Shown piece by piece: positions 1 to 64,000 of a stretch of 64,000 bases of DNA. Below the pieces are notes generated by a model that saw only the letters and a list, made by a program, of their open reading frames with translations, was not told the DNA's origin and ran no database searches. A program made the translations under genes and the position numbers. How positions within the stretch are numbered: position 1 is the stretch's first letter; the number at the start of each line of letters is the position of its first letter. The stretch covers positions 99,837 through 163,836 of the forward strand of contig CAYJVY010000001.1 in assembly GCA_964373795.1 (NCBI GenBank), in the 5' to 3' direction. Source of the stretch: an uncultured archaeon. Lineage in GTDB: Archaea > Iainarchaeota > Iainarchaeia > Iainarchaeales > DATDZZ01.

Positions 1-124
1 TCATTTTTATTGATTAAAGATTTTATTTCTCCAACCGTTTTTTTTTCATTTTCATTAATCAATTTTTGGTATTTTTTTAGTAAGGTTTCATACAAAATTA
101 TTTTTTTTTCATTTTCATCCATAA

Positions 125-1432
125 CTATAACTCGCTTTTTAGTTCGATTTTTTTATTTAAAAATTCAATTGATTTTTCTTCAATAGTTTTTTTTGTAACA
201 ATTATTTCATCACCCATTTTTTCAATTCTTTTCTTGTTTTCTGTTAAATTGTTTTCCTTTTCCTTTAATTCATTTTCAATTTCTTTTAATTCTTCGTTGA
301 GTAAATTTATTTCTTTTTGTATTGATATATTTTCTATTCTTTTTTCAATCACTTTTTTTTCTACCTCAACTTCATTTAACTTCCAAAATATCTCAGTGAA
401 AAAATCATATTTTTCAATTTTTTCAATTTCTTTTAACTTTTTTTCTTTTTCCACATCATTTAAGTTAATCGATTTTAATTCAATTGCTTTTTTTGTTTCT
501 TTTAAAATGTTTTTTAGTAAATCTCCTTTCAAATCACTTTTTATGGCATTTTCAGAGTTATTTAAATAAAATTCAAGTATTTTTTCTTCTTCAGGTTTTA
601 AAAAATATTTTTTTGATTTAATTAGTTTTTGGAGTTTTGTTAGTATTTTATTTATTGGGGCAAGTATGTCGACAAGTTTTTGCTTTATTTCTGTTTCTTT
701 TTGAATTGTTTTTGTTGTTTTTTCTTCTAATTGTTTTAATTCAATTGCTTCGGGGTTTGAATTCTTTTCTTCCATTTCCTTTCTTTTTTTTTCTTCCTGT
801 TTTTGGAGGTAATTAATGCAGGTTTCCAACTCTATTATTTGCTTTTCTTTTTCTTTTTTTTCTTCGATTTTTTGTTTTAAATTTAAAATGTTTAGTTCGA
901 CTTTTTTTGTTTTAAATATTTCGCTGTTTTCGAATATTTGTTTTAATTCATATGTGCAATCATTTAATTCCTTTATTTTATTCCCTACCTCTTTTACTTC
1001 TTTTTTAATTAAAGCGTTTGTTATTACAATATTTTTCCAAAAAGAGGCCAACTCGTTTGAAATTATTCCATTTGAATTAATGCAGTACTCTTGAACTATT
1101 TCTAAATTTTCAGTTGTTGGAGGGTTTAATTTTTTTATTAATGCTTTTAAATGCATTGAAAAGTGGTCTTTGTTTGTTTGAACAATTTTTCTTAATTTTT
1201 GACTTCCCTCAGTTGTAATTAGGTCTATTTTTTCAATTTCCTCTCTAATTTTGTTTAATTCATTTAATAAGTATTTTATTTCACTGAATTTTTGGAAAAT
1301 GGTTTTCTTTAACTCTGTTTCTTTCACTGACTTTTTCTCTGCAATTTTTCCAGCTAATTCTGTTAAATTTAATTTTATTATTTCTTCTTCTTGTGTAAAA
1401 AATTTTTTAATAAATCCAAACATAACTTTCAA
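125..1432 (-). CDS. Lys/Glu-rich coiled-coil protein of unknown function
   Basis: 435-aa ORF with heptad-like K/E/L/I periodicity throughout. No Walker A or other catalytic motif. Same-strand nested + strand ORFs (234..569, 816..1094, 1251..1451) are low-complexity mirror ORFs. Confidence 0.5.
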   Translation of the reverse strand: MKVMFGFIKKFFTQEEEIIKLNLTELAGKIAEKKSVKETELKKTIFQKFSEIKYLLNELNKIREEIEKIDLITTEGSQKLRKIVQTNKDHFSMHLKALIKKLNPPTTENLEIVQEYCINSNGIISNELASFWKNIVITNALIKKEVKEVGNKIKELNDCTYELKQIFENSEIFKTKKVELNILNLKQKIEEKKEKEKQIIELETCINYLQKQEEKKRKEMEEKNSNPEAIELKQLEEKTTKTIQKETEIKQKLVDILAPINKILTKLQKLIKSKKYFLKPEEEKILEFYLNNSENAIKSDLKGDLLKNILKETKKAIELKSINLNDVEKEKKLKEIEKIEKYDFFTEIFWKLNEVEVEKKVIEKRIENISIQKEINLLNEELKEIENELKEKENNLTENKKRIEKMGDEIIVTKKTIEEKSIEFLNKKIELKSEL

Positions 1433-1484
1433 TATATATTTTATTCAATGAATTTATAACTTAATTTTAGAGTTTTCTACTAAC

Positions 1485-1547
1485 CTGGTGCCTAAAATAT
1501 GTTTCTTTTTTCCCTCTGAGAATTTGTTTTCCTGGTGCCTAAATTTT
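1485..1547. repeat. 63-bp conserved intergenic element, copy A, containing two 13-bp CCTGGTGCCTAAA direct repeats. Second copy at 7332..7394.
   Basis: Direct reading: cctggtgcctaaaatatgtttcttttttccctctgagaatttgttttcctggtgcctaaatttt, versus 7332..7394, which differs at 2 positions. Sits about 45 bp upstream of the likely ATG of the 1595 ORF and the GGPPS operon. Confidence 0.8.
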
Positions 1548-1594
1548 CTCATTTTACAGAAACCTTTTTAAGAAAGAACATTCAAATATATTAT

Positions 1595-2122
1595 ATGTTT
1601 TGGAAAAAAATTGTTTTGCTTTTTTTATTGATGTCTTTTTCGCAATTTGTTTTTGCAGGTTCATCTAAAGTTGAATTTAATTCTCTTTTAGATAAATATT
1701 TTGATTCTTCTGGAGAATTGACTCTTGAAGCAAGAAACTCTTTAAAGCAATTTAATTCTGATTTGGATAAAGTTCCGGGCGTTTTAAGGAATGCTTTTTT
1801 AGGTGAAACTATTACTTTAGAAGTTAACTTTTCTGACAATAGCACTGAATTTTTTTGTGTTAAGACAACTTCTAAAATTGAAAGCATTTCTAGAATTAAT
1901 TGTTCTAATCCTTCCTTGCTTGTTTCAATTAACGAATCTACTATTAAAGAGATTTCTTCAAGTGATAATTTTTTTGATAGTTTGGTTTCAGCTTATCTTT
2001 CTGGTGAAATAAAGGTTTCACCGGTTGGAGTTCCAGCTACTCTTAAAGTTACTTTTGTAAATATTTTTTCGGCTGTGTTTTCTTTTTTTAATTCCTTGTT
2101 TGGGAGAGTAGAGGTTAAATGA
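1595..2122 (+). CDS. Secreted or membrane-anchored hypothetical protein with N-terminal signal peptide
   Basis: The ORF track starts at GTG 1535, inside the repeat. The first ATG (MFWKKIVLLFLLMSFSQFVFAGSS) gives a classic signal peptide. Overlaps the GGPPS start by 4 bp, consistent with an operon. Confidence 0.45.
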   Translation: MFWKKIVLLFLLMSFSQFVFAGSSKVEFNSLLDKYFDSSGELTLEARNSLKQFNSDLDKVPGVLRNAFLGETITLEVNFSDNSTEFFCVKTTSKIESISRINCSNPSLLVSINESTIKEISSSDNFFDSLVSAYLSGEIKVSPVGVPATLKVTFVNIFSAVFSFFNSLFGRVEVK

Positions 2123-3192
2123 CTGAAGCAATTCAGATTTTAAAGGACTATCAGAAAAAAGTTGATGTTGAATTAATTGCTTTTTTAAATGAAAAAATTT
2201 CTGAAGCTAAAGGGCAAGATTCTTTTTCAATTGAATTGCTTAAAAGAATTAAGGAGGTAAGTGAGAAAGGCGGAGGAAAAAGAATTCGCCCTGCAATGGC
2301 TATTTTTGGTTTTAAATGTTTTGATTCTTCTACTGAAAAAGAGATTATTAAGGCATCAATTTCTTTAGAATTAATTCATACTTTTTTTTTGTTTCACGAT
2401 GACATAATGGATGAATCTGATACTAGAAGAGGATTGCCTACTTTGCATAAACAGTATGAATCCATTGCTTTAGAGTCTTTTCCTTCTTTTAATCCCAGGA
2501 GATTTGGAGAGTCAATGGCAATGCTTGGAGGAGATTTGCTTTCTTCTTTTGGTTTTGAAGCAGTTCTTAGAACTTCTTTCTCTGAAAAACAAAAACTTAC
2601 TGCTTTAAGAAAATTGAATGACATAATTTTTTTCACTTGTTTTGGGCAAATCAAAGATGTATTAAATGAAGGTAGAAAGGATTTCACTGAAGCAGATGTG
2701 TTAAATGTTCATACTTTAAAGACAGCTAAATATTCTATTGAAGGGCCTTGTCAGTTTGGAGCAATGTTTGCAAACGCTTCTCAAAAAGATTTAAAGGTTT
2801 TCACTGATTATGGAATTCCTGTTGGAATTGCCTTTCAAGTCCAAGACGATCTTTTAGGAGTGTTTGGTGATGAAAAAAAAATTGGAAAGTCTGCAGACTC
2901 TGATTTAAAGGAAGGAAAAAAAACCTTGCTTATTTTAAAGGCTTTAGAGAATGGTTCTGAAAAACAAAAAAAAGTTATTTACTCTGTTTTAGGAAACAGA
3001 AATGCTTCTCCTGAAAAAATTAATGAAGTAAGAGAAATAATTAAGGAAACTAAGAGTTTTGATTATTCTGTTAAAAAAGCTAAGGAACTACTTGAGAAAG
3101 GAAAAAAGGAAATGAAGAAATCCAAATTCAAATCCGAGGGAAAAGAGTTTTTGATTGGCATTGCTGATTACATGCTTTCAAGAGAATATTAA
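2119..3192 (+). CDS. idsA: Polyprenyl (geranylgeranyl/farnesyl) diphosphate synthase, trans-IPPS
   Basis: First aspartate-rich motif FHDDIMDESDTRRG and second aspartate-rich motif FQVQDDLLGVFGDEKKIGK are present. 357 aa. Confidence 0.8.
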   Translation: MTEAIQILKDYQKKVDVELIAFLNEKISEAKGQDSFSIELLKRIKEVSEKGGGKRIRPAMAIFGFKCFDSSTEKEIIKASISLELIHTFFLFHDDIMDESDTRRGLPTLHKQYESIALESFPSFNPRRFGESMAMLGGDLLSSFGFEAVLRTSFSEKQKLTALRKLNDIIFFTCFGQIKDVLNEGRKDFTEADVLNVHTLKTAKYSIEGPCQFGAMFANASQKDLKVFTDYGIPVGIAFQVQDDLLGVFGDEKKIGKSADSDLKEGKKTLLILKALENGSEKQKKVIYSVLGNRNASPEKINEVREIIKETKSFDYSVKKAKELLEKGKKEMKKSKFKSEGKEFLIGIADYMLSREY

Positions 3193-5834
3193 TTTTTTAC
3201 TTGTTTTTCTTTTATTGCCATTTGAGCTGCTGCGAGTTTTGCTATTGGAACCCTAAACGGACTGCAGCTAACATAATTTAATCCAATTTTGTGGCAGAAT
3301 TCAACTGAAGAAGCTTCTCCTCCGTGTTCTCCACAAATTCCTATTTCTAGTTCTGGATTTGTTTTTCTTCCAAGTTCAACACATAACTTCATTAGTTTTC
3401 CTACTCCTTCTTGATCTAATACTGCGAAAGGATCTTTTTCAAATATTTTTTTTTCCTCATAGTGTTGAACGAATTTTCCAATATCGTCTCTTGAAAACCC
3501 ATAAGTTGTTTGAGTTAAATCGTTTGTTCCAAAGGAAAAAAATTCTGCTTCTTTTGCTATTTCATCTGCTGTAATGCATGCTCTAGGCAATTCAATCATT
3601 GTTCCAATCTTGAATTTAACTCCTTTTTCTTTTAATTTTAGTTCTTCTGCGACTTTTAAAATTATTTTTTTCATTTCAGTTAATTCTTTTACTGTTCCCA
3701 CTAAAGGAATTTCGATTTCAGGTAATACCTTTATTCCTTCTTTACTTACCTCTAATGCAGCTTCTAGTGCTGCTCTTGCCTGCATTTCATATACTTCTGG
3801 ATAGCTTAGCCCTAATCTTACTCCTCTGTGGCCAAGCATTGGGTTTGTTTCTTTTAATGATTCTACTTTTGCTTTAATTATTTCTTTTTCTACATTCATT
3901 TCCTTACTCATTTCTTCTACATCTTTTTCAATAAATGGAAGAAATTCGTGTAAAGGCGGATCTAGAAATCTTATTGTTACTGGAAAGCCATTCATTTCTC
4001 TGAATAATTCTTTGAAATCATTTTTTTGTAATGGCTTGATTTTTTCTAAAGCTTTTTTTCTCCCTTCTAAGTCTTTTGCTAGAATCATTTCCCTAATTGT
4101 TTTAATCCTGTCTTCTTGAAAAAACATGTGTTCTGTTCTGCATAAACCTATTCCTTCTGCTCCAAATTCTCTTGCTTTTCTTGCATCAATTGGAGTGTCT
4201 GCATTTGCTCTTACTTTTAGTTTTCTGTATTTGTCTGCCCAATGCATTATTTCTTCAAATTCCTTGCTTAGAGTTGGATCTGTTACAGGAATTTGTCCTT
4301 TAAATATTTCTCCTGTTGCCCCGTCTAAAGTAATCCATTCACCTACTTTTATTACTTCTTGTTTTGAAGTAGTGAATTCTCCAGGATTTCCTTTAATGGA
4401 TATTTCTTCACATCCAACAATGCAGCATTTACCCATTCCTCTTGCAACAACTGCTGCATGACTTGTTAATCCTCCTCTTGAAGTTAGAATTCCTTGAGCT
4501 ACATGCATTCCTTCAATGTCATCTGGAGAGGTTTCAGCTCTAACTAAAATTATTTTTTCTCCTGGATTTTTTTCAAATAGTTCTTTTGCTTTTTCTGCGC
4601 TGAAAACAACTTTTCCTACTGCAGCTCCTGGAGAAGCAGCTAATCCTTTTGCAATTGCTTTAAATTCTTTTTTTGCTTTTTCATCTAACTGTTTATGCAG
4701 TAATTGATTTAACTGGTTTGCATTTATTTTTAGTAAGGCTTCTTTTTCTGTTAAAATTTTTTCTTTCACCATGTCTACTGCAATTTTTACTGCTGCTTTT
4801 GCAGTTCTTTTTCCATTTCTTGTTTGCAATAAATATAGCCTGTTTTCTTCAATTGTGAATTCAAAGTCTTGCAAGTCTTTGAAGTGTTTTTCTAGTTTTT
4901 CATATACTTGAATTAGTTTTTCATATGATTCTGGGAGATCTTTTTTCATTTCATCAATGTGTTTTGGAGTTCTAATTCCTGCTACTACATCTTCTCCTTG
5001 CGCGTTTAAGAGATATTCTCCGTAGTGTTCTTTTTCTCCTGTTGCAGGGTTTCGAGTGAATCCAACTCCTGTTGCACTAGAGTTTCCTTTGTTTCCGAAA
5101 ACCATTGCTTGAATATTTACAGCTGTTCCTGCATCGTCTTTTAATGAATTAATTCTTCTATAAGAAATTGCTCTAGAACTATTCCATGACTCAAAAACAG
5201 CATTAATTGTCATTCTTAATTGTTCTTCAGGGTTTTGAGGAAAACTTTTTCCTTTTGCTTTAACTAATTTCTTGTAATCTTCAACTAATTCCTTTAAATC
5301 TTGTGCACTTAAATCAGTGTCAAATTTTACTTTTCTTGCATGCTTTTTTTTTTCCAGTAACTCTTCAAAATCTGAATGACTTAACTCCATTACTACGTCT
5401 GAAAACATTTGAATAAATCTTCTATACGAATCCCATGCAACTCTTTCATTTTTTGTTTTCTCTGAAAATGCTTTAACTGATTCGTCGTTCATTCCCAGAT
5501 TTAAAACTGTATCCATCATTCCAGGCATGGAAACATAGCTTCCGCTTCTAACTGAAACAAATAAAGGGTTTTCTTTATCTCCTAATTTTTTGTTCATTTT
5601 TTTTTCTAATTCTTTTAATTTTTCTTTTACTTGTTCTTCTAATCCTTTAGGCCATTTTTTTTCTAATTCATAATATTTTTTGCATGCTTCAGTTGTAATA
5701 GTAAATCCTGGTGGAACCATTAAACCTATTGCAGTCATTTCCGCTAATTGAGCTCCTTTATTTCCTAATAGAAAAGCGCTTTCCTCGCTTGCTTTGCTTT
5801 CATTAAACGCGTATACAAGTCTTTCTTTATTCAT
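3189..5834 (-). CDS. ppdK: Pyruvate, phosphate dikinase
   Basis: 881 aa. Has an ATP-grasp N-terminal region, the phospho-histidine swivel motif GGLTSHAAVVARGMGKCCIVGC, and a PEP-utilising C-terminal TIM barrel (NDLTQTTYGFSRDD). Confidence 0.85.
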   Translation of the reverse strand: MNKERLVYAFNESKASEESAFLLGNKGAQLAEMTAIGLMVPPGFTITTEACKKYYELEKKWPKGLEEQVKEKLKELEKKMNKKLGDKENPLFVSVRSGSYVSMPGMMDTVLNLGMNDESVKAFSEKTKNERVAWDSYRRFIQMFSDVVMELSHSDFEELLEKKKHARKVKFDTDLSAQDLKELVEDYKKLVKAKGKSFPQNPEEQLRMTINAVFESWNSSRAISYRRINSLKDDAGTAVNIQAMVFGNKGNSSATGVGFTRNPATGEKEHYGEYLLNAQGEDVVAGIRTPKHIDEMKKDLPESYEKLIQVYEKLEKHFKDLQDFEFTIEENRLYLLQTRNGKRTAKAAVKIAVDMVKEKILTEKEALLKINANQLNQLLHKQLDEKAKKEFKAIAKGLAASPGAAVGKVVFSAEKAKELFEKNPGEKIILVRAETSPDDIEGMHVAQGILTSRGGLTSHAAVVARGMGKCCIVGCEEISIKGNPGEFTTSKQEVIKVGEWITLDGATGEIFKGQIPVTDPTLSKEFEEIMHWADKYRKLKVRANADTPIDARKAREFGAEGIGLCRTEHMFFQEDRIKTIREMILAKDLEGRKKALEKIKPLQKNDFKELFREMNGFPVTIRFLDPPLHEFLPFIEKDVEEMSKEMNVEKEIIKAKVESLKETNPMLGHRGVRLGLSYPEVYEMQARAALEAALEVSKEGIKVLPEIEIPLVGTVKELTEMKKIILKVAEELKLKEKGVKFKIGTMIELPRACITADEIAKEAEFFSFGTNDLTQTTYGFSRDDIGKFVQHYEEKKIFEKDPFAVLDQEGVGKLMKLCVELGRKTNPELEIGICGEHGGEASSVEFCHKIGLNYVSCSPFRVPIAKLAAAQMAIKEKQVKN

Positions 5835-6083
5835 TTAATTTTTCACCCCAAGGCAAAGAGAAAATAGCCTATTTAATTCGTGTAAATTACTTTCCTTTCA
5901 CAATCTTCTTAAACTTATTCTTTTAAATTCATTTTTTTTCGTCAATTAGTTTAATCTTTTTTCATTACTGGAACCTTTTTAACTAATTCCTTGTTTAAAA
6001 ATTTATTAAAAAGGTGATTAAAAATTTCTTCATCTGAATTAAAAGAGTTTTATAAAAAATCTTTAGAGGAAAGAATTAAGTTA

Positions 6084-7298
6084 GTGAAAGAATTCTCCAA
6101 TCTTTCCGATGCAGATGTCAATTTGCTTTCTTCTTTCAAACCATTAGAATTTGAAGTTGCGAACAGAATGATTGAAAATGTTGTAGGAGTAATGCCTTTT
6201 CCTCTAGGAATTGCAACCAATTTTTTAATCAATGGAAAGGATTACTTAATTCCAATGGCTTTAGAAGAAGCCTCTGTTGTTGCAGCTGCTTCTCATTCAG
6301 CAAAGCTTGCACGCGAAAAAGGAGGATTTACTGCTTCTTCAACTGATCCAATAATGATTGGACAAATTCAGTTATTGAATGTTCCAAACCTATCTAAAGC
6401 AAAAAACGCAATTGAGTCTGCGAAAAAAGAAATTTTGGAATTCTGTAATTCAATTGATTCAGTGTTAGTGAAATTTGGAGGAGGAGCAAAGGATTTCACT
6501 TTACGAGAAATTCCCTTTTCTAAAGGAAAAATGCTTGTCTTTCACTTGCTTGTAGATGTTCGAGATGCAATGGGTGCAAATGCTGTTAACACAATGTGTG
6601 AAAAGCTTTCTCCGCGTTTAGAACAGCTTTCAGGAGGAGAAACTCGTTTAAGAATTTTATCAAATCTAGCAATTTATCGTTTAACTAAAGCAAAAGCTAT
6701 TTGGAGTAAAAAAATTTTAACAGAGCAATTCGGTGAACAAGCAGTTGACAGAATTTTAGATGCATTTGAATTTGCTGTAAACGATCAATTTCGTGCAACA
6801 ACTCATAACAAAGGAATAATGAATGGAATTGATGCAGTAGTAATTGCTACAGGAAATGACTTCAGAGCAGTTGAAGCTGGAGCACATTCCTATGCTGCTT
6901 TTGAGCATAATTATTCTTCTCTAACAAAATATTACAAAAATTCTGATGGAGACTTGGTTGGAGAAATTGAATTACCTTTAGCAATTGGTTTAATTGGTGG
7001 AGCAACTAAAGTGCATCCAATGGCTCAAGTTTCATTAAAAATTTTGGGAGTAAAAACAGCTAATGAATTAAGTCAAGTAATTGCTTCTGTTGGCCTTGCG
7101 CAAAACTTTGCTGCAATGCGTGCATTGGCAATTGAAGGAATTCAGCAAGGCCATATGAAGCTTCATTCCAGAAACCTTGCTTCAATGGCTGGAGCAAAAG
7201 GAAATCAAATAGATTTAATTGCAGCTCAAATGGTGAAAGAAAAAAACGTTTCATTTTCCAGGGCAAAAGAATTAATTGAAGGATTGCAAAAACACTAA
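6084..7298 (+). CDS. hmgA: Hydroxymethylglutaryl-CoA reductase (class I, archaeal-type)
   Basis: 404 aa with motifs EASVVAAASHSAKLAR, DAMGANAVN and GTVGG-like region. GTG start as called by the ORF track; no in-frame ATG upstream. Confidence 0.85.
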   Translation: MKEFSNLSDADVNLLSSFKPLEFEVANRMIENVVGVMPFPLGIATNFLINGKDYLIPMALEEASVVAAASHSAKLAREKGGFTASSTDPIMIGQIQLLNVPNLSKAKNAIESAKKEILEFCNSIDSVLVKFGGGAKDFTLREIPFSKGKMLVFHLLVDVRDAMGANAVNTMCEKLSPRLEQLSGGETRLRILSNLAIYRLTKAKAIWSKKILTEQFGEQAVDRILDAFEFAVNDQFRATTHNKGIMNGIDAVVIATGNDFRAVEAGAHSYAAFEHNYSSLTKYYKNSDGDLVGEIELPLAIGLIGGATKVHPMAQVSLKILGVKTANELSQVIASVGLAQNFAAMRALAIEGIQQGHMKLHSRNLASMAGAKGNQIDLIAAQMVKEKNVSFSRAKELIEGLQKH

Positions 7299-7331
7299 TT
7301 AATTCTTATATTTTTTATTGAAATCTTAGTT

Positions 7332-7394
7332 CCTGGTGCCTAAAATATGTTTCTTTTTTCCCTCTAAAAATTTGTTTTCCTGGTGCCTAAATTT
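7332..7394. repeat. 63-bp conserved intergenic element, copy B (see 1485..1547)
   Basis: 61/63 identical to copy A. Lies about 140 bp upstream of the HMG-CoA synthase start. Confidence 0.8.
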
Positions 7395-7537
7395 TTTTCT
7401 TTTAAAACTCTTTTTTATTTTTTTATATTTTTTTTGTAAATTTTTTTTAAAAGTTTCTGCGATCAACGATTAGAATTCTTTTTAAATCAAACTCTTGAGA
7501 ATATTAATATTGAGATTTCTATTTTTGTGATTGAATA

Positions 7538-8581
7538 ATGATTACTGGAATTGTTGGTTACGGAGCTTATATTCCGCAGTATAGAATTAAGGCTGAAACA
7601 ATTGCCGAGGTATGGGGAACTGATCCTAAAACAATTATTAATGGCTTGCTTATTCAAGAAAAAAGTGTTCCAGGAAAAGATGAAGACACTATTTCAATTT
7701 CAGTTCAAGCAGCTCGAAATGCTTTAACTCGCGCGCAAATAGATCCTCAAAAAATTGGAGCAATTTTTATTGGCTCTGAAAGCCATCCTTATGCAGTAAA
7801 GCCTTCTGCTTCAATTGTTGGAGATGCATTAAATGCTGGGCCAGATTTAATGATGGCTGACACAGAGTTTGCTTGCAAGGCTGGAACAGCTGCAATTCAA
7901 ATGGTTTACGGTTTAGTGAAATCTGAAACAATTGAATATGGTTTAGCAATTGGAGCTGATACTTCTCAAGCCTCTCCAAATAATGCTTTAGAATACTCTG
8001 CTTCTGCTGGAGGAGCAGCATTTATTTTAGGAAGACAAAAAAAAGAAGTCCTCGCTTCCTTGGATTCAACTTATTCTTTTGCAACTGATACCCCTGATTT
8101 TTGGAGAAGAGGTTTAGCTTCTTTTCCTTCTCATGCAGGCAGATTCACTGGAGAACCAGGTTATTTCAAGCACTTGGAAGCAGCTGCTAAAAAAATAATG
8201 GATTTAAATGGCTTTAAGCCTTCAGATTTTGATTTTGTTTCCTTTCATCAACCAAATGGAAAATTTCCTTTAACTGCTGCAAAAAATTTAGGTTTTAATT
8301 CAGAACAATTAAAAACCGCTTTGCTTGTAACAAGAATTGGGAACACTTACTCTGGAGCATCTCCTTTAGGTTTAACAGCAATTCTTGACATTGCAAAGCC
8401 TGGGCAAAAAATTCTTGTAACCTCTTATGGATCTGGTTCTGGAGCAGATGCATTTATTTTTACTGTAACAGATGTCTTACCTTCAAAACAAGGTTTAGCA
8501 AAAAAAACAGAAGACTATATTGCTAGAAAAAAATATTTATCTTACACTAAATACAGACAACACATGGAGCTCATCCACTAA
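7538..8581 (+). CDS. HMG-CoA synthase (archaeal type)
   Basis: 347 aa. N-terminus MITGIVGYGAYIPQYRI is typical of archaeal HMGCS, with a thiolase-fold condensing-enzyme architecture. Confidence 0.85.
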   Translation: MITGIVGYGAYIPQYRIKAETIAEVWGTDPKTIINGLLIQEKSVPGKDEDTISISVQAARNALTRAQIDPQKIGAIFIGSESHPYAVKPSASIVGDALNAGPDLMMADTEFACKAGTAAIQMVYGLVKSETIEYGLAIGADTSQASPNNALEYSASAGGAAFILGRQKKEVLASLDSTYSFATDTPDFWRRGLASFPSHAGRFTGEPGYFKHLEAAAKKIMDLNGFKPSDFDFVSFHQPNGKFPLTAAKNLGFNSEQLKTALLVTRIGNTYSGASPLGLTAILDIAKPGQKILVTSYGSGSGADAFIFTVTDVLPSKQGLAKKTEDYIARKKYLSYTKYRQHMELIH

Positions 8582-8624
8582 GCCTTTTTAGCGGATTTTG
8601 TTTCACAAAATCCTAAAAGGCTTG

Positions 8625-8685
8625 CGAAAATTTGAAAAAATTTGAAAAAATTTGGAAAAATTTGAAAAGAAAATTTGAAAATTAG
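8625..8685. repeat. AT-rich tandem repeat (AAAATTTGAAA-like unit, about 5 copies) in the thiolase leader
   Basis: aaaatttgaaaaaatttgaaaaaatttggaaaaatttgaaaagaaaatttgaaaatt read directly. Confidence 0.7.
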
Positions 8686-8694
8686 AGGGAAAAT

Positions 8695-9852
8695 ATGAAA
8701 GTAGCAGTTGTTGGAACTGGTTTAACTCAATTTGGAGAGTTATGGAATAAAGGCATTAAAGATTTGCTTGCTGAAGCTCAGTTAAAAGCTTTAGAGGATG
8801 CAAAAATGTCTGGAAAAGATATTCAAATGATATATACAGGTAACATGGTTTCAGGAGAATTAACTGGTCAAGAACATTTAGGAGCAATGGCTTCAGAGAA
8901 TTTAGGATTAAATATTCCTTCAACTCGAATTGAAGGAGCATGTGCTTCAGGTAGCTTAGCAATTCGAGAAGGAGTTTTTGCAATTCTTTCAGGGCAAGCA
9001 GATATTGTAATGGTTAATGGAGTAGAAAAAATGACTGATTGTTCTGTTGAACAAGTTACAACTGCTTTAATGGGTGCAGGTGATGAAGAATGGGAGGAAT
9101 TTCAAGGAGCAACTTTTCCAGGGCTTTATGCTTTATTTGCGAGAAGAATGTTTCATGAAAAATTAATTACTCGCGAACAACTTGCAATGGTTTCAGTTAA
9201 ATCTCACAAGCATGGAACCTTAAACCCTATTGCTCAATTCAAAAAAGAAATCACTGTAGACGATGTATTAAAGTCTTCAATGGTTGCAGATCCTTTAACC
9301 TTGCTTGATTGTTCTCCAATCTCTGACGGAGCTGCTTCAATTATTCTTGCAAAACCAGAACTAGCAAAAAAATTCACTGATTCGCCTGTTTACTTAATTG
9401 GTTCAGGGCAAGCAACTGATACTCTTGCATTGCATGCAAGAGATTCTTTAACTGAAATTAAAGGCACTCGAATAGCTGCTCAGCATGCTTTCAAGCAAGC
9501 AGGAATTTCAGTAAAAGATATTTCTATTACTGAAGTGCATGACTGTTTTTCTATTGCAGAGGTTTTAGCAATGGAGGGCATTGGCTTAACAAAGCCTGGA
9601 GAAACAGGGAAAGTAATTGAAGAAGGTCAAACATTTTTTGATGCAAAAATTCCAGTGAACACTTGTGGTGGATTAAAAGCTTGTGGGCACCCAATCGGAG
9701 CTACAGGAGTAAAACAAGCAATTGAAGTGGTTCATCAATTAAGAGGCGATGCAGGAAAAAGGCAAGTAAAAAATGCTTCAATTGGCATAACACATAATGT
9801 TGGAGGTACTGGAGCAACAGTAGTAGTAAATGTGTTTTCAAATAAAAGGTGA
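8695..9852 (+). CDS. Acetoacetyl-CoA thiolase (archaeal thiolase)
   Basis: 385 aa. MKVAVVGTGLTQFGELW N-terminus, catalytic Cys region EGACASGSLA, C-terminal CGGLKACGHPIGATG. Confidence 0.85.
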   Translation: MKVAVVGTGLTQFGELWNKGIKDLLAEAQLKALEDAKMSGKDIQMIYTGNMVSGELTGQEHLGAMASENLGLNIPSTRIEGACASGSLAIREGVFAILSGQADIVMVNGVEKMTDCSVEQVTTALMGAGDEEWEEFQGATFPGLYALFARRMFHEKLITREQLAMVSVKSHKHGTLNPIAQFKKEITVDDVLKSSMVADPLTLLDCSPISDGAASIILAKPELAKKFTDSPVYLIGSGQATDTLALHARDSLTEIKGTRIAAQHAFKQAGISVKDISITEVHDCFSIAEVLAMEGIGLTKPGETGKVIEEGQTFFDAKIPVNTCGGLKACGHPIGATGVKQAIEVVHQLRGDAGKRQVKNASIGITHNVGGTGATVVVNVFSNKR

Positions 9853-9857
9853 AATGA

Positions 9858-10256
9858 ATGTATCGTTCAAGTCCAATTATTCGATGGAGAAGATATAACG
9901 ATAGATATCGCTTTGAAGGAAATCAATGCATTAAGTGTCAAACAGTTTTTTATCCAAAAAAATTTTTATGCAAATGTGGTTCAAAAGAATTCAACGCATT
10001 TGAGTTTTCAGGAAAAGGAGTCCTTCTTTCTTTTACTGAAATAAAGTCTCCTCCAGAGGTTTTCATTGAACAAGCCACCTACTGCATTGGAATAGTTCAA
10101 TTAATTGAAGGCCCTAAAATTACTTCCCAAATTGCTGATGTAGAATTAAAAGACTTAAAAATTGGAATGAAATTAATTTCTTCTTTCAGAAAATTTTATT
10201 CCTCTGGAGAAGAAGGAGCAATTCATTATGGAACAAAATTCATTCCAGATTTCTAA
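9858..10256 (+). CDS. DUF35 OB-fold/zinc-ribbon scaffold protein of the thiolase-HMGCS complex
   Basis: 132 aa with C-x2-C...C-x-C ribbon (CIKCQTVFYPKKFLCKCGS). Invariant position after thiolase. Confidence 0.75.
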   Translation: MYRSSPIIRWRRYNDRYRFEGNQCIKCQTVFYPKKFLCKCGSKEFNAFEFSGKGVLLSFTEIKSPPEVFIEQATYCIGIVQLIEGPKITSQIADVELKDLKIGMKLISSFRKFYSSGEEGAIHYGTKFIPDF

Positions 10257-10267
10257 TTACAAGAAAC

Positions 10268-10675
10268 TTATTTTCCTTTTTTTTCCTGAAGAAACTTTTC
10301 TGCTTTAATTATTCTACTAAAATTTTCAAGAATTTTTGCAGTAATTTCGGTTTTTTCTTCATCCATTGATATGAATTGAACCCTTAATGAAAATCTATAC
10401 ACTTCTTCATCAATTTTATCTAATAACTCTTTACTTCCAAGTCTTTCAAGCCTACCTGTTTTATTTCCTTGTTGCAATAAAAATGCTTTAACTAATGCTC
10501 TTTCTTGTGCATTGCTTGAAGTTATTCCGGCAATTATTTGCGCTAAATTTGTTCGAGTTTTATCTGCAAACTTAATATGTTCAATTGTTCCACGTGTATG
10601 CGGATTTTTATCCATTCTTTCAAATTCTTTTACAAGTATTTTTCTATGAATATCTGGGTTTAAAGGTTTTCGCAT
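10268..10675 (-). CDS. Hypothetical protein, possibly alpha-helical DNA/RNA-binding
   Basis: 135-aa ORF with no recognised motif. Confidence 0.4.
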   Translation of the reverse strand: MRKPLNPDIHRKILVKEFERMDKNPHTRGTIEHIKFADKTRTNLAQIIAGITSSNAQERALVKAFLLQQGNKTGRLERLGSKELLDKIDEEVYRFSLRVQFISMDEEKTEITAKILENFSRIIKAEKFLQEKKGK

Positions 10676-10783
10676 AACTTTCTATAAATAATTGTTTTTA
10701 AGGTTTTTATATCTTTAACCTTGTGCTTTAAAACAATTTTCAACCATATTTTTTTAATTAAATTTTTATTAAGAGGTGTTGAA

Positions 10784-11212
10784 ATGCCTAAAAGAAATGA
10801 AGCCTTTTTTTGCTTATATGAAAACTTTTTCTTAGAATTAAAAAAATCTCTTGGAAGAAAAGGAGTGAAACTTTGGCAAAAAGTAATGTTTAATGCTTTA
10901 ATGAATGCCTTCAAATTCGATGGCGCGCGAAAAAAATCCGGAATAAATTCCTTCATTAAATTTGTTGGCAAACGAGATAACAAGCTTGGATTGAAAGTTT
11001 CATTCAAAAAAACTCGTAACGGATTTATTTACAGGTTTGCTGTAGACCCTTTTCCTGGCTTGAAAGGGAAAACCTCTATTCAAACCATTACCGAATCATA
11101 TTTAAATCCCAAAAAAGAATATTTTTTAGGAAGCAAGTGGAGATTTAAAACTTCAAAGCATTTCTGGAAAGGAGATAACTTAATTGAACACGTTTTTTGG
11201 AGAGAGAATTAA
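10784..11212 (+). CDS. Hypothetical basic, aromatic-rich protein. First gene of a translationally coupled pair.
   Basis: ORF track 10721..11212. An internal ATG (MPKRNEAFF) is preferred. The stop overlaps the start of the next ORF (TAAATG). An antisense ORF 10660..11007 competes with it. Confidence 0.35.
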   Translation: MPKRNEAFFCLYENFFLELKKSLGRKGVKLWQKVMFNALMNAFKFDGARKKSGINSFIKFVGKRDNKLGLKVSFKKTRNGFIYRFAVDPFPGLKGKTSIQTITESYLNPKKEYFLGSKWRFKTSKHFWKGDNLIEHVFWREN

Positions 11213-11983
11213 ATGAAGCGAAAAACTTTTTCAAAAGGAAGAAAAGAGTCTCGAAAAAAGTTTCAAGCAAGAAAGCTTGAAGGCCTTAAAGCAAGAATTC
11301 CAGAAGAAGTTAGAACTCTTTCATTCGCCGAATTTGTTAAAAGATGCAATAATTTTTCCCTTCTTTTTCGAGATAGTGGAACTGTAGAAAGAAAAAACCT
11401 TTTGAAAGAAATTGAAGCACTTAAACGTGTAAACCCAAAACTATTCAAAGAACTTAGTAGAGCAGTAACTAATTTTGATGCTATTTCTTCAGGACAAACA
11501 TGGTTTTTCCTCTTGGAAAAACTTAAAAGACCTTACAAGAGTTTTAGAAAAGATTGGCCAAAAATAAGAATGAAAAGAATAACTGATTTTAGGATTGACC
11601 AAAGGTTTAAGCGTGACCAAATCAAATTAGCAGAAGATCGTATTAAATTCAACAAATTTCTCTTAACTTCAAGAGGTGCAGAAAAAGCGCGACTTGAAGA
11701 AGAAATTGCTGCAAAAAGTTCCGAAATAGAAAGCTTGCAAGAAGAAATAACTCATATTGATAGACAAATAGCAGCTTTTGAACAAACATCTTTTCCAGGA
11801 AAGAGCAGTGCAGAGTTTGAGAGATACTTAAAAGGACTTAAGATAGAAAAGAGTATTTATAGTTCAAAGCACATGCAAAAATCCGTGCAAGAAGGATCAA
11901 TTCTTTATTCATTATTGTATAAAGCCTATAAAGCGTTTCGTAGATTTAATCCATCTCTTAAAAATTCACAATTATTTGTTTAA
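11213..11983 (+). CDS. Hypothetical basic coiled-coil protein. Second gene of the pair.
   Basis: 256 aa, Lys/Arg-rich N-terminus, central predicted coiled coil (EEEIAAKSSEIESLQEEITHIDRQIAAFEQ). Confidence 0.4.
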   Translation: MKRKTFSKGRKESRKKFQARKLEGLKARIPEEVRTLSFAEFVKRCNNFSLLFRDSGTVERKNLLKEIEALKRVNPKLFKELSRAVTNFDAISSGQTWFFLLEKLKRPYKSFRKDWPKIRMKRITDFRIDQRFKRDQIKLAEDRIKFNKFLLTSRGAEKARLEEEIAAKSSEIESLQEEITHIDRQIAAFEQTSFPGKSSAEFERYLKGLKIEKSIYSSKHMQKSVQEGSILYSLLYKAYKAFRRFNPSLKNSQLFV

Positions 11984-12027
11984 CGCAATTTATTAAACTC
12001 TTTTGTTTGAACATTAATTAGGGTTAA

Positions 12028-13029
12028 ATGAATTCAGTTAAAGCTTCTGCTCCTGGAAATTTATTTTTTTTAGGCGAGCACGCAGTTGTTTATGGTTGTC
12101 CTGCAATTAACACTGCAGTTAACAAGAGAACTGTTGCAATTGCTTCAGAACGCACTGATAACAGAGTTGAAGTTGAATCAGCGTTTTATGGAAAAGCAAA
12201 TGCTTTGCTTCAAAATGGAAAATTAGTTGAAAGAAAATTTGAAGAAAAAGGATTAGATTCAATGCTTGATTTATGTGAATCCACTTTAAATGCATTTGAA
12301 TTGCGTTCAGGATTTAATTTGAAAATTGATTCAGAGATTCCAGTTGAATCAGGAATGTCTTCTTCTACTGCAGTTCTTTCAGCTTCTTTTAAAGCAATAA
12401 CTGAGTTGTTTGGACAAAAAGTTAAATTGGAAAAATATTTTGACTATTTATATCCTCATCAAGTAAAAATTCATGGAGGAAAAGCATCTGGAAGTGAAAT
12501 TGCTTCTTCGGCTTTTGGAGGGTTTAATCGCGTGCAAAAAATAACTTTGCCTGATGGAAAAGCAAAACTTGACTTTAAATCTTTAGGCAATCAAGAATTT
12601 CAAGTAGTAATTGGGAATACTAAAATTCGTTCCCCAACTGGCTTGGTTGTAGGAACACATCATCCATCTCTTTTCGCGCGATGGAAAGATCAAACAGATA
12701 AAGCAATTAAAGACATTGAAAAGCTTTCAAAAAAAATGCAGTCAGCAATAAAAAAAGGAAATGCAGAAGCAGTTGGAAAAATAATGAATAAAAATCATAA
12801 AATTTTGCGAGACAAATTTCTTGTAAGCCATCCAAAACTTGAAGACTGCATTAATGAAGCATTAAAAGCTGGTGCTTTAGGAGCAAAGCTTTCAGGAGCA
12901 GGATGGGGAGGAGTAATGTTTGCTCTTGTAACCCCTGAATCAAAGGAAGCAGTAGTGAAAGCAATTCAATCAACTGGTTCTGAAGCAATTTCTACTCAAA
13001 TTGGAGTTGAAGGCGTTCGCTTAGAATAA
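12028..13029 (+). CDS. mvk: Mevalonate kinase (GHMP kinase)
   Basis: N-terminal SAPGNLFFLGEHAVVYG and GHMP motif-2-like region. 333 aa. Confidence 0.75.
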   Translation: MNSVKASAPGNLFFLGEHAVVYGCPAINTAVNKRTVAIASERTDNRVEVESAFYGKANALLQNGKLVERKFEEKGLDSMLDLCESTLNAFELRSGFNLKIDSEIPVESGMSSSTAVLSASFKAITELFGQKVKLEKYFDYLYPHQVKIHGGKASGSEIASSAFGGFNRVQKITLPDGKAKLDFKSLGNQEFQVVIGNTKIRSPTGLVVGTHHPSLFARWKDQTDKAIKDIEKLSKKMQSAIKKGNAEAVGKIMNKNHKILRDKFLVSHPKLEDCINEALKAGALGAKLSGAGWGGVMFALVTPESKEAVVKAIQSTGSEAISTQIGVEGVRLE

Positions 13030-13089
13030 CTTTCTTTGGAAAAGAAAAGTTAACAAAAGAAAGTGGTTAAAGAAAATTGTTAAAAGAAA

Positions 13090-13887
13090 GTGATTTTTTT
13101 GATTAAGAATTTTTTAATTGATTTAGATGGAGTAATCTATGAAGGGTCAAACATTATTCCAGGAGCTTTTCAAGCAATTGATTTTTTGCAGAAAAATAAT
13201 TTTCCTTTCCTACTTTTCACTAACACTAATTCTCGTACAAAAAATTCTTTAATGAGAAAACTTGCCAATTTTGGTTTTAATGTTCAGCCAGAAAATGTGT
13301 TCACTGCATTAGATGCAACAATTGAATTCATTAAATCCAAAAAACCTGCTGCAAAAATTTTTTCAATGCAGAACAAGGAAGTAATGGATTTCATGCAAGA
13401 AAATAGTTTGGAATTAGTGAAAAACGAGTTTGAAAGAGTGGATTTCGTAGTATTGGGAGTTGATTATGAAAACACTTTTTCTAAAATGGATTTAGCTTTT
13501 AGGCTTCTTTTAAACACTAAAGCAGAACTAATCTTGGTTTCAGGTGATAGATTTTATCCTGGCGGAGGAAAACTAATAATGGGGCCAGGAGGTTTTGCAA
13601 AAGCATTAGAATTTGCTTCAGGAAAGCAAGCAATTCTTATAGGAAAACCTTCCCCAAATTTTTTTGAAATTCCAGTAAAAAAATTTGGCTTCAAAGATTC
13701 CGAAACTCTTTACATTGGAGACACAGTTGACTTAGATGTAGAGCCAGCAAAAAAAGTTAAACTAAAAACAATGCTTGTTAAAACAGGGAATTTTTCAGAA
13801 AAAGAATTCAAGAACTCAAAAAACAAGCCAGACTATTTATTGAAATCAATTGCTGATTTACCTAAATGGATTGAGAAAAATCATTAA
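13090..13887 (+). CDS. HAD-superfamily hydrolase, subfamily IIA (NagD/pNPPase-like)
   Basis: LIDLDGVIY motif I and GDTVDLD-type motif IV (IGDTVDLDV). Confidence 0.65.
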   Translation: MIFLIKNFLIDLDGVIYEGSNIIPGAFQAIDFLQKNNFPFLLFTNTNSRTKNSLMRKLANFGFNVQPENVFTALDATIEFIKSKKPAAKIFSMQNKEVMDFMQENSLELVKNEFERVDFVVLGVDYENTFSKMDLAFRLLLNTKAELILVSGDRFYPGGGKLIMGPGGFAKALEFASGKQAILIGKPSPNFFEIPVKKFGFKDSETLYIGDTVDLDVEPAKKVKLKTMLVKTGNFSEKEFKNSKNKPDYLLKSIADLPKWIEKNH

Positions 13888-13961
13888 TTCCTTATTTAAA
13901 AATCTAAAGTACGTTGATTAACAAATTTCGTGAATGTTTTTAAAGTTCAATTGATAATTAT

Positions 13962-14549
13962 TTGTCTATGTTGAAATCCTTTGAATTAATTGTTGAAGGT
14001 CAAGTGCAAAGAGTGGGCTTTAGAAATTTTGTTAGCAGGATTGCTTTTGAGTTAAACATTAAAGGTGAAATTCAAAACATTTCTGGAGAAAAGGTAAGAA
14101 TACTTGTTCAAGGCGAACAAGAAAATCTTTCTGAATTTATTAAAAGAATTTGGGTGACTGAATGGCCTATTGATGTTTGGAATATTTCTAAAAAAGAAAC
14201 CAAGTCTCTAGAACAATTTGATAGATTTAAAATTATTAGAGGAAAAATTCAAGAAGAAATTAGTGAAAGAATGGATGAAGCAGCTTTTTTCCTTCAAAAA
14301 CTCAATAAAGATATGAATGAAAACTTTGGGAGATTGTTTAATGAAACCCATGAACATAAAAAGCTTACTGAAAAATTCTTGGAAGACTCTAATTTAAATT
14401 TCAATAAACTTGATTCAAAATATGGCATGATTTCTGAACAACTTGAAAAAGCAAACAAAAAACTAGACAAATTAGATAAGCTCGATGAAATTGGAGATTC
14501 TCTTGGTGCAATGAAAGATTCAATGCAAAGACTTGAGAAAAAGATGTAA
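13962..14549 (+). CDS. Acylphosphatase-like domain protein with C-terminal coiled coil
   Basis: VEGQVQRVGFRNFV matches acylphosphatase signature 1. The C-terminal 100 aa are K/E-rich helical. Confidence 0.5.
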   Translation: MSMLKSFELIVEGQVQRVGFRNFVSRIAFELNIKGEIQNISGEKVRILVQGEQENLSEFIKRIWVTEWPIDVWNISKKETKSLEQFDRFKIIRGKIQEEISERMDEAAFFLQKLNKDMNENFGRLFNETHEHKKLTEKFLEDSNLNFNKLDSKYGMISEQLEKANKKLDKLDKLDEIGDSLGAMKDSMQRLEKKM

Positions 14550-14556
14550 CTTTTTT

Positions 14557-15354
14557 TCACTGCTTTAGATTGATTTTAAGCATAAAGATTTTTTCAATGT
14601 AATCTATTATTGAATAAAAAATTATCCCCCAAAATGAAATCAATAAAATTGCTGCAAACATCAAAGGAGTATTCAAATAATAAGAAGAGTTCACAATTAT
14701 GTGTCCCAATCCTTGAGTTGCACCAGTGAATTCTCCAATTATAACTCCTACAACTGCCAGAGTACTTGAAATTTTTAGTGAAGAAAAAACAAATGGCAGT
14801 GAATTAGGAATTTGAAGCTTCAATAATGTTTGCAGTCGCGTAGCAGAATAGGATTTCATTAAATCTAGTTGTTCTTTTTCAATGCCTTGAAGTCCTTCCA
14901 ACGAATTTATTAAAACAGGAAAAAAAGCAACAAGGCTTCCCATAACAATTTTTGATTCTAATCCATTTCCAAACCATAAAATTAATGCTGGTGCAAGAGC
15001 AATTAGTGGAGTGGCCTTTATTGCAATTGCAAAAGGAAGAAAAGAATTTTTTACAGTTTTTGAAAGAACAAAAACAATTGCTAATAAAAAAGCTAGCAGG
15101 CTTCCAATAATAAAAGCAGAAACAGATTCAAATGCAGTGACAAAAAGATTTGAATATAATTCTCGGTTATTAATAATGATTGATTTTATTACCTCTGAAA
15201 ATTTTGGGATAATTATATTATCAACTATTTCAAGAGAAGCAAAAAACTCCCAAAAACCAAGAAATAAAATCAATACAATTAAAGGCAGAATTAATTCTTT
15301 TGCTTTATCAATAAATTTTTTAAGCATTTTACATACTCCTGAAATTTTTTGCAA
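14557..15354 (-). CDS. ABC transporter permease (NitT/TauT-type binding-protein-dependent system)
   Basis: 265 aa, about 6 TM segments, EAA-like loop region. Confidence 0.7.
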   Translation of the reverse strand: MQKISGVCKMLKKFIDKAKELILPLIVLILFLGFWEFFASLEIVDNIIIPKFSEVIKSIIINNRELYSNLFVTAFESVSAFIIGSLLAFLLAIVFVLSKTVKNSFLPFAIAIKATPLIALAPALILWFGNGLESKIVMGSLVAFFPVLINSLEGLQGIEKEQLDLMKSYSATRLQTLLKLQIPNSLPFVFSSLKISSTLAVVGVIIGEFTGATQGLGHIIVNSSYYLNTPLMFAAILLISFWGIIFYSIIDYIEKIFMLKINLKQ

Positions 15355-16016
15355 TGTTTTATCTCAGGATTTCTTGGCCTGGAAAAATCAATTTTAATAA
15401 TTTTTTTTACCATAGAAGGTATTTCAGATAAAACAATTATTTTGTCTGAAAGAAAAACTGCTTCTTCTAAATGATGAGTGACAAATAAAATTGTTCGCTT
15501 TTTTTTCAACCAAATATTTTGCAACTCTATTGCAAGTGTTTCTCTTGAAAGTTCGTCTAGTGAAGCAAAAGGTTCATCCATTAAAAGCAAATCTGGTTGA
15601 AACGATAAAGCTCTAGCAATTGCAGTTCTTTGTTGCATTCCTCCCGAAATCTGATGAGGGAAAAATTTCTCAAAATTTTGTAATCCAACCAATTCAACAA
15701 ACTTTTTAACATGTTTTTCGCTATTTCCCAAAATTTCTTGAGGTAGTTTAATATTTTCTTCAACTGTTCGCCACTTCAATAATCCCGGTTTTTGAAATAC
15801 AAATCCAAATCTTGGATTAGTTTTCTGAATTTCTATATTTCCATTTGAAGGATTTTCTAATCCTCCGATAATTCTTAAAAGAGTGCTTTTTCCACAACCA
15901 CTTTTTCCTACAAGTGAAACAAATTCTCCTTGTTCTGCATGAAAGTTCACATCTTTTAATACAAGTAATTCTTCAGGAGAATTAAAAACCTTTGAAACAT
16001 TTTCTACTTTAATCAT
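15291..16016 (-). CDS. ABC transporter ATP-binding protein
   Basis: Walker A GKSGCGKST, signature ISGGMQQR, Walker B LLLMDEP. Confidence 0.8.
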   Translation of the reverse strand: MIKVENVSKVFNSPEELLVLKDVNFHAEQGEFVSLVGKSGCGKSTLLRIIGGLENPSNGNIEIQKTNPRFGFVFQKPGLLKWRTVEENIKLPQEILGNSEKHVKKFVELVGLQNFEKFFPHQISGGMQQRTAIARALSFQPDLLLMDEPFASLDELSRETLAIELQNIWLKKKRTILFVTHHLEEAVFLSDKIIVLSEIPSMVKKIIKIDFSRPRNPEIKHCKKFQEYVKCLKNLLIKQKN

Positions 16017-17015
16017 TTAATCCCTAATATTCAATTTGTTTACAAAAGATGTGTCAAAGGCGTCATCTACATTGAATGGTTTTTCAACTACTTTTTCAGT
16101 TAAAAGTCTATCATATGTTTCTTGAAACATTTGCGTATCCATAAACCCATAAGGATTTTTAGAAACAGGTTCATTGTAAATATGCAGTCTTTTTAATTCA
16201 ATATTTTCATTTATTTTTGCATCATATTTTGCTAAAATTTCAATAGATTCTTTTGGATAATTAACGCTATACTTTAAGCCTTTCAATGTTGCTCTCAAAA
16301 ACTTTTCAGTAGTTTTAGGATTTTTTTCAATAAAGTCTTCCCTAGCAAAAAGAGTATATCCATGACTACTAACTCCGTAATCCTTTGGATCAATTGAATT
16401 TATTTCAATTCCTTTTTCAGGAAGATCTATGCCTGCTGTTGGCCTAAAAGCAAATTGTGCATCAATTTGTCCGGAAACAAGTTGACTATAATTATATCCG
16501 ACATCCACCTCTTGCACACTAATTTTCTCTTTATTGAAAAGTGCATGCAAGATATCAGTAGAAATATGTCCATAATAAAATCCAACTTTTTTTCCTTGCA
16601 AGTCTTCAACTTTTGTTAAACCACTTTTTTTAAGTGAAAGCAATACAACAAAGTTTGCATTTTTATGAAAAACTGCAATGGCTTTTAATGGCTGGCTCTT
16701 GCCTCTTGCAACAAGTAAGGTGTCAGGTCCGCCAAGCAAACCAAACTCATCAGATTTTGTTAAAATCATTTTAACTGGATTAAGTTCTGGAGAGCCATGA
16801 TTAAAAGTTACATCTAATCCTTCTTCAGCATAATACCCTTTATTTAAAGCCACATAAAAAGGTGTTTGCCCGGCTTCAACAAAGGGAATTGGAAATCTAA
16901 CTGACACTTTTTCTAATTTTTTAGAGTCATTATTAGAATTCGATGAAACACATCCCAAAATCAAGAGAAAAATGATTACTCCGCTAACGATAACTATCAA
17001 CTTATTCGAATTCAT
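16017..17015 (-). CDS. ABC transporter substrate-binding protein (NMT1/THI5-like), lipoprotein-type signal peptide
   Basis: N-terminal TM/signal plus LLILGCVSS lipobox-like. Position in the operon with the permease and ATPase. Confidence 0.6.
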   Translation of the reverse strand: MNSNKLIVIVSGVIIFLLILGCVSSNSNNDSKKLEKVSVRFPIPFVEAGQTPFYVALNKGYYAEEGLDVTFNHGSPELNPVKMILTKSDEFGLLGGPDTLLVARGKSQPLKAIAVFHKNANFVVLLSLKKSGLTKVEDLQGKKVGFYYGHISTDILHALFNKEKISVQEVDVGYNYSQLVSGQIDAQFAFRPTAGIDLPEKGIEINSIDPKDYGVSSHGYTLFAREDFIEKNPKTTEKFLRATLKGLKYSVNYPKESIEILAKYDAKINENIELKRLHIYNEPVSKNPYGFMDTQMFQETYDRLLTEKVVEKPFNVDDAFDTSFVNKLNIRD

Positions 17016-17134
17016 TTTTTGTTCACCTTTTACAATTAATAAGTAAATCTTGTCCTCGCTTGTTATTATATATTATTGTCCCCTTATGGGGTCGAAGTGA
17101 ATATAATTAAAAACCCTTTATAGAGAAATTTGTT

Positions 17135-17881
17135 ATGAATCACAAATTGTTTGAGGATATTGGTTTAACCTCTGGAGAAGTAAAAGTTTATTTTGCTTTA
17201 TTGAAGTTAGGCGCCACTAAAACAGGAGCGCTAGCTATAAATGCAGGGGTTTCTTCTTCAAAGGTTTACAAAATTCTTTCAAGGCTTGAAAAAAAAGGGC
17301 TTGCAGGGCATATTCTTAAAGGTAAAATAAAATACTTTAGCGCTAATGCTCCTAAAAGAATTCTTGATTATGTGGATGAAAAAGAATCTATTTTGCAGGA
17401 AAAAAAAGCTTTAATTGAGGAGTTACTGCCAGAATTAGAAAAACAAAAATTGTCTAGTAAAACTGAGGCAACAATTTATGAAGGCTTTAAGGGAGTTACA
17501 AATTTTTTCAAAAACATTTTGCACGAACTCAAAACAGGCGAAACTTATTATGTTATTGGCGCTGGATATGGAGATGATATTCTTGAATTGCGCGAATTTT
17601 TTTATAGTCATCATGCTAAAAGAGCTAAAAGAAAGATTAAAGTGAAAATGTTGGCAAATCATAATGTTAAAGACTCATTGGTTTCTACAAGTAAAAAAAA
17701 TTCTGAGATAAGATTTTTGCCTCAATATTTGATCACTAATATGGAGATTGTTTTCTATAAAAACAAGGTTTTCATTGCTTTATTAACTCATGAACCAATT
17801 GGTTTCTTGATTGAAAGCGAGGAAGCAGTTAAAAGCTTTCAATCCTATTTCAATGCTTTTTGGAAAATAGCTAAAAAATAA
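17135..17881 (+). CDS. TrmB-family transcriptional regulator
   Basis: N-terminal wHTH LTSGEVKVYFALLKLGATKTGALAINAGVSSSKVYKILSRLEKKGL plus C-terminal TrmB-like domain. Confidence 0.65.
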   Translation: MNHKLFEDIGLTSGEVKVYFALLKLGATKTGALAINAGVSSSKVYKILSRLEKKGLAGHILKGKIKYFSANAPKRILDYVDEKESILQEKKALIEELLPELEKQKLSSKTEATIYEGFKGVTNFFKNILHELKTGETYYVIGAGYGDDILELREFFYSHHAKRAKRKIKVKMLANHNVKDSLVSTSKKNSEIRFLPQYLITNMEIVFYKNKVFIALLTHEPIGFLIESEEAVKSFQSYFNAFWKIAKK

Positions 17882-17940
17882 AAAGCAATTAATTTGCTTT
17901 CATCAAGCTATTTAATTCTTTTTCTTGGTTTAATTATTTA

Positions 17941-18591
17941 ATGACTTCGACTTTAGTTTACCTTGTAAGACATGCAGAAACTGATTGGAATGTTTTGAAA
18001 AAACTTCAAGGGCAAACAAATGAACAAAATTTAACTCTATTAGGATTAAAGCAAGCAGAGTGTTTGAAAAAATTTTTTGAGGAAAACCCTGTTGACTTGA
18101 TTTTTTCTAGTCCAATGAAGAGGGCAATGGATTCAGTGAAAATTGTTTTTCCTGGCAAAAGAGTTTTCACTGATCATAGATTAATTGAACGAGGTTTTGG
18201 AGAATTTGAAGGAAAAACATGGCAAGAAATTGAAGCAATTCGTCCTGGATTACATGCATTGTATAAAGATACTAGAACATTGCCCGAAGTAAAAGGAGCT
18301 GAAACAATTGAAGAACTTCAAAACAGGTCAGTTGAAGCCTTGCAAGACATAATTAAAATTGGAGAAGGAAAGAAAATTGCAGTAATTGTTCATGGAGCAA
18401 CAATTAAAACAATTTTGTTAAAAATCTTAAATAAGCCTTTTACTTTCTATAAAGAAATTCCTCAAAAAAACGGCTGCATTAATTTGTTAGAGTTTTCAAG
18501 TAAAAATTTTAGTTCAGGAAAAATTTTAATTCAAGGAGATTTAAGTCATTTACAAATTTTGTCTGAAAAAGATTTTGATTTAAAGAGGTGA
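17941..18591 (+). CDS. Histidine phosphatase family protein (phosphoglycerate-mutase-like)
   Basis: LVRHAETDWN catalytic His motif. Confidence 0.65.
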   Translation: MTSTLVYLVRHAETDWNVLKKLQGQTNEQNLTLLGLKQAECLKKFFEENPVDLIFSSPMKRAMDSVKIVFPGKRVFTDHRLIERGFGEFEGKTWQEIEAIRPGLHALYKDTRTLPEVKGAETIEELQNRSVEALQDIIKIGEGKKIAVIVHGATIKTILLKILNKPFTFYKEIPQKNGCINLLEFSSKNFSSGKILIQGDLSHLQILSEKDFDLKR

Positions 18592-18595
18592 TTGT

Positions 18596-19600
18596 TTGAC
18601 TTCCAAAATTTTAAAAGCAACAGCTTTGGCTAATGCAAATATTGCTTTAACAAAGTATTGGGGGAAAAGAGATAAAGCATTAATTCTGCCAATGAACGGT
18701 TCAACCTCGGTTTCATTAAATCATTTAAACACTATTACAACAGTGGAGTTTTCTGAAAAATTTAAAGAAGACTTTATTACTTTAAACGATGAAGAATTAA
18801 AAAAAGATGCAGCAGATATTGTAAAACATTTAGATCTTATTCGTGAAATGGCTGGAATAAAATTTAAAGCCAAAATGATTTCAACCTCTAATTTTCCAAT
18901 TGCAGCTGGCTTGGCTTCAAGTGCTTCTGGTTTTGCAGCTCTTTCTTTAGCTGCTTCAAAAGCAGCTGGCTTGGAGTTAAATGAAAAAGAATTATCCATT
19001 CTCGCTCGCCGAGGAAGCGGTTCCGCTTCCAGATCTATTCCAGGAGGATTTGTTGAATGGAAAAAAGGTGAACAAGCAGATGGTTTAGATAGTTTTGCTT
19101 ATTCTTTTGCTTCAAAAGATTATTGGCCTGAATTTAGAATGCTTACAACAATTTTAACTGAAGCTAAAAAGAAATGGAGTTCTAGATCTGGAATGGCTCA
19201 AACAGTTGCTTCTTGCAAGCTTTACAAGGGATGGCTTGACTCAGTTCAAGAAGACATTGAAGGATTAAAAAAAGCGGTTTTGCAAAAAGATTTTCAAACA
19301 GTTGGAGAAATAGCTGAAATGAATTGCTTGAAAATGCATGCAACAATGATTTCTACTAATCCTCCAATAATTTATTGGCAGCCTGCAACTATTTCAGTAA
19401 TTCATTCAGTTCTTTCTTGGCGCGATCAAGGCCAAAAATGTTTTTTTACTATAGATGGCGGTCCAAACGTTAAAGTAATTTGTTTAGCGCAAGACGCAAA
19501 ACACTTGACAAAAGAGTTGCTCGCAGTAGAAGGAGTAAAAAAAGTAATTGAATGCTCTCCAGGAGACAAAGCTCAACTCATTGAAAAACACTTGTTTTAG
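18596..19600 (+). CDS. Diphosphomevalonate decarboxylase family enzyme (MVD, phosphomevalonate or bisphosphomevalonate decarboxylase)
   Basis: 334 aa, GHMP fold, N-terminal ANANIALTKYWGKRD typical of MVD-family proteins. Substrate specificity not assignable by eye. Confidence 0.75.
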   Translation: MTSKILKATALANANIALTKYWGKRDKALILPMNGSTSVSLNHLNTITTVEFSEKFKEDFITLNDEELKKDAADIVKHLDLIREMAGIKFKAKMISTSNFPIAAGLASSASGFAALSLAASKAAGLELNEKELSILARRGSGSASRSIPGGFVEWKKGEQADGLDSFAYSFASKDYWPEFRMLTTILTEAKKKWSSRSGMAQTVASCKLYKGWLDSVQEDIEGLKKAVLQKDFQTVGEIAEMNCLKMHATMISTNPPIIYWQPATISVIHSVLSWRDQGQKCFFTIDGGPNVKVICLAQDAKHLTKELLAVEGVKKVIECSPGDKAQLIEKHLF

Positions 19601-19777
19601 AAGGACTGATTTAATGATTAGGTTTACATCAAAGATTGTAAAAGTTGGAAAAGATATTTATGCATTATTTCCTGGCGAACTATAAAAACGCTTTACAACT
19701 TACTCCGTGGTTTTTGATTGAATTAGATTGGTATTTAAATAATTTCAAAAAATAATTTATAGCTGGTTTGAATTTTT

Positions 19778-20719
19778 ATGTTAATTGAATTAGGAATTTT
19801 AGTTCTTGCATTAATTGTTTTAGCTAAGTCTTCTGAAATAGTTATTGATGCAAGCATTAAGATTTCAGAGTACCTGAATATTTCCCAGCTTGCAATTGGA
19901 TTTATTGTAATTGCAGTAGCTGTTTCAATGCCTGACTTTGTTGTATCTATTACTGCTTCTCTTCAACAAAAACCTGCTCTTGCCATAGGAGATGCTTTGG
20001 GGAGCAGCATTGCAAATATTTGCCTTGTATTAGGAATTGCTACTTTTATTAGAAAAATCGATGTTGAAAGAAAGCATACTTTAGAATCAGCTGAACTGCT
20101 TTTATTAATTTCAATTATTCCTTTAGTTGTTTTAAGTAAAGCAATTGTTGGAACCTTTGAAGGAATAATTTTACTGCTTACTTTTGTTTTGTATGTTTTT
20201 TTTGTAGTGAAAAGCAAGTTTTCCTTAAAAATTAAAGACGGAGTAACTCATAAAGATTTCATTAAACTTTTACTGTTTTTCGCGTTTGGATTAATTATTG
20301 TAATTGTTTCCGCACAATTTGTTGTAGGCTCTGCAATTGATTTGGCTAAACTTTTGAAAATAAATGAAGCAGTAATTGGTTTAATTGTATTATCTTTTGG
20401 CACTACTTTACCTGAACTAGCAATTGATTTCACTGCAATTAGAAGAGGACAAGTAGCCTTAGCAATAGGGGATGTTTTAGGAAGCACTGTAACAAATCTA
20501 ACCTTAATTCTTGGAACAGTTTTAATTATTTCTCCAACAGTAATTGATTTTGCTTTTTACTCTTTACCTTTAGCTTTCATTGTAATAGCTAATTCTTTTC
20601 TAGTATACAATTTATACAAGCACCAATACCTTGGAAAAAAACAAGGACTAGCATTTTTGCTTTTATATGTTTTATTTATTTTTTCAACTCTATTGTTTTC
20701 CGTTCGCCCTGCAATTTAA
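19778..20719 (+). CDS. Ca2+/cation antiporter (CaCA family, YrbG-like)
   Basis: Two alpha-repeat motifs, GDALGSSIANI and GDVLGSTVTNL, and 10 hydrophobic segments. Confidence 0.7.
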   Translation: MLIELGILVLALIVLAKSSEIVIDASIKISEYLNISQLAIGFIVIAVAVSMPDFVVSITASLQQKPALAIGDALGSSIANICLVLGIATFIRKIDVERKHTLESAELLLLISIIPLVVLSKAIVGTFEGIILLLTFVLYVFFVVKSKFSLKIKDGVTHKDFIKLLLFFAFGLIIVIVSAQFVVGSAIDLAKLLKINEAVIGLIVLSFGTTLPELAIDFTAIRRGQVALAIGDVLGSTVTNLTLILGTVLIISPTVIDFAFYSLPLAFIVIANSFLVYNLYKHQYLGKKQGLAFLLLYVLFIFSTLLFSVRPAI

Positions 20720-20762
20720 AAAATTTTCTCACACAATATATTTGCTTTTTTGAGGTGAAAAA

Positions 20763-21911
20763 ATGAAGGAATTAACTGTTTCTGCTCCAGGAAAACTAAT
20801 GCTTTCAGGAGAATGGAGTGTTCTTGAGCTAGGAGTTCCTTGTGTTGTAATGGCTATTGATAAAAGAGTTTACGCGAAAATTCATTCAACCTCAGATAAT
20901 AAAATTGTTTTAAATGCTCTAGACGTTGGTTTAAGCAATATCTCTGGATACTTTGATTTAAGTTCAAAAAAACTTTTATTTGAAAAAGAATTATCCAAAG
21001 AAGAATTAGATAAAGTTGTGTTCATTAAAAATGCTATTGAATTAAGTTTGGCTTTTTTGCAAGACAAAAAAGTTTCATTGAAAGGATTTTCATTAGAAAC
21101 TAAAAGTGATGATGCTCAAGTAAAACTTGAAGATGGCTCTGTAAAAAAAATTGGTTTTGGAAGCTCTGCGGCTGTATGCGTTGCAGTTTCAGGAGCTGTG
21201 TTTGCTTTACATGAACAAGAATTTAATTCTTATTCGTCTAAAGAAATTATTTTCAAGATTTCAGCTTTGGCTCATTTCACTGCTCAAGGAAAACTTGGAA
21301 GCTCTTTTGATATAGCTGCTTCTTCTTTTGGAGGAGTTCTTTTATATAAAAAATTTGACCCAGAATGGGTTGTAACTGAATTTAACAAAGGCAAACCAGT
21401 GCATGAATTAATGCTTGAAAAATGGCCTTATTTAGAAATTCGTTCTTTAAAGCTTCCAACAGATTTCAATTTATGTGTTGGTTGGACTAAGTCTAGTGCT
21501 TCAACTAAAGAATTAGTTTCAAAAGTGAACGAGTTTAAAAAAAATAATAAAGATAATTACATGCAAATAATAAAAAAAATTGAAGGTGTTACTTCAAAAT
21601 TAATTTCAGAACTTGAATCAAGCAATAAATTAACTGTTTTACAGTTATTACGCGAAAACAGGAAATACTTAAAAGAATTCAGTGATTTAACTCAAAACAA
21701 TTTAGAAACCCCTGAATTAAAGACTTTAGCTGATACAGCTGACTTGCTTGGAGCTGCAGGAAAGTTTTCCGGAGCAGGAGGAGGAGACTGCGGAATTGCA
21801 GTAACATTTTCAAACGAAGCAGCGCACAAAATTCAAAACGCTTGGAAAGAAAAAGGCTTATATCCATTAAACGTAAAAATAGCACAGCAAGGTTTGAGGT
21901 TGGAACACTAA
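20763..21911 (+). CDS. Phosphomevalonate kinase-like GHMP kinase (ERG8-type)
   Basis: VSAPGKLMLSGEWSVLE N-terminus resembles ERG8-type PMK rather than MVK. GHMP P-loop region GFGSSAAV. 382 aa. Confidence 0.6.
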   Translation: MKELTVSAPGKLMLSGEWSVLELGVPCVVMAIDKRVYAKIHSTSDNKIVLNALDVGLSNISGYFDLSSKKLLFEKELSKEELDKVVFIKNAIELSLAFLQDKKVSLKGFSLETKSDDAQVKLEDGSVKKIGFGSSAAVCVAVSGAVFALHEQEFNSYSSKEIIFKISALAHFTAQGKLGSSFDIAASSFGGVLLYKKFDPEWVVTEFNKGKPVHELMLEKWPYLEIRSLKLPTDFNLCVGWTKSSASTKELVSKVNEFKKNNKDNYMQIIKKIEGVTSKLISELESSNKLTVLQLLRENRKYLKEFSDLTQNNLETPELKTLADTADLLGAAGKFSGAGGGDCGIAVTFSNEAAHKIQNAWKEKGLYPLNVKIAQQGLRLEH

Positions 21912-22543
21912 ATTATTTTTTTTTGTTCAAGTATTTCTAAATCTTTTTTAAAAGCAGGGGTAAAATTTCCCTTATTCATATTTTTAATTTCTTGCAAGGA
22001 ATAAAATCCTGCCTCTTCTATTTCTTCTTTATCTAATTTGAATGATCCTTCATGAATTGTTTTAAACAAGTAAACAAATTGTAAATGGATTGGATCTTCA
22101 ACTCTAAATTTTGCAATGAATTTAATTTTTTTAAATTTTATGCCAATTTCTTCTTCAGCTTCCTTTAAAGCAGTTTTTTTAGGAGTATCTCCTAAGCTAA
22201 TATGTCCTGCAGTAGAACATGTAAATTTTCCAGGATGAGTATCAATTAATTTACTTCTTTTTTGTAAAAAAATTTCGGTTTTTGAATTAAACACAATTAA
22301 ATGAATTACCTTACAATAAACTCCTAATTTATTATGAATTTTTGCTGAGACTGTTAAAACCTTTTTCTCTTTTTCGTTAACTAATTCAAGTAACTCTATT
22401 TTTCCTTTTTTGAATTCTGTTTCTTCTTCTCTGTTTAATAAAACTAGTTCTGGCTTTAATTCTAGGACTTTTTCCTTTGATTTAATCTCTTCCCAGAAAA
22501 CAATTTTTTTAAAATCCATTTCAATAAAACACTGTTTACTCAT
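21908..22543 (-). CDS. Nudix hydrolase with about 100-aa N-terminal extension
   Basis: Nudix box GHISLGDTPKKTALKEAEEEIGI (G-x5-D-x7-KE-x2-EE-x-GI). The ORF track extends to 22615, but an internal ATG (MSKQCF...) avoids overlap with the IDI-2 start. Confidence 0.6.
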   Translation of the reverse strand: MSKQCFIEMDFKKIVFWEEIKSKEKVLELKPELVLLNREEETEFKKGKIELLELVNEKEKKVLTVSAKIHNKLGVYCKVIHLIVFNSKTEIFLQKRSKLIDTHPGKFTCSTAGHISLGDTPKKTALKEAEEEIGIKFKKIKFIAKFRVEDPIHLQFVYLFKTIHEGSFKLDKEEIEEAGFYSLQEIKNMNKGNFTPAFKKDLEILEQKKII

Positions 22544-22556
22544 TAATTTAAATTTA

Positions 22557-23591
22557 ATGGATATAAATTTAATAATGCCTGGAGAGGATACTTCTGCAAG
22601 AAAAATGCAGCACATTAAAATTGCATTGCAACCTGATTTAAGTCAGTTTCAATCAATTTCAACTGGCTTGGAAAAAATTCAATTAAATTACAACGCCTTG
22701 CCCGAAATTGATTTAAGCGAGGTTTCCATTGAAACAACTTTTTTAGGAAAAAAATTTTCAGCTCCACTTTATGTTAGTGGAATGACTGGCGGCTGTAAAC
22801 CAGCTGAAAAAATTAATAAAGATATTGCAAGGGCTTGTGAAGAACTCGGATTAGGAATGGGTGTTGGCTCGCAAAGAGCAATGCTTGAAGACCCTTCTTT
22901 AACTGAAACCTATGTTGTAAGAGATGTTGCTCCTTCAATTTTTTTAGCCGGAAACCTCGGAGCAGTACAATTAAAGAATTATTCTCTTGAAAGAATAGAG
23001 GAAATGATTAACTCAATTAAAGCAGATGCTTTGGCAATTCATTTAAATCCTGCTCAAGAAGCAGTTCAACCTGAAGGTACAACAAATTTTTCCAATATAT
23101 TATCATTAATTGACAAAGCTTCAAGAAAGCTTTCCAAACCTGTTTACGTTAAAGAAGTTGGAAACGGCATTTCAAGAGAAGTAGCTGAAAAGCTTTCTAA
23201 AACAAATATTCAAGCATTAGATGTTGGAGGAGCAGGAGGCACTTCTTGGACTAGAATTGATTATTTACGTAACAAGAAAAACAAGTTTGGGCCGTTCGCG
23301 GAATTCGGAATTCCAACAAAAGATTCTTTAGAACAAGTTAGAGAAGTTTTCTCTAAACCAATTATTGCTACTGGCGGAATTAGAACTGGCTTAGATGTAG
23401 TGAAATGCTTGTCTTTAGGGGCTTCTTTGTGTGGAATGGCTTTTCCTGTTTTAAAAGCCCAAGACAAAGCAGGATTTGAAGGGGTGAAAGAATTCTTGGA
23501 AAAAACAATGACTGAAATAAAGATTGGACTTTTCTTAGTTGGAGCAAAAAATATTTCTGAATTAAGAAAATTAAAGCCAATAAACTATTAA
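22557..23591 (+). CDS. fni: Isopentenyl-diphosphate delta-isomerase, type 2 (FMN-dependent)
   Basis: TIM-barrel IDI-2 features: GMTGG, AIHLNPAQE, GGAGGTSW, ATGGIRTGLDV. The ORF track starts at 22410. An internal ATG at 22557/22575 is preferred because the 5' extension is antisense to the Nudix gene. Confidence 0.8.
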   Translation: MDINLIMPGEDTSARKMQHIKIALQPDLSQFQSISTGLEKIQLNYNALPEIDLSEVSIETTFLGKKFSAPLYVSGMTGGCKPAEKINKDIARACEELGLGMGVGSQRAMLEDPSLTETYVVRDVAPSIFLAGNLGAVQLKNYSLERIEEMINSIKADALAIHLNPAQEAVQPEGTTNFSNILSLIDKASRKLSKPVYVKEVGNGISREVAEKLSKTNIQALDVGGAGGTSWTRIDYLRNKKNKFGPFAEFGIPTKDSLEQVREVFSKPIIATGGIRTGLDVVKCLSLGASLCGMAFPVLKAQDKAGFEGVKEFLEKTMTEIKIGLFLVGAKNISELRKLKPINY

Positions 23592-23603
23592 TCAGGGTTT
23601 TGC

Positions 23604-23723
23604 TTACTTTAACTTGTTTCTCACTTCCAATAATTGTGCATTTAATTCACTTTTTCTTTGTTCAAAACTTTCTTTAGTATATTTTCCTTTCTTATAATAT
23701 TCTTCATTTAATTTACTAATCAT
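23604..23723 (-). CDS. 39-aa SHOCT-like mini-protein
   Basis: MISKLNEEYYKKGKYTKESFEQRKSELNAQLLEVRNKLK matches the SHOCT pattern (L..L..G.it.e.Fe.rK..L). Starts 5 bp after the stop of the upstream membrane-anchored protein. Below the ORF-track size cut-off. Confidence 0.25.
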   Translation of the reverse strand: MISKLNEEYYKKGKYTKESFEQRKSELNAQLLEVRNKLK

Positions 23724-23728
23724 TTCCT

Positions 23729-24856
23729 CTAATAATCTTTTTCTTCCTCTAAATCTTTTCCTTTAAAAATCCTTTTCTTAACTGCAATCAATATTTTTAA
23801 TACTAATAAAACTACTACTATTGCAATTAATATATTTAACCAATTATTTTTTGCTAGCCAAAAAAGTTTTCCCGAAACAATTATGTCTGTTTTTAATTCT
23901 CCTACATTACCTGCTTTATCTTCTACTTTTAATGTAATTCCTTTTACCTCTTCATTTAAAGAGCCATCTAAAAAAATACTGAAAACAAATTCTTCCTCAT
24001 TTAATTTGTTTGCATCAAACGTTTTTTCATTAAATGCTACTTGCATTTTTCCGCTAACAATCTTTTTTTCATTCGCATAATTTGCTTTAACTTTAAACTT
24101 CACTTCTTCTCCAATATTGAATTTGCTTTCAAATGGTTCAAGCAATTTTAAATTTATTTTTTGTTTTTGAATTTCTATTTCAATTTTTTCTTCTCCCCCA
24201 GAAAAATTGTTTTCATCAAGTGAATTACTTGTAACAATTAATCCCCATTTTCCTTCCACTGCATCGAACGGAATTTCATAATCTGCCAAATAAGTTCCAT
24301 TACCTCTGTATTCTAATTTTTTTCTTTCACCTTTTGGGGTCCAAAAATTCACTTCACCATTTTCTACTTCTTTTCCTGCATCAGTTATTTTAACACTAAT
24401 TTTTATGTCCTGAGTTCGAGAAACAGTTATTTGCTGTGGACTTAAAAAATTGATTAAATGAAATTTGCTTTCCTTGGAATTTCTTACATTCACTTCTTTT
24501 TCTACAACTTCTTTTGATTCATTTTCTAGAACACTTATTTTCCATTTTCCGCTTGGATCTAGAAAACTTATTTGTTTATTAAAATCATAAGAATTATTTT
24601 TGCAAGTAATTTTTTCTTCAAATAATTTTTTTTCATTCATTACTATGTTTAAATCTAAAATGCTTTTTGTTTTACATTCTCCATTTAATTGGATGGTTTC
24701 TCCTTTAATGAACGCTTTATTGTTTACATTCAAGCTTAATGCATTGATTAATCCTGCAAACAGTATAATCGCAATAAATGTCTCAAATGCTTTCATGTTT
24801 ATCCACACAGGCTTTTTCTGATTTAACAATGAAGCCAACATTATTTTGTTGAGCAT
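23729..24856 (-). CDS. Cell-surface protein with N-terminal signal/TM and C-terminal TM anchor
   Basis: 375 aa, beta-rich repeats, hydrophobic N- and C-terminal segments. Confidence 0.45.
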   Translation of the reverse strand: MLNKIMLASLLNQKKPVWINMKAFETFIAIILFAGLINALSLNVNNKAFIKGETIQLNGECKTKSILDLNIVMNEKKLFEEKITCKNNSYDFNKQISFLDPSGKWKISVLENESKEVVEKEVNVRNSKESKFHLINFLSPQQITVSRTQDIKISVKITDAGKEVENGEVNFWTPKGERKKLEYRGNGTYLADYEIPFDAVEGKWGLIVTSNSLDENNFSGGEEKIEIEIQKQKINLKLLEPFESKFNIGEEVKFKVKANYANEKKIVSGKMQVAFNEKTFDANKLNEEEFVFSIFLDGSLNEEVKGITLKVEDKAGNVGELKTDIIVSGKLFWLAKNNWLNILIAIVVVLLVLKILIAVKKRIFKGKDLEEEKDY

Positions 24857-24958
24857 AGATTGAATTAGATAAATTAACTAGTAATAAAATTATTAACACT
24901 GAAATGAATTTCATTTAATCAAATTAATTATTATCTTATTATTTTTATTTATTTGGAT

Positions 24959-25783
24959 TCATTGTTTAGTTAATTGTTCTGTTTTAATTATTTCTAAACC
25001 CGTTTCTTTAATTAATTCCTTAATTCTTTCTTTTTCATTTAATCCTTTATAATCTAGTACAATGAATTCAACTTTTTCCAAAGTTTTCTCAATTGCTTGA
25101 AAAAGCATGTCTTGATTTAATTCTTGCAATGCATTTTTAGGACATAAATGACTTAAAGCAAAATCACTTCGAAAAACTGTTTTAACAAAGTTATCTGCAT
25201 AATGTGTTCCACCTAAACCTATTCCAATTTTCCAATTATTTTTGTTTTCAAGTAGAGTGTAATTCAAAATTGTCTCTCCCACAACTTTTGCTGCGATTTC
25301 ATTTGACCATTGCTTTTCCATTCCACCAAATTCAATAAATATTACTGGTTTTTCTTTAACAAAAGGCCCGTGATGGTCTACTTCAAAAGTTGTTCTAAAA
25401 AACTCTAAGCCAAATTTTTTCCTATTTTCTTCTAATCCAAGCAAATAGTTTTTCATTAAAACCGCTGAATTCTTGCAAAGCGTTTTCTCCTTTCCTCCTA
25501 ATAATGCTTTCCCCCAGTTTCCAATTGAATGCACTGTAAACTCTGAATTCCCTGTTTTATTTGCATGCTTTGAAGCAAAAATTAAAAACTCTGAATGCAA
25601 TTCATTCACTTCATCTGCAAATACTTGAATTTCATTTAAAGTAATTAATTCAAATTCCTTGAATTCAAACACTTTATTTCCTTGAAACTCGCGTTCAGTC
25701 TCTTTGAATCCTTTTTCCTTTAATAAAAAGTTTTTTACATTCATTCCAGCTTGGTCTGTTTTTGAAACAATAATTGAAATCAT
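24959..25783 (-). CDS. D-aminoacyl-tRNA deacylase, archaeal type (DtdA-like)
   Basis: 274-aa size and N-terminal MISIIVSKTDQAGMNV pattern resemble archaeal DTD. Family assignment by recall only. Confidence 0.45.
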   Translation of the reverse strand: MISIIVSKTDQAGMNVKNFLLKEKGFKETEREFQGNKVFEFKEFELITLNEIQVFADEVNELHSEFLIFASKHANKTGNSEFTVHSIGNWGKALLGGKEKTLCKNSAVLMKNYLLGLEENRKKFGLEFFRTTFEVDHHGPFVKEKPVIFIEFGGMEKQWSNEIAAKVVGETILNYTLLENKNNWKIGIGLGGTHYADNFVKTVFRSDFALSHLCPKNALQELNQDMLFQAIEKTLEKVEFIVLDYKGLNEKERIKELIKETGLEIIKTEQLTKQ

Positions 25784-25862
25784 TTTCCCACTTGAATAAC
25801 TCTGTCAAAAATTTCAATTCTTTTTCTGCAATTAAGGAAAGCTTCGCGTTTTTTTATTCCTT

Positions 25863-26339
25863 TTATTTGTATTTTTCAGCTAAATAATCTAAAATTTTTT
25901 CAATGTTTAAAGTTGTTTTTGCAATTGCTTGTGAAAACCAATGCGCATAAGAAGTTTTCAAATCCAATGCTTCTCCTTCAGGAGCATTGTTTATCATGAA
26001 TCTATTATTTTTTTTGCGCACAAAACCAATTTCAACTAATCTATTAGCATGATAGCGCAGTAATTTTTCAGAAATTTTTTTACCAGTTTTTTCCTTAATG
26101 AAGGCCTGTAACTCCAGAGTAGTAGGAGTGTGTTTTTTCTTCAAGCACAAAAACAAAACTGCGTCCAGAATATCGAAAACAGTATTTCTGGATTCGTGTT
26201 CTGAAATTAGTCCTGTACTTAAAGCAAACCATCTAAGCAAGGAACGCTTTGTGAGTTTTATTTCTGGAGGAAAATCCATTTCTCTGACCGTAAAAGTTCT
26301 TCTAACTAACTCAGCTTCAGGCAATTCATTTTCAGTCAT
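25863..26339 (-). CDS. Hypothetical protein with probable winged-helix region
   Basis: LLRYHANRLVEIGFVRKKNNRFMIN resembles a wing/recognition helix. Confidence 0.35.
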   Translation of the reverse strand: MTENELPEAELVRRTFTVREMDFPPEIKLTKRSLLRWFALSTGLISEHESRNTVFDILDAVLFLCLKKKHTPTTLELQAFIKEKTGKKISEKLLRYHANRLVEIGFVRKKNNRFMINNAPEGEALDLKTSYAHWFSQAIAKTTLNIEKILDYLAEKYK

Positions 26340-26432
26340 TTTTCTCGCCTTTTAAAGGAAAAACTCTTTTTCCTTTAAATTTAATGCATTTCTCTTTAAA
26401 TTATTTCCCTTATAAAATATATTAGTGATTTA

Positions 26433-26789
26433 ATGGTTTTAGAAGTCAAGACAAGGCTTTTTCCTTACAGGCTAGTTTTAAATAGAAAAAAACCAGTTGA
26501 ATTAAAGATTGATTTAACTAATGCCTCTGACAAAAAAGCTTTGGCTTCACTAGAATTATCTTTGCCTAGAAGCCTTTCATTAGATAAATCAGGATTAAAG
26601 GGATCTGAATTACTTAGATTAGGAGAATTGTCTCCAAATGAATCCAAAACCTTTTACTTTGAAATTTATCCTAAAGCAATAATTGAAGGAAAAGAACACT
26701 TAATTAGATTAAAAGCTACAGAGCATCACTTAGATTACAACTACATTGCAAAAGAAGTTGAAAGAACTTTAACCCTACTTGTAGACTAA
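26433..26789 (+). CDS. Hypothetical protein
   Basis: 118-aa ORF, no motif. Confidence 0.35.
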   Translation: MVLEVKTRLFPYRLVLNRKKPVELKIDLTNASDKKALASLELSLPRSLSLDKSGLKGSELLRLGELSPNESKTFYFEIYPKAIIEGKEHLIRLKATEHHLDYNYIAKEVERTLTLLVD

Positions 26790-26977
26790 ATTCGCCGAGC
26801 ACGTGGCGAGCGTGAACGGTTGGCGAGGATGAGTACTTATGCAGGCATGTGTTAATGCGAATTGCTTGGCTGAAATTTGAAAAAGAAAAATAAAAAACAT
26901 TGCAAAGTAAGTGCTTTGCAAAAAGAAATAAAATTAGATTATTAAAAAAAGAAAAAACAAAAGGAGTTTTTATCCTT

Positions 26978-27130
26978 TTATTTTCCTGCTAATTTATGTC
27001 CTTTAACATAAGCCCATATTTTTTTAGTCATTTCACTTGGAGTAACTGGGTTTTTTCCGAAAACACTTTCAAGTGAAGCGTCTTGTCCTTTAAAACTAAT
27101 AGTATATCCTCCAAAAGCTTTTTTTGCCAT
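26978..27130 (-). CDS. Small SWIB/MDM2-like half-domain protein
   Basis: MAKKAFGG...VTPSEMTKKIWAYVKGHKL matches the N-terminal half of SWIB (LPRTEVVKKLWAYIKENNL). The ORF-track N-terminal extension is probably spurious. Confidence 0.35.
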   Translation of the reverse strand: MAKKAFGGYTISFKGQDASLESVFGKNPVTPSEMTKKIWAYVKGHKLAGK

Positions 27131-27362
27131 TAATTTATCCCTCCATAGATAATAAATTTTATATAGTTTATAAAAAAAAGATATAAAAATCCATAGCATG
27201 AAAACCTGTTTTTTTCAGGTTTCTAGCTCTTTAGCATTGAACCAATCTCTTTAAAAGGAGTTTAACTAATATAGATTATATTCTTACACTAGTTTTGGAA
27301 GTGTAGCTATTTTGAAGTCAATTCAAAAAAACAAATTAATTCCGATTTGGAGGATGGATTAA

Positions 27363-27635
27363 ATGCAAAAGACTGTAATGGACATATTTGGATCCCAAGT
27401 AGATGACTCTATTAGGCTTAGGTTATTAGCTGAAGAGCAAAAGCTTAGAAAAAAACAGCCAGAGCCTTGGACTAAAACAAAATACAGAGCTTACGCTAAC
27501 TTTAAGGCAAAAAAGAAAACCGAGGAATTAATTAGCGAAATAACTAAAATAGATCAAACACTAAAGACGGCTTCAATTAAAGCAACAGTAAAACCGATTA
27601 AAACAGTTAAAAGAATTATTAAAAAGAAGAACTAA
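27363..27635 (+). CDS. Small basic hypothetical protein
   Basis: 90-aa ORF, Lys-rich. Confidence 0.3.
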   Translation: MQKTVMDIFGSQVDDSIRLRLLAEEQKLRKKQPEPWTKTKYRAYANFKAKKKTEELISEITKIDQTLKTASIKATVKPIKTVKRIIKKKN

Positions 27636-27735
27636 ATTTCTTCTTTCTTTTACTTTTTAGATTATTTTTCACTTTTCCTAAATATAAGAAGAATTAAATA
27701 TTTCCTTAATTCTATAATTCTTTTAAAGTGAGAAA

Positions 27736-28461
27736 ATGACTTTAATTAATTCAAGTATAACACAAGAACCAATTGATTTAGTTGAATTAATTAATCAACC
27801 CACTTGGAAAACAATTTTATTAGACTTAGTTAAATCAGAGAAAATGGATCCATGGCAAATAGATGTATCTATTTTAGCAGATAAATATCTTGAAAAAATT
27901 AATTTACTTGATTACAGTAATTTAAGAGTTCCAGCAAATGCTATTTTATGTTCAGCTATTTTATTGAAACACAAGTCAAAGGCTTTAAAGGTTCCAAGCT
28001 TGGAAGAATTTGATGAAATTGAAGAACTTCAATTAACTGAAGAACAAATTCGTGAAAGAGAACGCTTGTTTTTAACTGAAGGAATTCCTCACCTAATTGC
28101 TCCGCGTTTAATTCGAGGCGGAAAGGTTTCATTAGATGACTTAGTTAATTCAATTGAAGAAATTTTAAACAAAAATAAACGCAAATATTTTTTAGAAAAA
28201 AATAGAAGAGACTTAAAGTTTCAAATTCCTTTACCAGAAAAAAAAATTGATGAAAAAATGTCAGAAGTATTAATGAAATTAAACTCCATAGCTGACGAAG
28301 AAAACCTAGTATTATTTTCTCGCTTAGTTAGTGAATTAAATTCAATTAATTTAATTCACACATTCATAGCCCTGCTTTTTCTACATAACTCTAGAAAAGT
28401 TTTTTTATTTCAAGAAGAATTTTTTGGAGAAATATTTATTTCTTTAAATGCTTCTCCCTAA
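27736..28461 (+). CDS. scpA: Segregation and condensation protein A (kleisin)
   Basis: N-terminal IDLVELINQPTWKTILLDLVKSEKMDPWQIDVSILADKYLEKI fits the ScpA N-domain. 241 aa. Confidence 0.6.
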   Translation: MTLINSSITQEPIDLVELINQPTWKTILLDLVKSEKMDPWQIDVSILADKYLEKINLLDYSNLRVPANAILCSAILLKHKSKALKVPSLEEFDEIEELQLTEEQIRERERLFLTEGIPHLIAPRLIRGGKVSLDDLVNSIEEILNKNKRKYFLEKNRRDLKFQIPLPEKKIDEKMSEVLMKLNSIADEENLVLFSRLVSELNSINLIHTFIALLFLHNSRKVFLFQEEFFGEIFISLNASP

Positions 28462-28537
28462 TTTTTTTAAAACAGGCTTTCAATAACTTTAAATTCCAGA
28501 TTAACCATTACTCTTTTATCGAATGGCTAGTGATTAA

Positions 28538-29257
28538 ATGAGGCTTGTATTTGTTATTGGTTTACCTGGAACAGGTAAAACAACTGTTGGAAGAAAGCTT
28601 GCAAAACAATACAAATTACCTTTTGTTTCTGCTGGAGAGTGGATTAGAAGAGAAATGCGTAGAGAGACTGCTCTTGGAAGGAGAATGAAAAAAGCTCATG
28701 ATACAGGTAGATTGAATGATTTAGGTGATTTAAAAGAATTATTTATTTCAAAAATTTTTACTAATTTGAAAGGATCGAAAAAAATTCGACCCGAGTTCAG
28801 TAATGGATTTGTTTTAGAGGGTTTTCCTAGAAGCCTTGCAGGCCTTGAACTGCTTGAATCAATTTTTGGAAAACAATTAATTAGTATGGCAGAATTTTAT
28901 CATTTATTTACTCCAGTTAGAACAGCTGTTGAAAGAATGTTGTTTGAAAGAAAACGCGCAGACGATGTTCCAGAAGTTGTTGCAAGAAAAATAGCTATTT
29001 TTAAAGAAAGAACTTTTCCACTAGTTTTAGAGTTAAAACATAGAGGGCAATTAATTAGAGTGAAAACAGTTCATGCCGATCGTAGAAGTAAGCCAGGTAC
29101 TAGGTCCGTGGGAAGAGAAACAGCTGTAGAAAGGACTTTAGAATTAACTCAAGTAAACCTTAAAAAAATGAGGGCAAAAAAATTGCGAAAGCAAGAAATG
29201 AAAAGAGTAAAAAAACCAAATAAAGTTCAGCTGCCTAAACGAAGACCTAGAGCTTAA
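28538..29257 (+). CDS. P-loop nucleotide/nucleoside kinase-like protein with Lys/Arg-rich C-terminal tail
   Basis: Walker A GLPGTGKTT at the N-terminus, adenylate-kinase-like fold spacing. The last 40 aa are highly basic. Confidence 0.5.
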   Translation: MRLVFVIGLPGTGKTTVGRKLAKQYKLPFVSAGEWIRREMRRETALGRRMKKAHDTGRLNDLGDLKELFISKIFTNLKGSKKIRPEFSNGFVLEGFPRSLAGLELLESIFGKQLISMAEFYHLFTPVRTAVERMLFERKRADDVPEVVARKIAIFKERTFPLVLELKHRGQLIRVKTVHADRRSKPGTRSVGRETAVERTLELTQVNLKKMRAKKLRKQEMKRVKKPNKVQLPKRRPRA

Positions 29258-29646
29258 TCTTTTTTAATTAAGTTTTTGTATTTTTGAAATACTTGTTCTA
29301 CTTGTGCATGAGTTACATGGTTTTTGTGATGTCTAAATCCTCCTCCAAATCCTTGAGGAATATGCATTAATTCATGAATCAATGTTTTGATTTTTTCATC
29401 CTCGTTTTGCAAATCAAATTGTTCGGAAATTAATTCAATTGAATAAAACGGTTTTAACTGCATTCCTAGTTGCATTACTTTTTGCAGGGAATGAATTCTT
29501 GCAATTGTTCTCCTAGTCTTAGTTCCACTTGACTTAATACATGCAATTCTCTTAATTTGAATATGCTGAAAACCCAATGCTTCAATCAAGTTTCTGGTTT
29601 TCAAAGTCCATTCACTTGAATACTCGTATTTCATTTCATTCCCCAA
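29254..29646 (-). CDS. Predicted zinc metallopeptidase (HExxH)
   Basis: HELMHIPQGFGGGFRHH motif. About 130 aa, as in archaeal predicted-metallopeptidase families. Confidence 0.5.
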   Translation of the reverse strand: MGNEMKYEYSSEWTLKTRNLIEALGFQHIQIKRIACIKSSGTKTRRTIARIHSLQKVMQLGMQLKPFYSIELISEQFDLQNEDEKIKTLIHELMHIPQGFGGGFRHHKNHVTHAQVEQVFQKYKNLIKKD

Positions 29647-30001
29647 AAAATTTTTCCTTCACAGTTAACTCTATATCTCCGTAAACCTTGTATTTTCTCC
29701 AATTCCTTCCTTCACTAATTAATTTTTTTTTCAATTCAAGTTTTAATTCTTTAAATATTTTTCCTAAAGGTTTTCTTCCATGCAAAACCTCTTTCAAAAA
29801 CTTTTCAGGGTTTTTTAAAGGAATTTCTACAACCGATTTTTCAACTCTTTTTCCATTTAATTTGAATTCAATTACTCTTCTAATTTTTAACTTGTTTTTT
29901 GTTTGACTTAAAACTTTAAAGCTTCCGCCTTTTCTTGAAATAAATTCAGTTGTTGAACCCTCGGCTGTTCCCAGAAATTTTTCAAACCATTTTTGTTTCA
30001 T
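29636..30001 (-). CDS. Hypothetical protein co-transcribed with the metallopeptidase
   Basis: 121-aa ORF overlapping the downstream gene by 11 bp. Confidence 0.35.
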   Translation of the reverse strand: MKQKWFEKFLGTAEGSTTEFISRKGGSFKVLSQTKNKLKIRRVIEFKLNGKRVEKSVVEIPLKNPEKFLKEVLHGRKPLGKIFKELKLELKKKLISEGRNWRKYKVYGDIELTVKEKFFGE

Positions 30002-30062
30002 TCTGTATTCAATAAAATGTTTGTTCTAATGCAATTTAAATTTATTGCTAAATAATTTTTTT

Positions 30063-31151
30063 ATGAGTCAAAGAATTATTCTTTGCATGGATTTGGATTA
30101 CTTTTTTGCTCAAATAGAAGAAATTCGAAAACCTGAATTAAAAGGCAAACCAATAGTTGTATGCGTTTATTCAGGCAGATCGCAAGACTCTGGAGCTGTT
30201 TCAACTTCAAATTATTTAGCTCGCGCTCTAGGAATTAAATCTAGCATGCCAATTGCTTTTGCAAAAAAGAAAGCTTCAAGTGAAACAATTTTTCTTCCAG
30301 TTGACATGAATTATTATTCTCAAGTTTCAGACAGAATAATGTCCTTGCTTTCAAGCTTTTCACCAGTATTAGAACAAGCATCAATTGATGAAGCATATTT
30401 AGATGTAACTCAACAAACACAAGGAGATTTTAATAAAGCAAAAAGCTTGGCTGAAAAAATTAAATTAGCTTTGCTTGAACAAGAAAACCTTACTTGTTCA
30501 ATAGGCGTTGGCTCGAATAAATTAATTGCTAAAATGGCTTCAACTGCAAAAAAACCAAATGGTTTGACTGTAATCCTTCCTTCAAAGGTTAAAGAATTTT
30601 TAAATCCTTTAAAGGTTGAAAAACTCTTCGGAGTAGGAAAGAAAACAACTGAAGTCTTACTTGAAAATAAAATTGAATCAATTGAACAATTAAGTAAAAC
30701 AAGTGTTCAACTATTAATTGACTTATTTGGAGAAAAAAGAGGAAAACAATTACATGAAAGGGCCAATGGAATAGACTTTTCTGAAGTTGAGGTCAATTCG
30801 GAGCAACAACAATTTTCCAGAATTGGCACTTTAAAACAAGACTCAAAAGACTTTGACTTTGTTTTGAGTTTCTCCGACTTTTTATGTGAAGAATTATTTA
30901 GAAAAATATCTGAAGAAAAAATTTTTTTCAAAACTGTTTCAATTATTGCAATAACAAATAAATTGGAAACCCACACTAAATCTAAAACTCTTTCCAAGCC
31001 CTCAAACAAGTTAAATGATTTAAAAGAAGCCTGTAAAGAATTGTTAAAAAATTTCTTGAATGAAAATTCTTCCTTTTTTTTGAGAAGATTTGGAGTTCGC
31101 GTTTCAAATTTTTCTGCAGAAGAAAAGCAGAAAAATTTGTTTGAGTTTTGA
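30063..31151 (+). CDS. dbh: Y-family DNA polymerase IV (Dpo4/Dbh)
   Basis: ILCMDLDYFFAQIE catalytic D-D motif, SIDEAYLD, HhH region. Internal ATG chosen. Confidence 0.8.
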   Translation: MSQRIILCMDLDYFFAQIEEIRKPELKGKPIVVCVYSGRSQDSGAVSTSNYLARALGIKSSMPIAFAKKKASSETIFLPVDMNYYSQVSDRIMSLLSSFSPVLEQASIDEAYLDVTQQTQGDFNKAKSLAEKIKLALLEQENLTCSIGVGSNKLIAKMASTAKKPNGLTVILPSKVKEFLNPLKVEKLFGVGKKTTEVLLENKIESIEQLSKTSVQLLIDLFGEKRGKQLHERANGIDFSEVEVNSEQQQFSRIGTLKQDSKDFDFVLSFSDFLCEELFRKISEEKIFFKTVSIIAITNKLETHTKSKTLSKPSNKLNDLKEACKELLKNFLNENSSFFLRRFGVRVSNFSAEEKQKNLFEF

Positions 31152-31200
31152 TTTGCAATTCTAGTTTGTTTTTTTAATACTGTTTGTGTAAAAATATTGT

Positions 31201-31854
31201 ATGAATGAATTAAAGCGAATAGAGAAATACATAAAAAAATATTCTCTTGGATTAATTGAAAGAAAAACCTCTTTAAAGCACTATAATGAATTGCTTGAAA
31301 AAATTGAGGAAGGCCTTTCATTTGAGTCACTGATTTCAGATTTTTTGGAAAAAAAACCGCTTGTTAGAGTGTTTGAAATTGGTTGTGGAGAAGCTCAAGC
31401 TTTAAAGGAATTAAAAGTAATTTTTAAAAACAAAGTTTTTGTTTCAGGAATTGATTTACTTGAAACGGATTTTCAGAACTTGGATGAATTAATTATTGGC
31501 GATGTATTAGAGCAAGTTTTTCCTCAAAACTGTGACATAATTTTTTCATTTAAATCTTTGCACGAAATCGGTTCAACTAAACAACTAATTGAAAAAATTG
31601 AATCCTCTTTAACAAATGGAGGAGTAGCAATTCTTTCCATTCGCGTACAAGAATTCAAGCAAGGCGAATTAGTTTTCCTTGGAGAGTTAACTCAAGAAGA
31701 CTTGGATTTTTTGAATTCAATTCTGCAAGCAGAAAAATTTAAGTCTTGCCTAGTTTCTGGAAGCAAGGTTTTCTTAGAATATAATGGAGTTCAATTTCTT
31801 GCAGGCATTAATTTAATTTTAATGAAGCAAGTGCAGTTCAGCCGGCGAGGCTGA
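31201..31854 (+). CDS. Class I SAM-dependent methyltransferase
   Basis: Motif I VFEIGCGEAQAL. The last about 6 codons run into the GC-rich island. Confidence 0.5.
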   Translation: MNELKRIEKYIKKYSLGLIERKTSLKHYNELLEKIEEGLSFESLISDFLEKKPLVRVFEIGCGEAQALKELKVIFKNKVFVSGIDLLETDFQNLDELIIGDVLEQVFPQNCDIIFSFKSLHEIGSTKQLIEKIESSLTNGGVAILSIRVQEFKQGELVFLGELTQEDLDFLNSILQAEKFKSCLVSGSKVFLEYNGVQFLAGINLILMKQVQFSRRG

Positions 31855-32100
31855 GTGCCCACGTGGGCATCGCGCTTGCCGCGCGAGACGGCAGCTGAAG
31901 GGTCACGTGACCCCTCGTGCTCGACGCACGAGACGTCGCAGCCGGCGAGGCTGAAGCTAAAGCCAATGAAGCTGAGCCAAGTGGTGGGTGTGAGTCAACA
32001 GTCAGCGGAGCTGAGGCAGGCGGCGAACATGAAGCCAGTGAGGTTGACTCGTGTTCATTGTGTGCAACCGCAGTTGAGTGCCTTCGAATCATTTTGGTTA
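31838..32100. ncRNA. GC-rich structured-RNA candidate, possibly SRP (7S) RNA. Strand undetermined.
   Basis: About 60% GC island in a roughly 30% GC genome. Palindromic hairpins gcccACGTgggc, gggtcACGTgaccc, cgtgcTCGACgcacg. 17-nt direct repeat gcagccggcgaggctga x2. ORFs on both strands encode Ala/Ser/Pro-rich nonsense. No RNase P CR-I motif and no tRNA T-loop/stem found. Confidence 0.4.
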
Positions 32101-32199
32101 GTCGCGTTATTTTCTGAGTTAATCTCCATTAAAATGAAATAACTTCATAATCCCTTTCTTTTAGTATCAAAAGGTTTATTAACACTAAAATAAAGAATA

Positions 32200-33135
32200 A
32201 TGTTGGATTTGACTATTATGTGTTTTAAGGCAAAGATATTATTTGTTTTATTTTTAATATTGTTTTGTAATACTTTTTTTGCAGAACCTACAAAGGTAAA
32301 AGTTGGAAGCTATATTTTGAATGTTGGAAATTTTGATCCTGCTTTAGGAACTTATGATTTGTCCTTCTATGTTTGGGTCAAATGGGATAAGGACATTAAT
32401 GGCTTTACTGCTGAAAATTTTGAATTAATGAATGCAAAAAATATGTCGCTTGAACTAATTGAAGAACTTCCCGGCTACAAATTTTATAGTGGTCAGGGGA
32501 CTTTTTTCCAAAAAATTGATATGGCAAATTTTCCTTTTGATTCGCATGAAATTTCACTTGAATTAGAAGACAAATTATATGATGTAACCAAGTTAGTTTA
32601 TGTTCCTGACACTAATTGGCTTTCCTCAGAGAACCCAGATATTGCAGTACTTGGATGGAAAAATAATGGCGCAAAAATAGAGTTTGTTGAAAGATATTAT
32701 GACACTTGGAACACTACATATTCAAGGTATATTCACAAAATCAATGTCTCAAGGCCTTTAATTGATTCACTAAAAGTTTTTCTGCCAATAATTTTTCTTT
32801 CATTGTTGGGATTTTTTACATTTCTTATAAACATTCGAAAATTTTCAGAAAGACTTTCAATGTCAGTTTTTACTTTCATGGCTGCTATTGCCTATCAAAT
32901 ACAAGTGAATGTAACAATTCCTCCATTGGGGTTTTTCACGATTGCAGACAAGGCAATGATTGCAATTTATGCAGGCCTTTTGTTTGCAACGATTTACACA
33001 ATTTATATACAATGGTATGAGGAGAAAAACAAAGAGGCAGTCGCTAGTAGGACAAACAAATTCGTGATATCATTTTATTTCATTTTCCAGCTGTTAGTAT
33101 TCTTAGTAATATTTGTTTTGGATTATCTATTTTGA
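32200..33135 (+). CDS. Pentameric ligand-gated ion channel (pLGIC, GLIC/ELIC-like)
   Basis: Signal peptide, about 200-aa beta-rich extracellular domain with YVWVKWDKD (W-x-D) and Cys-loop-equivalent FPFD motif, then four TM helices. The M1 Pro (FLPIIF) and an M2 pore helix ERLSMSVFTFMAAIAYQIQVNVTIP align with GLIC M2. Confidence 0.7.
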   Translation: MLDLTIMCFKAKILFVLFLILFCNTFFAEPTKVKVGSYILNVGNFDPALGTYDLSFYVWVKWDKDINGFTAENFELMNAKNMSLELIEELPGYKFYSGQGTFFQKIDMANFPFDSHEISLELEDKLYDVTKLVYVPDTNWLSSENPDIAVLGWKNNGAKIEFVERYYDTWNTTYSRYIHKINVSRPLIDSLKVFLPIIFLSLLGFFTFLINIRKFSERLSMSVFTFMAAIAYQIQVNVTIPPLGFFTIADKAMIAIYAGLLFATIYTIYIQWYEEKNKEAVASRTNKFVISFYFIFQLLVFLVIFVLDYLF

Positions 33136-33313
33136 GTAAACAAAAGGATTGCTTTGCTTGTAGCATAAGGCGTTTCGAGAATTGTATCAGAGTTTATTTA
33201 AAAGCTTTTAATTGCATTATTTCTGTGTTAGAAATTGAAAAACTGAACACAAAGCTTTTTATATTAAAATGAATACATGTTATGTAATTCATATGTTTTT
33301 TTGGTGAAATGAA

Positions 33314-34831
33314 TTGAAGATTGTTACTTTAAATCCGCCTTTTTTTGAAAAGTTTTCCAAGGATTCTAGGAGTCCAGGTGTATCAAAAGGAGGCTGTGTT
33401 TATTATCCTATTTGGCTTGGATATTGCACTGGATTACTTGAAAAGCAAGGACATGAAGTGAAATTAATTGATTCCCCTGCTGAAGGAATGAATTTAGAAA
33501 AATGTTTGCAAATTGTTAAAGAATTTAATCCTAGAATGATTGTAGTGCAAACAGTTACTGCAAGTTTTAATAATGACATAATGGTTGTAGAAGAATTAAA
33601 GAAAATCTTGCCAAATGTTTTCATTGCATTAGTTGGAGATCATACTAGTGCAGTGCCAATTGAGTCTCTTAAAGCAAGTAAATTTGTTGACTGTGTAACA
33701 ATTCAAGAATTTGATTTCACTGTAAGAGATATTGCAATTGCTTTAGAGCAAGGAAAAGATATCTCTACTGTTAGAGGAATTGTTTATAGAAAAATTAATT
33801 CAGATGTATTAGAAGAATTCAAGTTTACTTTGCCTCGCGAATTAATTTCAGGCCAAGACTTAGATGAATTTCCATTTGTTTCAGATGTTTATAAAAGACA
33901 TTTAACAATTGAAAACTATTTTTATCCTTCAGTGTTATATCCTGAAGTAACAATTATTACTGGCCGTGGATGCAAATACAGATGTACGTTTTGTAAATGG
34001 CCGCAGACTTTGACAATGCATGAATATAGAGCTAGGTCAGTGAAAAATGTGGTAGATGAATTTGAATGGATTGAAAAAAATTTGCCTCAAGTAAAAGACA
34101 TTATGATTGAAGATGATACTTTAACTCAAGACAAGACTAGAACAATTGAGTTATGTAAAGAAGTTGTTGCAAGAGGGTTGAAAATTCCTTGGACTTGTAA
34201 TTCCAGAGCAGACATTGATTTAGAGACAATGGAGTGGATGAAGAAAGCTAATTGTAGATTAATGTGTGTTGGATTTGAATCAGCTGATCAACAAATTTTA
34301 AACAATATTAAGAAGGGAACAATGATTCCAAAAATAAAGCAATTTGTTGTAGATGCAAAAAAAGCAGGAATATTAATTCATGGGTGTTTCATGCTTGGAA
34401 ATAAAGGTGAAACAAAGGAAACAATTAAGAAAACAGTTGCAATGGCTAAAGAATTAGATCCTGATACAGCTCAATTTTTTCCAATAATGGTTTATCCTGG
34501 AACAGAGGCATATAAATGGGCTGAAGAAAATAATTTCCTGAAAACAAAGGATTGGAGTAAATGGTTATTGCCTGATGGAACTCACAATTCAATTGTTTCA
34601 ACAGACAAATTAACTTCAGAAGAACTAGTAAGAGAATGCGATAAAGCAAGAATTGCATTTTATTTAAGGCCTGCATTTATTTTCAGAAAATTAAATCAAG
34701 TAATAAAAAATCCTTTAAAAGAATTCCCTAGATTTGTTATTTCAACTTGGATTTTCTCTAAGTACTTGGCAAAAGAAGTAAAAGAAACCATTTTTCCAAC
34801 TCCTTCCAGCAAAACAACTCTTTCAGCTTAA
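33314..34831 (+). CDS. B12-binding-domain radical SAM protein
   Basis: N-terminal Rossmann-like B12-binding region, radical SAM C-x3-C-x2-C in ITGRGCKYRCTFCKW. 505 aa. Confidence 0.7.
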   Translation: MKIVTLNPPFFEKFSKDSRSPGVSKGGCVYYPIWLGYCTGLLEKQGHEVKLIDSPAEGMNLEKCLQIVKEFNPRMIVVQTVTASFNNDIMVVEELKKILPNVFIALVGDHTSAVPIESLKASKFVDCVTIQEFDFTVRDIAIALEQGKDISTVRGIVYRKINSDVLEEFKFTLPRELISGQDLDEFPFVSDVYKRHLTIENYFYPSVLYPEVTIITGRGCKYRCTFCKWPQTLTMHEYRARSVKNVVDEFEWIEKNLPQVKDIMIEDDTLTQDKTRTIELCKEVVARGLKIPWTCNSRADIDLETMEWMKKANCRLMCVGFESADQQILNNIKKGTMIPKIKQFVVDAKKAGILIHGCFMLGNKGETKETIKKTVAMAKELDPDTAQFFPIMVYPGTEAYKWAEENNFLKTKDWSKWLLPDGTHNSIVSTDKLTSEELVRECDKARIAFYLRPAFIFRKLNQVIKNPLKEFPRFVISTWIFSKYLAKEVKETIFPTPSSKTTLSA

Positions 34832-34912
34832 ATTCAAACAAATTTCTAATTATTAACTTTAGATCTTTTATTTGTTTTCTAATTTAAAAAAATTTCTTTA
34901 ATGACATTTGTG

Positions 34913-35725
34913 TTATACCCCTTTTCTTAGAATAATTTTTTGTCCTCTTTTTACTTCAAATTTTTCTGCAAAATTTCCAAGGTTAACTGCTATTTCAATT
35001 CCGTCAAAATCATCATCTAAAATAACTAGTTCTCCTTTTGAAACCTCTCCAAAAGTTTTCTTATAATTTAATTCAAGCTTTAATTCATTAATTTCTGCAA
35101 TGATTTTATCTCCTAGTTTAGCAAATTCATGAAAATCTTTTTGCAAAACATTTACAAAAGCGTTCCCCTCGGCATTGACGTCGATAATTGTGCAAGCAAT
35201 TTTTTTTCCATTACTTTTAATGTTTTCATAAGGAGCTTTAACTAGCTCTTGCGGATTGAGTTTTCTTCCAAATTCTTGAATTTTTTTTCCATTAGCTAGA
35301 TGTGCTGCTGCTGGCATGAATACATCTCTTCCATGAAAAATATTTGAAACAGGTTGATTCATTAATTTAGGGTTTTCTAAAGCATGAACTTTAACAATTC
35401 CTCCTAAAAAGTTTGCAGCAGGAATTAAAACTCCGTTATCAGGGCCAATTAAATAATCTCCTCGATTTGTTTGAATTACAATTCCTTTTCTTGAAGTTCC
35501 AACTCCTGGATCTACAACGCATACATGGCATCCAATAGGCAACCATTTAATTGCTTCAAAGACTTTTGCTCCGGCAACAATATCAAATGGAGGAATATTA
35601 GTACTCAATTCTATTACTCTAGCTTTTGGGCAAATCTTGAATGCAATTCCTTGCATTGCTCCATGGCCTTTATTTCCAGAGCCAAAATCAGTTGAAAAAC
35701 TAATGAAAGGATTTTTTGTTTTCAT
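34913..35725 (-). CDS. SAM hydroxide adenosyltransferase (DUF62 / SAM hydrolase, fluorinase-chlorinase fold)
   Basis: ISFSTDFGSGNKGHGAMQGIAFKI N-terminal motif typical of DUF62. 270 aa. Confidence 0.6.
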   Translation of the reverse strand: MKTKNPFISFSTDFGSGNKGHGAMQGIAFKICPKARVIELSTNIPPFDIVAGAKVFEAIKWLPIGCHVCVVDPGVGTSRKGIVIQTNRGDYLIGPDNGVLIPAANFLGGIVKVHALENPKLMNQPVSNIFHGRDVFMPAAAHLANGKKIQEFGRKLNPQELVKAPYENIKSNGKKIACTIIDVNAEGNAFVNVLQKDFHEFAKLGDKIIAEINELKLELNYKKTFGEVSKGELVILDDDFDGIEIAVNLGNFAEKFEVKRGQKIILRKGV

Positions 35726-35825
35726 ATAATATTTTTAGTGTATTATTAATTTAAAGTCTTTTTTAAGCAAAAGGTTATAAATTTCTTTTCCTTAATATTT
35801 TAACACAATTTAAGGTGGAATTTTT

Positions 35826-37055
35826 TTGGCTGTAAATGTTGTTTCAATTCTTTTATTTATTGGATCAATTGTTTTCATTGGATACATTGGGCATTTAATT
35901 TTTCAAAAATTTAGGATTCCAGACAGCTTGATTTTAATTTTAATTGGATTACTTGTTGGTCCATTTTTTCATGTATTGGATGCAAATTCAATTGAATTAT
36001 TTAAAGGAGTTACTCCCTTGCTTGCAACCCTTACTTTAATAATTCTTTTATTTGAAGGAGGCATGAATCTAAATTTTTATTATTTTTTGCAAAACCTTGG
36101 AAAAAGCAGTGGGTTTACTTTACTTGTATTTCTTTTAACTTTAATTTTTTCTGCAATTTTTTTTACTTTGCTCGGATGGAACCCAATTATTGCTGTAATG
36201 ATTGGAGGAATGATTTCAGGAACCTCTTCAGCATTAATTGCAGTAATTAATAGCACTAACGCTAAAAGTGATTCAAAGATTTTGCTTAACTTGGAAGGAA
36301 TTTTAACTGATGCTTTTTCAGCTGTAATTGTTTTAACTGCAATTGAATTGTTTTTAGCGAAAAGCATTAATTTTTCTGAAATATTTCAATCAATTCTTGG
36401 AAGTTTTTCAATTGCTGCAGTAATTGCTTTTGTTATAGGAATTGCATGGTTAAAGGTTTTAGAAAAAATTGTTTCAAAAGAACACGCTTTTATAATGACT
36501 TTTGGAATAACCCTAATAACTTACGCTTTTGTTGAATTCTCTAAAGGTTCTGGAGCAATTGCTGCTTTAGTGTTTGGACTAGTTTTAGGGAATGGAAAAG
36601 AAATTGCCCACATGCTTAGAATTAAATCGAAAGATTTAAGCGTGAATGTAAAACTTTTTCAAGCAGAGCTTTCATTTTTTATTCGAACATTTTTCTTTGT
36701 TAATTTAGGAATTATTTTTGATTTAAATCTTTTAACTCTTGAAACGCTTTTAATTGTTTTAGGAGTTTTAGTTTTAATGTTTATTGCAAGAGTAATTGGT
36801 TCAAAGGTTTTAATTAGAGTTGTAAAAGACTATAAAGAAGATGAATTATTAATTCAATCAATTATTGCAAAAGGAATGGCTGCAGCCGCATTAGCAACTT
36901 ATCCTATTTCCATTAATCTTCCAATTGGGGATTTTGCTTCAAAAATTATTTCAATTATTTCCTTGCTAATAATTTTTACAAATATTTTTAGCTTCATCGG
37001 AATTTATTTATACGAAAAAGGCAAGAAAGCAAAATCCTTGCAGGAAACAAAATAA
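35826..37055 (+). CDS. Monovalent cation:proton antiporter (CPA family Na+/H+ exchanger)
   Basis: 409 aa, about 11-12 TM helices, Na_H exchanger-like GxxxGPxxLG pattern. Confidence 0.6.
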   Translation: MAVNVVSILLFIGSIVFIGYIGHLIFQKFRIPDSLILILIGLLVGPFFHVLDANSIELFKGVTPLLATLTLIILLFEGGMNLNFYYFLQNLGKSSGFTLLVFLLTLIFSAIFFTLLGWNPIIAVMIGGMISGTSSALIAVINSTNAKSDSKILLNLEGILTDAFSAVIVLTAIELFLAKSINFSEIFQSILGSFSIAAVIAFVIGIAWLKVLEKIVSKEHAFIMTFGITLITYAFVEFSKGSGAIAALVFGLVLGNGKEIAHMLRIKSKDLSVNVKLFQAELSFFIRTFFFVNLGIIFDLNLLTLETLLIVLGVLVLMFIARVIGSKVLIRVVKDYKEDELLIQSIIAKGMAAAALATYPISINLPIGDFASKIISIISLLIIFTNIFSFIGIYLYEKGKKAKSLQETK

Positions 37056-37075
37056 TTTTTTTAAAGGAATTTAAA

Positions 37076-37792
37076 ATGCAGGAACTAGAATTGCCTTTAA
37101 TTGAAGTGATTCAAGAAACTCCTTCAATCAAGAGTTTTAAATTTTCTTTGCAAGGCCGGAAACTAAGTTTCAATCCAGGGCAATACATGATAATGGATTT
37201 AAAGGTTGCAGATCCAAAAGGCAATACACGTTTGTTTTCAATTTCCTCTGCTCCTTTAGAAAATTTTTTAATGTTTTCAACTAAAATCTCTGACTCAAAT
37301 TTCAAGCAAAAACTTAATTCATTAAAAATTGGAGAAAAAGTTAAATTGCAAGGCCCTTTAGGAAGATTCACCTTGCAAGAAGACATTTTTAAAAAAACTG
37401 TAATGATTGCAGGAGGCATTGGAATAACTCCTTTTAGATCAATGATTAAATTTGCTTTAAATTCAGTTCCTGGATTAAAAATTGTTTTACTTTACTCTAA
37501 TAAAACTCCGGATGAGATTGCTTTCAAAAAAGAATTTGAAGAACTGGCTTCCACGCATGCAGAAAACTTTTCTTTAGTTAACACTATTACTCAACCAGAA
37601 GAAGCCCTTGAATGGATTGGAAGAATTGGCAGAATAGACGAAACCTTAATTAAAGAATTTGTTGAAGACTTAAACGAAGCAATTTTCTATGTTTGTGGTC
37701 CTCCAAAAATGGTTGAAGCAATGGTTTCACTTTTAAAAGAAATGCAAATTCCTTCAACAAACATTAAATTTGAAAAATTCGTTGGATATTAA
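37076..37792 (+). CDS. FAD/NAD(P)-binding oxidoreductase of the ferredoxin-NADP reductase family
   Basis: RLFSIS (RxYS FAD motif) and MIAGGIGITPFRS NAD(P) motif. No C-terminal Fe-S cysteines. Confidence 0.6.
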   Translation: MQELELPLIEVIQETPSIKSFKFSLQGRKLSFNPGQYMIMDLKVADPKGNTRLFSISSAPLENFLMFSTKISDSNFKQKLNSLKIGEKVKLQGPLGRFTLQEDIFKKTVMIAGGIGITPFRSMIKFALNSVPGLKIVLLYSNKTPDEIAFKKEFEELASTHAENFSLVNTITQPEEALEWIGRIGRIDETLIKEFVEDLNEAIFYVCGPPKMVEAMVSLLKEMQIPSTNIKFEKFVGY

Positions 37793-37815
37793 TTTCTTTT
37801 AATGTAAAAATATTT

Positions 37816-38466
37816 ATGGAATCAAAGTTACAGCTGAGAATTAAAAAAATTCTGGAATTGCTTAAACCTTTATACAAAAAAGATACTGCTTTAAAGTTTT
37901 CAACTCCATGGGAATTTGTTGTAGCAGTAATTCTTTCCGCGCAATGCACTGATGTTCGCGTAAACCAAGTTACAACCAAGCTATTCAAGAAATATAATTC
38001 ATTGGAGGATTATTGCCTTGCTTCTCAAAAAGAATTTGAGAAAGACATTTATTCAACAGGCTTTTATAGAAATAAAGCTAAAAATATTCTTGCAAGCGCA
38101 AAAAAAATTCGAAACGAATTTAAAGGAAGAATTCCTTCTACAATGCAAGAACTTTTAACCTTGCATGGAGTTTCAAGGAAATCAGCTAACGTAATTCTTT
38201 CAAAGCTTTTTGGCAAAATAGAAGGAGTAGTAGTTGACACTCATGTAAAACGTTTAACGCAAAGACTTGGATTAACTCAATTCATTGTTCCAGAAAAAAT
38301 AGAGCAAGACTTAATGCAATTAACTCCGCGCAAAGATTGGTGGAATTTAAGCAATTTATTGATTTGGCATGGAAGAGCAATTTGTCAAGCAAGAAAACCT
38401 AAATGCAGTGAATGCATTTTGAATTCTTTTTGTCCTTCAGCTTTTCATAGTCAAATTCGCCAATGA
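37816..38466 (+). CDS. nth: Endonuclease III (HhH-GPD glycosylase with 4Fe-4S cluster)
   Basis: HhH-GPD region LHGVSRKSANVILS, catalytic Asp region VVDTHV, C-x6-C-x2-C-x5-C cluster CQARKPKCSECILNSFC. Confidence 0.8.
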   Translation: MESKLQLRIKKILELLKPLYKKDTALKFSTPWEFVVAVILSAQCTDVRVNQVTTKLFKKYNSLEDYCLASQKEFEKDIYSTGFYRNKAKNILASAKKIRNEFKGRIPSTMQELLTLHGVSRKSANVILSKLFGKIEGVVVDTHVKRLTQRLGLTQFIVPEKIEQDLMQLTPRKDWWNLSNLLIWHGRAICQARKPKCSECILNSFCPSAFHSQIRQ

Positions 38467-38557
38467 TTATTTTGTTGGAAAAACATTGGATACAGGCAGG
38501 CATTAACGACTTTGGATTGCAAAAATATTTTACTGGCGCAAACTATTCCACAAAAGA

Positions 38558-39088
38558 CTAAACAATGATTGCCTTCCACAGAAGCAACAAGATCATAAAC
38601 TTTGAGAGAAAAACCACAATGAATAATTGAGGCAAGTTTATTTTTCCAAATGACATCAATGCAAGGGCTATTTCATCAGGAACTGGCATGCCAAATGCAA
38701 AAAATCCCAGAACCGGAAATGCTACTGATAGCTTAGCGAAATTACAGTGAAGCTTTTCCATAATTTTCTCAGTGTTTTTCTCCAAAGTCTTCCTTACAAC
38801 CGAGAAAAGGAGACAATCAACACAAGCAGCAACAAGTGCAGCAACTAAAGCAAAAAAAATAGCGTTCCCACTTTGCATTAGCTCCAATATAACAGCCATT
38901 GAAAAAGGTGTTGTTATGCCGAATGTATAAAAAGCTCCAGCAACAGCAGAACCAATCAATCCAAACCCAAGAAGATATTTTGAAACAATTCTGTCAAGAC
39001 CAAATAACACTAAGACCAAGCTCACAGCAATAAATATTATTGATAGAAGAATTCTTAATTCTAGAGAAAACTTTTTTGATAAAAGCAT
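38558..39088 (-). CDS. DedA/YqaA-like small membrane protein
   Basis: 4-5 TM segments and a FGMPVPDEIALAL motif reminiscent of the SNARE-associated/DedA G-x-P-x-P-x-E pattern. The N-terminus may overlap the TnpB right end. Confidence 0.35.
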   Translation of the reverse strand: MLLSKKFSLELRILLSIIFIAVSLVLVLFGLDRIVSKYLLGFGLIGSAVAGAFYTFGITTPFSMAVILELMQSGNAIFFALVAALVAACVDCLLFSVVRKTLEKNTEKIMEKLHCNFAKLSVAFPVLGFFAFGMPVPDEIALALMSFGKINLPQLFIVVFLSKFMILLLLWKAIIV

Positions 39089-40330
39089 TAAATCGCCTAA
39101 TAATATTATTCTTAATTTAGTATGTCAATTACCCACCATTGAAATGGTTGGCTTGTCGTTAAGCTCTGCTTCAATTCTGTTTCCAGTTTCAGCTTCATCA
39201 CTTACAACATTTGGCTTATTGACTAAAGCCTGCACAAAAAGAGATTTACCCCCTCTGACAATATTTCGAGAAGCATTCAAATCAGAATGCAACTCAAAAA
39301 CACATTCTTTACATTTGAACACACTTTCATGCCTATTATTTTTATCAACATATCCGCATTTAGAACATTCCTGACTTGTATACTTAGGATTAACCAAAAC
39401 AACTGATTTACCCAATCTCTCAACTTTATATTCAATGAAACTTCTAAGTTGAGCAAAACTCCAATTACCAATCATTTTTCTAGTTTTTCTACCAGTTCTG
39501 GAATTCCTAACATTTTTCAAGTCTTCTAAAGCAAATACATTGAAAGGCAATTCAACAATTTGCTTGCTAATTAAATGATTTACATTTCGCACAAAACGGT
39601 TCTCTTTTCCACTAACTTTTTGTAGTTTTCTTTTAGCGGATTTAGTGCCTTTGCTTTGCAAATCACTTTTCAACTTCTGATATTTACCTTTAATATTTCT
39701 CAAACTTCGAGAATTAAAAAAAGAATTATTTGACAAAGTAACAATATTTTTTATACCACTATCAATGTCAAGAGTTTCAAAACCTTCAACTTTAGGAATT
39801 TTATCATTCAACATTTGTAAATGCAAAAAATAGTTTTGTCTTTTCTTTACAAGTTGGGCATTTGAGTATTTCCACTCAGAATATTTTTTGAAATAATTAG
39901 CCATTATGAAAGGAATTTTTTGTCTACCAAACAAAGTGCTTATAGAAATTATACCTTTGTCAAACATTATTGAAAGGTTTCTTTTGTCAAATCTTATTCC
40001 AGAAAACTCTTTTTTAATAGGTTTTTGTTTTAATTTCAATTTTTTGAGCATATCACTTGCTTGATCACGGGAAGTTTGAAGTAAAGAAGATTGTATGCGT
40101 GGATATTTTTTTCTAAGTAAATTGTAAGTTCTTTTATGTAGTTTGTTTTTGTTAAAAGTATGGTTTTCATATCCAAAATTAATTATTTCTTGACAAGTTT
40201 TGTTAAATGTGGACATAGTTGATTCTAATTCCTTCACAACACCAAGTTTTATTATTACAGTCCTAATATCTTTATTAATCATACAATATTATTATTACTT
40301 CTTACTTATAAAAGTTTAGACTTATTTCAA
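39000..40330 (-). mobile_element. IS200/IS605-family element remnant carrying tnpB only (IS1341-like). Boundaries approximate.
   Basis: TnpB ORF with no adjacent Y1 TnpA. Ends not delimitable by eye. Confidence 0.4.
39125..40282 (-). CDS. tnpB: TnpB (OrfB) RuvC-like RNA-guided nuclease of IS200/IS605 family
   Basis: RuvC-I LDIDSGIKNIV, RuvC-II LEDLKNV, Zn finger CSKCGYVDKNNRHESVFKCKECVFELHSDLNASRNI. 385 aa. Confidence 0.8.
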   Translation of the reverse strand: MINKDIRTVIIKLGVVKELESTMSTFNKTCQEIINFGYENHTFNKNKLHKRTYNLLRKKYPRIQSSLLQTSRDQASDMLKKLKLKQKPIKKEFSGIRFDKRNLSIMFDKGIISISTLFGRQKIPFIMANYFKKYSEWKYSNAQLVKKRQNYFLHLQMLNDKIPKVEGFETLDIDSGIKNIVTLSNNSFFNSRSLRNIKGKYQKLKSDLQSKGTKSAKRKLQKVSGKENRFVRNVNHLISKQIVELPFNVFALEDLKNVRNSRTGRKTRKMIGNWSFAQLRSFIEYKVERLGKSVVLVNPKYTSQECSKCGYVDKNNRHESVFKCKECVFELHSDLNASRNIVRGGKSLFVQALVNKPNVVSDEAETGNRIEAELNDKPTISMVGN

Positions 40331-40626
40331 AGATCCTTAAATAAGCCACATTAACTGCCTTTTTTTGCACAATCACTAACTTGAAGGAAAGCAATTTTTG
40401 CAGCAAATGCGGAAAACCACTCAACACAGAAACCTTGAAAGTATTGGAGCAAAAAGCCCAAACAAGCAACTTGCTGCAAGAAATAATTCGTTCAGAACTA
40501 GAAAAGAAAGGAATTGATTTAGCGGAAATAACTAGAGTTTTGGCGGCAAAAGCTGAATTTTCATCCAAAACGTTTAAATTTAGGTGTTACACTCATATTA
40601 ATAATTCTTTAATATTGGTGTAGCAT

Positions 40627-41127
40627 ATGGAAGGGCTTTCCAGCAAGGAAATCAAGGTTATTTCTTTTCTTGAACTCAATGAGAAGTCTTTCTTTACAAG
40701 AAAAGACATCAAACAGTTTTTCAAGAACTATTCCGAGCTTTCAGTTTATCTTCACAGGCTTAAAAGCAAAGGCAGGATAATCAAGATAACCAAAACCAAA
40801 TATTACCTAGTTCCGATAAAAGCATACGAGGGCAAATGGTCTGAAAATCCATTCATTGTAATTGACGAAATATTCAACGGCAAAAACTATTTCATTGGAG
40901 GTTATGCCGCAGCACACTATTTGGGCCTCATTGACCAAATCCCAAGAAAAATTGAAGTCTATTGCACCAACAAGCAGGGAAAAACCAAACTTTTTGACAC
41001 AGAAATTGTATTTAAGAGAATCAGACCAAAAAACCTCGTTGGCTTTGTCGAACAAAAATCCAAAAACCACTCTTTCAAAATAGCTTCTAAAGAAAAGGTA
41101 TTGCAATGGATGAAATCAAACCCATAA
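40627..41127 (+). CDS. AbiEi-like antitoxin / COG5340-type transcriptional regulator
   Basis: 166 aa, N-terminal wHTH-like region, overlaps the downstream nucleotidyltransferase gene by 22 bp. The COG5340-COG2253 pairing is typical. Confidence 0.5.
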   Translation: MEGLSSKEIKVISFLELNEKSFFTRKDIKQFFKNYSELSVYLHRLKSKGRIIKITKTKYYLVPIKAYEGKWSENPFIVIDEIFNGKNYFIGGYAAAHYLGLIDQIPRKIEVYCTNKQGKTKLFDTEIVFKRIRPKNLVGFVEQKSKNHSFKIASKEKVLQWMKSNP

Positions 41128-41888
41128 CAGAAAACCGCCTTCGATTCTTGGCAGCTGACAAAAAATTCAGTCTCTACTACTTGGAAAAAGACTATTACCT
41201 GACAGCACTGCTGTATTTCCTCAAAGATGTTCCTGACATTTGCTTTAAAGGCGGAACCGCACTAAACAAAATATTCCTCAACCACACCAGGCTGAGCGAA
41301 GACCTGGATTTTACCTGTGTCGGCCCACTGGAAAAAACAAAAAAAGCAATTCTCGAAATAGCTGAAAGCCACAAGGAATTCTTTATAAGAACACAATTTG
41401 ACAAGCAAACACCAAACTTTTTCAGGCTAAAAATCACCTACAAAACAATAACAGACTTAAGACCAGAAATCGTTGTTGATGTAAACAAGCAGGCATCTGT
41501 TTACTTGAAACCACAAAAATATAAGATCCCACACTTTTACGATGAAATCCCAGAGTTTGAGGTTTCTGCACTCGACAAGAAGGAATTGATTGCAGAAAAA
41601 GTCAGAACTCTTTTTCAAAGAAAAAAGGCAAGAGACTACTTCGACCTCTACTCCATAATCCAAGAAAAAATTCCAATAGATTTGGCTCTTGTAAAAAAGA
41701 AGCTAAAAGACATCAAAAAATTTGAAGTTAGCCAAATTTTCAAAAACGCCAACAAAGTTTATCGCTCTTGGGAACTGGAAATCAGTGCACTAACCAACAA
41801 ACCAATCGAATACAAAACCGCAATAACCACTATTTCCAAACACTTCAAATACAAGCAAACAAAACAAAGCAAGGCTGCCAAGAAGTGA
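41106..41888 (+). CDS. AbiEii/AbiGii-family nucleotidyltransferase toxin (COG2253, DUF1814)
   Basis: Pol-beta NTase motif FKGGTALNKIFLNHTRLSEDLDF (GG...S.DLD). 260 aa. C-ending codon usage visibly differs from surrounding genes. Confidence 0.65.
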   Translation: MDEIKPITENRLRFLAADKKFSLYYLEKDYYLTALLYFLKDVPDICFKGGTALNKIFLNHTRLSEDLDFTCVGPLEKTKKAILEIAESHKEFFIRTQFDKQTPNFFRLKITYKTITDLRPEIVVDVNKQASVYLKPQKYKIPHFYDEIPEFEVSALDKKELIAEKVRTLFQRKKARDYFDLYSIIQEKIPIDLALVKKKLKDIKKFEVSQIFKNANKVYRSWELEISALTNKPIEYKTAITTISKHFKYKQTKQSKAAKK

Positions 41889-42050
41889 ATTGCATGGAAA
41901 CATTTAAGGGAAAAGTCCGCAGAATCCTAGCCAACGGTGGAACCGGAATTTCCATTTTGGTTTTGTTTGACGGAAACAATAATACTTATTTTTGTGCCAG
42001 CATTTTAGGCAGGCTAGACTAACTTTTTCTGGGTTTGTCATTTGATCACT

Positions 42051-42293
42051 TTACAGTTCTTTTATTTGGTTGAGTGTTGTTTCTATGTTTTCGTTTGAAA
42101 CTAGGAAGAACGCTGTTTTTCCATTTCCAAGTTTTGCCCAGTCGTCTGCAATCTCAACTTTGTATTGGGTGTCTTTTGTGCTGGTTCGGTCGTCCCCTTT
42201 CCATTCAAGAACATAATTGTGCCTTTTTTTGTAACTGCAATAAAGTCAGGATAAAATTTGCCTCTCTTCCAGCCTGGATGTAGAAGTCTTGCT
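42051..42293 (-). pseudogene. Frameshifted remnant of an HsdR-N / PD-(D/E)xK restriction-endonuclease-like domain gene
   Basis: Minus-strand translation gives ...RGKFYPDFIAVTKKGTIMF then a -1 shift LEWKGDDRTSTKDTQYKVEIADDWAKLGNGKTAFFLVSNE...*. PD...(E)WK matches the HsdR N-terminal nuclease motif. No intact start. Confidence 0.4.
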
Positions 42294-42453
42294 TTTCCTT
42301 GTTACGAACCCAGCATTTGGCTTACTTGCATTAAATTCTTTTTTTCTCTGATAAAACGAAAATTAAAATTAAAGAGCATTAATTAAAAAATATGGCTTTT
42401 TAAATTGTTTTATGAGATAAATATTCTACTAATATAGTTGCCGGGGTGATTAA

Positions 42454-42600
42454 TTGCCTTTAGTTGAAGCAAGTTCCAAGTCATCAAGAGTTGAACGAAG
42501 ATGCATGAGTTGTGGCAGGGCTTTAAATCCAGATGCAAGAGACCTTTATTCAAGAAGATTTTGCTCTAATGGATGTAAAGAAAACTATTTAAGAAAATAA
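42454..42600 (+). CDS. 48-aa zinc-ribbon mini-protein (C-x2-C...C-x3-C), TTG start
   Basis: ...RRCMSCGRALNPDARDLYSRRFCSNGCKENYLRK. GGGGTGA Shine-Dalgarno-like sequence just upstream. Below the ORF-track cut-off. Confidence 0.3.
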   Translation: MPLVEASSKSSRVERRCMSCGRALNPDARDLYSRRFCSNGCKENYLRK

Positions 42601-42621
42601 AACTTTTTTAATAGTGTTCAA

Positions 42622-43407
42622 ATGGATTTTATTACTCAAAAAGTAAATCAATTGTATGAAAAATATCCTTATCCTTCTCTTTCTTTTTTTAATCCAAGCC
42701 TAGACATATCTATTCATGCAAACAAGATTGCAAAGCCTTTGAATAAAACCATTTATGATCTTTCTCCTAGGAACTCTGTTTTAGATGTTGGATGTGGAAC
42801 AGGAGAAATCACTTGTTCTCTGGCTTTTGGTGGTGCGAAAACAGTTGGAGTTGATTTGTCAAAAAATTCGTTGAAGAGAGCAAGGCTTTTAGCAAAAAAA
42901 CTCAAACTTTCAACCATTAAATTTTTGCATAAAAATTTATTTGATTTAAATTTAAATCAAGAATTTGATTTTGTTTTTTCTTTAGGAGTATTACATCATA
43001 CTTCTAATCCAAAAAAGGGTTTTGAAAAACTTGTCCAACACACTAAATCAAATGGATTTATTACTATTGGATTGTATAATGTTTTTGGAAGATTTAAGCA
43101 CAGGCTTAGAAGAAAACTTATTTCTGTTCTTGCAGGAAAAGACATTGAGAAAAGAATTGCTTTAAGCAAGAAATTGTTTCATAAAGGATTTGCTTCAGAG
43201 CAAGATGAAATTTATTTAGCTGATAAATTTGCTCATCCAAATGAAAGGTATTCTTCTTTGGAAGAAGTTTTTTCCTGGTTTAAAGAATTTAACATTAAAT
43301 TTGTTGACTGTAATCCAAAAATTTCTTCAAATCCTTTTTTAACTCAAATCAATTGGCTTTTAAATGAAAAAACGTTTTTCATTGTTTCAGGGCAAAAACT
43401 TGAATAA
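42622..43407 (+). CDS. Class I SAM-dependent methyltransferase
   Basis: Motif I VLDVGCGTGEIT, motif II FDFVFS. Confidence 0.65.
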   Translation: MDFITQKVNQLYEKYPYPSLSFFNPSLDISIHANKIAKPLNKTIYDLSPRNSVLDVGCGTGEITCSLAFGGAKTVGVDLSKNSLKRARLLAKKLKLSTIKFLHKNLFDLNLNQEFDFVFSLGVLHHTSNPKKGFEKLVQHTKSNGFITIGLYNVFGRFKHRLRRKLISVLAGKDIEKRIALSKKLFHKGFASEQDEIYLADKFAHPNERYSSLEEVFSWFKEFNIKFVDCNPKISSNPFLTQINWLLNEKTFFIVSGQKLE

Positions 43408-43439
43408 GCTTTAATAATTTTTTCAATTAAACTATTTCA

Positions 43440-43937
43440 GTGATTGAATTGAGTGAAGTTAAAAAAATAATTGAAGCAGCATTATTTATGAGTTCAAAAC
43501 CAATTCCTTTCATGGAATTACTTAAGTTATCGGAAAGCGCTTTAGAGTTAAGAAAATCAATTACTGAGTTAACCAATTTTTATAATTCATCTGATTCTGC
43601 TTTAGAAATAACTGAAACTCCTGCAGGATTTCAAATGAGGGTTAGATTAAATTATGCTGATAAAGTAAACCATTTAGCTGCTGCTTCAAGTGAATTTTCT
43701 TCATCTGTAATGAAAACCCTTGCATTAATTGCTTACAAGCAACCATTAATTCAAGCAGAATTAATTAAGTATCGTTCAAACAAAGCATACGAAGACGTAA
43801 AAGTTTTAGAGTCATTAGGATTTATTTCTCGTGAACCAAACCAGAAAACATTTATTTTGCGTACAACAAAAAAATTCGTTGAATACTTCGGCCCAAACCC
43901 AGTGAAACTAGTAAAACACGAAGCATTAAAAGAATAA
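43440..43937 (+). CDS. scpB: Segregation and condensation protein B
   Basis: IIEAALFMSSKPIPFMELLKL and a second wHTH (ELIKYRSNKAYEDVKVLESLGFI). 165 aa. Confidence 0.6.
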   Translation: MIELSEVKKIIEAALFMSSKPIPFMELLKLSESALELRKSITELTNFYNSSDSALEITETPAGFQMRVRLNYADKVNHLAAASSEFSSSVMKTLALIAYKQPLIQAELIKYRSNKAYEDVKVLESLGFISREPNQKTFILRTTKKFVEYFGPNPVKLVKHEALKE

Positions 43938-43945
43938 TTTCTAAA

Positions 43946-44689
43946 TCACTTCTTTTTAACATATATTTGATAAGGAAAGTAAACTCTTCCTTCAATTTCC
44001 AAAGTAATTGTTTTAACACTGTTTTCAGTTTTATTAAAAATGGCGTCATATATTTCATATTGGTTATCGTTTATCTCAAAATAAATTTTTGAACCCTTAT
44101 TCAGAGGAGGTGAAGTAAACCATCCTCCTCTCTCAGTTTTTCCTTCTTTTAATAACTCTCCATTTGATGAAAAAAGTTTTACATTGATTCCTTCCACTTC
44201 ATTAAAAATATTTTCATCAAGAACAGAAATTTTAACAGTGTTTTCTTTTTTTTCAAAATCATATAAAGGATTTAATGAAACTGCAAAGCTGCTTACTTTT
44301 GATAGAACTCCACCTTCAATATATTCGTGACTGCTTACAAATCCTTCCTTCATTGCAAGTACGTATAAAGATTCATTTTTATCAGTGTTTTCTTTAATAG
44401 CTTTAGTTGAATAAAACGTTCCATCAAAACCTGTTCGACCTTCGTCTACTATGAAAAATATTGAACCAGTTTCTTCATTAATTGTATTTCTTTTAATCAC
44501 AACTACTATTGAGTCTGATACTGGTTGTTGGGTTTCATCATTCAAGACAATGATTTTTCCATTACCTGAATTGTTTATTAAATTTACTCCAATGCATCCA
44601 CTTAAAGTAATAATTAATAAAACCAAAAGCACAAAACTTGTCAAACTTTTTTTTGATTCCATAAATTCTACAAAAACCTTATTTAACAA
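43946..44689 (-). CDS. Secreted beta-rich hypothetical protein with signal peptide
   Basis: N-terminal hydrophobic segment then Cys (LSGCIGV). 247 aa. Confidence 0.4.
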   Translation of the reverse strand: MLNKVFVEFMESKKSLTSFVLLVLLIITLSGCIGVNLINNSGNGKIIVLNDETQQPVSDSIVVVIKRNTINEETGSIFFIVDEGRTGFDGTFYSTKAIKENTDKNESLYVLAMKEGFVSSHEYIEGGVLSKVSSFAVSLNPLYDFEKKENTVKISVLDENIFNEVEGINVKLFSSNGELLKEGKTERGGWFTSPPLNKGSKIYFEINDNQYEIYDAIFNKTENSVKTITLEIEGRVYFPYQIYVKKK

Positions 44690-44751
44690 ATGATTTATAT
44701 ACTTGTTTGATACATAATACTAATACGTATTTTTATTTAGGGGTGATTTTT

Positions 44752-45105
44752 TTGGGATTTCTTAAAAACGTGTTATCTCCAAGACAAGAGGAAATCAACA
44801 TTGAAGAGTTTTTAAACAACTTGGATGTTGAAGAAGAAACTTTAGAAGATGCAGATGCATATGTTAAGCCAATGGTTTTAGCAGAGGAAGCAGATGTGCA
44901 AACAGTTTTAAACGAAGCAAAGCAAGGAAATATTGTTTTGTTAAACATTGCTGATTTAACTAAAAGAAATGCATTAAAGCTTAGAGACTTAGTTGGAAGA
45001 ATCAGAGACGAAGTTGAATCAATTAATGGAGATATTGCAAGGATTTCAGATGATAGGGTTTTGGTTACTCCGTCTAGGGTTAAAATTGTTAAAAGAAGGA
45101 ATTAA
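44752..45105 (+). CDS. sepF: Cell division protein SepF (FtsZ anchor)
   Basis: SepF/DUF552 core GNIVLLNIADL...LRDLVGRIRDEV...DDRVLVTPSRVKIV. The ORF track starts at 44707, but a TTG at 44752 lies 7 nt after an AGGGGTGA Shine-Dalgarno-like sequence. Confidence 0.65.
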   Translation: MGFLKNVLSPRQEEINIEEFLNNLDVEEETLEDADAYVKPMVLAEEADVQTVLNEAKQGNIVLLNIADLTKRNALKLRDLVGRIRDEVESINGDIARISDDRVLVTPSRVKIVKRRN

Positions 45106-45128
45106 AGTTTAATTACAAGGTTAATTAA

Positions 45129-45914
45129 ATGATTTTAAACAAACCTTCTTTTTCCATTTCTTTTTCTTTTGAAGATTGTGTTTCTACTATTGAAAGCATT
45201 ATTAAGTCTCATGGTTGGACTAATTTTGAAGTAGGAGACGTAAAACTTGTTTACACTCCTTACTGGATTTTTTCTTACGATGCTTTTCTTGAATCAACTG
45301 AAAAAGGGAAAGAAAAATTTATTTCAGACACCTCTTCTAGTAAAATGGCTTTAAATTCTCATACAGGAGAATTAAATCAAGACATTCCTTCATTGCTTGA
45401 ATTTAATCCAGTTCACAATGTAAGAAAACCAGACGAAAAATATGAATTCGAAGTAGTCACTCCACTCATTTCAAAAAATGAAGTGCAAAAAATTGCTCCA
45501 ATTAAATTAGCTTCTCAATTGCAAGTTCCAAAAGACAATATTGTTATTTCTGCCTTGCAAGAATTATTTGTTCCTGTTTGGATTTTGCAAATAAAAGTAG
45601 CAGAAGGAGTTTATAGATTTGAAGTTAACGCTGTAAGCGGAGACATTATTAATGAACAAGAAATTCCTGAAAGAGAAAAATCTTGGATTGAAGTAACAAA
45701 TGAAACTCTTTCAGAGTTACAATCTCCTGGAGCATGGATTAAATATTCTTCCGAGATTTTTGGAGAAACATTTAAATCAGTACCAAAGCCTTCTTTAAGT
45801 TCAAATCAAAATCTTTTAAGTCTTTTTTCCTCCCAAAAAAGAATACTAATAATTTTATTAGTGATTTTGTTAATTTTAATTCTTTTATGGAATTATGGAT
45901 ACATTAAAATATAA
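45129..45914 (+). CDS. C-terminally membrane-anchored hypothetical protein downstream of sepF
   Basis: 261 aa, single C-terminal TM helix ILIILLVILLILILLW. Confidence 0.4.
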   Translation: MILNKPSFSISFSFEDCVSTIESIIKSHGWTNFEVGDVKLVYTPYWIFSYDAFLESTEKGKEKFISDTSSSKMALNSHTGELNQDIPSLLEFNPVHNVRKPDEKYEFEVVTPLISKNEVQKIAPIKLASQLQVPKDNIVISALQELFVPVWILQIKVAEGVYRFEVNAVSGDIINEQEIPEREKSWIEVTNETLSELQSPGAWIKYSSEIFGETFKSVPKPSLSSNQNLLSLFSSQKRILIILLVILLILILLWNYGYIKI

Positions 45915-45934
45915 CTTGCCTTCCTATTTTTTTT

Positions 45935-46186
45935 ATGAAACCATTTCCAAGAAAACAAAGGAAAAGAACTTTTCCACCTAAAATGAAGGTAGATAGAAAG
46001 CTTTCGAAAAAACAAATCGCTTATTATCAAAAACTTGGTTTTAAAGTTTTAAGACATCCAATTTCCGCAAATTTAATTTTATTTAATCCTAAAACAGGAA
46101 AAGAAATTTGGGTTTTAGAAGAACATAGTGGATTTAGTAGAGCAATGCTTAGAAGAATTTTTCTTCCAGAAGATGAACTTGATTAA
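45935..46186 (+). CDS. Small basic hypothetical protein
   Basis: 83 aa, Arg/Lys-rich N-terminus. Confidence 0.3.
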   Translation: MKPFPRKQRKRTFPPKMKVDRKLSKKQIAYYQKLGFKVLRHPISANLILFNPKTGKEIWVLEEHSGFSRAMLRRIFLPEDELD

Positions 46187-49100
46187 ACAAATTCAAATAA
46201 ACTTTTTTGAGAAGGTTTATCGTCTTTAAAAATTGAATCAATTTCTAGTTCAGCTAATTCAATTCTTTGCTTTAAATAAGTGCTTAAATCGTAGTTGTAA
46301 ATTATTTGTTTAGCTATTTCTAAATATTTTCTTACAGTTCCTTGAGAGATTGTTAAAATTAATTCATTATTGCATTTAGTGCAAGTGCCTTTTAATGGAA
46401 TTCTTCTATACTTTGAATTGCATTTACTGCATCTAAATTGTTGTCTAGTGAAAGCGCGAGCATTTCCAATAATGTCTGGAAAGAAATGGCTTCTTAAAAC
46501 TCTTTCCAATGCATCTTTTCCTTTCACTGATTTTATTTTGAATTGCAGTTCAGCCTGTCGTTTAATTTTTTCCTCCATTTCTTTTAATTGAGTATACATT
46601 GATTGTTTTGGTCCGGCATCGAATAAAGTTGTTGAATGAGTGAAATTTAATTCAGTGAATTGATTTTCTTTTCCTAGTTTTTTTTGCACTGTTGAAATAA
46701 AATTCAAAAAACTTGTTTCATAGTTTAACGATTTTTCATATAATTCTATTGGATATTCTTTGCATGTCTCCATTGAATAAACTTCATCATCTATTTCTTG
46801 AGGATTTAATGCAACAGTAAAAACTAATGGAGCATCCATTCTTCCCCCGCTTTTATGGCTTAAATATGTTTGACTAAAATTCAATAATGAATCCATTAAC
46901 AACATTATTGAATCTTGATCTCCATCAAAATTTCTTCTTCTACACATTACTGAATATGGATGGCACCACATTAGCAATGCTTTACTGAATCCAATTACTC
47001 TTTGAACTATTCCAGCAGAAGTATGAGGAGCTAATCCAATTACTAGTTCTCCAATTAATTCTTCTTTTGAATTAACTTTATAGTATGGTTCTATTTTGTA
47101 AAATTTTTCAAGTAATTCGTCAATGAATTTACTCATTCTAAGCATCCAAATTCCGGCTTTTTCGTTCACAATTACGTCTTGAGGAAATAATTCAATTAAT
47201 TGTTCTTCTGAAGTAATTTCTTTTCCTTCAAAATCAACTGTATACCCTAATACTTTTACTTTTTCAACTGTTAAACCAATTTCTTTTGGTTTAAAAAAAT
47301 TTAATGGAGCATTTAATAACTCAAACCTGCTTGTCCCATCTCTATAAATATGAATATTGTGTTTTCCTCTTAGAATTCCTTTTTCCAATGGCTCTGGAAT
47401 CTTTGATTCAGCAAATAATCCTTTGACTCCTTTAATTAAGTCAGGCATTCTTTCATCTAAATTTTCAACTGCTTCGCCTAACATTTTTTTTAATTCAATT
47501 TTTCTTTTATTAAATTCACTTAAATTAATTGATCCGCATCCTTTACATCTTTCTCCTTCAACTATTCTCATACAGTCATTGCAAGAATTAACCTTCATTG
47601 TTCTAATTCCACATTCCTTGCAATAATAGTATGGCAAGATTTTTTCGCATTTCATGCATTTAAATAAAGCTATTTCTACTTCTATTACTCCTTCTTGTAA
47701 AGACTTTTTATCAATGTCATTCATTGCTTTGTTAATGCTTCTAGTTGGCCCTCCTTTTAATGCAATTGGAAACAATATATGTGGATTGCCTTTCATTTGC
47801 CTTTCTTTAGCTGCTTCTGGTCGCCCCATTCTTGCTCCAATAAATGTTCCACATTTATCCATTATTTTTACTCCGCTAATTTTGCTTAAAGATTCTAACA
47901 CGTTTTCTGAAACTAATTCCAAAACTTTTTCATTAAAAAACCCAAAACAAGTTAAAACATTTTTTGCGTGTTTTTCTTCAATAACTATTTTTCCGTCAAT
48001 TATTTTATGCTCTAATCCAATTAATTCTAATAAGGGTTTGATTTTTTCACTTACTTTTACTTGAATAATTCTTTCATCAAGTGATTCGATTTCCGCGTTT
48101 TTGAATTCATTAATTAATTCAATTAAATCTTTTTTAGACAAAATCTTGTAATAATAAATAAATTTTGGATGCAACGGAATTCCAAAATCTTTCGAAAGTT
48201 TGAAAGCAAAATCAAAATTCAATTCGTTTTCTCTTCCATTATTTGCAATTAATTTTTCAATTTCAACATTAAAATTATTTGAAGTAACTGCTTTTTTTAG
48301 GTCTTGAATCCACCATTCTTCAACATATGCACTTGGCACTAAAGGATGAGCTGTTTTTTTGAAATCCCCTAAAGTAACTAGAATATCTCCTAGGAAAAGG
48401 ATTTGCTCTAATTGAGGTTTAAGTTTCTCTGCTAATTCAATTGAATTTACTTGAATTACTTCCCCATTTTTTAATTTAATTATTGGGCCATCAATTGAAT
48501 CGCATGGAAATAATTGGGCTGCTTTTCCTGGGCGTTCAATTCTAATATGTGTTCCAACTGCAATGAATTCATCCAGTAAATACATTAAAGCTGGATTAAT
48601 TGCTTTAGCCATGCAACCAGTATTTCTTGCTTTTCCATATCTTAATCTAAACCCTCCAAAAGCACTTGGATATGCTAGTAAAGGCCTGCCTGCAGCCAAG
48701 CCTTCCAAGTATTTATCTGTTGGAGTTATTTCAGTTATTTTGTCTGCTGTTTTTTCAACCTTAATTATTTTTTCCAACCATTTCCAATCTAAGCTTAACT
48801 GGTTTGCCCAACTCAAAATCTTCATTGCTTTTAATGCAACTCCTTCTGATACAACTAAAGCCATTCCTCCTCTAATCCTGTTTGAAGGAATTCTGTCAAT
48901 ATTTCTATGAACTGAAACTTCTCTTTCTTCTGTTGGAATTCCATTAATGCATATAGGGCATCCTCTAATAATTGTTTTAATTTCTTCTTCCGGAACCTTG
49001 TATTGTCGAGAAATGATTTCAGTTTGATAAATCATTATTTCTTCTACATATCTTTCAACTTCTTCTTCTGTTGGTTTATATCTGTCAATGTCTAATAAGC

Positions 49101-49617
49101 TTCTAGCATAATCTGCTAAAATTAATGGAATAACTGTTGCACTTCCTCCTGCTGCTCTAATTGGTCCAGAAAAGTATACATCAATGTATTTAGTTCCATC
49201 CAGGTTTTTTGAAATTAATACTTTTGGCAATCCATCTAATGGAGATACAACTACTCCTTCAGTCATTAACACTAGTCCTGATTTAATTGCTAATTCAATT
49301 CTTTTCTGCAAATCAGGAATTTGAATCCATTTTTGTTCAATTAGTTCTCTAAAGATTTGAAACAAGGACTGCATTCTGTCTCCATTGTTTTCATTTAATA
49401 CTTCTCTATATCTTTTAGCAATTCCTGGTGGGCCACAAATTTTTTCTGCTCTTTCAGCTAAATCAGTTACAGGTAATGATTCAACTTCAGTTGAAACGTC
49501 AAATCCTTTTTCTCTAGCTTTTTTTGCTAACTCAAATTGCTTTTCAACTCTTGAAGAAATTAGTTCAAAGTATTTTTTTGTTTTTGCATCGCAAGGCCAT
49601 TTAATTTTTCCAATCAT
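46183..49617 (-). CDS. polC: DNA polymerase II (PolD) large catalytic subunit DP2, intein-free
   Basis: 1144 aa. Double-psi beta-barrel catalytic region and multiple Zn-binding Cys clusters (CNDCMRIVEGERCKGCG, CSKCNSKYRRIPLKGTCTKCN). Confidence 0.9.
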   Translation of the reverse strand: MIGKIKWPCDAKTKKYFELISSRVEKQFELAKKAREKGFDVSTEVESLPVTDLAERAEKICGPPGIAKRYREVLNENNGDRMQSLFQIFRELIEQKWIQIPDLQKRIELAIKSGLVLMTEGVVVSPLDGLPKVLISKNLDGTKYIDVYFSGPIRAAGGSATVIPLILADYARSLLDIDRYKPTEEEVERYVEEIMIYQTEIISRQYKVPEEEIKTIIRGCPICINGIPTEEREVSVHRNIDRIPSNRIRGGMALVVSEGVALKAMKILSWANQLSLDWKWLEKIIKVEKTADKITEITPTDKYLEGLAAGRPLLAYPSAFGGFRLRYGKARNTGCMAKAINPALMYLLDEFIAVGTHIRIERPGKAAQLFPCDSIDGPIIKLKNGEVIQVNSIELAEKLKPQLEQILFLGDILVTLGDFKKTAHPLVPSAYVEEWWIQDLKKAVTSNNFNVEIEKLIANNGRENELNFDFAFKLSKDFGIPLHPKFIYYYKILSKKDLIELINEFKNAEIESLDERIIQVKVSEKIKPLLELIGLEHKIIDGKIVIEEKHAKNVLTCFGFFNEKVLELVSENVLESLSKISGVKIMDKCGTFIGARMGRPEAAKERQMKGNPHILFPIALKGGPTRSINKAMNDIDKKSLQEGVIEVEIALFKCMKCEKILPYYYCKECGIRTMKVNSCNDCMRIVEGERCKGCGSINLSEFNKRKIELKKMLGEAVENLDERMPDLIKGVKGLFAESKIPEPLEKGILRGKHNIHIYRDGTSRFELLNAPLNFFKPKEIGLTVEKVKVLGYTVDFEGKEITSEEQLIELFPQDVIVNEKAGIWMLRMSKFIDELLEKFYKIEPYYKVNSKEELIGELVIGLAPHTSAGIVQRVIGFSKALLMWCHPYSVMCRRRNFDGDQDSIMLLMDSLLNFSQTYLSHKSGGRMDAPLVFTVALNPQEIDDEVYSMETCKEYPIELYEKSLNYETSFLNFISTVQKKLGKENQFTELNFTHSTTLFDAGPKQSMYTQLKEMEEKIKRQAELQFKIKSVKGKDALERVLRSHFFPDIIGNARAFTRQQFRCSKCNSKYRRIPLKGTCTKCNNELILTISQGTVRKYLEIAKQIIYNYDLSTYLKQRIELAELEIDSIFKDDKPSQKSLFEFV

Positions 49618-49718
49618 TCAAGGTCACGCCCCTTGAGTGCGAATCACTTGAGTGTGAATCAAACACTCTTTCAAGGCAATTAATTAGTAAATAAATTTGA
49701 ATGAAAGAAAATAAAAGC

Positions 49719-51251
49719 CTACTCTATTTTTTCATTAAAGAAATAGTTTTCAATTATTTTCATTGTTTTTAGTTCTAGCACTGGAACTACTCCTGGAGTA
49801 GGAGTGTGTCCTTTGCTTACTTGAAAGTCAGTTCTATTTTGCCAAGTGCCATTATTAATTATTAGTGTTCCTCTGTAATTTCCATATCCATTGTGATGCA
49901 TGTCTCCACCTATATAAATATCTGGAGCGCTTTTTAATACTAGAAAATCTTTTTTTTCTGGAGCATAAGTTTGCCTTAAACCATAAGTTCCTCCAACAGT
50001 TCCTCTTCTTAATGCATCCATTATTGCTAGTTGAGGCTTGTTTGGATTTAAATAACTTAATTGAGAATAAAGGTCGTGTAATGCTCCTCCATGATATGCT
50101 AAAACAGTTAATCCTTCTAATTCAATCCATGAAGGGTTTCCAATTAAATGGAAATTCTTTAATTCACTTAATTCTGGTAGAAACTCTTTTGCAATTGCTG
50201 GTTGAGGTTCAGCTCTTCTTACTGCATCGTGTTGTCCTGGTATTAAAAATACTTCAATGTATTCAGGGACTTGCTTAATTAATTCTTGAAACCTAGTGTA
50301 TTGTCCGTAAATGTTTTGGATACTTAGTTCTTTGCTTTGCCCTGGATAGACTCCTATTCCGTCAACTAAGTCTCCTGTAATAATTAAATATTTTATTTTT
50401 CCAACTTTTTCTTGTTCTTTTCTATCCCCAATTTTTCCATTCAACCATTCAATGAATCTAATGAATTCTTTTTCAAGAAAAAGTTTTGAGCCAACATGAA
50501 TATCTGAAATAGTGCATAAACTTAAATCTCTTTCAGCTGTTTTTATTGGCTTCATTGGAAGCTCTGGATAAAACACTTGCTTTATTATTATCATGTCTCC
50601 TTGGCCTTTAATTCCCTTAATTCCTATTACATCATCTAAAAGAATTTTTTCTGCTTCCCTCATTAAACTTGCGTCATCTTTTAAAATTAATGCAATTGCC
50701 TCTCCTTCTAAATCCTCTACTTTAAAGCATACATGCCCATTTTTTGAAACCCATTTCTTTGAAACCATTGCAATTAAATCCACTTCATTTCCTTTACTGA
50801 TTCTATTCAATCTAGAAGTTGTTTTCGGATTTAATCCAATTCTTTTCTTTAAAACATTTTTTAATGAATCAAATTTATCTCTAAACAAGGAAACAAAGTC
50901 TTCAATTATTCCTTCACTATTGCTTTGCCCTGTTACATCAAATTCTTGCAAAATTCTGTAATTTGGTTTAAGTTCTCTTGCAATTGGCTTAAAAAAATTT
51001 GAATAAACTTCAACTTCTTTTTGCAACTCAATTTTGGTTTCTTTTCTAATTAAATAGTCTTGAACTATTTTTGTGTCAATTAAATAATTGTTTTTTTCAA
51101 TTAATTCATCTAATACTTGTTTAAAATTTTCTTTTTCTAACAAGACTTGAACTGCATCTAAAGTAATAATAATATTTTTTTGAGTTGCATAATCTATCAC
51201 TTCTTTACTTGAAACCTGTTTTAAAACATTTACTGATTCCAAAGCAATCAA
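49719..51251 (-). CDS. polB: DNA polymerase II (PolD) small subunit DP1 (calcineurin-like phosphoesterase)
   Basis: MPE phosphoesterase motifs ISDIHVGS, ITGDLVDG, GNHD-equivalent GQHDA. N-terminal OB/DP2-interaction region. 510 aa. Confidence 0.85.
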   Translation of the reverse strand: MIALESVNVLKQVSSKEVIDYATQKNIIITLDAVQVLLEKENFKQVLDELIEKNNYLIDTKIVQDYLIRKETKIELQKEVEVYSNFFKPIARELKPNYRILQEFDVTGQSNSEGIIEDFVSLFRDKFDSLKNVLKKRIGLNPKTTSRLNRISKGNEVDLIAMVSKKWVSKNGHVCFKVEDLEGEAIALILKDDASLMREAEKILLDDVIGIKGIKGQGDMIIIKQVFYPELPMKPIKTAERDLSLCTISDIHVGSKLFLEKEFIRFIEWLNGKIGDRKEQEKVGKIKYLIITGDLVDGIGVYPGQSKELSIQNIYGQYTRFQELIKQVPEYIEVFLIPGQHDAVRRAEPQPAIAKEFLPELSELKNFHLIGNPSWIELEGLTVLAYHGGALHDLYSQLSYLNPNKPQLAIMDALRRGTVGGTYGLRQTYAPEKKDFLVLKSAPDIYIGGDMHHNGYGNYRGTLIINNGTWQNRTDFQVSKGHTPTPGVVPVLELKTMKIIENYFFNEKIE

Positions 51252-51255
51252 CTAC

Positions 51256-51510
51256 TTATTTTACTTTTTCTTTTAATGCCTCTAAACTTGAAATAATAGT
51301 CCAAATATCTGTTCTAGTATGAGAAGGCATGTTAATGTCATTACTTATGTCATCCAATAAATAAACAGCTGCACTTATCGTAGTAGAACTAATTTCTTTC
51401 TTAATTTTTTCTTTTGCTTCTTCAACTGCTCTTCTAATATTTCTTGGAACACTATGATCGCCAATTAAGTTCTCCATTAATTCAATTAATTCAGTTGCTT
51501 CTGCAGTCAT
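51256..51510 (-). CDS. Small conserved archaeal protein (UPF0147-like)
   Basis: 84 aa helical. Family recalled only by size and position next to PolD. Confidence 0.35.
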   Translation of the reverse strand: MTAEATELIELMENLIGDHSVPRNIRRAVEEAKEKIKKEISSTTISAAVYLLDDISNDINMPSHTRTDIWTIISSLEALKEKVK

Positions 51511-51564
51511 TCAACCACCTCCAAAAAGCTACAAATAGAGTTTAATTTCTTTAATTGATATGAA

Positions 51565-52221
51565 TTATTTTTCACGAACCCATTTTAAAATGATTTCCAG
51601 GTTTTTGAGTTGTTCTTGTAATTCATTTACCTTGCTTTGAAGAGTTTGAATATTCTTATTAGAGGTTTCCAATCTAAAATTTCTTAATTCTTGAGCGTAT
51701 TTTGCAACTCTTTTATCTTTTCTATACACAATTGAAGTTAAAACAGTTTCAGTTAATTGTTTCCTGTAATCCAAGTCGTTTACAAACATTGAAATCATTG
51801 GCCTGTATTTTGGTTCGGCAATCATTTGAACAGGTAATTTAACTGATTCAACATCTTTTCTATAATCTTCATCAGTTAAAGACTTTGTTAAATGCTGCCA
51901 ATAAAGTTTGTCAAAAAACTTGAATGCATGAGTTTTAACATTATAAATTTTAGCTAAATTAAATTTGTTTTCCCATTCAGATTTTTTTTTACTAAACATT
52001 TCAAGGTTTTTTTTTAATTCATTTATTTGATGCATTAACCTAAAAGGACTTGGATAACTAATTTTTGGCCATGCATCGTTTTGAGAAACAGCTGAAACAA
52101 CTCCTCCTAACTTGAAATAGTTTTTTAATGCAGTTATTCTGGGATTATTTTCATCTATTTCCTTAATTGAAGGAAAAGTTTTTTGAAAAGTATCAAACGA
52201 AGAAATTATTTCTCCAGCCAT
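51565..52221 (-). CDS. Hypothetical protein
   Basis: 218-aa ORF, C-terminal coiled coil. Confidence 0.4.
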   Translation of the reverse strand: MAGEIISSFDTFQKTFPSIKEIDENNPRITALKNYFKLGGVVSAVSQNDAWPKISYPSPFRLMHQINELKKNLEMFSKKKSEWENKFNLAKIYNVKTHAFKFFDKLYWQHLTKSLTDEDYRKDVESVKLPVQMIAEPKYRPMISMFVNDLDYRKQLTETVLTSIVYRKDKRVAKYAQELRNFRLETSNKNIQTLQSKVNELQEQLKNLEIILKWVREK

Positions 52222-52288
52222 AACTTATTAATATCTTGACTCATTAATAAATTTAATGGATATTTATATTTTTATTAGAGGTGAATAA

Positions 52289-52621
52289 ATGTTTCCTGGA
52301 ATAGGTGGAATGAATCCAACCCAAATGAAATCCTTAATGAAGCAATTAGGAATTAAATCTCAAGACTTGAAAGCAAAAAAAGCAGTATTCGAATTAGACG
52401 ACAAGCTTTTAGTAATAGACAATCCTCAAATAACTTTAATTGAAATGCAAGGCGTTAAAACATTTCAAGTAATAGGAGAAGCAAAAGAAGAATCCAAAGG
52501 CTTCCCGGAAGATGACATTAAATTAGTTGCAGAACAAGCAAATGTTTCATTAGAAGAAGCAAAAAAAGCCTTGCAAAAAACAAATGGAGATATTGCTCAA
52601 GCAATAAACGATTTAAAATAA
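52289..52621 (+). CDS. nac: Nascent polypeptide-associated complex alpha subunit
   Basis: NAC domain (KKAVFELDDKLLVIDNPQITLIEMQGVKTFQV) and C-terminal UBA (LEEAKKALQKTNGDIAQAINDL). Confidence 0.75.
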   Translation: MFPGIGGMNPTQMKSLMKQLGIKSQDLKAKKAVFELDDKLLVIDNPQITLIEMQGVKTFQVIGEAKEESKGFPEDDIKLVAEQANVSLEEAKKALQKTNGDIAQAINDLK

Positions 52622-52623
52622 TT

Positions 52624-54018
52624 TTATTTTTCTTCCCTGAATTCTATTACAATTATTTCGTTCACTACTGCAATAAATTCAATTAATGCATTTAAGTCTT
52701 CTAATTCTTTGTGTCCTACTTCAATAAATCCATTTACTTCATTTGATTTTTGTTTCAAGAAATAATTTTTGTCGTTAACTTGAATTTGATTTGAATCAAG
52801 TTCAGTTAAAGCTTGTTGTTTGAATTCCTTTAAAGAAGCATTTAATGGCAACAACTCAATTACTTGTTTTTTGAATTCAACTGCGTTCTTTGTTTTCAGG
52901 CTTGCATCAACTCCAATTAATTGTTTTGGTTCATTCAATTCATACTCTGAAAAATTTAAGTCACTAAATTTTTGTTTAATGCTTTGCTTTAATTCTTCAT
53001 AATTTGCATCTAAATTAAACGCAACAAGTATTACTGGTTTGTTTAGAAGAGTATTTGCTTCAACTTTATTTACATCTTTCACTTCTTCCATTGCTTTACT
53101 TAATTCATTTATTTTATTTGAATCAAATGAATTTAAATCAATTGAAATTATTGGATTAAATTTTTTTGCTTCAATTAAAACAGAGTTAACATCACTTAAT
53201 TTTTCTAAACCTGTTTTAAATGAATTCACGTCTAATGTAGGCAATGTTTTTTCAAAAGTGAAAATAGTTCTAGGCTTTAATTCTTTTAACTTAATTGTTT
53301 TCTGAAATGACTCTTGAACAGGAGTTCGAGTAACATTGTTTACTTCAATTCCAATTATTTGCAGTAATTGTTCTCCATTAAAAGAAGCTTGTTCAACTAA
53401 ATTTATTTCATCTTGTTCTTCTGTTTCCAGTCTTACAAAACCTGGAACAATATTTGAATCAAATTCATGAATTCTTTGAATTGATTCATCTTCAGTTGAA
53501 ATGAATTTAACTTTTTTTGGTACTTCAATTAATGCACTGCTTAAAACCTCGAAATTAAAAAGCATTAAAGCTTTTTCTTGAATTTCTTCAACTATTTCTC
53601 TTTTAGTTCTTTGAGATTCATCTAACGAAATTTGTGCAACGTACAACAAATTTATTCCACTTAAACCTTGCTGTGGAAGCTGTCTGTAATTAGATGAAAG
53701 ATTTGCTACTCCTTTTACTTGCAGTATTGCTGAATCAATTGATTGTTTTTCTGCTTCTTCAGTTCTAGCAGTTAAAATAATGTTTGGATTAATTTCTTGA
53801 ACTCTTCCAGTTACTTCTTCTGATCTGAATACCTCTATTCTGTTTTGATTAATTAAAGGCAAGTTTTGATCCTGGTTTTGAGGGGGTTGTCCTCTTACAT
53901 CTGTTGGATCTTGTTGATTGTCTTGATTATTTCCTGAACTTAATTGAATTCCAATTCCAATGCTTGAAGCCAAGAACAAAGCAACAATAAATAAACTCAT
54001 TAATTGTTTTGAATCCAT
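52624..54018 (-). CDS. Secreted hypothetical protein with signal peptide
   Basis: 464 aa, N-terminal hydrophobic segment, Gln/Asn-rich linker. Confidence 0.4.
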   Translation of the reverse strand: MDSKQLMSLFIVALFLASSIGIGIQLSSGNNQDNQQDPTDVRGQPPQNQDQNLPLINQNRIEVFRSEEVTGRVQEINPNIILTARTEEAEKQSIDSAILQVKGVANLSSNYRQLPQQGLSGINLLYVAQISLDESQRTKREIVEEIQEKALMLFNFEVLSSALIEVPKKVKFISTEDESIQRIHEFDSNIVPGFVRLETEEQDEINLVEQASFNGEQLLQIIGIEVNNVTRTPVQESFQKTIKLKELKPRTIFTFEKTLPTLDVNSFKTGLEKLSDVNSVLIEAKKFNPIISIDLNSFDSNKINELSKAMEEVKDVNKVEANTLLNKPVILVAFNLDANYEELKQSIKQKFSDLNFSEYELNEPKQLIGVDASLKTKNAVEFKKQVIELLPLNASLKEFKQQALTELDSNQIQVNDKNYFLKQKSNEVNGFIEVGHKELEDLNALIEFIAVVNEIIVIEFREEK

Positions 54019-54144
54019 TTAAATCATTTAGAATAATACAATAATTAGTTTCATTACCTATTTTAATTTATTTTAATTGTTATTGCATTTATTTTTAAAT
54101 CTTCTATTAAATTAATGTATATATAATTTCTTTAAAAACTATTT

Positions 54145-54867
54145 TTGAATTTTATAGATGGTGAATTTATGGTGGAAAAAGGTGAAATGGTTTTAATTTC
54201 CTTTGAAGGAAAAGACCTTGTAACTGGAAAAGTTTTTGATACAACTAGTGAAGAAACAGCTAAAAAAGAAGGGATTTTCAGAGAAGGAAGCATATTCAAA
54301 CCAATTCCAGTTGTAATTGGAAAAGGAGAATTAGTTCAAGGCCTTGAAGAAGCACTTCAAGAAATGAAGATAGGAGAAGAAAGAGTTTTAGATATTTCTC
54401 CTGAAAAAGGTTTTGGAGAAAGAAACCCTGAACTAGTTAGAGTAATTCCTTTAAATGAATTCAAAAAAAGAAATGTAACTCCTGCAACTGGAATGGTTGT
54501 AGACATTAACAACATGTATGGAAAAATTCAAAGCATTTCAGGAGGAAGGGTTAGAGTTGACTTTAACCCTGATTTAGCTGGAAGAGCAGTTCAATACAAG
54601 TTAAAAATTGAAAAAAAACTTGATTCATCTGAAGAAAAATCTAAAGCCTTGTTTGAAAAATATTTTCCTTTCATGAAACAAGAGAATTGTAAATTAATTG
54701 GAGATTGTTTTGAAGCAAGCCTTGACACTAAAATCGCGCCTCAAATAGGGCAATTAAAACATGTTTTCGCGCAAACCTTGCTTGAATTTGTTCCTGAAGT
54801 GAAAAAAGTTAAATTCGTTGAAGAATTCAACGAAGATTCATTTAAATCAAACAAAAACAAAAAATAG
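54145..54867 (+). CDS. FKBP-type peptidyl-prolyl cis-trans isomerase (long archaeal type with IF domain)
   Basis: FKBP core VLISFEGKDLVTGKVFDTT...PIPVVIGKGELVQGLEEAL. Confidence 0.75.
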   Translation: MNFIDGEFMVEKGEMVLISFEGKDLVTGKVFDTTSEETAKKEGIFREGSIFKPIPVVIGKGELVQGLEEALQEMKIGEERVLDISPEKGFGERNPELVRVIPLNEFKKRNVTPATGMVVDINNMYGKIQSISGGRVRVDFNPDLAGRAVQYKLKIEKKLDSSEEKSKALFEKYFPFMKQENCKLIGDCFEASLDTKIAPQIGQLKHVFAQTLLEFVPEVKKVKFVEEFNEDSFKSNKNKK

Positions 54868-54953
54868 TTTTAATTTTGAATTATTTGAGTAAGCTATTTA
54901 AACATTTATGTTCCTAAAATTAATTGGTTCACCGACTAATTGTAGATGATTAA

Positions 54954-55577
54954 ATGAATAAAACCATGGAAACTGGGACAACAACTGTTGGCTTAGTATT
55001 CAAAGACGGAGTAATTCTTTCCTCTGATATGAAGGCTTCAATGGGGCATTTAAATTACGATGAAGAAGTGAAAAAAGTTTTCAAAATAACTGATTACATG
55101 GGAGTAACAATTGCTGGATCAGTTGGAGATGCTTTAACAATTGTTCGTTTTCTAAAATCCCATGCAAAACTGTTTGAAATTGAAAGAGAAGGAAGACTCA
55201 CTCCAAAAGCAGCAACAGTATTCCTTTCAAATATTTTAAATTCTAATAGATATTATCCTTTCCTAGTTCAATTAATTGTTGGGGGATTTGTTGGCAAACC
55301 ACAATTATATGACATTGATCCAAGCGGAGGATTACTTGAAAGAAAAAAATTTGCAGTTACAGGAAGCGGAACAGAACTAGCTTTAAGTGTCTTAGACGAC
55401 AACTATAAAGATGATTTAAACGAAGAACAAGCAATTAAAGTAGTAGTAAAAGCAATTGAAGCTGCTAAAAAAAGAGACAATTATTCTGGCGGAGTAGCAA
55501 TTAATTTAATGATTATAAACAAAGACGGGGTAAAAGAATTAAATTTAAAAGAAGTAAAAAAATATTTAACAAACTAG
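54954..55577 (+). CDS. psmB: Proteasome beta subunit
   Basis: Propeptide then catalytic Thr: GTTTVGLVFKDGVILSSD. Confidence 0.85.
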   Translation: MNKTMETGTTTVGLVFKDGVILSSDMKASMGHLNYDEEVKKVFKITDYMGVTIAGSVGDALTIVRFLKSHAKLFEIEREGRLTPKAATVFLSNILNSNRYYPFLVQLIVGGFVGKPQLYDIDPSGGLLERKKFAVTGSGTELALSVLDDNYKDDLNEEQAIKVVVKAIEAAKKRDNYSGGVAINLMIINKDGVKELNLKEVKKYLTN

Positions 55578-55662
55578 ATTTTTTTTTAATTAAATTTTTT
55601 ATTTTTCTGAATTTTTTTTGGATAGGCTTAATTAAACCAAAGTTTTAAAGAGAGTTGATTAA

Positions 55663-58600
55663 ATGGATTATATAAAGCAAATAAAGGACACTATTTTGGA
55701 ATCGCTTCCAAAAGAAGCACTAGTTACTACAGTTGATTTAGAGGGCCCAGAAATAGCTATTTATACTAAAAACCCTAAAATGTTTTTTGAAAACCAAAAC
55801 CTAGTAGCAAAAGCAGCATTTGATTTAAAGAAAAGAATTAACATTAGAACAGATAAAAGTCTTTTAACTGAAGAAAACAAAGCAGAAAAAACAATTAGAG
55901 AAATTGTTCCACAAGACGCAGACATTAGAGACATTTCATTCAATCCAGCTTTTTCAGAAGTAGTAATTGAAGCAATTAAGCCAGGACTAGTAATTGGAAA
56001 AGGCGGAGAAACATCCAAGCAAATTATTTTAGAAACAGGTTGGACTCCAAACATTATTAGAGCTCCTACTTCTCCTTCAAAGATTTTGAAAGGCTTGCGA
56101 AACCATTTACATAAATATTCTAGTGAAAGAAAAAAAATTTTGCAAGACATTGCAAGAAAAATTTATGCTGAACGATCCGAAAACGCTAAGAATTGGATTA
56201 GATTACATGCTTTAGGTGCTTTCAGAGAAGTTGGAAGAAGCTGTGTATTTGTTGAAACCCCTTATACAAAGGTTTTACTTGATTGTGGAGTAAATGTTGC
56301 AAACAACGCAGAACCATATCCTTATTTAGATGCTTTAAATTTTTCAGTTGACAGATTAGATGCAGTAATAATTTCTCATGCTCATTTAGATCATTCTGGA
56401 ATGCTTCCATATCTTTTCAGACTAGGTTATAGAGGCCCGGTTTATTTAACAAAGCCTTCAAGAGACTTAATGTGTTTACTTCAATTTGATTATATTGATG
56501 TATTAGTTAAAGAAGGAAAAGAACCTCCTTACACTGAACAAGACATTAAAGAAATGATTAAGTACTGCATTACTCGTGAATACAGGGAAGTAACAGATAT
56601 TGCTCCAGACATGCGTTTAACTTTTCACAATGCCTCTCATATTCTTGGCTCGAGTTCAGTTCACTTGCATATAGGAAATGGTCAACACAATTTAGTTTAC
56701 TCTGGAGACATTAAATTTGGTTTTACTCGTTTATTTAATGATCTTGATTTAAATTTTCCAAGAATTGAAACACTAATAATTGAATCAACTTATGGATCTA
56801 AAATGGATCTTCATCCTAAAAGAATGGATGCAGAAAAAAACTTAATTCAAGTAATTAAGGAAACAATTCAAACAGGTGGAAATGTTTTAATTCCAGTTTT
56901 CGCTGTTGGAAGAGCTCAAGAAATAATGCTTGTATTAGAAGAAGGCTATAAAAGAGGAGAACTAGATGGAATAAATGTTTACGTTGATGGAATGACTAAA
57001 GAAGCTTCAGCAGTTCACACTGCTTATCCTGAATACTTGAGAAGCAAAGTTCAAAGAAGAATTCTTCAAAACGATTCGCCTTTTACTTCAGAAATATTTA
57101 AAGAAGCAACTTGGGATCAAAGAGATGAAATTCTTGCAAAAGGTTCAGCAGTAATTCTTGCTTCTTCTGGAATGCTTACAGGAGGAGCTTCACTTGATTA
57201 CTTAACTAAAATGTCTTCAGATCCAAACAATACAATAGTGTTTGTTGGATTTCAAGGACAAGGATCAACTGGAAGAAAAATTCAATCAGGAATTAAAAGC
57301 TTTCCAATTACAGCTGAAAACAGTAAAACAAAAGAATTAGTAATCAATATGCGAGTTGAAACAATTGAAGGATTTTCAGTTCCATATGAAACAGATGTAA
57401 TGATTAAAAGAAATAATTTGTTTGAATTAATTGAAATTGGAAAACTAGCAGATGAATTTCTGCCAAAAACCTCTGAAGGTTTAGTGGAGTTAAAAAGAAT
57501 TCAAGTTCCTGCATTTGATTTCAACGGAAAAATTTCTTGGCATGCTGTAAGCCATTTATTGAAGCATAAAAGTAAAGACAATCACTTGCTTTTTAAAACA
57601 AAATCTGGAAAAGAAATCCAAGTATCTAAAGGGCATAGCCTGTTTTGCTTTAAAAATAAGGCAATTCAAGCCTTGCCTGCAAACAAATTAACTACTGGCT
57701 CTCACATTGTAATTCCAAATAAATTGCCTGAATCTCACTCAATTCATTCAATTCAATTCCAAGAATTTGTTGACAATAAAAATTATGTTTTAAACGAAGA
57801 GCTTAACAAATTTGAACCAATGAAAGGTGGAAACAAAAAATCCTTTTTAATTTCTGAATGCAAGGATATGAAAAAACTTGCAAGGTTTTTAGGATATTAT
57901 ATTTCTGAAGGAAACATTGAAAAAGGAAAAGGCAATAGAGCAATTTTAAGCTTTGGAGCACATGAAAAAAACTTAATTGAAGATGCAATTGATTGCAGTA
58001 AAACTTGTTTTGGAATAACTCCAACCATTCATAAGCCTCACAAAACCGAAACACAGCTAAGGATCCATAATAAAATGTTGGTTGAATTTTTGGAACAAAT
58101 TGGTTGTGGTGAAAGAGGTTCAAGCAAAAGAGTTCCAAAAATTGTTTTAAATTTTTCAATTGAAGTTCAAAAAGAATTCTTGAAAGCATATTTTGAAGGC
58201 GATGGTTATATATACAAGAATGGAGGAAAAGGTTATCTGGCTGCAAAATCCATTAGCAAGAAACTTGTTTCAGATCTTTCCTATCTTCTTTTACAACACG
58301 GAATTGTTCCAAGAATTAAAGGTCCAATAAAAGAAAAAGCAAGGGAATTGAATGGTAATTTCTTGAAAGAATCAATTATTTTCAAAATATATTTGTCTGA
58401 AAAAGACTTTACAAAAATTCAAAGAAATATTGGCATTGCTCCGTTTGCATTGCCTTTAATTGAAATTAATTTGAGGAGCTGGTATACTGCAATATCTAAT
58501 CCAAAACTAAGAAAATTAGCTAATGCTTACATTAACGCTCTTGAAAAAAAAGGAAGAAGCTATATTGGATTACATGTTTTGAGACAGTTTTTGAATGCCT

Positions 58601-58974
58601 TAAATGAATCAAAGTTGAATAAAAAAACTCTTGAATTAATTTCAACACTAAAATGCTTATCTTTAAACGACATTTTAGTTGACGTGATTACAGAAATAAA
58701 AGAAGTTTCTTCAGGAGAATTTGAATACGACTTTGTTGTTCCAGGCAAAGAAAATTTTGTTGGAGGTTTTGGTGGAATAATGCTTCACAATTCAGGGCAC
58801 AGTGACAGATCAGAATTAACTAATTATATTCGCACTCTAAAAATTAAACCTAAAAGAGTAATAGTTGACCACGGAGAAAAATCTAAAGCAATTGAATTCG
58901 CGAAATTCATTACAGCTAAATTCAAAATCAATTCCACTGCATTACAAAACCTTGATGCAATAAGGTTAGAGTAA
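55663..58974 (+). CDS. aCPSF1 (KH + metallo-beta-lactamase + beta-CASP ribonuclease) interrupted by an intein
   Basis: Two N-terminal KH domains, MBL HAHLDHSG, beta-CASP. The extein is 631 aa, against about 635 expected. The intein is inserted inside the GF|SGHSD His-motif C. Confidence 0.8.
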   Translation: MDYIKQIKDTILESLPKEALVTTVDLEGPEIAIYTKNPKMFFENQNLVAKAAFDLKKRINIRTDKSLLTEENKAEKTIREIVPQDADIRDISFNPAFSEVVIEAIKPGLVIGKGGETSKQIILETGWTPNIIRAPTSPSKILKGLRNHLHKYSSERKKILQDIARKIYAERSENAKNWIRLHALGAFREVGRSCVFVETPYTKVLLDCGVNVANNAEPYPYLDALNFSVDRLDAVIISHAHLDHSGMLPYLFRLGYRGPVYLTKPSRDLMCLLQFDYIDVLVKEGKEPPYTEQDIKEMIKYCITREYREVTDIAPDMRLTFHNASHILGSSSVHLHIGNGQHNLVYSGDIKFGFTRLFNDLDLNFPRIETLIIESTYGSKMDLHPKRMDAEKNLIQVIKETIQTGGNVLIPVFAVGRAQEIMLVLEEGYKRGELDGINVYVDGMTKEASAVHTAYPEYLRSKVQRRILQNDSPFTSEIFKEATWDQRDEILAKGSAVILASSGMLTGGASLDYLTKMSSDPNNTIVFVGFQGQGSTGRKIQSGIKSFPITAENSKTKELVINMRVETIEGFSVPYETDVMIKRNNLFELIEIGKLADEFLPKTSEGLVELKRIQVPAFDFNGKISWHAVSHLLKHKSKDNHLLFKTKSGKEIQVSKGHSLFCFKNKAIQALPANKLTTGSHIVIPNKLPESHSIHSIQFQEFVDNKNYVLNEELNKFEPMKGGNKKSFLISECKDMKKLARFLGYYISEGNIEKGKGNRAILSFGAHEKNLIEDAIDCSKTCFGITPTIHKPHKTETQLRIHNKMLVEFLEQIGCGERGSSKRVPKIVLNFSIEVQKEFLKAYFEGDGYIYKNGGKGYLAAKSISKKLVSDLSYLLLQHGIVPRIKGPIKEKARELNGNFLKESIIFKIYLSEKDFTKIQRNIGIAPFALPLIEINLRSWYTAISNPKLRKLANAYINALEKKGRSYIGLHVLRQFLNALNESKLNKKTLELISTLKCLSLNDILVDVITEIKEVSSGEFEYDFVVPGKENFVGGFGGIMLHNSGHSDRSELTNYIRTLKIKPKRVIVDHGEKSKAIEFAKFITAKFKINSTALQNLDAIRLE
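57376..58791 (+). other. Intein (472 aa) with LAGLIDADG homing endonuclease inside aCPSF1
   Basis: Block A SVPYETDVM (Ser1), C-terminal block G VGGFGGIMLHN followed by extein +1 Ser. LAGLIDADG motifs FLGYYISEGN and FLKAYFEGDGYIY. Confidence 0.7.
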
Positions 58975-59210
58975 CGCCGCTGACTTTTTGCGATTTTCTG
59001 AGATAGGTACATTTGTAAGAGAGTCTTTAACCAAAATAACCACTTCTTCTTTAGGATTTTCTAATTGTCCAGTAAAGGAGTAATTAATAAAGATCCAATT
59101 AACAAAAACCCAGAAACAACCATTAAAAAATTTATCAAAATCATTTTCAAAATTAGTATTTTATTACATATTTAAGCTTATTGAACTAAAGAGACAAATT
59201 GTAATATTAT

Positions 59211-59465
59211 TTATTCTTTTAATAATTTATCTGGGTTGATTTTGAAGTCTAGTTTTTTTAAAGGTATGTCATATGATTTTAATCTGTTTTTGATTGTTGA
59301 AAGAACCTCATAATAAGCCAGCACTCTTCCTTCTTGAAATAATTTGTCTTCTTTCTTTTTAGCAGTTTTAACATCTTTTTTGGCTTCAATAGCGTAATCT
59401 GTCAAAGACATTATTATATCTGCTAAAACACCACTATACTCATTTTCTTTTTTCATTTTCAACAA
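59211..59465 (-). CDS. Hypothetical protein
   Basis: 84-aa ORF. Confidence 0.3.
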   Translation of the reverse strand: MLKMKKENEYSGVLADIIMSLTDYAIEAKKDVKTAKKKEDKLFQEGRVLAYYEVLSTIKNRLKSYDIPLKKLDFKINPDKLLKE

Positions 59466-59677
59466 AATATTGTTCTACCAATATTCTTATTAAATCATAA
59501 AGGATGGACTGCTGGAAAAACCCGCGCAATAATTAATTCTCTTATTACATCTAAAACAGTGAAATCAAAAAAATTACTTAAAAATGGTGGAGCAGTAAAA
59601 CTGGTTAAATTAATTGACTAGTTTTATCTAATTTTTTCAACTTACATTTTAAATTGTTTTTGTAATGAAAACTTTTA

Positions 59678-60385
59678 ATGCCGGAATTTTTTTTTATTGA
59701 ATGTGATGGAAAAGTTTTCTTAATTGAAAAAAATAATAAATTAATTTTTCCTTCACGTAAAAAAGAATTTAATTTTAAAATAAATATTTTAAGAGAGTTT
59801 TCTTTGCATGAATCCAAGTTTTTTTTCTGTGAACCAGTTTTAGAAAAATATCCAGATGAATGGTTGTTTAAAAAAGATGCCTTGCTTTCAGATAAGTCTT
59901 CTAAAATAGTGAAAGAAGCAATTTATTTTACTTCTTTTACTTGGGTTGTTGGAAGAGCAGTTGTAGTTGACGGCAAAGGAAAAATGCTTGTATTAAAAGG
60001 GGGCAGAGGAATAAATAAAGGAAATTTCACTACTCCTGGAGGAATAGTTGTTTACGGTGAAACAACTCAAGAAACCGCTTTGCGGGAATGCATAGAAGAA
60101 TGCGGTTTAAAAATTGAAATAATTAAATTACTTGGGATATTGGATGGCTTGGATAAAATTGGAATGCAAAGAGTTACCTTTGTTTATTTATGTAAACCAA
60201 TTTCCGGCAAGCTTTCTCCAAACATGGATGATGTAGTTGAAGCAAAATGGATGCCAATAAAAGATGCTCTTGAAAAATTTTCATATTATTCTTTTAATGT
60301 TTTCAAGAACTGGATTCAAGTCAATCCAAAAGAAGCAAAAAAATTAACTGGATTTAATTTTGAGAAGCAAGCAAGCCGGCAGTGA
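59678..60385 (+). CDS. Nudix hydrolase
   Basis: Nudix box GGIVVYGETTQETALRECIEECGL. The true start may be an internal Met. Confidence 0.6.
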   Translation: MPEFFFIECDGKVFLIEKNNKLIFPSRKKEFNFKINILREFSLHESKFFFCEPVLEKYPDEWLFKKDALLSDKSSKIVKEAIYFTSFTWVVGRAVVVDGKGKMLVLKGGRGINKGNFTTPGGIVVYGETTQETALRECIEECGLKIEIIKLLGILDGLDKIGMQRVTFVYLCKPISGKLSPNMDDVVEAKWMPIKDALEKFSYYSFNVFKNWIQVNPKEAKKLTGFNFEKQASRQ

Positions 60386-60587
60386 AATGAGGGCTTAACC
60401 TTTAAAGCTTTTTCCAATTGTGAACAATTCCTTTTTATTTCTTTCTGTTAACTTCTTTAATATAAATTATATATTTAGATATATAAATCGATTTTTCTCC
60501 TGAGCGTGAAAAGAGTTGTTAAACAATTTCCATATTTTAGTGTATTAACTTAAGTTAACTTGTAGAGATCTCTCTGGAGAAGCTTTT

Positions 60588-60675
60588 CTTTGGAAAAGAA
60601 AACCTTGGAAAAGAAACATGCCTTGGAAAATGCTTTGAAAAAAGCATTGGAAAAGAAATTGAAAAGAAATTTGAG
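60588..60675. repeat. Imperfect tandem TTGGAAAAGAAA-like repeats in the rpoH leader
   Basis: ctttggaaaagaaaaccttggaaaagaaacatgccttggaaaatgctttgaaaaaagcattggaaaagaaattgaaaagaaa. Confidence 0.65.
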
Positions 60676-60678
60676 GGA

Positions 60679-60918
60679 ATGATTTTGACTCTAGAATCTC
60701 TTTTAGAACATGTTTTGGTTCCGAAACACGAAGTAGTTCCAAGAACTCAAGTTCAAGAAGTATTAGAAAAATATGGAATTACTTTGGAAAAACTTGCTTT
60801 AATTTCTGTTGATGATCCAATTGTAACTGAATTGCAAGCAGATAAAGGAGATTTAATTAAAGTTACTCGTTTTAGTCATACTGCTGGGGAAAGCATTTAT
60901 TTTAGATTAGTTGGTTAA
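60679..60918 (+). CDS. rpoH: DNA-directed RNA polymerase subunit H (Rpb5 homolog)
   Basis: 79 aa. HVLVPKHEVV...KGDLIKVTRFSHTAGESIYFR is the conserved Rpb5 C-domain. Confidence 0.8.
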   Translation: MILTLESLLEHVLVPKHEVVPRTQVQEVLEKYGITLEKLALISVDDPIVTELQADKGDLIKVTRFSHTAGESIYFRLVG

Positions 60919-63916
60919 AGGAGAGATTGAATTGAATAACTTGGAATTAATTGATGCTTATTATAGAAGTAAAAAAATTTCTAAAATGGAAATTGATTCT
61001 TTTAATCAATTCTTGGATTTAAAATTAAATGAAATAGTTGATGAAAATAAATTTGTTTCTCCTAAAATGGAGGAAGTAAGAATAGAGTTATCAAAAATAG
61101 AGGTTTTAAAGCCAAGAATAATTGAAGCAGATGGTTCTCCTAGATCAAACTTTTTTCCAATGGAGGCTCGTTTAAGAAACAGAACTTATGCTTCCCCGAT
61201 TTTTTTAACAATGACTTTGCTTAGAAGAGATGTAGAACAAGACGTAAAAAAAGCTTATATTGGGGATCTTCCAGTAATGCTTAAATCAAATCGTTGTTGG
61301 CTTGAAGGAAAATCAGATGAAGAATTAGTTGAAATGGGTGAAGATCCATTAGATTTTGGTGGATACTTTATTATTAATGGATCTGAAAAAGCTTTAATGA
61401 CTCAAGAAGTTTTGGCTTCAGATAGAGTAATGATTGCTGAATCATCTCAAGAGAAAACAATTTCTGAAGTGATTTCAACTCGAGGAGCATTTAAGGGAAG
61501 GACAAGAGTAATTCGTTCTCCAGACGGAACATTAAATGTTACTTTTCCTGCTTCTCCAAAAAAATTAAACTTATATGTTTTATTAAAAGCTTTAGGAATG
61601 AAGTCAACTAATCAAATAACTGATGCTTTTAGTGACTTAAAAGAAATTAGAAACGATGTATTAATTAATTTTGAAAATCTTGACGTTAAAGATGAAGAAG
61701 AAGCATTAGATAAAATTGGAAAATATGTTGCTCCAGGACAAGTAATTGATTATAGATTGAAAAGAGCTCAAGAAGTAGTAGACGCATTTTTATTGCCTCA
61801 TATTGGGCAAAACCCTGAAGACAGATTAGCTAAAGCATACTTTTTATGCATGATGGCTGAAAAAGCAATTGAAAAAGCTAATGGTTTAAGAGGCGAAGAC
61901 GATAAAGATCATTATGCTAATAAAAGAGTTGAATTAAGTGGAAAATTAATGGAGCACTTATTTAGATATGCATTCAAATATTTTATCAAGGACTTGAAAT
62001 TCCAAATTGACAGAACTATTACTCGTAGAAGAAAACTAAACATTTCAACTGTTGTTCGCCCAGGAGCTGTAACTGAAAGAATTCGTTTTGCAATGTCTAC
62101 TGGAAACTGGATTGGCAGAGCAACAGGAGTAAGCAAATTCATGGACAGAGTTAATTACATTGCTCCTTTAACTGATTTAAGAAAAGTTAAATCTCCTTTA
62201 GATAAAAGTCGAGAATTATATGAAGCAAGAGATGTTCATGGAACTCATTGGGGTAGACTTGATTGCATTGAAACTCCTGATGGGCCTCAATGCGTTTCTC
62301 CTGAAACTGAAATGCTTTTAGATGATTATACTGCAATTCAAATAAAAGATTTTGAAGAAATTTGGAGAAACAAAAAAATTTCTTCAATTGATTGGAATAA
62401 AGAAGATAAAAGTGAAGTTAAATCCAGTATTGCTAGATTCATTAAGTTAACTCCAAATAAAAAGGTTTTCAAGATTAAAACTAAGGAAACTGGAAGAGAA
62501 TTAATTGCTACAATTGATCATCCTTTTTACTCTGAATTGAAAGGAAAAACAGATTTAAGCAATTTGCATGAAGGAGAAAGAGTTGCTGTTTTGCCAATTA
62601 AAGCACTTAAATTTGAAAAACCTGTAAAAGAATTAATTTTATCAGAGCAAGACATTATTAATGCATGTCCAGAAAAATCTGATCAAGAACACATTTTAAA
62701 TGAATTAAAATCAAAAAACTTAATTCCGTTTTATTCAGATAATGAAAACATTTTAATTGCTTCAAAAATTTTAGGCCATTTATTTGGAGATGGAAGCTTA
62801 ACTCTTTCAATGAAAAAATTTAAATCCAATTATGCAATTGTTTTTTCTGGAAACAAAGGAGATCTTGAAGACATTTCATTAGATGTTAAAAAACTTGGCT
62901 TTAATGCTTCAAAAATTTCTCAATTAAAAAGAAAATCTATTTTAACTAATGGAAGAATAATTGAAGGAACATCTACTTTAATGCATTGTTATTCAAAGCC
63001 TTTATGGGTTTTCTTTAAAGCTTTGGGAGCGCCAAATGGGGACAAAGTTTTAACAGAATATTCAATTCCTGCATGGATTAAAAATCAAAGAAAAATTGTA
63101 GTAAAAGAATTTTTATCTGCATATTTTGGAAGCGAAATGACTAAACCGCAAGTAGATAAAAGAGATGAAAAAATATTTTTACAGCCAACGTTTTCATTGA
63201 ATAAATCAAAGGACTTGGTTTTAAGTGGAATTAAATTCACTGAAGAATTAAAGGAACTTCTTTCATTATTTGATGTGAACATTTCTAAAACAAAAATTGT
63301 TGACTGTATTCAAAGAAAATCAGGTATTGAAACAAGAAAAATTAAAGTGTTATTTTCTTCCAAGATAGATTCTTTGCTTAATTTGTTTGGATTAATTGGA
63401 TTCAATTATTGTAGAGAAAGAAATAGTTTGGCAAGACTTGCATTTGAATATCTTTTAACTAAAAAAACTTTAATTGAAAAAAGAACTTTATTACAACAAT
63501 CAACAATTAATTTGTCTAATAAAGGCTTTAATGAACAACAAATTTTAAGTGAATTAAAACAAGGCCTGCGATTACATGATGTACTTAATTGGGTTAAAAA
63601 ATCTAAACAAGGAGATGAAATTTCTCCAAGAGTTTCAGAAATTGATTTCCCTAAATTTGATGAATGGATTAGAAGTCATGCGATTTCCGAAAATGGTTTG
63701 TGTTGGGAAACAATTGAATCAATTCAAGAAACAAATTGCAGCGAAGTAATGGATGTAACAACTTTGCAAGATTATCACAATTTTTTTGCAAATGGTTTTT
63801 TAACAGGAAATTGTGGGCTAGTAAAAAATCTGTGTTTATTGGCAGAGGTTACAACAGAGTCAAGTCAAGAACCAGTTGAAAAATTATTGAATGAAATGGG
63901 AGTGAAACTTAAATGA
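60911..63916 (+). CDS. rpoB2: DNA-directed RNA polymerase subunit B'' (N-terminal half of split RpoB) interrupted by an intein
   Basis: 494-aa extein with THWGRLDCIETPDGPQ | CGLVKNLCLLAEV (Rpb2 CGLVKNL motif). A 507-aa insertion sits between Q460 and C+1. Confidence 0.8.
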   Translation: MVKGEIELNNLELIDAYYRSKKISKMEIDSFNQFLDLKLNEIVDENKFVSPKMEEVRIELSKIEVLKPRIIEADGSPRSNFFPMEARLRNRTYASPIFLTMTLLRRDVEQDVKKAYIGDLPVMLKSNRCWLEGKSDEELVEMGEDPLDFGGYFIINGSEKALMTQEVLASDRVMIAESSQEKTISEVISTRGAFKGRTRVIRSPDGTLNVTFPASPKKLNLYVLLKALGMKSTNQITDAFSDLKEIRNDVLINFENLDVKDEEEALDKIGKYVAPGQVIDYRLKRAQEVVDAFLLPHIGQNPEDRLAKAYFLCMMAEKAIEKANGLRGEDDKDHYANKRVELSGKLMEHLFRYAFKYFIKDLKFQIDRTITRRRKLNISTVVRPGAVTERIRFAMSTGNWIGRATGVSKFMDRVNYIAPLTDLRKVKSPLDKSRELYEARDVHGTHWGRLDCIETPDGPQCVSPETEMLLDDYTAIQIKDFEEIWRNKKISSIDWNKEDKSEVKSSIARFIKLTPNKKVFKIKTKETGRELIATIDHPFYSELKGKTDLSNLHEGERVAVLPIKALKFEKPVKELILSEQDIINACPEKSDQEHILNELKSKNLIPFYSDNENILIASKILGHLFGDGSLTLSMKKFKSNYAIVFSGNKGDLEDISLDVKKLGFNASKISQLKRKSILTNGRIIEGTSTLMHCYSKPLWVFFKALGAPNGDKVLTEYSIPAWIKNQRKIVVKEFLSAYFGSEMTKPQVDKRDEKIFLQPTFSLNKSKDLVLSGIKFTEELKELLSLFDVNISKTKIVDCIQRKSGIETRKIKVLFSSKIDSLLNLFGLIGFNYCRERNSLARLAFEYLLTKKTLIEKRTLLQQSTINLSNKGFNEQQILSELKQGLRLHDVLNWVKKSKQGDEISPRVSEIDFPKFDEWIRSHAISENGLCWETIESIQETNCSEVMDVTTLQDYHNFFANGFLTGNCGLVKNLCLLAEVTTESSQEPVEKLLNEMGVKLK
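62291..63811 (+). other. Intein (507 aa) with LAGLIDADG endonuclease inside rpoB''
   Basis: Block A CVSPETEMLL. LAGLIDADG motif 1 ILGHLFGDGSL, motif 2 diverged (FLSAYFGSEM). C-terminus ANGFLTGN followed by Cys+1, with the penultimate His replaced by Gly. Confidence 0.65.
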
Positions 63917-64000
63917 AGTTATTCCTTTCACTACCAATTTTGTTTTCAATTTCGTTTTCTGGTTGCTTGTATTTAAATGATTTTAGTTCTATGAGTCAAT
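63913..64000 (+). CDS. Partial ORF with lipoprotein-like signal peptide, truncated by the window end
   Basis: MKLFLSLPILFSISFSGCLYLN... overlaps the rpoB'' stop (ATGA). Does not resemble an RpoB' N-terminus. Confidence 0.2.
   Translation, partial: MKLFLSLPILFSISFSGCLYLNDFSSMSQ

Follow-up and report, generated by a model that had tools for sequence, protein, structure and literature searches.

Does a cluster of defence-flavoured genes that lies between core genes form a single unit, or is it an assembly of pieces that arrived separately? The question is raised by a locus in a small, AT-rich genome from a DPANN (Micrarchaeota-like) archaeon, of which we analysed a stretch of 64,000 nucleotides (the window) for what its genes encode, their motifs and composition, the contexts in which they recur and the selection on them. 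The original prediction placed here, between nth and a methyltransferase gene, one islet of five elements: a DedA-like protein, a TnpB without TnpA, an AbiEi/AbiEii-like pair, an HsdR-N pseudogene and a small zinc ribbon. An accessory, defence-flavoured patch is present at this position and the majority of the listed elements were confirmed; the DedA and HsdR-N labels fail, as does the inclusion of the membrane protein. We conclude, with a probability of about 0.8, that the interval is a mosaic whose parts have separate histories: a lone tnpB, an AbiE module and the dead tail of a Res-type gene. The patch is an ordinary instance of already known kinds of element, and the enrichment of AbiE in DPANN archaea has been published (PMC12988326).

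The accessory patch covers about 3.2 kb (39.1–42.3 kb) and consists of three separate pieces. To its left lie the core genes nth and mem176, the latter encoding a Micrarchaeota-conserved membrane protein; to its right lie a small zinc-ribbon ORF, a class-I methyltransferase gene and ScpB. The features are as follows.

38558–39088, minus strand: mem176, a 176-aa multi-pass membrane protein; lineage-conserved flanking gene
39125–40282, minus strand: tnpB without an accompanying tnpA, coding for a 385-aa RNA-guided endonuclease of IS200/IS605 type
40283–40374, minus strand: 5′ flank of tnpB at a GC of 0.25; a TATA-like TTTTATAA lies some 30 nt before the ATG
40375–41938, plus strand: AbiE block, acquired horizontally, with promoter, abiEi and abiEii between decayed sequence upstream and a 3′ flank of 50 nt
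40573–40626, plus strand: candidate abiE promoter/operator (TATA box and inverted repeat)
40627–41127, plus strand: abiEi (166 aa), COG5340-type wHTH antitoxin/regulator
41106–41888, plus strand: abiEii (260 aa), DUF1814 Pol-beta-type nucleotidyltransferase toxin
42051–42318, minus strand: ResIII/DEAD helicase-nuclease pseudogene, 5′-truncated, keeping only the final ~88 codons of a gene for ~765 aa
42443–42600, plus strand: 48-aa zinc-ribbon ORF with its initiation context (GGGGTGA-TTAA-TTG; CxxC-x16-(F)CSxxC)

An AbiE cassette with its own boundaries

The predicted COG5340/COG2253 pair was borne out by profile searches. AbiEii matches PF08843 with 108.5 bits (cut-off 22.5; 6.8e-31) and the PADLOC model at 1.2e-39. 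AbiEi, whose gene overlaps abiEii by 22 nt, matches PADLOC AbiEi over residues 4–158 (2e-23) and stays under the thresholds of Pfam AbiEi_4 (22.1 bits, cut-off 25) and NCBIfam TAA_AbiEi (20.5, cut-off 150); one member of its 90% cluster carries the JGI name ‘predicted transcriptional regulator of viral defense system’. Structure prediction from the single AbiEi sequence was poor (pLDDT 39). The nucleotidyltransferase motifs of AbiEii, including GGTAL...SEDLD, are all intact. Across 25 homologues with identities as low as 43%, G49, G50, T51, A52, R62, S64, E65, D66, E164, K165, R172, R176, D177 and D180 are invariant, and D68 is kept in at least 90%. The catalytic and phospho-acceptor residues correspond to the motifs of Streptococcus agalactiae AbiEii (G49/G50, R63, T65, D67, D69, K173, R180 and D192; PMC3985639; bioRxiv 10.64898/2026.01.19.700257). 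No PDB chain, MenT included, was detectable by sequence.

The two genes stand out in composition, as the original prediction had read from their many C-ending codons. Their C3 of 0.29–0.30 (0.30 and z 4.6 for abiEii) compares with 0.10 ± 0.044 for 59 window ORFs (z 4.3–4.6), and their GC3 of 0.425 with 0.218 (z 2.6), making their codon use the strongest outlier among the credible protein-coding genes of the window. The block has a GC content of 0.366 against 0.307 for the window, and 41–42 kb is the highest in GC of all 1-kb bins.

The block (~1.56 kb) also has sharp homology boundaries of its own. It is 91.7% identical over 1,568 bp to contig L109, where the neighbours are SRP54, prefoldin, L18Ae and eIF6 and where homology breaks off at ~40372–40375. 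A slightly shorter stretch (40556/40565 to 41867/41907) is 78–79% identical to L104–L106 and L108, again in differing contexts. Altogether the cassette recurs at 78–92% DNA identity in four unrelated contexts (L109; L104/L105/L106; L108; L107). The only other protein that L105 shares with the window is 33% identical, as against 81–85% for AbiE. The composition of the cassette matches the background of L108 (40% GC) and is an outlier in L105 and L109, as it is here. The deviant codon use reflects horizontal acquisition; the same cassette occurs in four other unrelated contexts. The pN/pS values (0.12 for abiEii, 0.07–0.17 for abiEi against three homologues) indicate purifying selection, and the module is a recent acquisition and probably functional. 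An ‘80-aa ORF’ upstream of abiEi (40381–40623) was rejected as a gene: it is not conserved and is partly promoter DNA.

Ahead of abiEi, a TATA box (TTTAAATTT, 40573–40581) is followed by an inverted repeat, GTGTTACA (40584–40591) and TGTAGCAT (40619–40626), within a conserved non-coding stretch common to the window, L105, L108 and L109. In L105 and L108 the repeat is a perfect 8-bp pair, TTGTTACA-N27-TGTAACAA; in the window and L109 it is imperfect (6/8 match), which counts against our preferred reading. Given that S. agalactiae AbiEi autoregulates (PMC3985639, PMC7319586), we infer that the repeat is a candidate operator.

A solitary tnpB with host-like codon use

The tnpB product matches NCBIfam NF040570 (guided_TnpB) with 179.9 bits (cut-off 100) over profile positions 8–388 of 389, together with Pfam Cas12f1-like_TNB and OrfB_IS605 (PF07282, PF01385). 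It is full length, with RuvC triad and zinc finger intact: RuvC-II (ALEDL), CxxC...CxxC and RuvC-III (SDLNASRNI) align to solved Cas12f/TnpB chains, and RuvC-I (DIDSG) is a sequence reading beyond the aligned stretches. As predicted, no TnpA-like ORF or remnant adjoins it. Its codon use is host-like (GC3 0.22, z ~0), and it is a singleton in 90% clustering. The 5′ flank, which ends where the AbiE block starts, may be the left IS end; at the other side, the mem176 ATG follows 36 nt after the tnpB stop.

TnpB proteins are RNA-guided DNA endonucleases: the 3′ end of the tnpB gene is transcribed into a guide, and TAM-flanked targets that match it are cut. By this model the window TnpB would cut TAM-flanked DNA with a putative guide RNA from its own 3′ end; this region gave no Rfam match for an ωRNA and a fold z-score of −1.6, and no TnpB relatives usable for covariation were found. 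No CRISPR array was found, so we do not read the protein as Cas12f.

A helicase-nuclease remnant and the unlikely reading of a single arrival

The frameshifted minus-strand PD-(D/E)xK remnant is real; its assignment to HsdR-N is not, for the sequence corresponds to the nuclease domain at the C-terminus of ResIII-type helicases. Its reading passes through three frames, the shifts lying at ~42275 and within a T7 run at 42224–42230 (tblastn frame map), and the identical frameshifted remnant occurs in the independent Logan contigs L084 and L085. A phmmer search of 1.84 billion representatives gave 144 matches (best 2.6e-23), all at the extreme C-terminus, including proteins of 760–780 aa that carry PF04851 ResIII and DEAD domains. 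The remnant (GC 0.392) would be the scar of an earlier restriction-type defence gene at the same site.

Could the whole 39.1–42.3 kb patch be the decayed rest of one mobile element that integrated once? The three pieces are contiguous, and the AbiE block, spacer and remnant make one raised-GC stretch (0.34–0.39, 40375–42318) between AT-rich spacers (GC 0.25 and 0.24); moreover, AbiE in L108 is part of a wider defence island that also has type I RM, Schlafen/AlbA and SduA-like genes. We nevertheless consider a single arrival unlikely. The codon use of tnpB is that of the host whereas AbiE is a 4-sigma outlier, and the homology with L109, L105 and L108 ends at the cassette edges, leaving out both tnpB and the remnant. 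An integrase, an att-like repeat and a tRNA gene are all absent, and the viral contigs searched gave no relative closer than 27–29% identity. Against the mosaic reading, no long contig from a close relative was found, so the insertion is not directly displayed by an empty site; the sub-threshold Pfam and NCBIfam scores of AbiEi, its poor structure model and the negative ωRNA results weigh on the same side.

Flanking genes outside the patch

The membrane protein called DedA-like in the original prediction is a conserved Micrarchaeota gene without significant DedA/VTT similarity: PF09335 is matched by 2 of 16 family members (best E 0.19), and hhalign against a real DedA gives a probability of 1.2%. 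Its 15 homologues (47–57% identity, one 91%) include three from MAGs source-named Micrarchaeota, Anstonellaceae or Micrarchaeia, and the family has 30 invariant columns, among them GAFYTFGxTTP and FGxPxPDE. The window protein matches nothing in Pfam or NCBIfam, and its AF2 model (pLDDT 84) matches no PDB fold. An A8 run in the gene (38852–38859) is polymorphic, being A7 in Logan contig L002. The gene belongs to the flank.

The 48-aa zinc-ribbon ORF (42454–42600; CxxC...CxxxC) is present as predicted, with GGGGTGA at 42443–42449, 4 nt ahead of its TTG. Its exact sequence is absent from the protein collection searched, and its family matches are all sub-threshold (DUF2116 1.8e-3, zf-FLZ 3.2e-3, YacG 1.6e-3). 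The ‘GTGATTAA + start’ pattern is seen at other window genes too, and the methyltransferase gene follows the ORF after 21 nt. Since its ribosome-binding context is genome-typical and it heads the methyltransferase–ScpB genes, this small ORF is probably a core gene.

That all five elements cooperate in one defence islet, with the membrane protein and zinc ribbon as effector or accessory parts, is very improbable. Physical clustering and a weak PADLOC ‘4TM effector’ match of mem176 (E 0.0065) speak for it, but mem176 occurs in varying contexts at 17 other loci, none of which has AbiE or TnpB, no zinc-ribbon homologue appears in any fetched locus, AbiE-bearing ones included, and in these loci both genes are distributed independently of AbiE and TnpB; the nuclease gene is dead and AbiE travels as a two-gene unit. 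Host-like TnpB codons, the sharp AbiE boundaries and the association of the zinc ribbon with downstream core genes argue against one unit. Least credible of all is an ancestral locus whose abiE codons reflect strand or expression bias: strong strand-dependent C3 in the related genome L105 shows that strand effects exist in this group, but window C3 is ~0.1 on both strands, and the cassette sits in four unrelated neighbourhoods at an identity far above that of the one other comparable protein and is a compositional outlier in L105 and L109 as well.

Proposed AbiE mechanism

From the precedents of AbiE in S. agalactiae and MenAT in Mycobacterium tuberculosis, we infer the biochemical activities, autoregulation and defence phenotype of the mosaic’s AbiE module. 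AbiEii would add pyrimidines to tRNA 3′ ends and so halt translation. AbiEi would bind the promoter inverted repeat through its wHTH domain, repressing the operon, and would induce auto-phosphorylation of AbiEii, neutralizing the toxin; the predicted phospho-acceptor is the invariant Ser64, two residues ahead of the catalytic Asp66. If a phage infected the cell or the locus were lost, the toxin would be set free and growth would stop (abortive infection or addiction).

Comparison with known systems

Like DedA/VTT proteins (PF09335), mem176 is small and multi-pass with two Gly/Pro-rich helix-break-helix motifs, and its GMPVPDE resembles the IPLPSE signature; its motif lies near the C-terminus, however, whereas that of DedA is N-terminal, and the family is seen so far only in Micrarchaeota-like archaea. 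The remnant is closest to type III Res-like helicase-nucleases (PF04851 ResIII, DEAD and C-terminal PD-(D/E)xK; NCBIfam BPTD_3080), being 44–61% identical to their last ~75 residues, including the (Y)PDF...E-x-K motif. It keeps ~12% of such a gene, is interrupted by two frameshifts and lacks the helicase part; unlike type III restriction loci it adjoins no Mod methyltransferase, the enzyme next door being a generic class-I one conserved in a relative.

TnpB shares with ISDra2 TnpB and Cas12f the full-length guided_TnpB match, the RuvC D-E-D triad, CxxC...CxxC and a length of ~385 aa. It differs from IS200/IS605 TnpB in lacking tnpA, identifiable left and right IS ends and a demonstrable ωRNA, and in a 3′ flank of only 36 nt before the next gene; it occurs once, and the databases contain no close relatives.

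The AbiE pair departs from S. agalactiae and Lactococcus AbiE and M. tuberculosis MenAT in belonging to an archaeal (DPANN) clade, in its short AbiEi (166 aa, below Pfam and NCBIfam thresholds) and in an operator repeat that is a short 8-bp pair, degenerate in the window copy. It shares with them the bicistronic operon with the antitoxin gene leading, the COG5340-type wHTH antitoxin and DUF1814/PF08843 toxin, the hGG-x15-DxD spacing, K-x6-R motif III and D-containing motif IV, a Ser or Thr as phospho-acceptor two positions ahead of the first catalytic Asp, a promoter inverted repeat, and DNA that is shuffled and horizontally mobile.

A composite accessory patch

The window is AT-rich overall (GC 0.307), and look-ups of its exact proteins brought up five short Logan contigs with 99.9–100% identity to it. 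The endonuclease gene product Nth finds its best partial match in a metagenome-assembled genome (MAG) of Micrarchaeota. On this match and on the homologues of the 176-aa membrane protein described below, the source is taken to be a Micrarchaeota-like archaeon of the DPANN group. The accessory patch originally predicted at 38467–42620 is real, but it is smaller (39.1–42.3 kb) and composite. Its three parts are a solitary, resident tnpB, an AbiE module imported recently and a scar left by a restriction-type helicase–nuclease.

Features of the patch and its flanks
38558–39088 (−), membrane protein of 176 aa (mem176)
39125–40282 (−), TnpB, 385 aa
40381–40623 (+), 80-aa ORF
40627–41127 (+), AbiEi
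41106–41888 (+), AbiEii
42051–42318 (−), broken nuclease reading frame
42454–42600 (+), zinc-ribbon ORF of 48 aa, 21 nt before the methyltransferase gene
42622–43407, class-I methyltransferase
43440–43937, ScpB

A solitary TnpB

The identification of a TnpB without TnpA was borne out: the guided_TnpB model NF040570 matched along its length (179.9 bits, cut-off 100; profile positions 8–388 of 389), and 38.4–42.7 kb holds no TnpA-like ORF or remnant. The protein has the RuvC D-E-D catalytic triad and zinc finger: RuvC-II (ALEDL), the finger (CSKC...CKEC) and RuvC-III (SDLNASRNI) align to Cas12f/TnpB PDB chains; RuvC-I (DIDSG) lies outside the PDB-aligned stretches and was read directly off the sequence. 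A complete IS200/IS605 element, with TnpA and recognisable left and right ends, was not found, there is neither a second tnpB copy nor terminal repeats in the window, and no CRISPR array was found. TnpB is the sole member of its 90% cluster. Only 36 nt separate the tnpB stop from the mem176 start, so that any ωRNA scaffold would lie almost entirely within the tnpB ORF, unless the right end has been lost. Hairpins are predicted at the 3′ end of tnpB (fold z-score −1.63), which lacks relatives for covariation, and Rfam gave no match for an ωRNA there.

AbiE identity and predicted mechanism

The proposed COG5340/COG2253-type pair is an AbiEi/AbiEii antitoxin–toxin pair, whose genes overlap by 22 nt. 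AbiEii scored 108.5 bits against PF08843 (DUF1814; curated cut-off 22.5) and 1.2e-39 against the model in PADLOC, a defence-system HMM set. AbiEi matched its PADLOC model at 2e-23 over residues 4–158 and fell under the curated cut-offs of Pfam AbiEi_4 (22.1 bits, <25) and NCBIfam (20.5 bits, <150); its 90%-cluster mate bears the COG5340 name.

Alignment of AbiEii with 25 homologues, at identities down to 43%, revealed invariant G49 G50 T51 A52, R62 S64 E65 D66, E164 K165 R172 and R176 D177 D180, with D68 kept in at least 90%. In Streptococcus agalactiae AbiEii, mutation of motifs I–IV (G49/G50; R63, D67, D69; K173, R180; D192) abolishes toxicity (PMC3985639), and the counterparts in the window are G49 G50, R62 D66 D68, K165 R172 and D177/D180. 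The S. agalactiae enzyme transfers pyrimidines onto tRNAs and is auto-phosphorylated at T65 on AbiEi binding (bioRxiv 10.64898/2026.01.19.700257); MenT toxins also transfer pyrimidines onto tRNAs (PMC7450476, PMC10435456). The stretch R62-L-S64-E-D66 matches R63-x-T65-x-D67 in position, which would make S64 the phospho-acceptor equivalent to T65. Given these shared motifs and the published tRNA chemistry, the best-supported reading, by analogy, is that AbiEii would be a tRNA-modifying nucleotidyltransferase toxin that AbiEi may restrain twofold, by repressing the promoter and by triggering an inactivating phosphorylation.

The conserved non-coding block upstream of abiEi includes a TATA-like TTTAAATTT (40573–40581) and an 8-bp inverted repeat, TTGTTACA-N27-TGTAACAA, that is perfect in two other loci bearing the cassette (L105 and L108) and matches at 6 of 8 positions in the window and in a third, L109. 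By analogy with S. agalactiae AbiE, which is negatively autoregulated through inverted repeats in its promoter (PMC3985639, PMC7319586), this repeat is a candidate AbiEi operator.

The 80-aa ORF upstream was rejected as a gene, since its final ~60 nt are the abiE promoter, no counterpart exists in L105 or L108, the homologous DNA in L109 carries a frame-breaking indel with pN/pS of 0.61, and the product is absent from the protein collection. Upstream of the closest AbiE homologue, L109 has a 68-aa ORF (66–380, MKEDKRIRQVAFIDESTRNAFDKLEG...), the 3′ part of which shows out-of-frame homology to the region of the 80-aa ORF. A small gene may once have preceded abiEi and decayed here.

Horizontal acquisition of the AbiE cassette

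Codon statistics over 59 non-overlapping ORFs of the window support the earlier view that the pair is rich in C-ending codons, unlike its neighbours. Against a background third-position C (C3) of 0.100 ± 0.044 and GC3 of 0.218 ± 0.078, C3 is 0.287 in AbiEi (z 4.3) and 0.303 in AbiEii (z 4.6), and GC3 is 0.425 in both (z 2.6). Their synonymous-codon likelihoods are the lowest among the window's real genes. Of the 64 one-kb bins, 41–42 kb is the richest in GC. TnpB codon use is host-like. This outlier status, together with four other genomic contexts in which homologous cassettes occur, argues for the recent horizontal acquisition that had been proposed.

Homologous AbiE cassettes at other loci
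L109: 91.7% nt identity to window 40375–41938; beside SRP54, prefoldin, L18Ae and eIF6 genes
L104/L105/L106: 78% identity to window 40565–41907; amid metabolic genes, GCA_964577555.1
L108: 79% identity to window 40556–41867; within a type I RM/Schlafen/SduA-like defence island
L107: 80.5% nt identity to the window cassette; short contig

Homology begins ~60 nt upstream of abiEi (250 nt for L109) and ends 20–50 nt past the abiEii stop. Only one other protein is common to L105 and the window, at 33% identity, compared with 81–85% for AbiE. That protein, a 311-aa membrane protein (window 32200–33135), has its homologue (L105 8531–9394) directly adjoining the L105 cassette, which is probably a coincidence. 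Cassette composition fits the 40%-GC background of L108; against L105 and L109 it stands out, as it does in the window. Separately, third-position C is strongly strand-dependent across L105 (CAZNZM010000003.1, 1–20777), with values of 0.17–0.27 on the plus strand (abiE and two small ORFs just downstream excepted) and 0.03–0.13 on the minus strand, where nearly half of the genes lie at 0.03–0.06.

The AbiE genes have pN/pS of 0.07–0.17 in every comparison; this purifying selection indicates that they are maintained, and the module is apparently functional. Among the viral contigs searched, no AbiE relative exceeded 27–29% identity. A more speculative reading, which strikes us as a long shot, is that AbiE moves among DPANN archaea as a bare 1.35–1.56-kb unit of promoter and two genes. 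The unit has sharp homology edges, with neither a gene for mobility nor an attachment site or viral carrier. On this reading the gap between mem176 and the zinc-ribbon ORF may be a recurrent landing site that received the Res gene now present as a scar, then AbiE, with the TnpB element arriving before or after it. If true, it would imply an unrecognised transfer route, for example uptake during host–symbiont contact or recombination aided by the adjacent TnpB element.

A helicase–nuclease scar

The reading frame at 42051–42318 had been called an HsdR-N nuclease pseudogene. It is a PD-(D/E)xK pseudogene, but the HsdR-N assignment is wrong: there is no HSDR_N match (PF04313), and its relatives are ResIII/DEAD helicases. 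Queried with a repaired 83-aa translation, a word-indexed search gave no matches and an exhaustive search gave 144 (best 2.6e-23), all at the extreme C terminus, many in proteins of 760–780 aa that carry ResIII and DEAD helicase domains ahead of the matching domain. tblastn maps the remnant across three frames: WVRNKEKQDFYIQ (42312–42274, part of a 42318–42208 match), GWKRGKFYPDFIAVTKKG (from 42274) and KKRHNYVLEWKGDD...IKEL-stop (42230–42051), with one frameshift near 42275 and another in a T7 run at 42224–42230. Logan contigs L084 and L085 carry the identical sequence, which rules out an assembly error in a single data set as the source of the frameshifts. Nothing resembling the helicase part lies upstream of 42318. 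Only the last ~88 codons are left of what is a pseudogene of the ResIII-helicase/C-terminal PD-(D/E)xK family, not in working order.

Flanking genes

The membrane protein mem176 had been described as DedA-like and assigned to the islet; neither label survives. PF09335 (VTT/DedA) matched 2 of 16 family members (best E 0.19), short of significance, and hhalign against a genuine DedA gave a probability of 1.2%, aligning just GMPVPDEIAL with IPLPSELIM. TnpB or AbiE adjoins mem176 homologues at none of 17 loci, whose neighbours vary; at one of them, a methyltransferase 38% identical to that of the window lies 1.5 kb away. The DedA likeness is therefore motif resemblance and the gene is core flank. 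Its 15 homologues come from metagenomic archaea only (3 of 15 source-named Candidatus Micrarchaeota, Anstonellaceae or Micrarchaeia) and leave 30 invariant positions, mostly in GAFYTFGxTTP and FGxPxPDE; there is also a slim chance that mem176 represents a family of membrane proteins not yet described, without relatives in Pfam or the PDB. An A8 homopolymer in the gene (38852–38859) shortens to A7 in L002 (ERR4904391), which was assembled independently, and this splits the ORF and leaves an 80-aa product; this could be sequencing error or phase variation.

On the other side, the 48-aa ORF has the pattern C17-x2-C20-x16-C37-x3-C41 with RFCSNGC. All family scores were sub-threshold (DUF2116, 18.7 bits, <26.8; YacG, 18.1, <79; zf-FLZ; L24e), and the fetched loci hold no homologue. 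The predicted Shine–Dalgarno-like GGGGTGA is present, with TTAA between it and the TTG start, and the recurrence of GTGATTAA plus start at other window genes favours a real gene.

Other features of the window

The strongest compositional outlier (z 5.8), at 31839–32142 (+), is ~290 nt long and has GC of 0.55 where the genome has 30%. Three palindromes, all perfect and GC-rich (GCCCACGTGGGC, GGGTCACGTGACCC and CTCGTGC-TCGA-GCACGAG), are enclosed by the two exact copies of a 16-nt direct repeat, CAGCCGGCGAGGCTGA (31839–31854 and 31939–31954; 0.02 expected by chance). The region has a predicted fold of −120.5 kcal/mol (z −2.07) and no Rfam match. An ORF of 95 aa can be read through it, yet its appearance is closer to that of a structured RNA or a small inserted palindromic element. 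Across the 64-kb window, ARAGORN found no tRNA genes and Rfam, at gathering thresholds, no RNA families. A second anomaly is 1–2000, with very low GC (0.22–0.26) and strongly negative AT skew. A 73-nt direct repeat, 93% identical (1484–1556 and 7332–7404) and containing CCTGGTGCCTAAA twice per copy, flanks about 5.8 kb of genes, and about six tandem AAAATTTGAAA-type units (8617–8700), possibly a regulatory array, lie immediately upstream of an ORF at 8695–9852.

Comparison with known systems

Three labels (DedA-like protein, HsdR-N pseudogene and 80-aa ORF) are put right here before they can spread. The cassette edges are now placed exactly, and its four contexts of independent insertion could serve in studying how such modules move. 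Beyond annotation the locus has little import; the patch is a further example of already known kinds of element. AbiE is known from defence islands and mobile DNA (PMC3985639), and earlier work has shown both that it is enriched in DPANN archaea and that, where DPANN genomes are reduced, small AbiE-type modules are preferred to CRISPR and restriction–modification (PMC12988326), a published pattern to which this locus adds one well-delimited example.

Follow-up and report, generated by a model that had tools for sequence, protein, structure and literature searches.

The aCPSF1 gene and its in-frame insert

The window (the entire 64-kb stretch of DNA that was analyzed) contains an open reading frame for a protein of 1103 amino acids plus a stop codon (55663..58974, + strand). 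The protein comprises KH, metallo-beta-lactamase, beta-CASP, and RMMBL domains as well as an intein-like insert. The host protein is aCPSF1, also known as FttA. In archaea it acts as the general transcription-termination factor, and its ortholog in eukaryotes is CPSF-73. It matches NCBIfam's model for aCPSF1 (TIGR03675; 830 bits, with a cut-off of 580 bits) and aligns to 2ycb with E = 5e-209. It also has the architecture of aCPSF1 (arCOG00543), with N-terminal KH domains and then the metallo-beta-lactamase, beta-CASP, and RMMBL domains (KH_TffA, Lactamase_B, Beta-Casp, and RMMBL in Pfam). The catalytic motifs are intact: the HxHxDH motif is HAHLDH (residues 239-244), and motif A, with its glutamate, is FAVGRAQE (residues 413-420). 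The organism looks like a Diapherotrites-type DPANN archaeon. Its genome may hold a second copy of aCPSF1, without an intein, elsewhere (the visible part is 64 kb).

An in-frame insert of 472 amino acids (57376..58791, + strand) separates F571 from S572 of mature aCPSF1. The N-extein (residues 1-571; 55663..57375, + strand) ends with NMRVETIEGF, matches positions 2-572 of TIGR03675, and aligns with 2ycb up to F576. The C-extein (60 amino acids and the stop codon; 58792..58974, + strand) aligns with 2ycb as well and starts with S(+1)-G-H-S-D. The histidine of motif C (H574 of mature aCPSF1; codon at 58798..58800, + strand) corresponds to the zinc ligand His418 of CPSF-73 (PMC4770246). A previous sequence-only reading of this DNA had placed a 472-residue insert at 57376-58791, and this is exact to the base: SVPYETDVM starts at residue 572 of the precursor (nucleotide 57376), and SGHSD comes after GGIMLHN, whose last residue is 1043 (nucleotide 58791). 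That reading also had motif C split exactly. The insert does fall within FSGH(S/A)D, but it is two residues before the histidine, not at the histidine itself.

Removing the insert in silico gives an aCPSF1 of 631 amino acids that aligns without gaps to 2ycb, 3af5, and 9bct. (Intein-free aCPSF1 orthologs usually have 627-634 amino acids.) The extein halves are colinear with the intein-less proteins, and motif C becomes continuous, as SGH574SD. The predicted junction peptide is ...VETIEGFSGHSDR, and the restored IEGFSGHSDR is the same as in MTH1203 (2ycb). The sequence-only reading had named two grounds for abandoning an intein, namely a lack of intein blocks or a motif C that stayed broken after excision. 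Neither was found; because excision restores IEGFSGHSDR without a gap, these tests do not refute it.

The window has another intein, in RpoB'', but its similarity to the aCPSF1 intein is marginal (25% identity over 123 amino acids, E = 8e-4), which means that neither is a recent copy of the other. A tRNA scan found no tRNAs in the 64-kb window, so there is no signal of an integration site. PolD DP2 (46183..49617, - strand) had been described as intein-free, and indeed it matches a profile of 1,125 positions from end to end.

Splicing and endonuclease motifs

The insert is identified as an intein by Pfam, by NCBIfam, and by an AlphaFold model. It scores above the cut-offs of three intein models: Pfam's Intein_splicing (51.8 bits versus 35.8), NCBIfam's intein_Nterm (TIGR01445; 34.8 bits versus 24.5), and NCBIfam's intein_Cterm (TIGR01443; 17.3 bits versus 15.6). 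Block A (S1-VPYETDV; 57376..57399, + strand) begins with the putative first splicing nucleophile, Ser1, which is kept in all of the homologs at the same site. Blocks F and G (EFEYDFVVPGKENFVGGFGGIMLHN; 58717..58791, + strand) include the TIGR01443 match as well as the penultimate histidine and the terminal asparagine, which are invariant columns in our alignment (A1). The intein's C-terminal end reads ...ENFVGGFGGIMLH471-N472, and serine follows at +1. Block B (V-S84-K-G-H87-SLF; 57622..57645, + strand) aligns with TSGH of PI-PkoII, but it has serine, a conservative replacement, instead of the threonine of TxxH. Across the sampled family, there were 36 instances of TxxH and 2 of SxxH, which is a point against a canonical intein; this SKGH is kept in every homolog at the same site.

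A putative homing endonuclease, of the monomeric kind with two motifs, is nested within the insert. Pfam's LAGLIDADG_3 matches two stretches (76 bits). By Pfam and by alignment, these include LAGLIDADG motif 1 (LARFLGYYISEGN; 57877..57915, + strand) and motif 2 (FLKAYFEGDGY; 58177..58209, + strand). A block with a conserved lysine (KRVPKIV; 58126..58146, + strand) aligns with nKRIPefv of PI-PkoII. As the sequence-only reading had reported, each LAGLIDADG helix ends with an acidic, metal-binding residue (LARFLGYYIS-E178-GN and FLKAYFEG-D276-GY). On the opposite strand, the intein contains an open reading frame of 147 amino acids (57803..58246, - strand), which we take to be a chance ORF in AT-rich DNA.

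The AlphaFold model of the intein (pLDDT 78, pTM 0.82) matches 7qss, 2cw7, 1dq3, 5o9i, and 4e2t, all with a probability of 1.00, which indicates a Hint fold. Against whole chains of inteins that contain endonucleases, the TM scores are 0.69 (7qss) and 0.70 (2cw7). The middle domain matches structures of I-DmoI (TM scores of 0.64-0.70, normalized to the target), as expected for the alpha-beta-beta-alpha-beta-beta-alpha fold of the endonuclease.

The insert therefore has what is expected of a class 1 intein: the nucleophile, block B, HN with serine at +1, colinear excision, and the Hint fold. From these features, it is very likely that the insert is a bona fide class 1 intein in which a LAGLIDADG homing endonuclease is nested, and that the intein splices. 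This agrees with the full-length LAGLIDADG intein of the sequence-only reading.

Same-site relatives, probable homing, and predicted splicing

We found homologous inteins at the identical site, EG[FYL]|S ... HN|SGHSD, in nine further sequences (P0010, P0044, L001, L002/P0001, and P0002-P0006), and all nine have Ser1, HN, and SGHSD. The contig index had no exact copy of the window's aCPSF1, but P0010, from an independent Logan assembly, is the same 1103-residue protein with one residue different. P0001/L002, P0002, P0003, P0004, P0044, and L001 share the insertion point and the block sequences with the window's intein, at 41-56% identity. They are from other DPANN hosts (Micrarchaeota, Diapherotrites, and Aenigmatarchaeota-like), and in some of them the endonuclease is degenerate or has been deleted. 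These six are annotated automatically just as "intein/homing endonuclease" or "LAGLIDADG family homing endonuclease," and we found no paper in the searchable literature that describes them.

Among the 120 closest homologs of this aCPSF1, 117 are intein-free and have about 630 amino acids. The intein is present only in the near-identical copy and in one other. A syntenic relative, L059, has an empty site (AATTTAAGGGTTGAAACAGTTGAAGGCTTT|TCAGGGCACTCAGACAGAAAAGAATTAAGC), which is a candidate homing target: 47 of 60 nucleotides are identical to the window's reconstructed target. At the sequence level, the identity of the intein does not follow the identity of its host. L001 is 56% identical to the window's protein in the intein and 49% in the exteins, while P0044 is 53% identical in the intein and 69% in the exteins.

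The sequence-only reading had called an active endonuclease probable, which fits the sequence; we judge it somewhat probable, from the motifs, that the endonuclease is still active. If so, the free intein probably cuts intein-less alleles of aCPSF1 around GTTGAAACARTTGAAGGNTTT|TCAGGGCAC, and recombinational repair would copy the intein into the cut allele. Homing would account for the intein's patchy distribution and for its position at a catalytic motif that is invariant.

The main alternative is that the intein can splice but that its endonuclease is inactive, which would make it a passenger that is fixed, passed on vertically, and no longer mobile. Inactive endonucleases are frequent in inteins, and some relatives at this site have a decayed endonuclease or none: P0004 has a degenerate endonuclease, with deletions and with asparagine instead of the aspartate of motif 2, and P0005 and P0006 are mini-inteins without any endonuclease. 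The same-site inteins span all stages of decay, from full-length to degenerate to mini-intein, as the homing cycle predicts. The composition of the intein is fully ameliorated to that of the host: GC content and GC3 are 0.30 and 0.21 for the intein versus 0.33 and 0.17 for the host gene, and since these are similar, there is no sign of a recent arrival. Also, the window's other intein, in RpoB'', has no match to LAGLIDADG_3 in Pfam. On the other hand, both LAGLIDADG motifs, the acidic residues, and the lysine block (KRVP) are intact in the window's intein and in four other full-length copies from the same site. That these motifs are kept at just 41-56% identity suggests that the endonuclease has stayed under selection. 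The patchy distribution among close relatives, and the existence of an empty and nearly identical target, also disfavor a passenger. Overall, we consider an immobile intein to be possible but unlikely.

Another explanation is that the insert does not splice: it could be a domesticated, lineage-specific domain that remains part of mature aCPSF1, or the gene could be a pseudogene. Nothing supports this directly, except perhaps for the serine in block B. All of the catalytic residues for splicing are intact (Ser1, His87, His471, Asn472, and Ser+1), and an insert retained within the metallo-beta-lactamase core would disturb the active site, given that a zinc ligand is only two residues away. The exteins are highly conserved (73% identity to relatives, with all motifs present), and the reading frame is open across 1103 codons in an AT-rich genome. 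This makes a non-splicing insert very improbable. Finally, a chimera from assembly or binning that joined a foreign intein to aCPSF1 can be dismissed because P0010 was recovered in an independent assembly with a single substitution; although the source is uncultured and probably metagenomic, and related inteins are found in many other DPANN host genes, both junctions are exact to the codon and homologous inteins occupy the identical site in at least five other metagenomes.

If, as the intact residues suggest, the aCPSF1 precursor is a self-splicing protein, then the 1103-residue protein would be translated and would be inactive until it is spliced. The precursor should lack activity, since 472 residues lie between the metallo-beta-lactamase core and the zinc ligand of motif C. 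Splicing would begin with an N-O acyl shift at F571-Ser1. The serine at +1 would then perform the transesterification, Asn472 would cyclize with help from His471, and an O-N shift would re-form ...IEGF-SGHSD... The predicted products are the normal aCPSF1 of 631 amino acids and the free intein of 472 amino acids. In other words, aCPSF1 would need protein splicing before it could bind the second zinc ion and function. We speculate that, with splicing next to a zinc site, the termination factor may mature only under certain conditions, for instance depending on the availability of metal. This Ser1/Ser+1, cysteine-free intein may also serve as a tool for protein engineering.

Inteins in beta-CASP RNases and in other hosts

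The sequence-only reading considered an insertion in aCPSF1 to be uncommon. This holds for the searchable literature and for the motif C site, but as a host in general aCPSF1 does not fit it: inteins at other sites are present in 13 of 46 full-length aCPSF1 representatives (at 50% identity, among the top matches). In metagenomic aCPSF1 proteins, there are at least seven intein sites, and nearly all of them directly adjoin motifs that are catalytic and bind metal (after HxHxDH, motif 3, motif 4, motif A, GYQ, and motif C). In one lineage (L057/L061), a split intein physically breaks aCPSF1 into two genes, and a free-standing endonuclease gene lies between them. Beyond aCPSF1, the closest relatives of the window's intein are found at motif C in RNase J (L004) and in a beta-CASP protein that lacks KH domains (P0184). 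This lineage of motif C inteins may have jumped among aCPSF1, RNase J, and the KH-less CPSF-like protein via their shared ...SGH... target. Because of the many sites in aCPSF1, the motif C inteins in three paralogs, and the split-intein aCPSF1, we tentatively propose that beta-CASP RNases are an unrecognized hot spot for inteins in uncultivated archaea, mainly DPANN, although the odds are about even at best.

In the survey of Novikova et al. (2016; PMC4760082), components at the core of transcription and translation carry few inteins, and the top 15 archaeal hosts do not include a category for beta-CASP RNases of transcription termination. An intein in aCPSF1 is not mentioned in the survey's main text. 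In PMC12713403, inteins and aCPSF1 appear as separate topics, in the reference list, and the motif C allele is not described. We did not find any description of a motif C intein of aCPSF1/FttA in the searchable literature. The aCPSF1 intein reveals no new kind of element or mechanism: as a selfish element it is of an ordinary sort, and its host gene and site are ones that we did not find described in the searchable literature.

Among inteins with solved structures, the best match by sequence is PI-PkoII (Pol-2 of Thermococcus kodakarensis, 2cw7; E = 1.5e-40 with the family profile). PI-PkoII, TliVMA and PhoVMA (7qss and 7qst), and PI-PfuI (1dq3) share with the window's intein a Hint domain that is split by a two-motif LAGLIDADG endonuclease, along with an extra helical region. 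These inteins are just 13-21% identical to it and have other hosts (DNA polymerase B, V-ATPase, and RNR). Unlike them, the window's intein has Ser1 and Ser+1 and an S-x-x-H block B. The mini-inteins of Mja and Mvu TFIIB (5o9j and 5o9i) and a DPANN clade of Ser1 inteins share Ser1, the ENFVGG-x-GG-xx-HN of block G, and serine or threonine at +1. They differ in their host genes (for the DPANN clade, these are TFB, MCM, Top6B, CDC48, FlaI/VirB11, and V-ATPase genes), and they are 25-30% identical to the aCPSF1 intein. As with the aCPSF1 intein, the host of the TFB intein is a core transcription factor.

The placement of the aCPSF1 intein follows the same logic as the clustering of inteins at the P-loop and metal-binding motifs of replication proteins (PMC4760082): an essential protein carries the insertion at its most conserved catalytic motif, and paralogous proteins each have the homologous site occupied. 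Unlike those replication hosts, aCPSF1 is a metallo-beta-lactamase/beta-CASP RNase of transcription termination. The pattern in its relatives, where aCPSF1 is entered at many sites, paralogous RNases are entered at the same site, and a split form exists, extends the targeting of catalytic motifs by inteins from the P-loop ATPases of replication to metallo-beta-lactamase nucleases.

Anatomy and insertion point of the aCPSF1 intein

The sequence-only reading had placed a 472-residue insertion, starting with Ser and ending in HN, at 57376-58791 in the gene for aCPSF1 (FttA). An ORF scan of the window gave a single long ORF for the aCPSF1 precursor (55663..58974, + strand; 1103 amino acids). In its translation, SVPYETDVM starts at residue 572 (nt 57376), and residue 1043 (nt 58791) is the last of GGIMLHN, with SGHSD coming next. 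The insert is therefore 472 amino acids long and the span is exact. NCBIfam identifies the host as aCPSF1 (TIGR03675, 830 bits; cut-off 580), and this match is interrupted at residue 572 and picks up again past the insert. In Pfam, the flanks carry KH_TffA, Lactamase_B, Beta-Casp, and RMMBL, and the insert carries Intein_splicing (51.8 bits; cut-off 35.8) and two stretches of LAGLIDADG_3. NCBIfam's models of the N- and C-terminal intein splicing regions both exceed their cut-offs on the insert.

The intein contains block A (intein residues 1-8, Ser1-VPYETDV), block B (83-90, V-S84-K-G-H87-SLF, with S-x-x-H replacing T-x-x-H), LAGLIDADG motif 1 (168-180, LARFLGYYIS-E178-GN), a lysine block (251-257, KRVPKIV), LAGLIDADG motif 2 (268-278, FLKAYFEG-D276-GY), and blocks F/G (448-472, EFEYDFVVPGKENFVGGFGGIMLH-N). 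The +1 residue, which is the first of the C-extein, is Ser. A family profile search found PI-PkoII (2cw7) to be the best solved relative (E = 1.5e-40), with an alignment that spans block B, both LAGLIDADG regions, and block F/G. We also built an AlphaFold2 model from a seven-sequence intein alignment (mean pLDDT 78, pTM 0.82). The whole-chain Foldseek matches of this model were endonuclease-containing inteins: TliVMA (7qss; TM 0.69), PI-PkoII (TM 0.70), PhoVMA, and PI-PfuI. Its Hint part resembles mini-inteins and its endonuclease part resembles I-DmoI. By every criterion of sequence and fold, the insert is a class-1 intein with a two-motif LAGLIDADG endonuclease, and it is full-length, as first described.

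In silico excision yielded a 631-residue product whose end-to-end alignment to solved structures of aCPSF1/FttA crosses the junction without a gap; these are the structures of MTH1203 (2ycb; E = 5e-209), PH1404 (3af5), and Thermococcus kodakarensis (9bct). The restored junction, IEGFSGHSDR, is exactly the sequence of MTH1203, so motif C is continuous once the intein is removed. Counting along the structure alignments, the insertion point is equivalent to F576/S577 of MTH1203 (slashes mark breaks in the host), and the His two residues downstream corresponds to H579 (MTH1203) and H594 (PH1404). The earlier claim of a split motif C holds in essence: the intein interrupts the motif two residues ahead of the ligand His. 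MBL motif 2 (HAHLDH, 239-244) and the motif A stretch (FAVGRAQE, 413-420) are intact. From the conserved F-S-G/A-H-S/A/T-D motif and what is known of the family, we take the motif C His to be the equivalent of His418 of CPSF-73. The motif C His coordinates zinc and is diagnostic of the RNA-cleaving beta-CASP members, according to PMC4770246.

Because 472 residues part the MBL core from the zinc ligand of motif C, the precursor would be inactive before splicing. Ser1 would make an N-O acyl shift, the +1 Ser would attack the resulting ester, cyclisation of Asn472 (with help from His471) would release the intein, and an O-N shift would re-form the F571-S572 peptide bond. Once free, the intein would cut the conserved motif C DNA of alleles that lack it, and repair would copy the intein in. 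We infer this splicing chemistry and cleavage from the established mechanisms of class-1 inteins and LAGLIDADG enzymes; the basis observed here is the intein's anatomy, colinearity, and fold, an empty site, and a patchy distribution.

Distribution of the motif C intein and the state of its endonuclease

The closest homologues of the extein (65-73% identity) are annotated as Candidatus Diapherotrites, ainarchaeum, or "archaeon", so a Diapherotrites-like DPANN archaeon (about 31% GC) is the window's most likely source. The intein domain is absent from 117 of the 120 best aCPSF1 homologues (lengths of 563-650 amino acids). The three carriers are P0010, a one-substitution variant of the window protein that an independent Logan assembly yielded; P0044 (1101 amino acids), whose homologous intein occupies the same position (53% identity to the window in the intein and 69% in the extein); and P0093, whose intein is at a different aCPSF1 site. 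Using the intein alone as the query added the same-site copies P0001 (the sequence of locus L002), P0002, P0003 (annotated as Diapherotrites), P0004, P0005, and P0006. Among GTDB species, scanned at one genome each, there were only two same-site loci, L002 and L001; the latter is from Micrarchaeota (56% identity in the intein and 49% in the extein). Intein and extein identities are incongruent between pairs, which is compatible, if weakly, with horizontal movement.

An empty site is found in L059, a locus from a close relative with the same gene order as the window (FKBP, proteasome beta, aCPSF1, ..., RpoH, RpoB''). Its DNA there, GTTGAAACAGTTGAAGGCTTT/TCAGGGCAC, has two differences from the reconstructed window target over those 30 nt, and 47/60 nt are identical overall.

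All of the same-site copies share the pattern EG[FYL]/S[VI]...HN/SGHSD. P0004 has partly lost the endonuclease and has Asn instead of the motif 2 Asp, and the endonuclease domain is entirely missing from P0005 and P0006. By their sequences, these copies make up the series of invasion, degeneration, and mini-intein that is expected of a homing element. In the window's intein, both acidic residues are present, and we lean towards an endonuclease that is still active; that it is inactive and the intein fixed is less likely, but a fair possibility. We consider it very unlikely that the domain is retained without splicing, as the splicing residues are intact and the insert sits inside the active site, and we are highly confident that this is a real, splicing intein. 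An assembly chimera is ruled out by the independent assembly of P0010 and by the same-site homologues.

Some neighboring features deserve mention. On the contig of P0044 (L060), an IS200/IS605-type pair (1744..3316; an OrfB_IS605/Cas12f-like TnpB and a Y1 transposase) separates the FKBP gene from the proteasome gene upstream of aCPSF1; it is absent there in the window and in L059. A conserved 464-residue ORF of the window (52624..54018, - strand) had no NCBIfam match at E ≤ 1e-5. Its syntenic counterparts are a 457-residue ORF of like size and orientation in L059, with no Pfam match, and an end-cut ORF of 464 residues in L060. The best match of a B12-binding radical SAM protein (33314..34831, + strand) is the hopanoid-associated HpnJ, at 419 bits (below the 578-bit cut-off); such a family is unexpected in a DPANN archaeon.

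Other insertion sites and other hosts

In the searchable literature, no paper makes a meaningful link between inteins and aCPSF1, FttA, CPSF, or beta-CASP. Among archaeal hosts, a 2015 survey of prokaryotic inteins ranks MCM, PolD, PolB, RNR, RFC, and others at the top, and it reports that inteins are scarce in the core machinery of transcription and translation (PMC4760082). A full HMMER scan covered 1.84 billion 50%-identity representatives. The top of its list holds 46 full-length aCPSF1 representatives, and 13 of these (915-1220 amino acids) bear inteins. We read the breaks from the sequences and mapped them onto the window's extein numbering. Nine proteins (P0132, P0137, P0141, P0143, P0148, P0151, P0153, P0154, and P0164) have a Cys1 intein at H244/S245, directly past HxHxDH; P0133 is interrupted at G329/S330, which adjoins motif 3; and P0130, P0131, and P0149 are interrupted at Y346/S347, within the VYSGD motif 4. 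Further sites are L262/T263 (P0093), P411/V412 (locus L027, 885..4460; immediately ahead of the FAVGRAQE stretch with the motif A Glu), Q531/G532 (loci L057 and L061), and the window's motif C site, F571/S572. Inteins thus occupy at least seven sites in aCPSF1, nearly all of them adjoining catalytic residues, and the motif C site is among the rarer ones. The idea that an insertion in aCPSF1 is uncommon holds for the searchable literature but not for sequence space.

In L057 (2491..7108) and L061 (2..2732), which are from an Aenigmatarchaeota-like organism and two independent assemblies (JGI 3300043544 and ENA ERZ27247226), aCPSF1 is spread over three ORFs linked by ATGA stop/start overlaps. 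The first encodes the N-part, ending in ...FVGYQ/CVKGDTQIIL..., with an intein N-fragment of about 110 amino acids. The second is a free-standing LAGLIDADG endonuclease gene (about 295 amino acids). The third encodes a 40-residue intein C-fragment (MKLKLVKIKK...IIVHN/CEG...) fused to the C-part. That C-part also bears the motif C intein, which is full-length in L057 and has lost its endonuclease in L061. The three ORFs appear to form a natural split intein whose halves flank a separate endonuclease gene, an arrangement comparable to what Dassa et al. 2009 reported as "fractured genes".

The window has a second intein (62291..63811; 507 amino acids), within the RpoB'' ORF (60911..63916, + strand; NF007175, 558 bits). 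It follows ...IETPDGPQ, begins with Cys1 (CVSPETEM...), and ends in ...GFLTGN/C, with Gly instead of His as the penultimate residue. Pfam found Intein_splicing in it and no LAGLIDADG_3 at E ≤ 0.001, so its endonuclease may be degenerate. RpoB'' of L059 is intein-free (487 amino acids).

The aCPSF1 intein of the window belongs to a large Ser1 clade with the block G signature ENFVGG-x-GG-xx-HN. Judging from the flanking exteins, the clade's hosts in DPANN and other uncultured archaea presumably include TFB, MCM, Top6B, CDC48, a FlaI/VirB11-type ATPase, and V-ATPase. Locus L004 (178..2895), from a Woesearchaeota MAG, encodes an RNase J that scores 428 bits against TIGR00649 once its intein is excised; this intein, 30% identical to the window's, sits at KDIHT/S...HN/SGHCGRED. 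P0184, a KH-less MBL/beta-CASP/RMMBL protein, has its intein at FMDF/S...HN/SAHTD. Both are Ser1 inteins (30-35% identity) at the position homologous to the window's motif C site. We compared 49 clade inteins, chosen by family-specific patterns, by all-against-all BLAST. Outside their own groups, motif C inteins from the three paralogous hosts have one another as nearest neighbors in this BLAST ranking, which suggests that they may have been transferred between paralogous nucleases via the shared S-G/A-H target.

Comparison with known inteins

The sequence-only reading was correct that aCPSF1 has a real intein in motif C. We found no description of this allele in the searchable literature; copies of it already exist in public metagenome data, where automatic annotation labels them only "intein/homing endonuclease" or "LAGLIDADG family homing endonuclease". 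What it adds is an archaeal termination factor as the host, a zinc ligand close by, and the wider beta-CASP pattern. The element itself is of a well-known kind, and the insertion allele is new. Specialists should be only modestly surprised, because it is the rule for inteins to sit at catalytic motifs in essential proteins of information processing, and the known hosts among transcription proteins include TFIIB and RNA polymerase A''.
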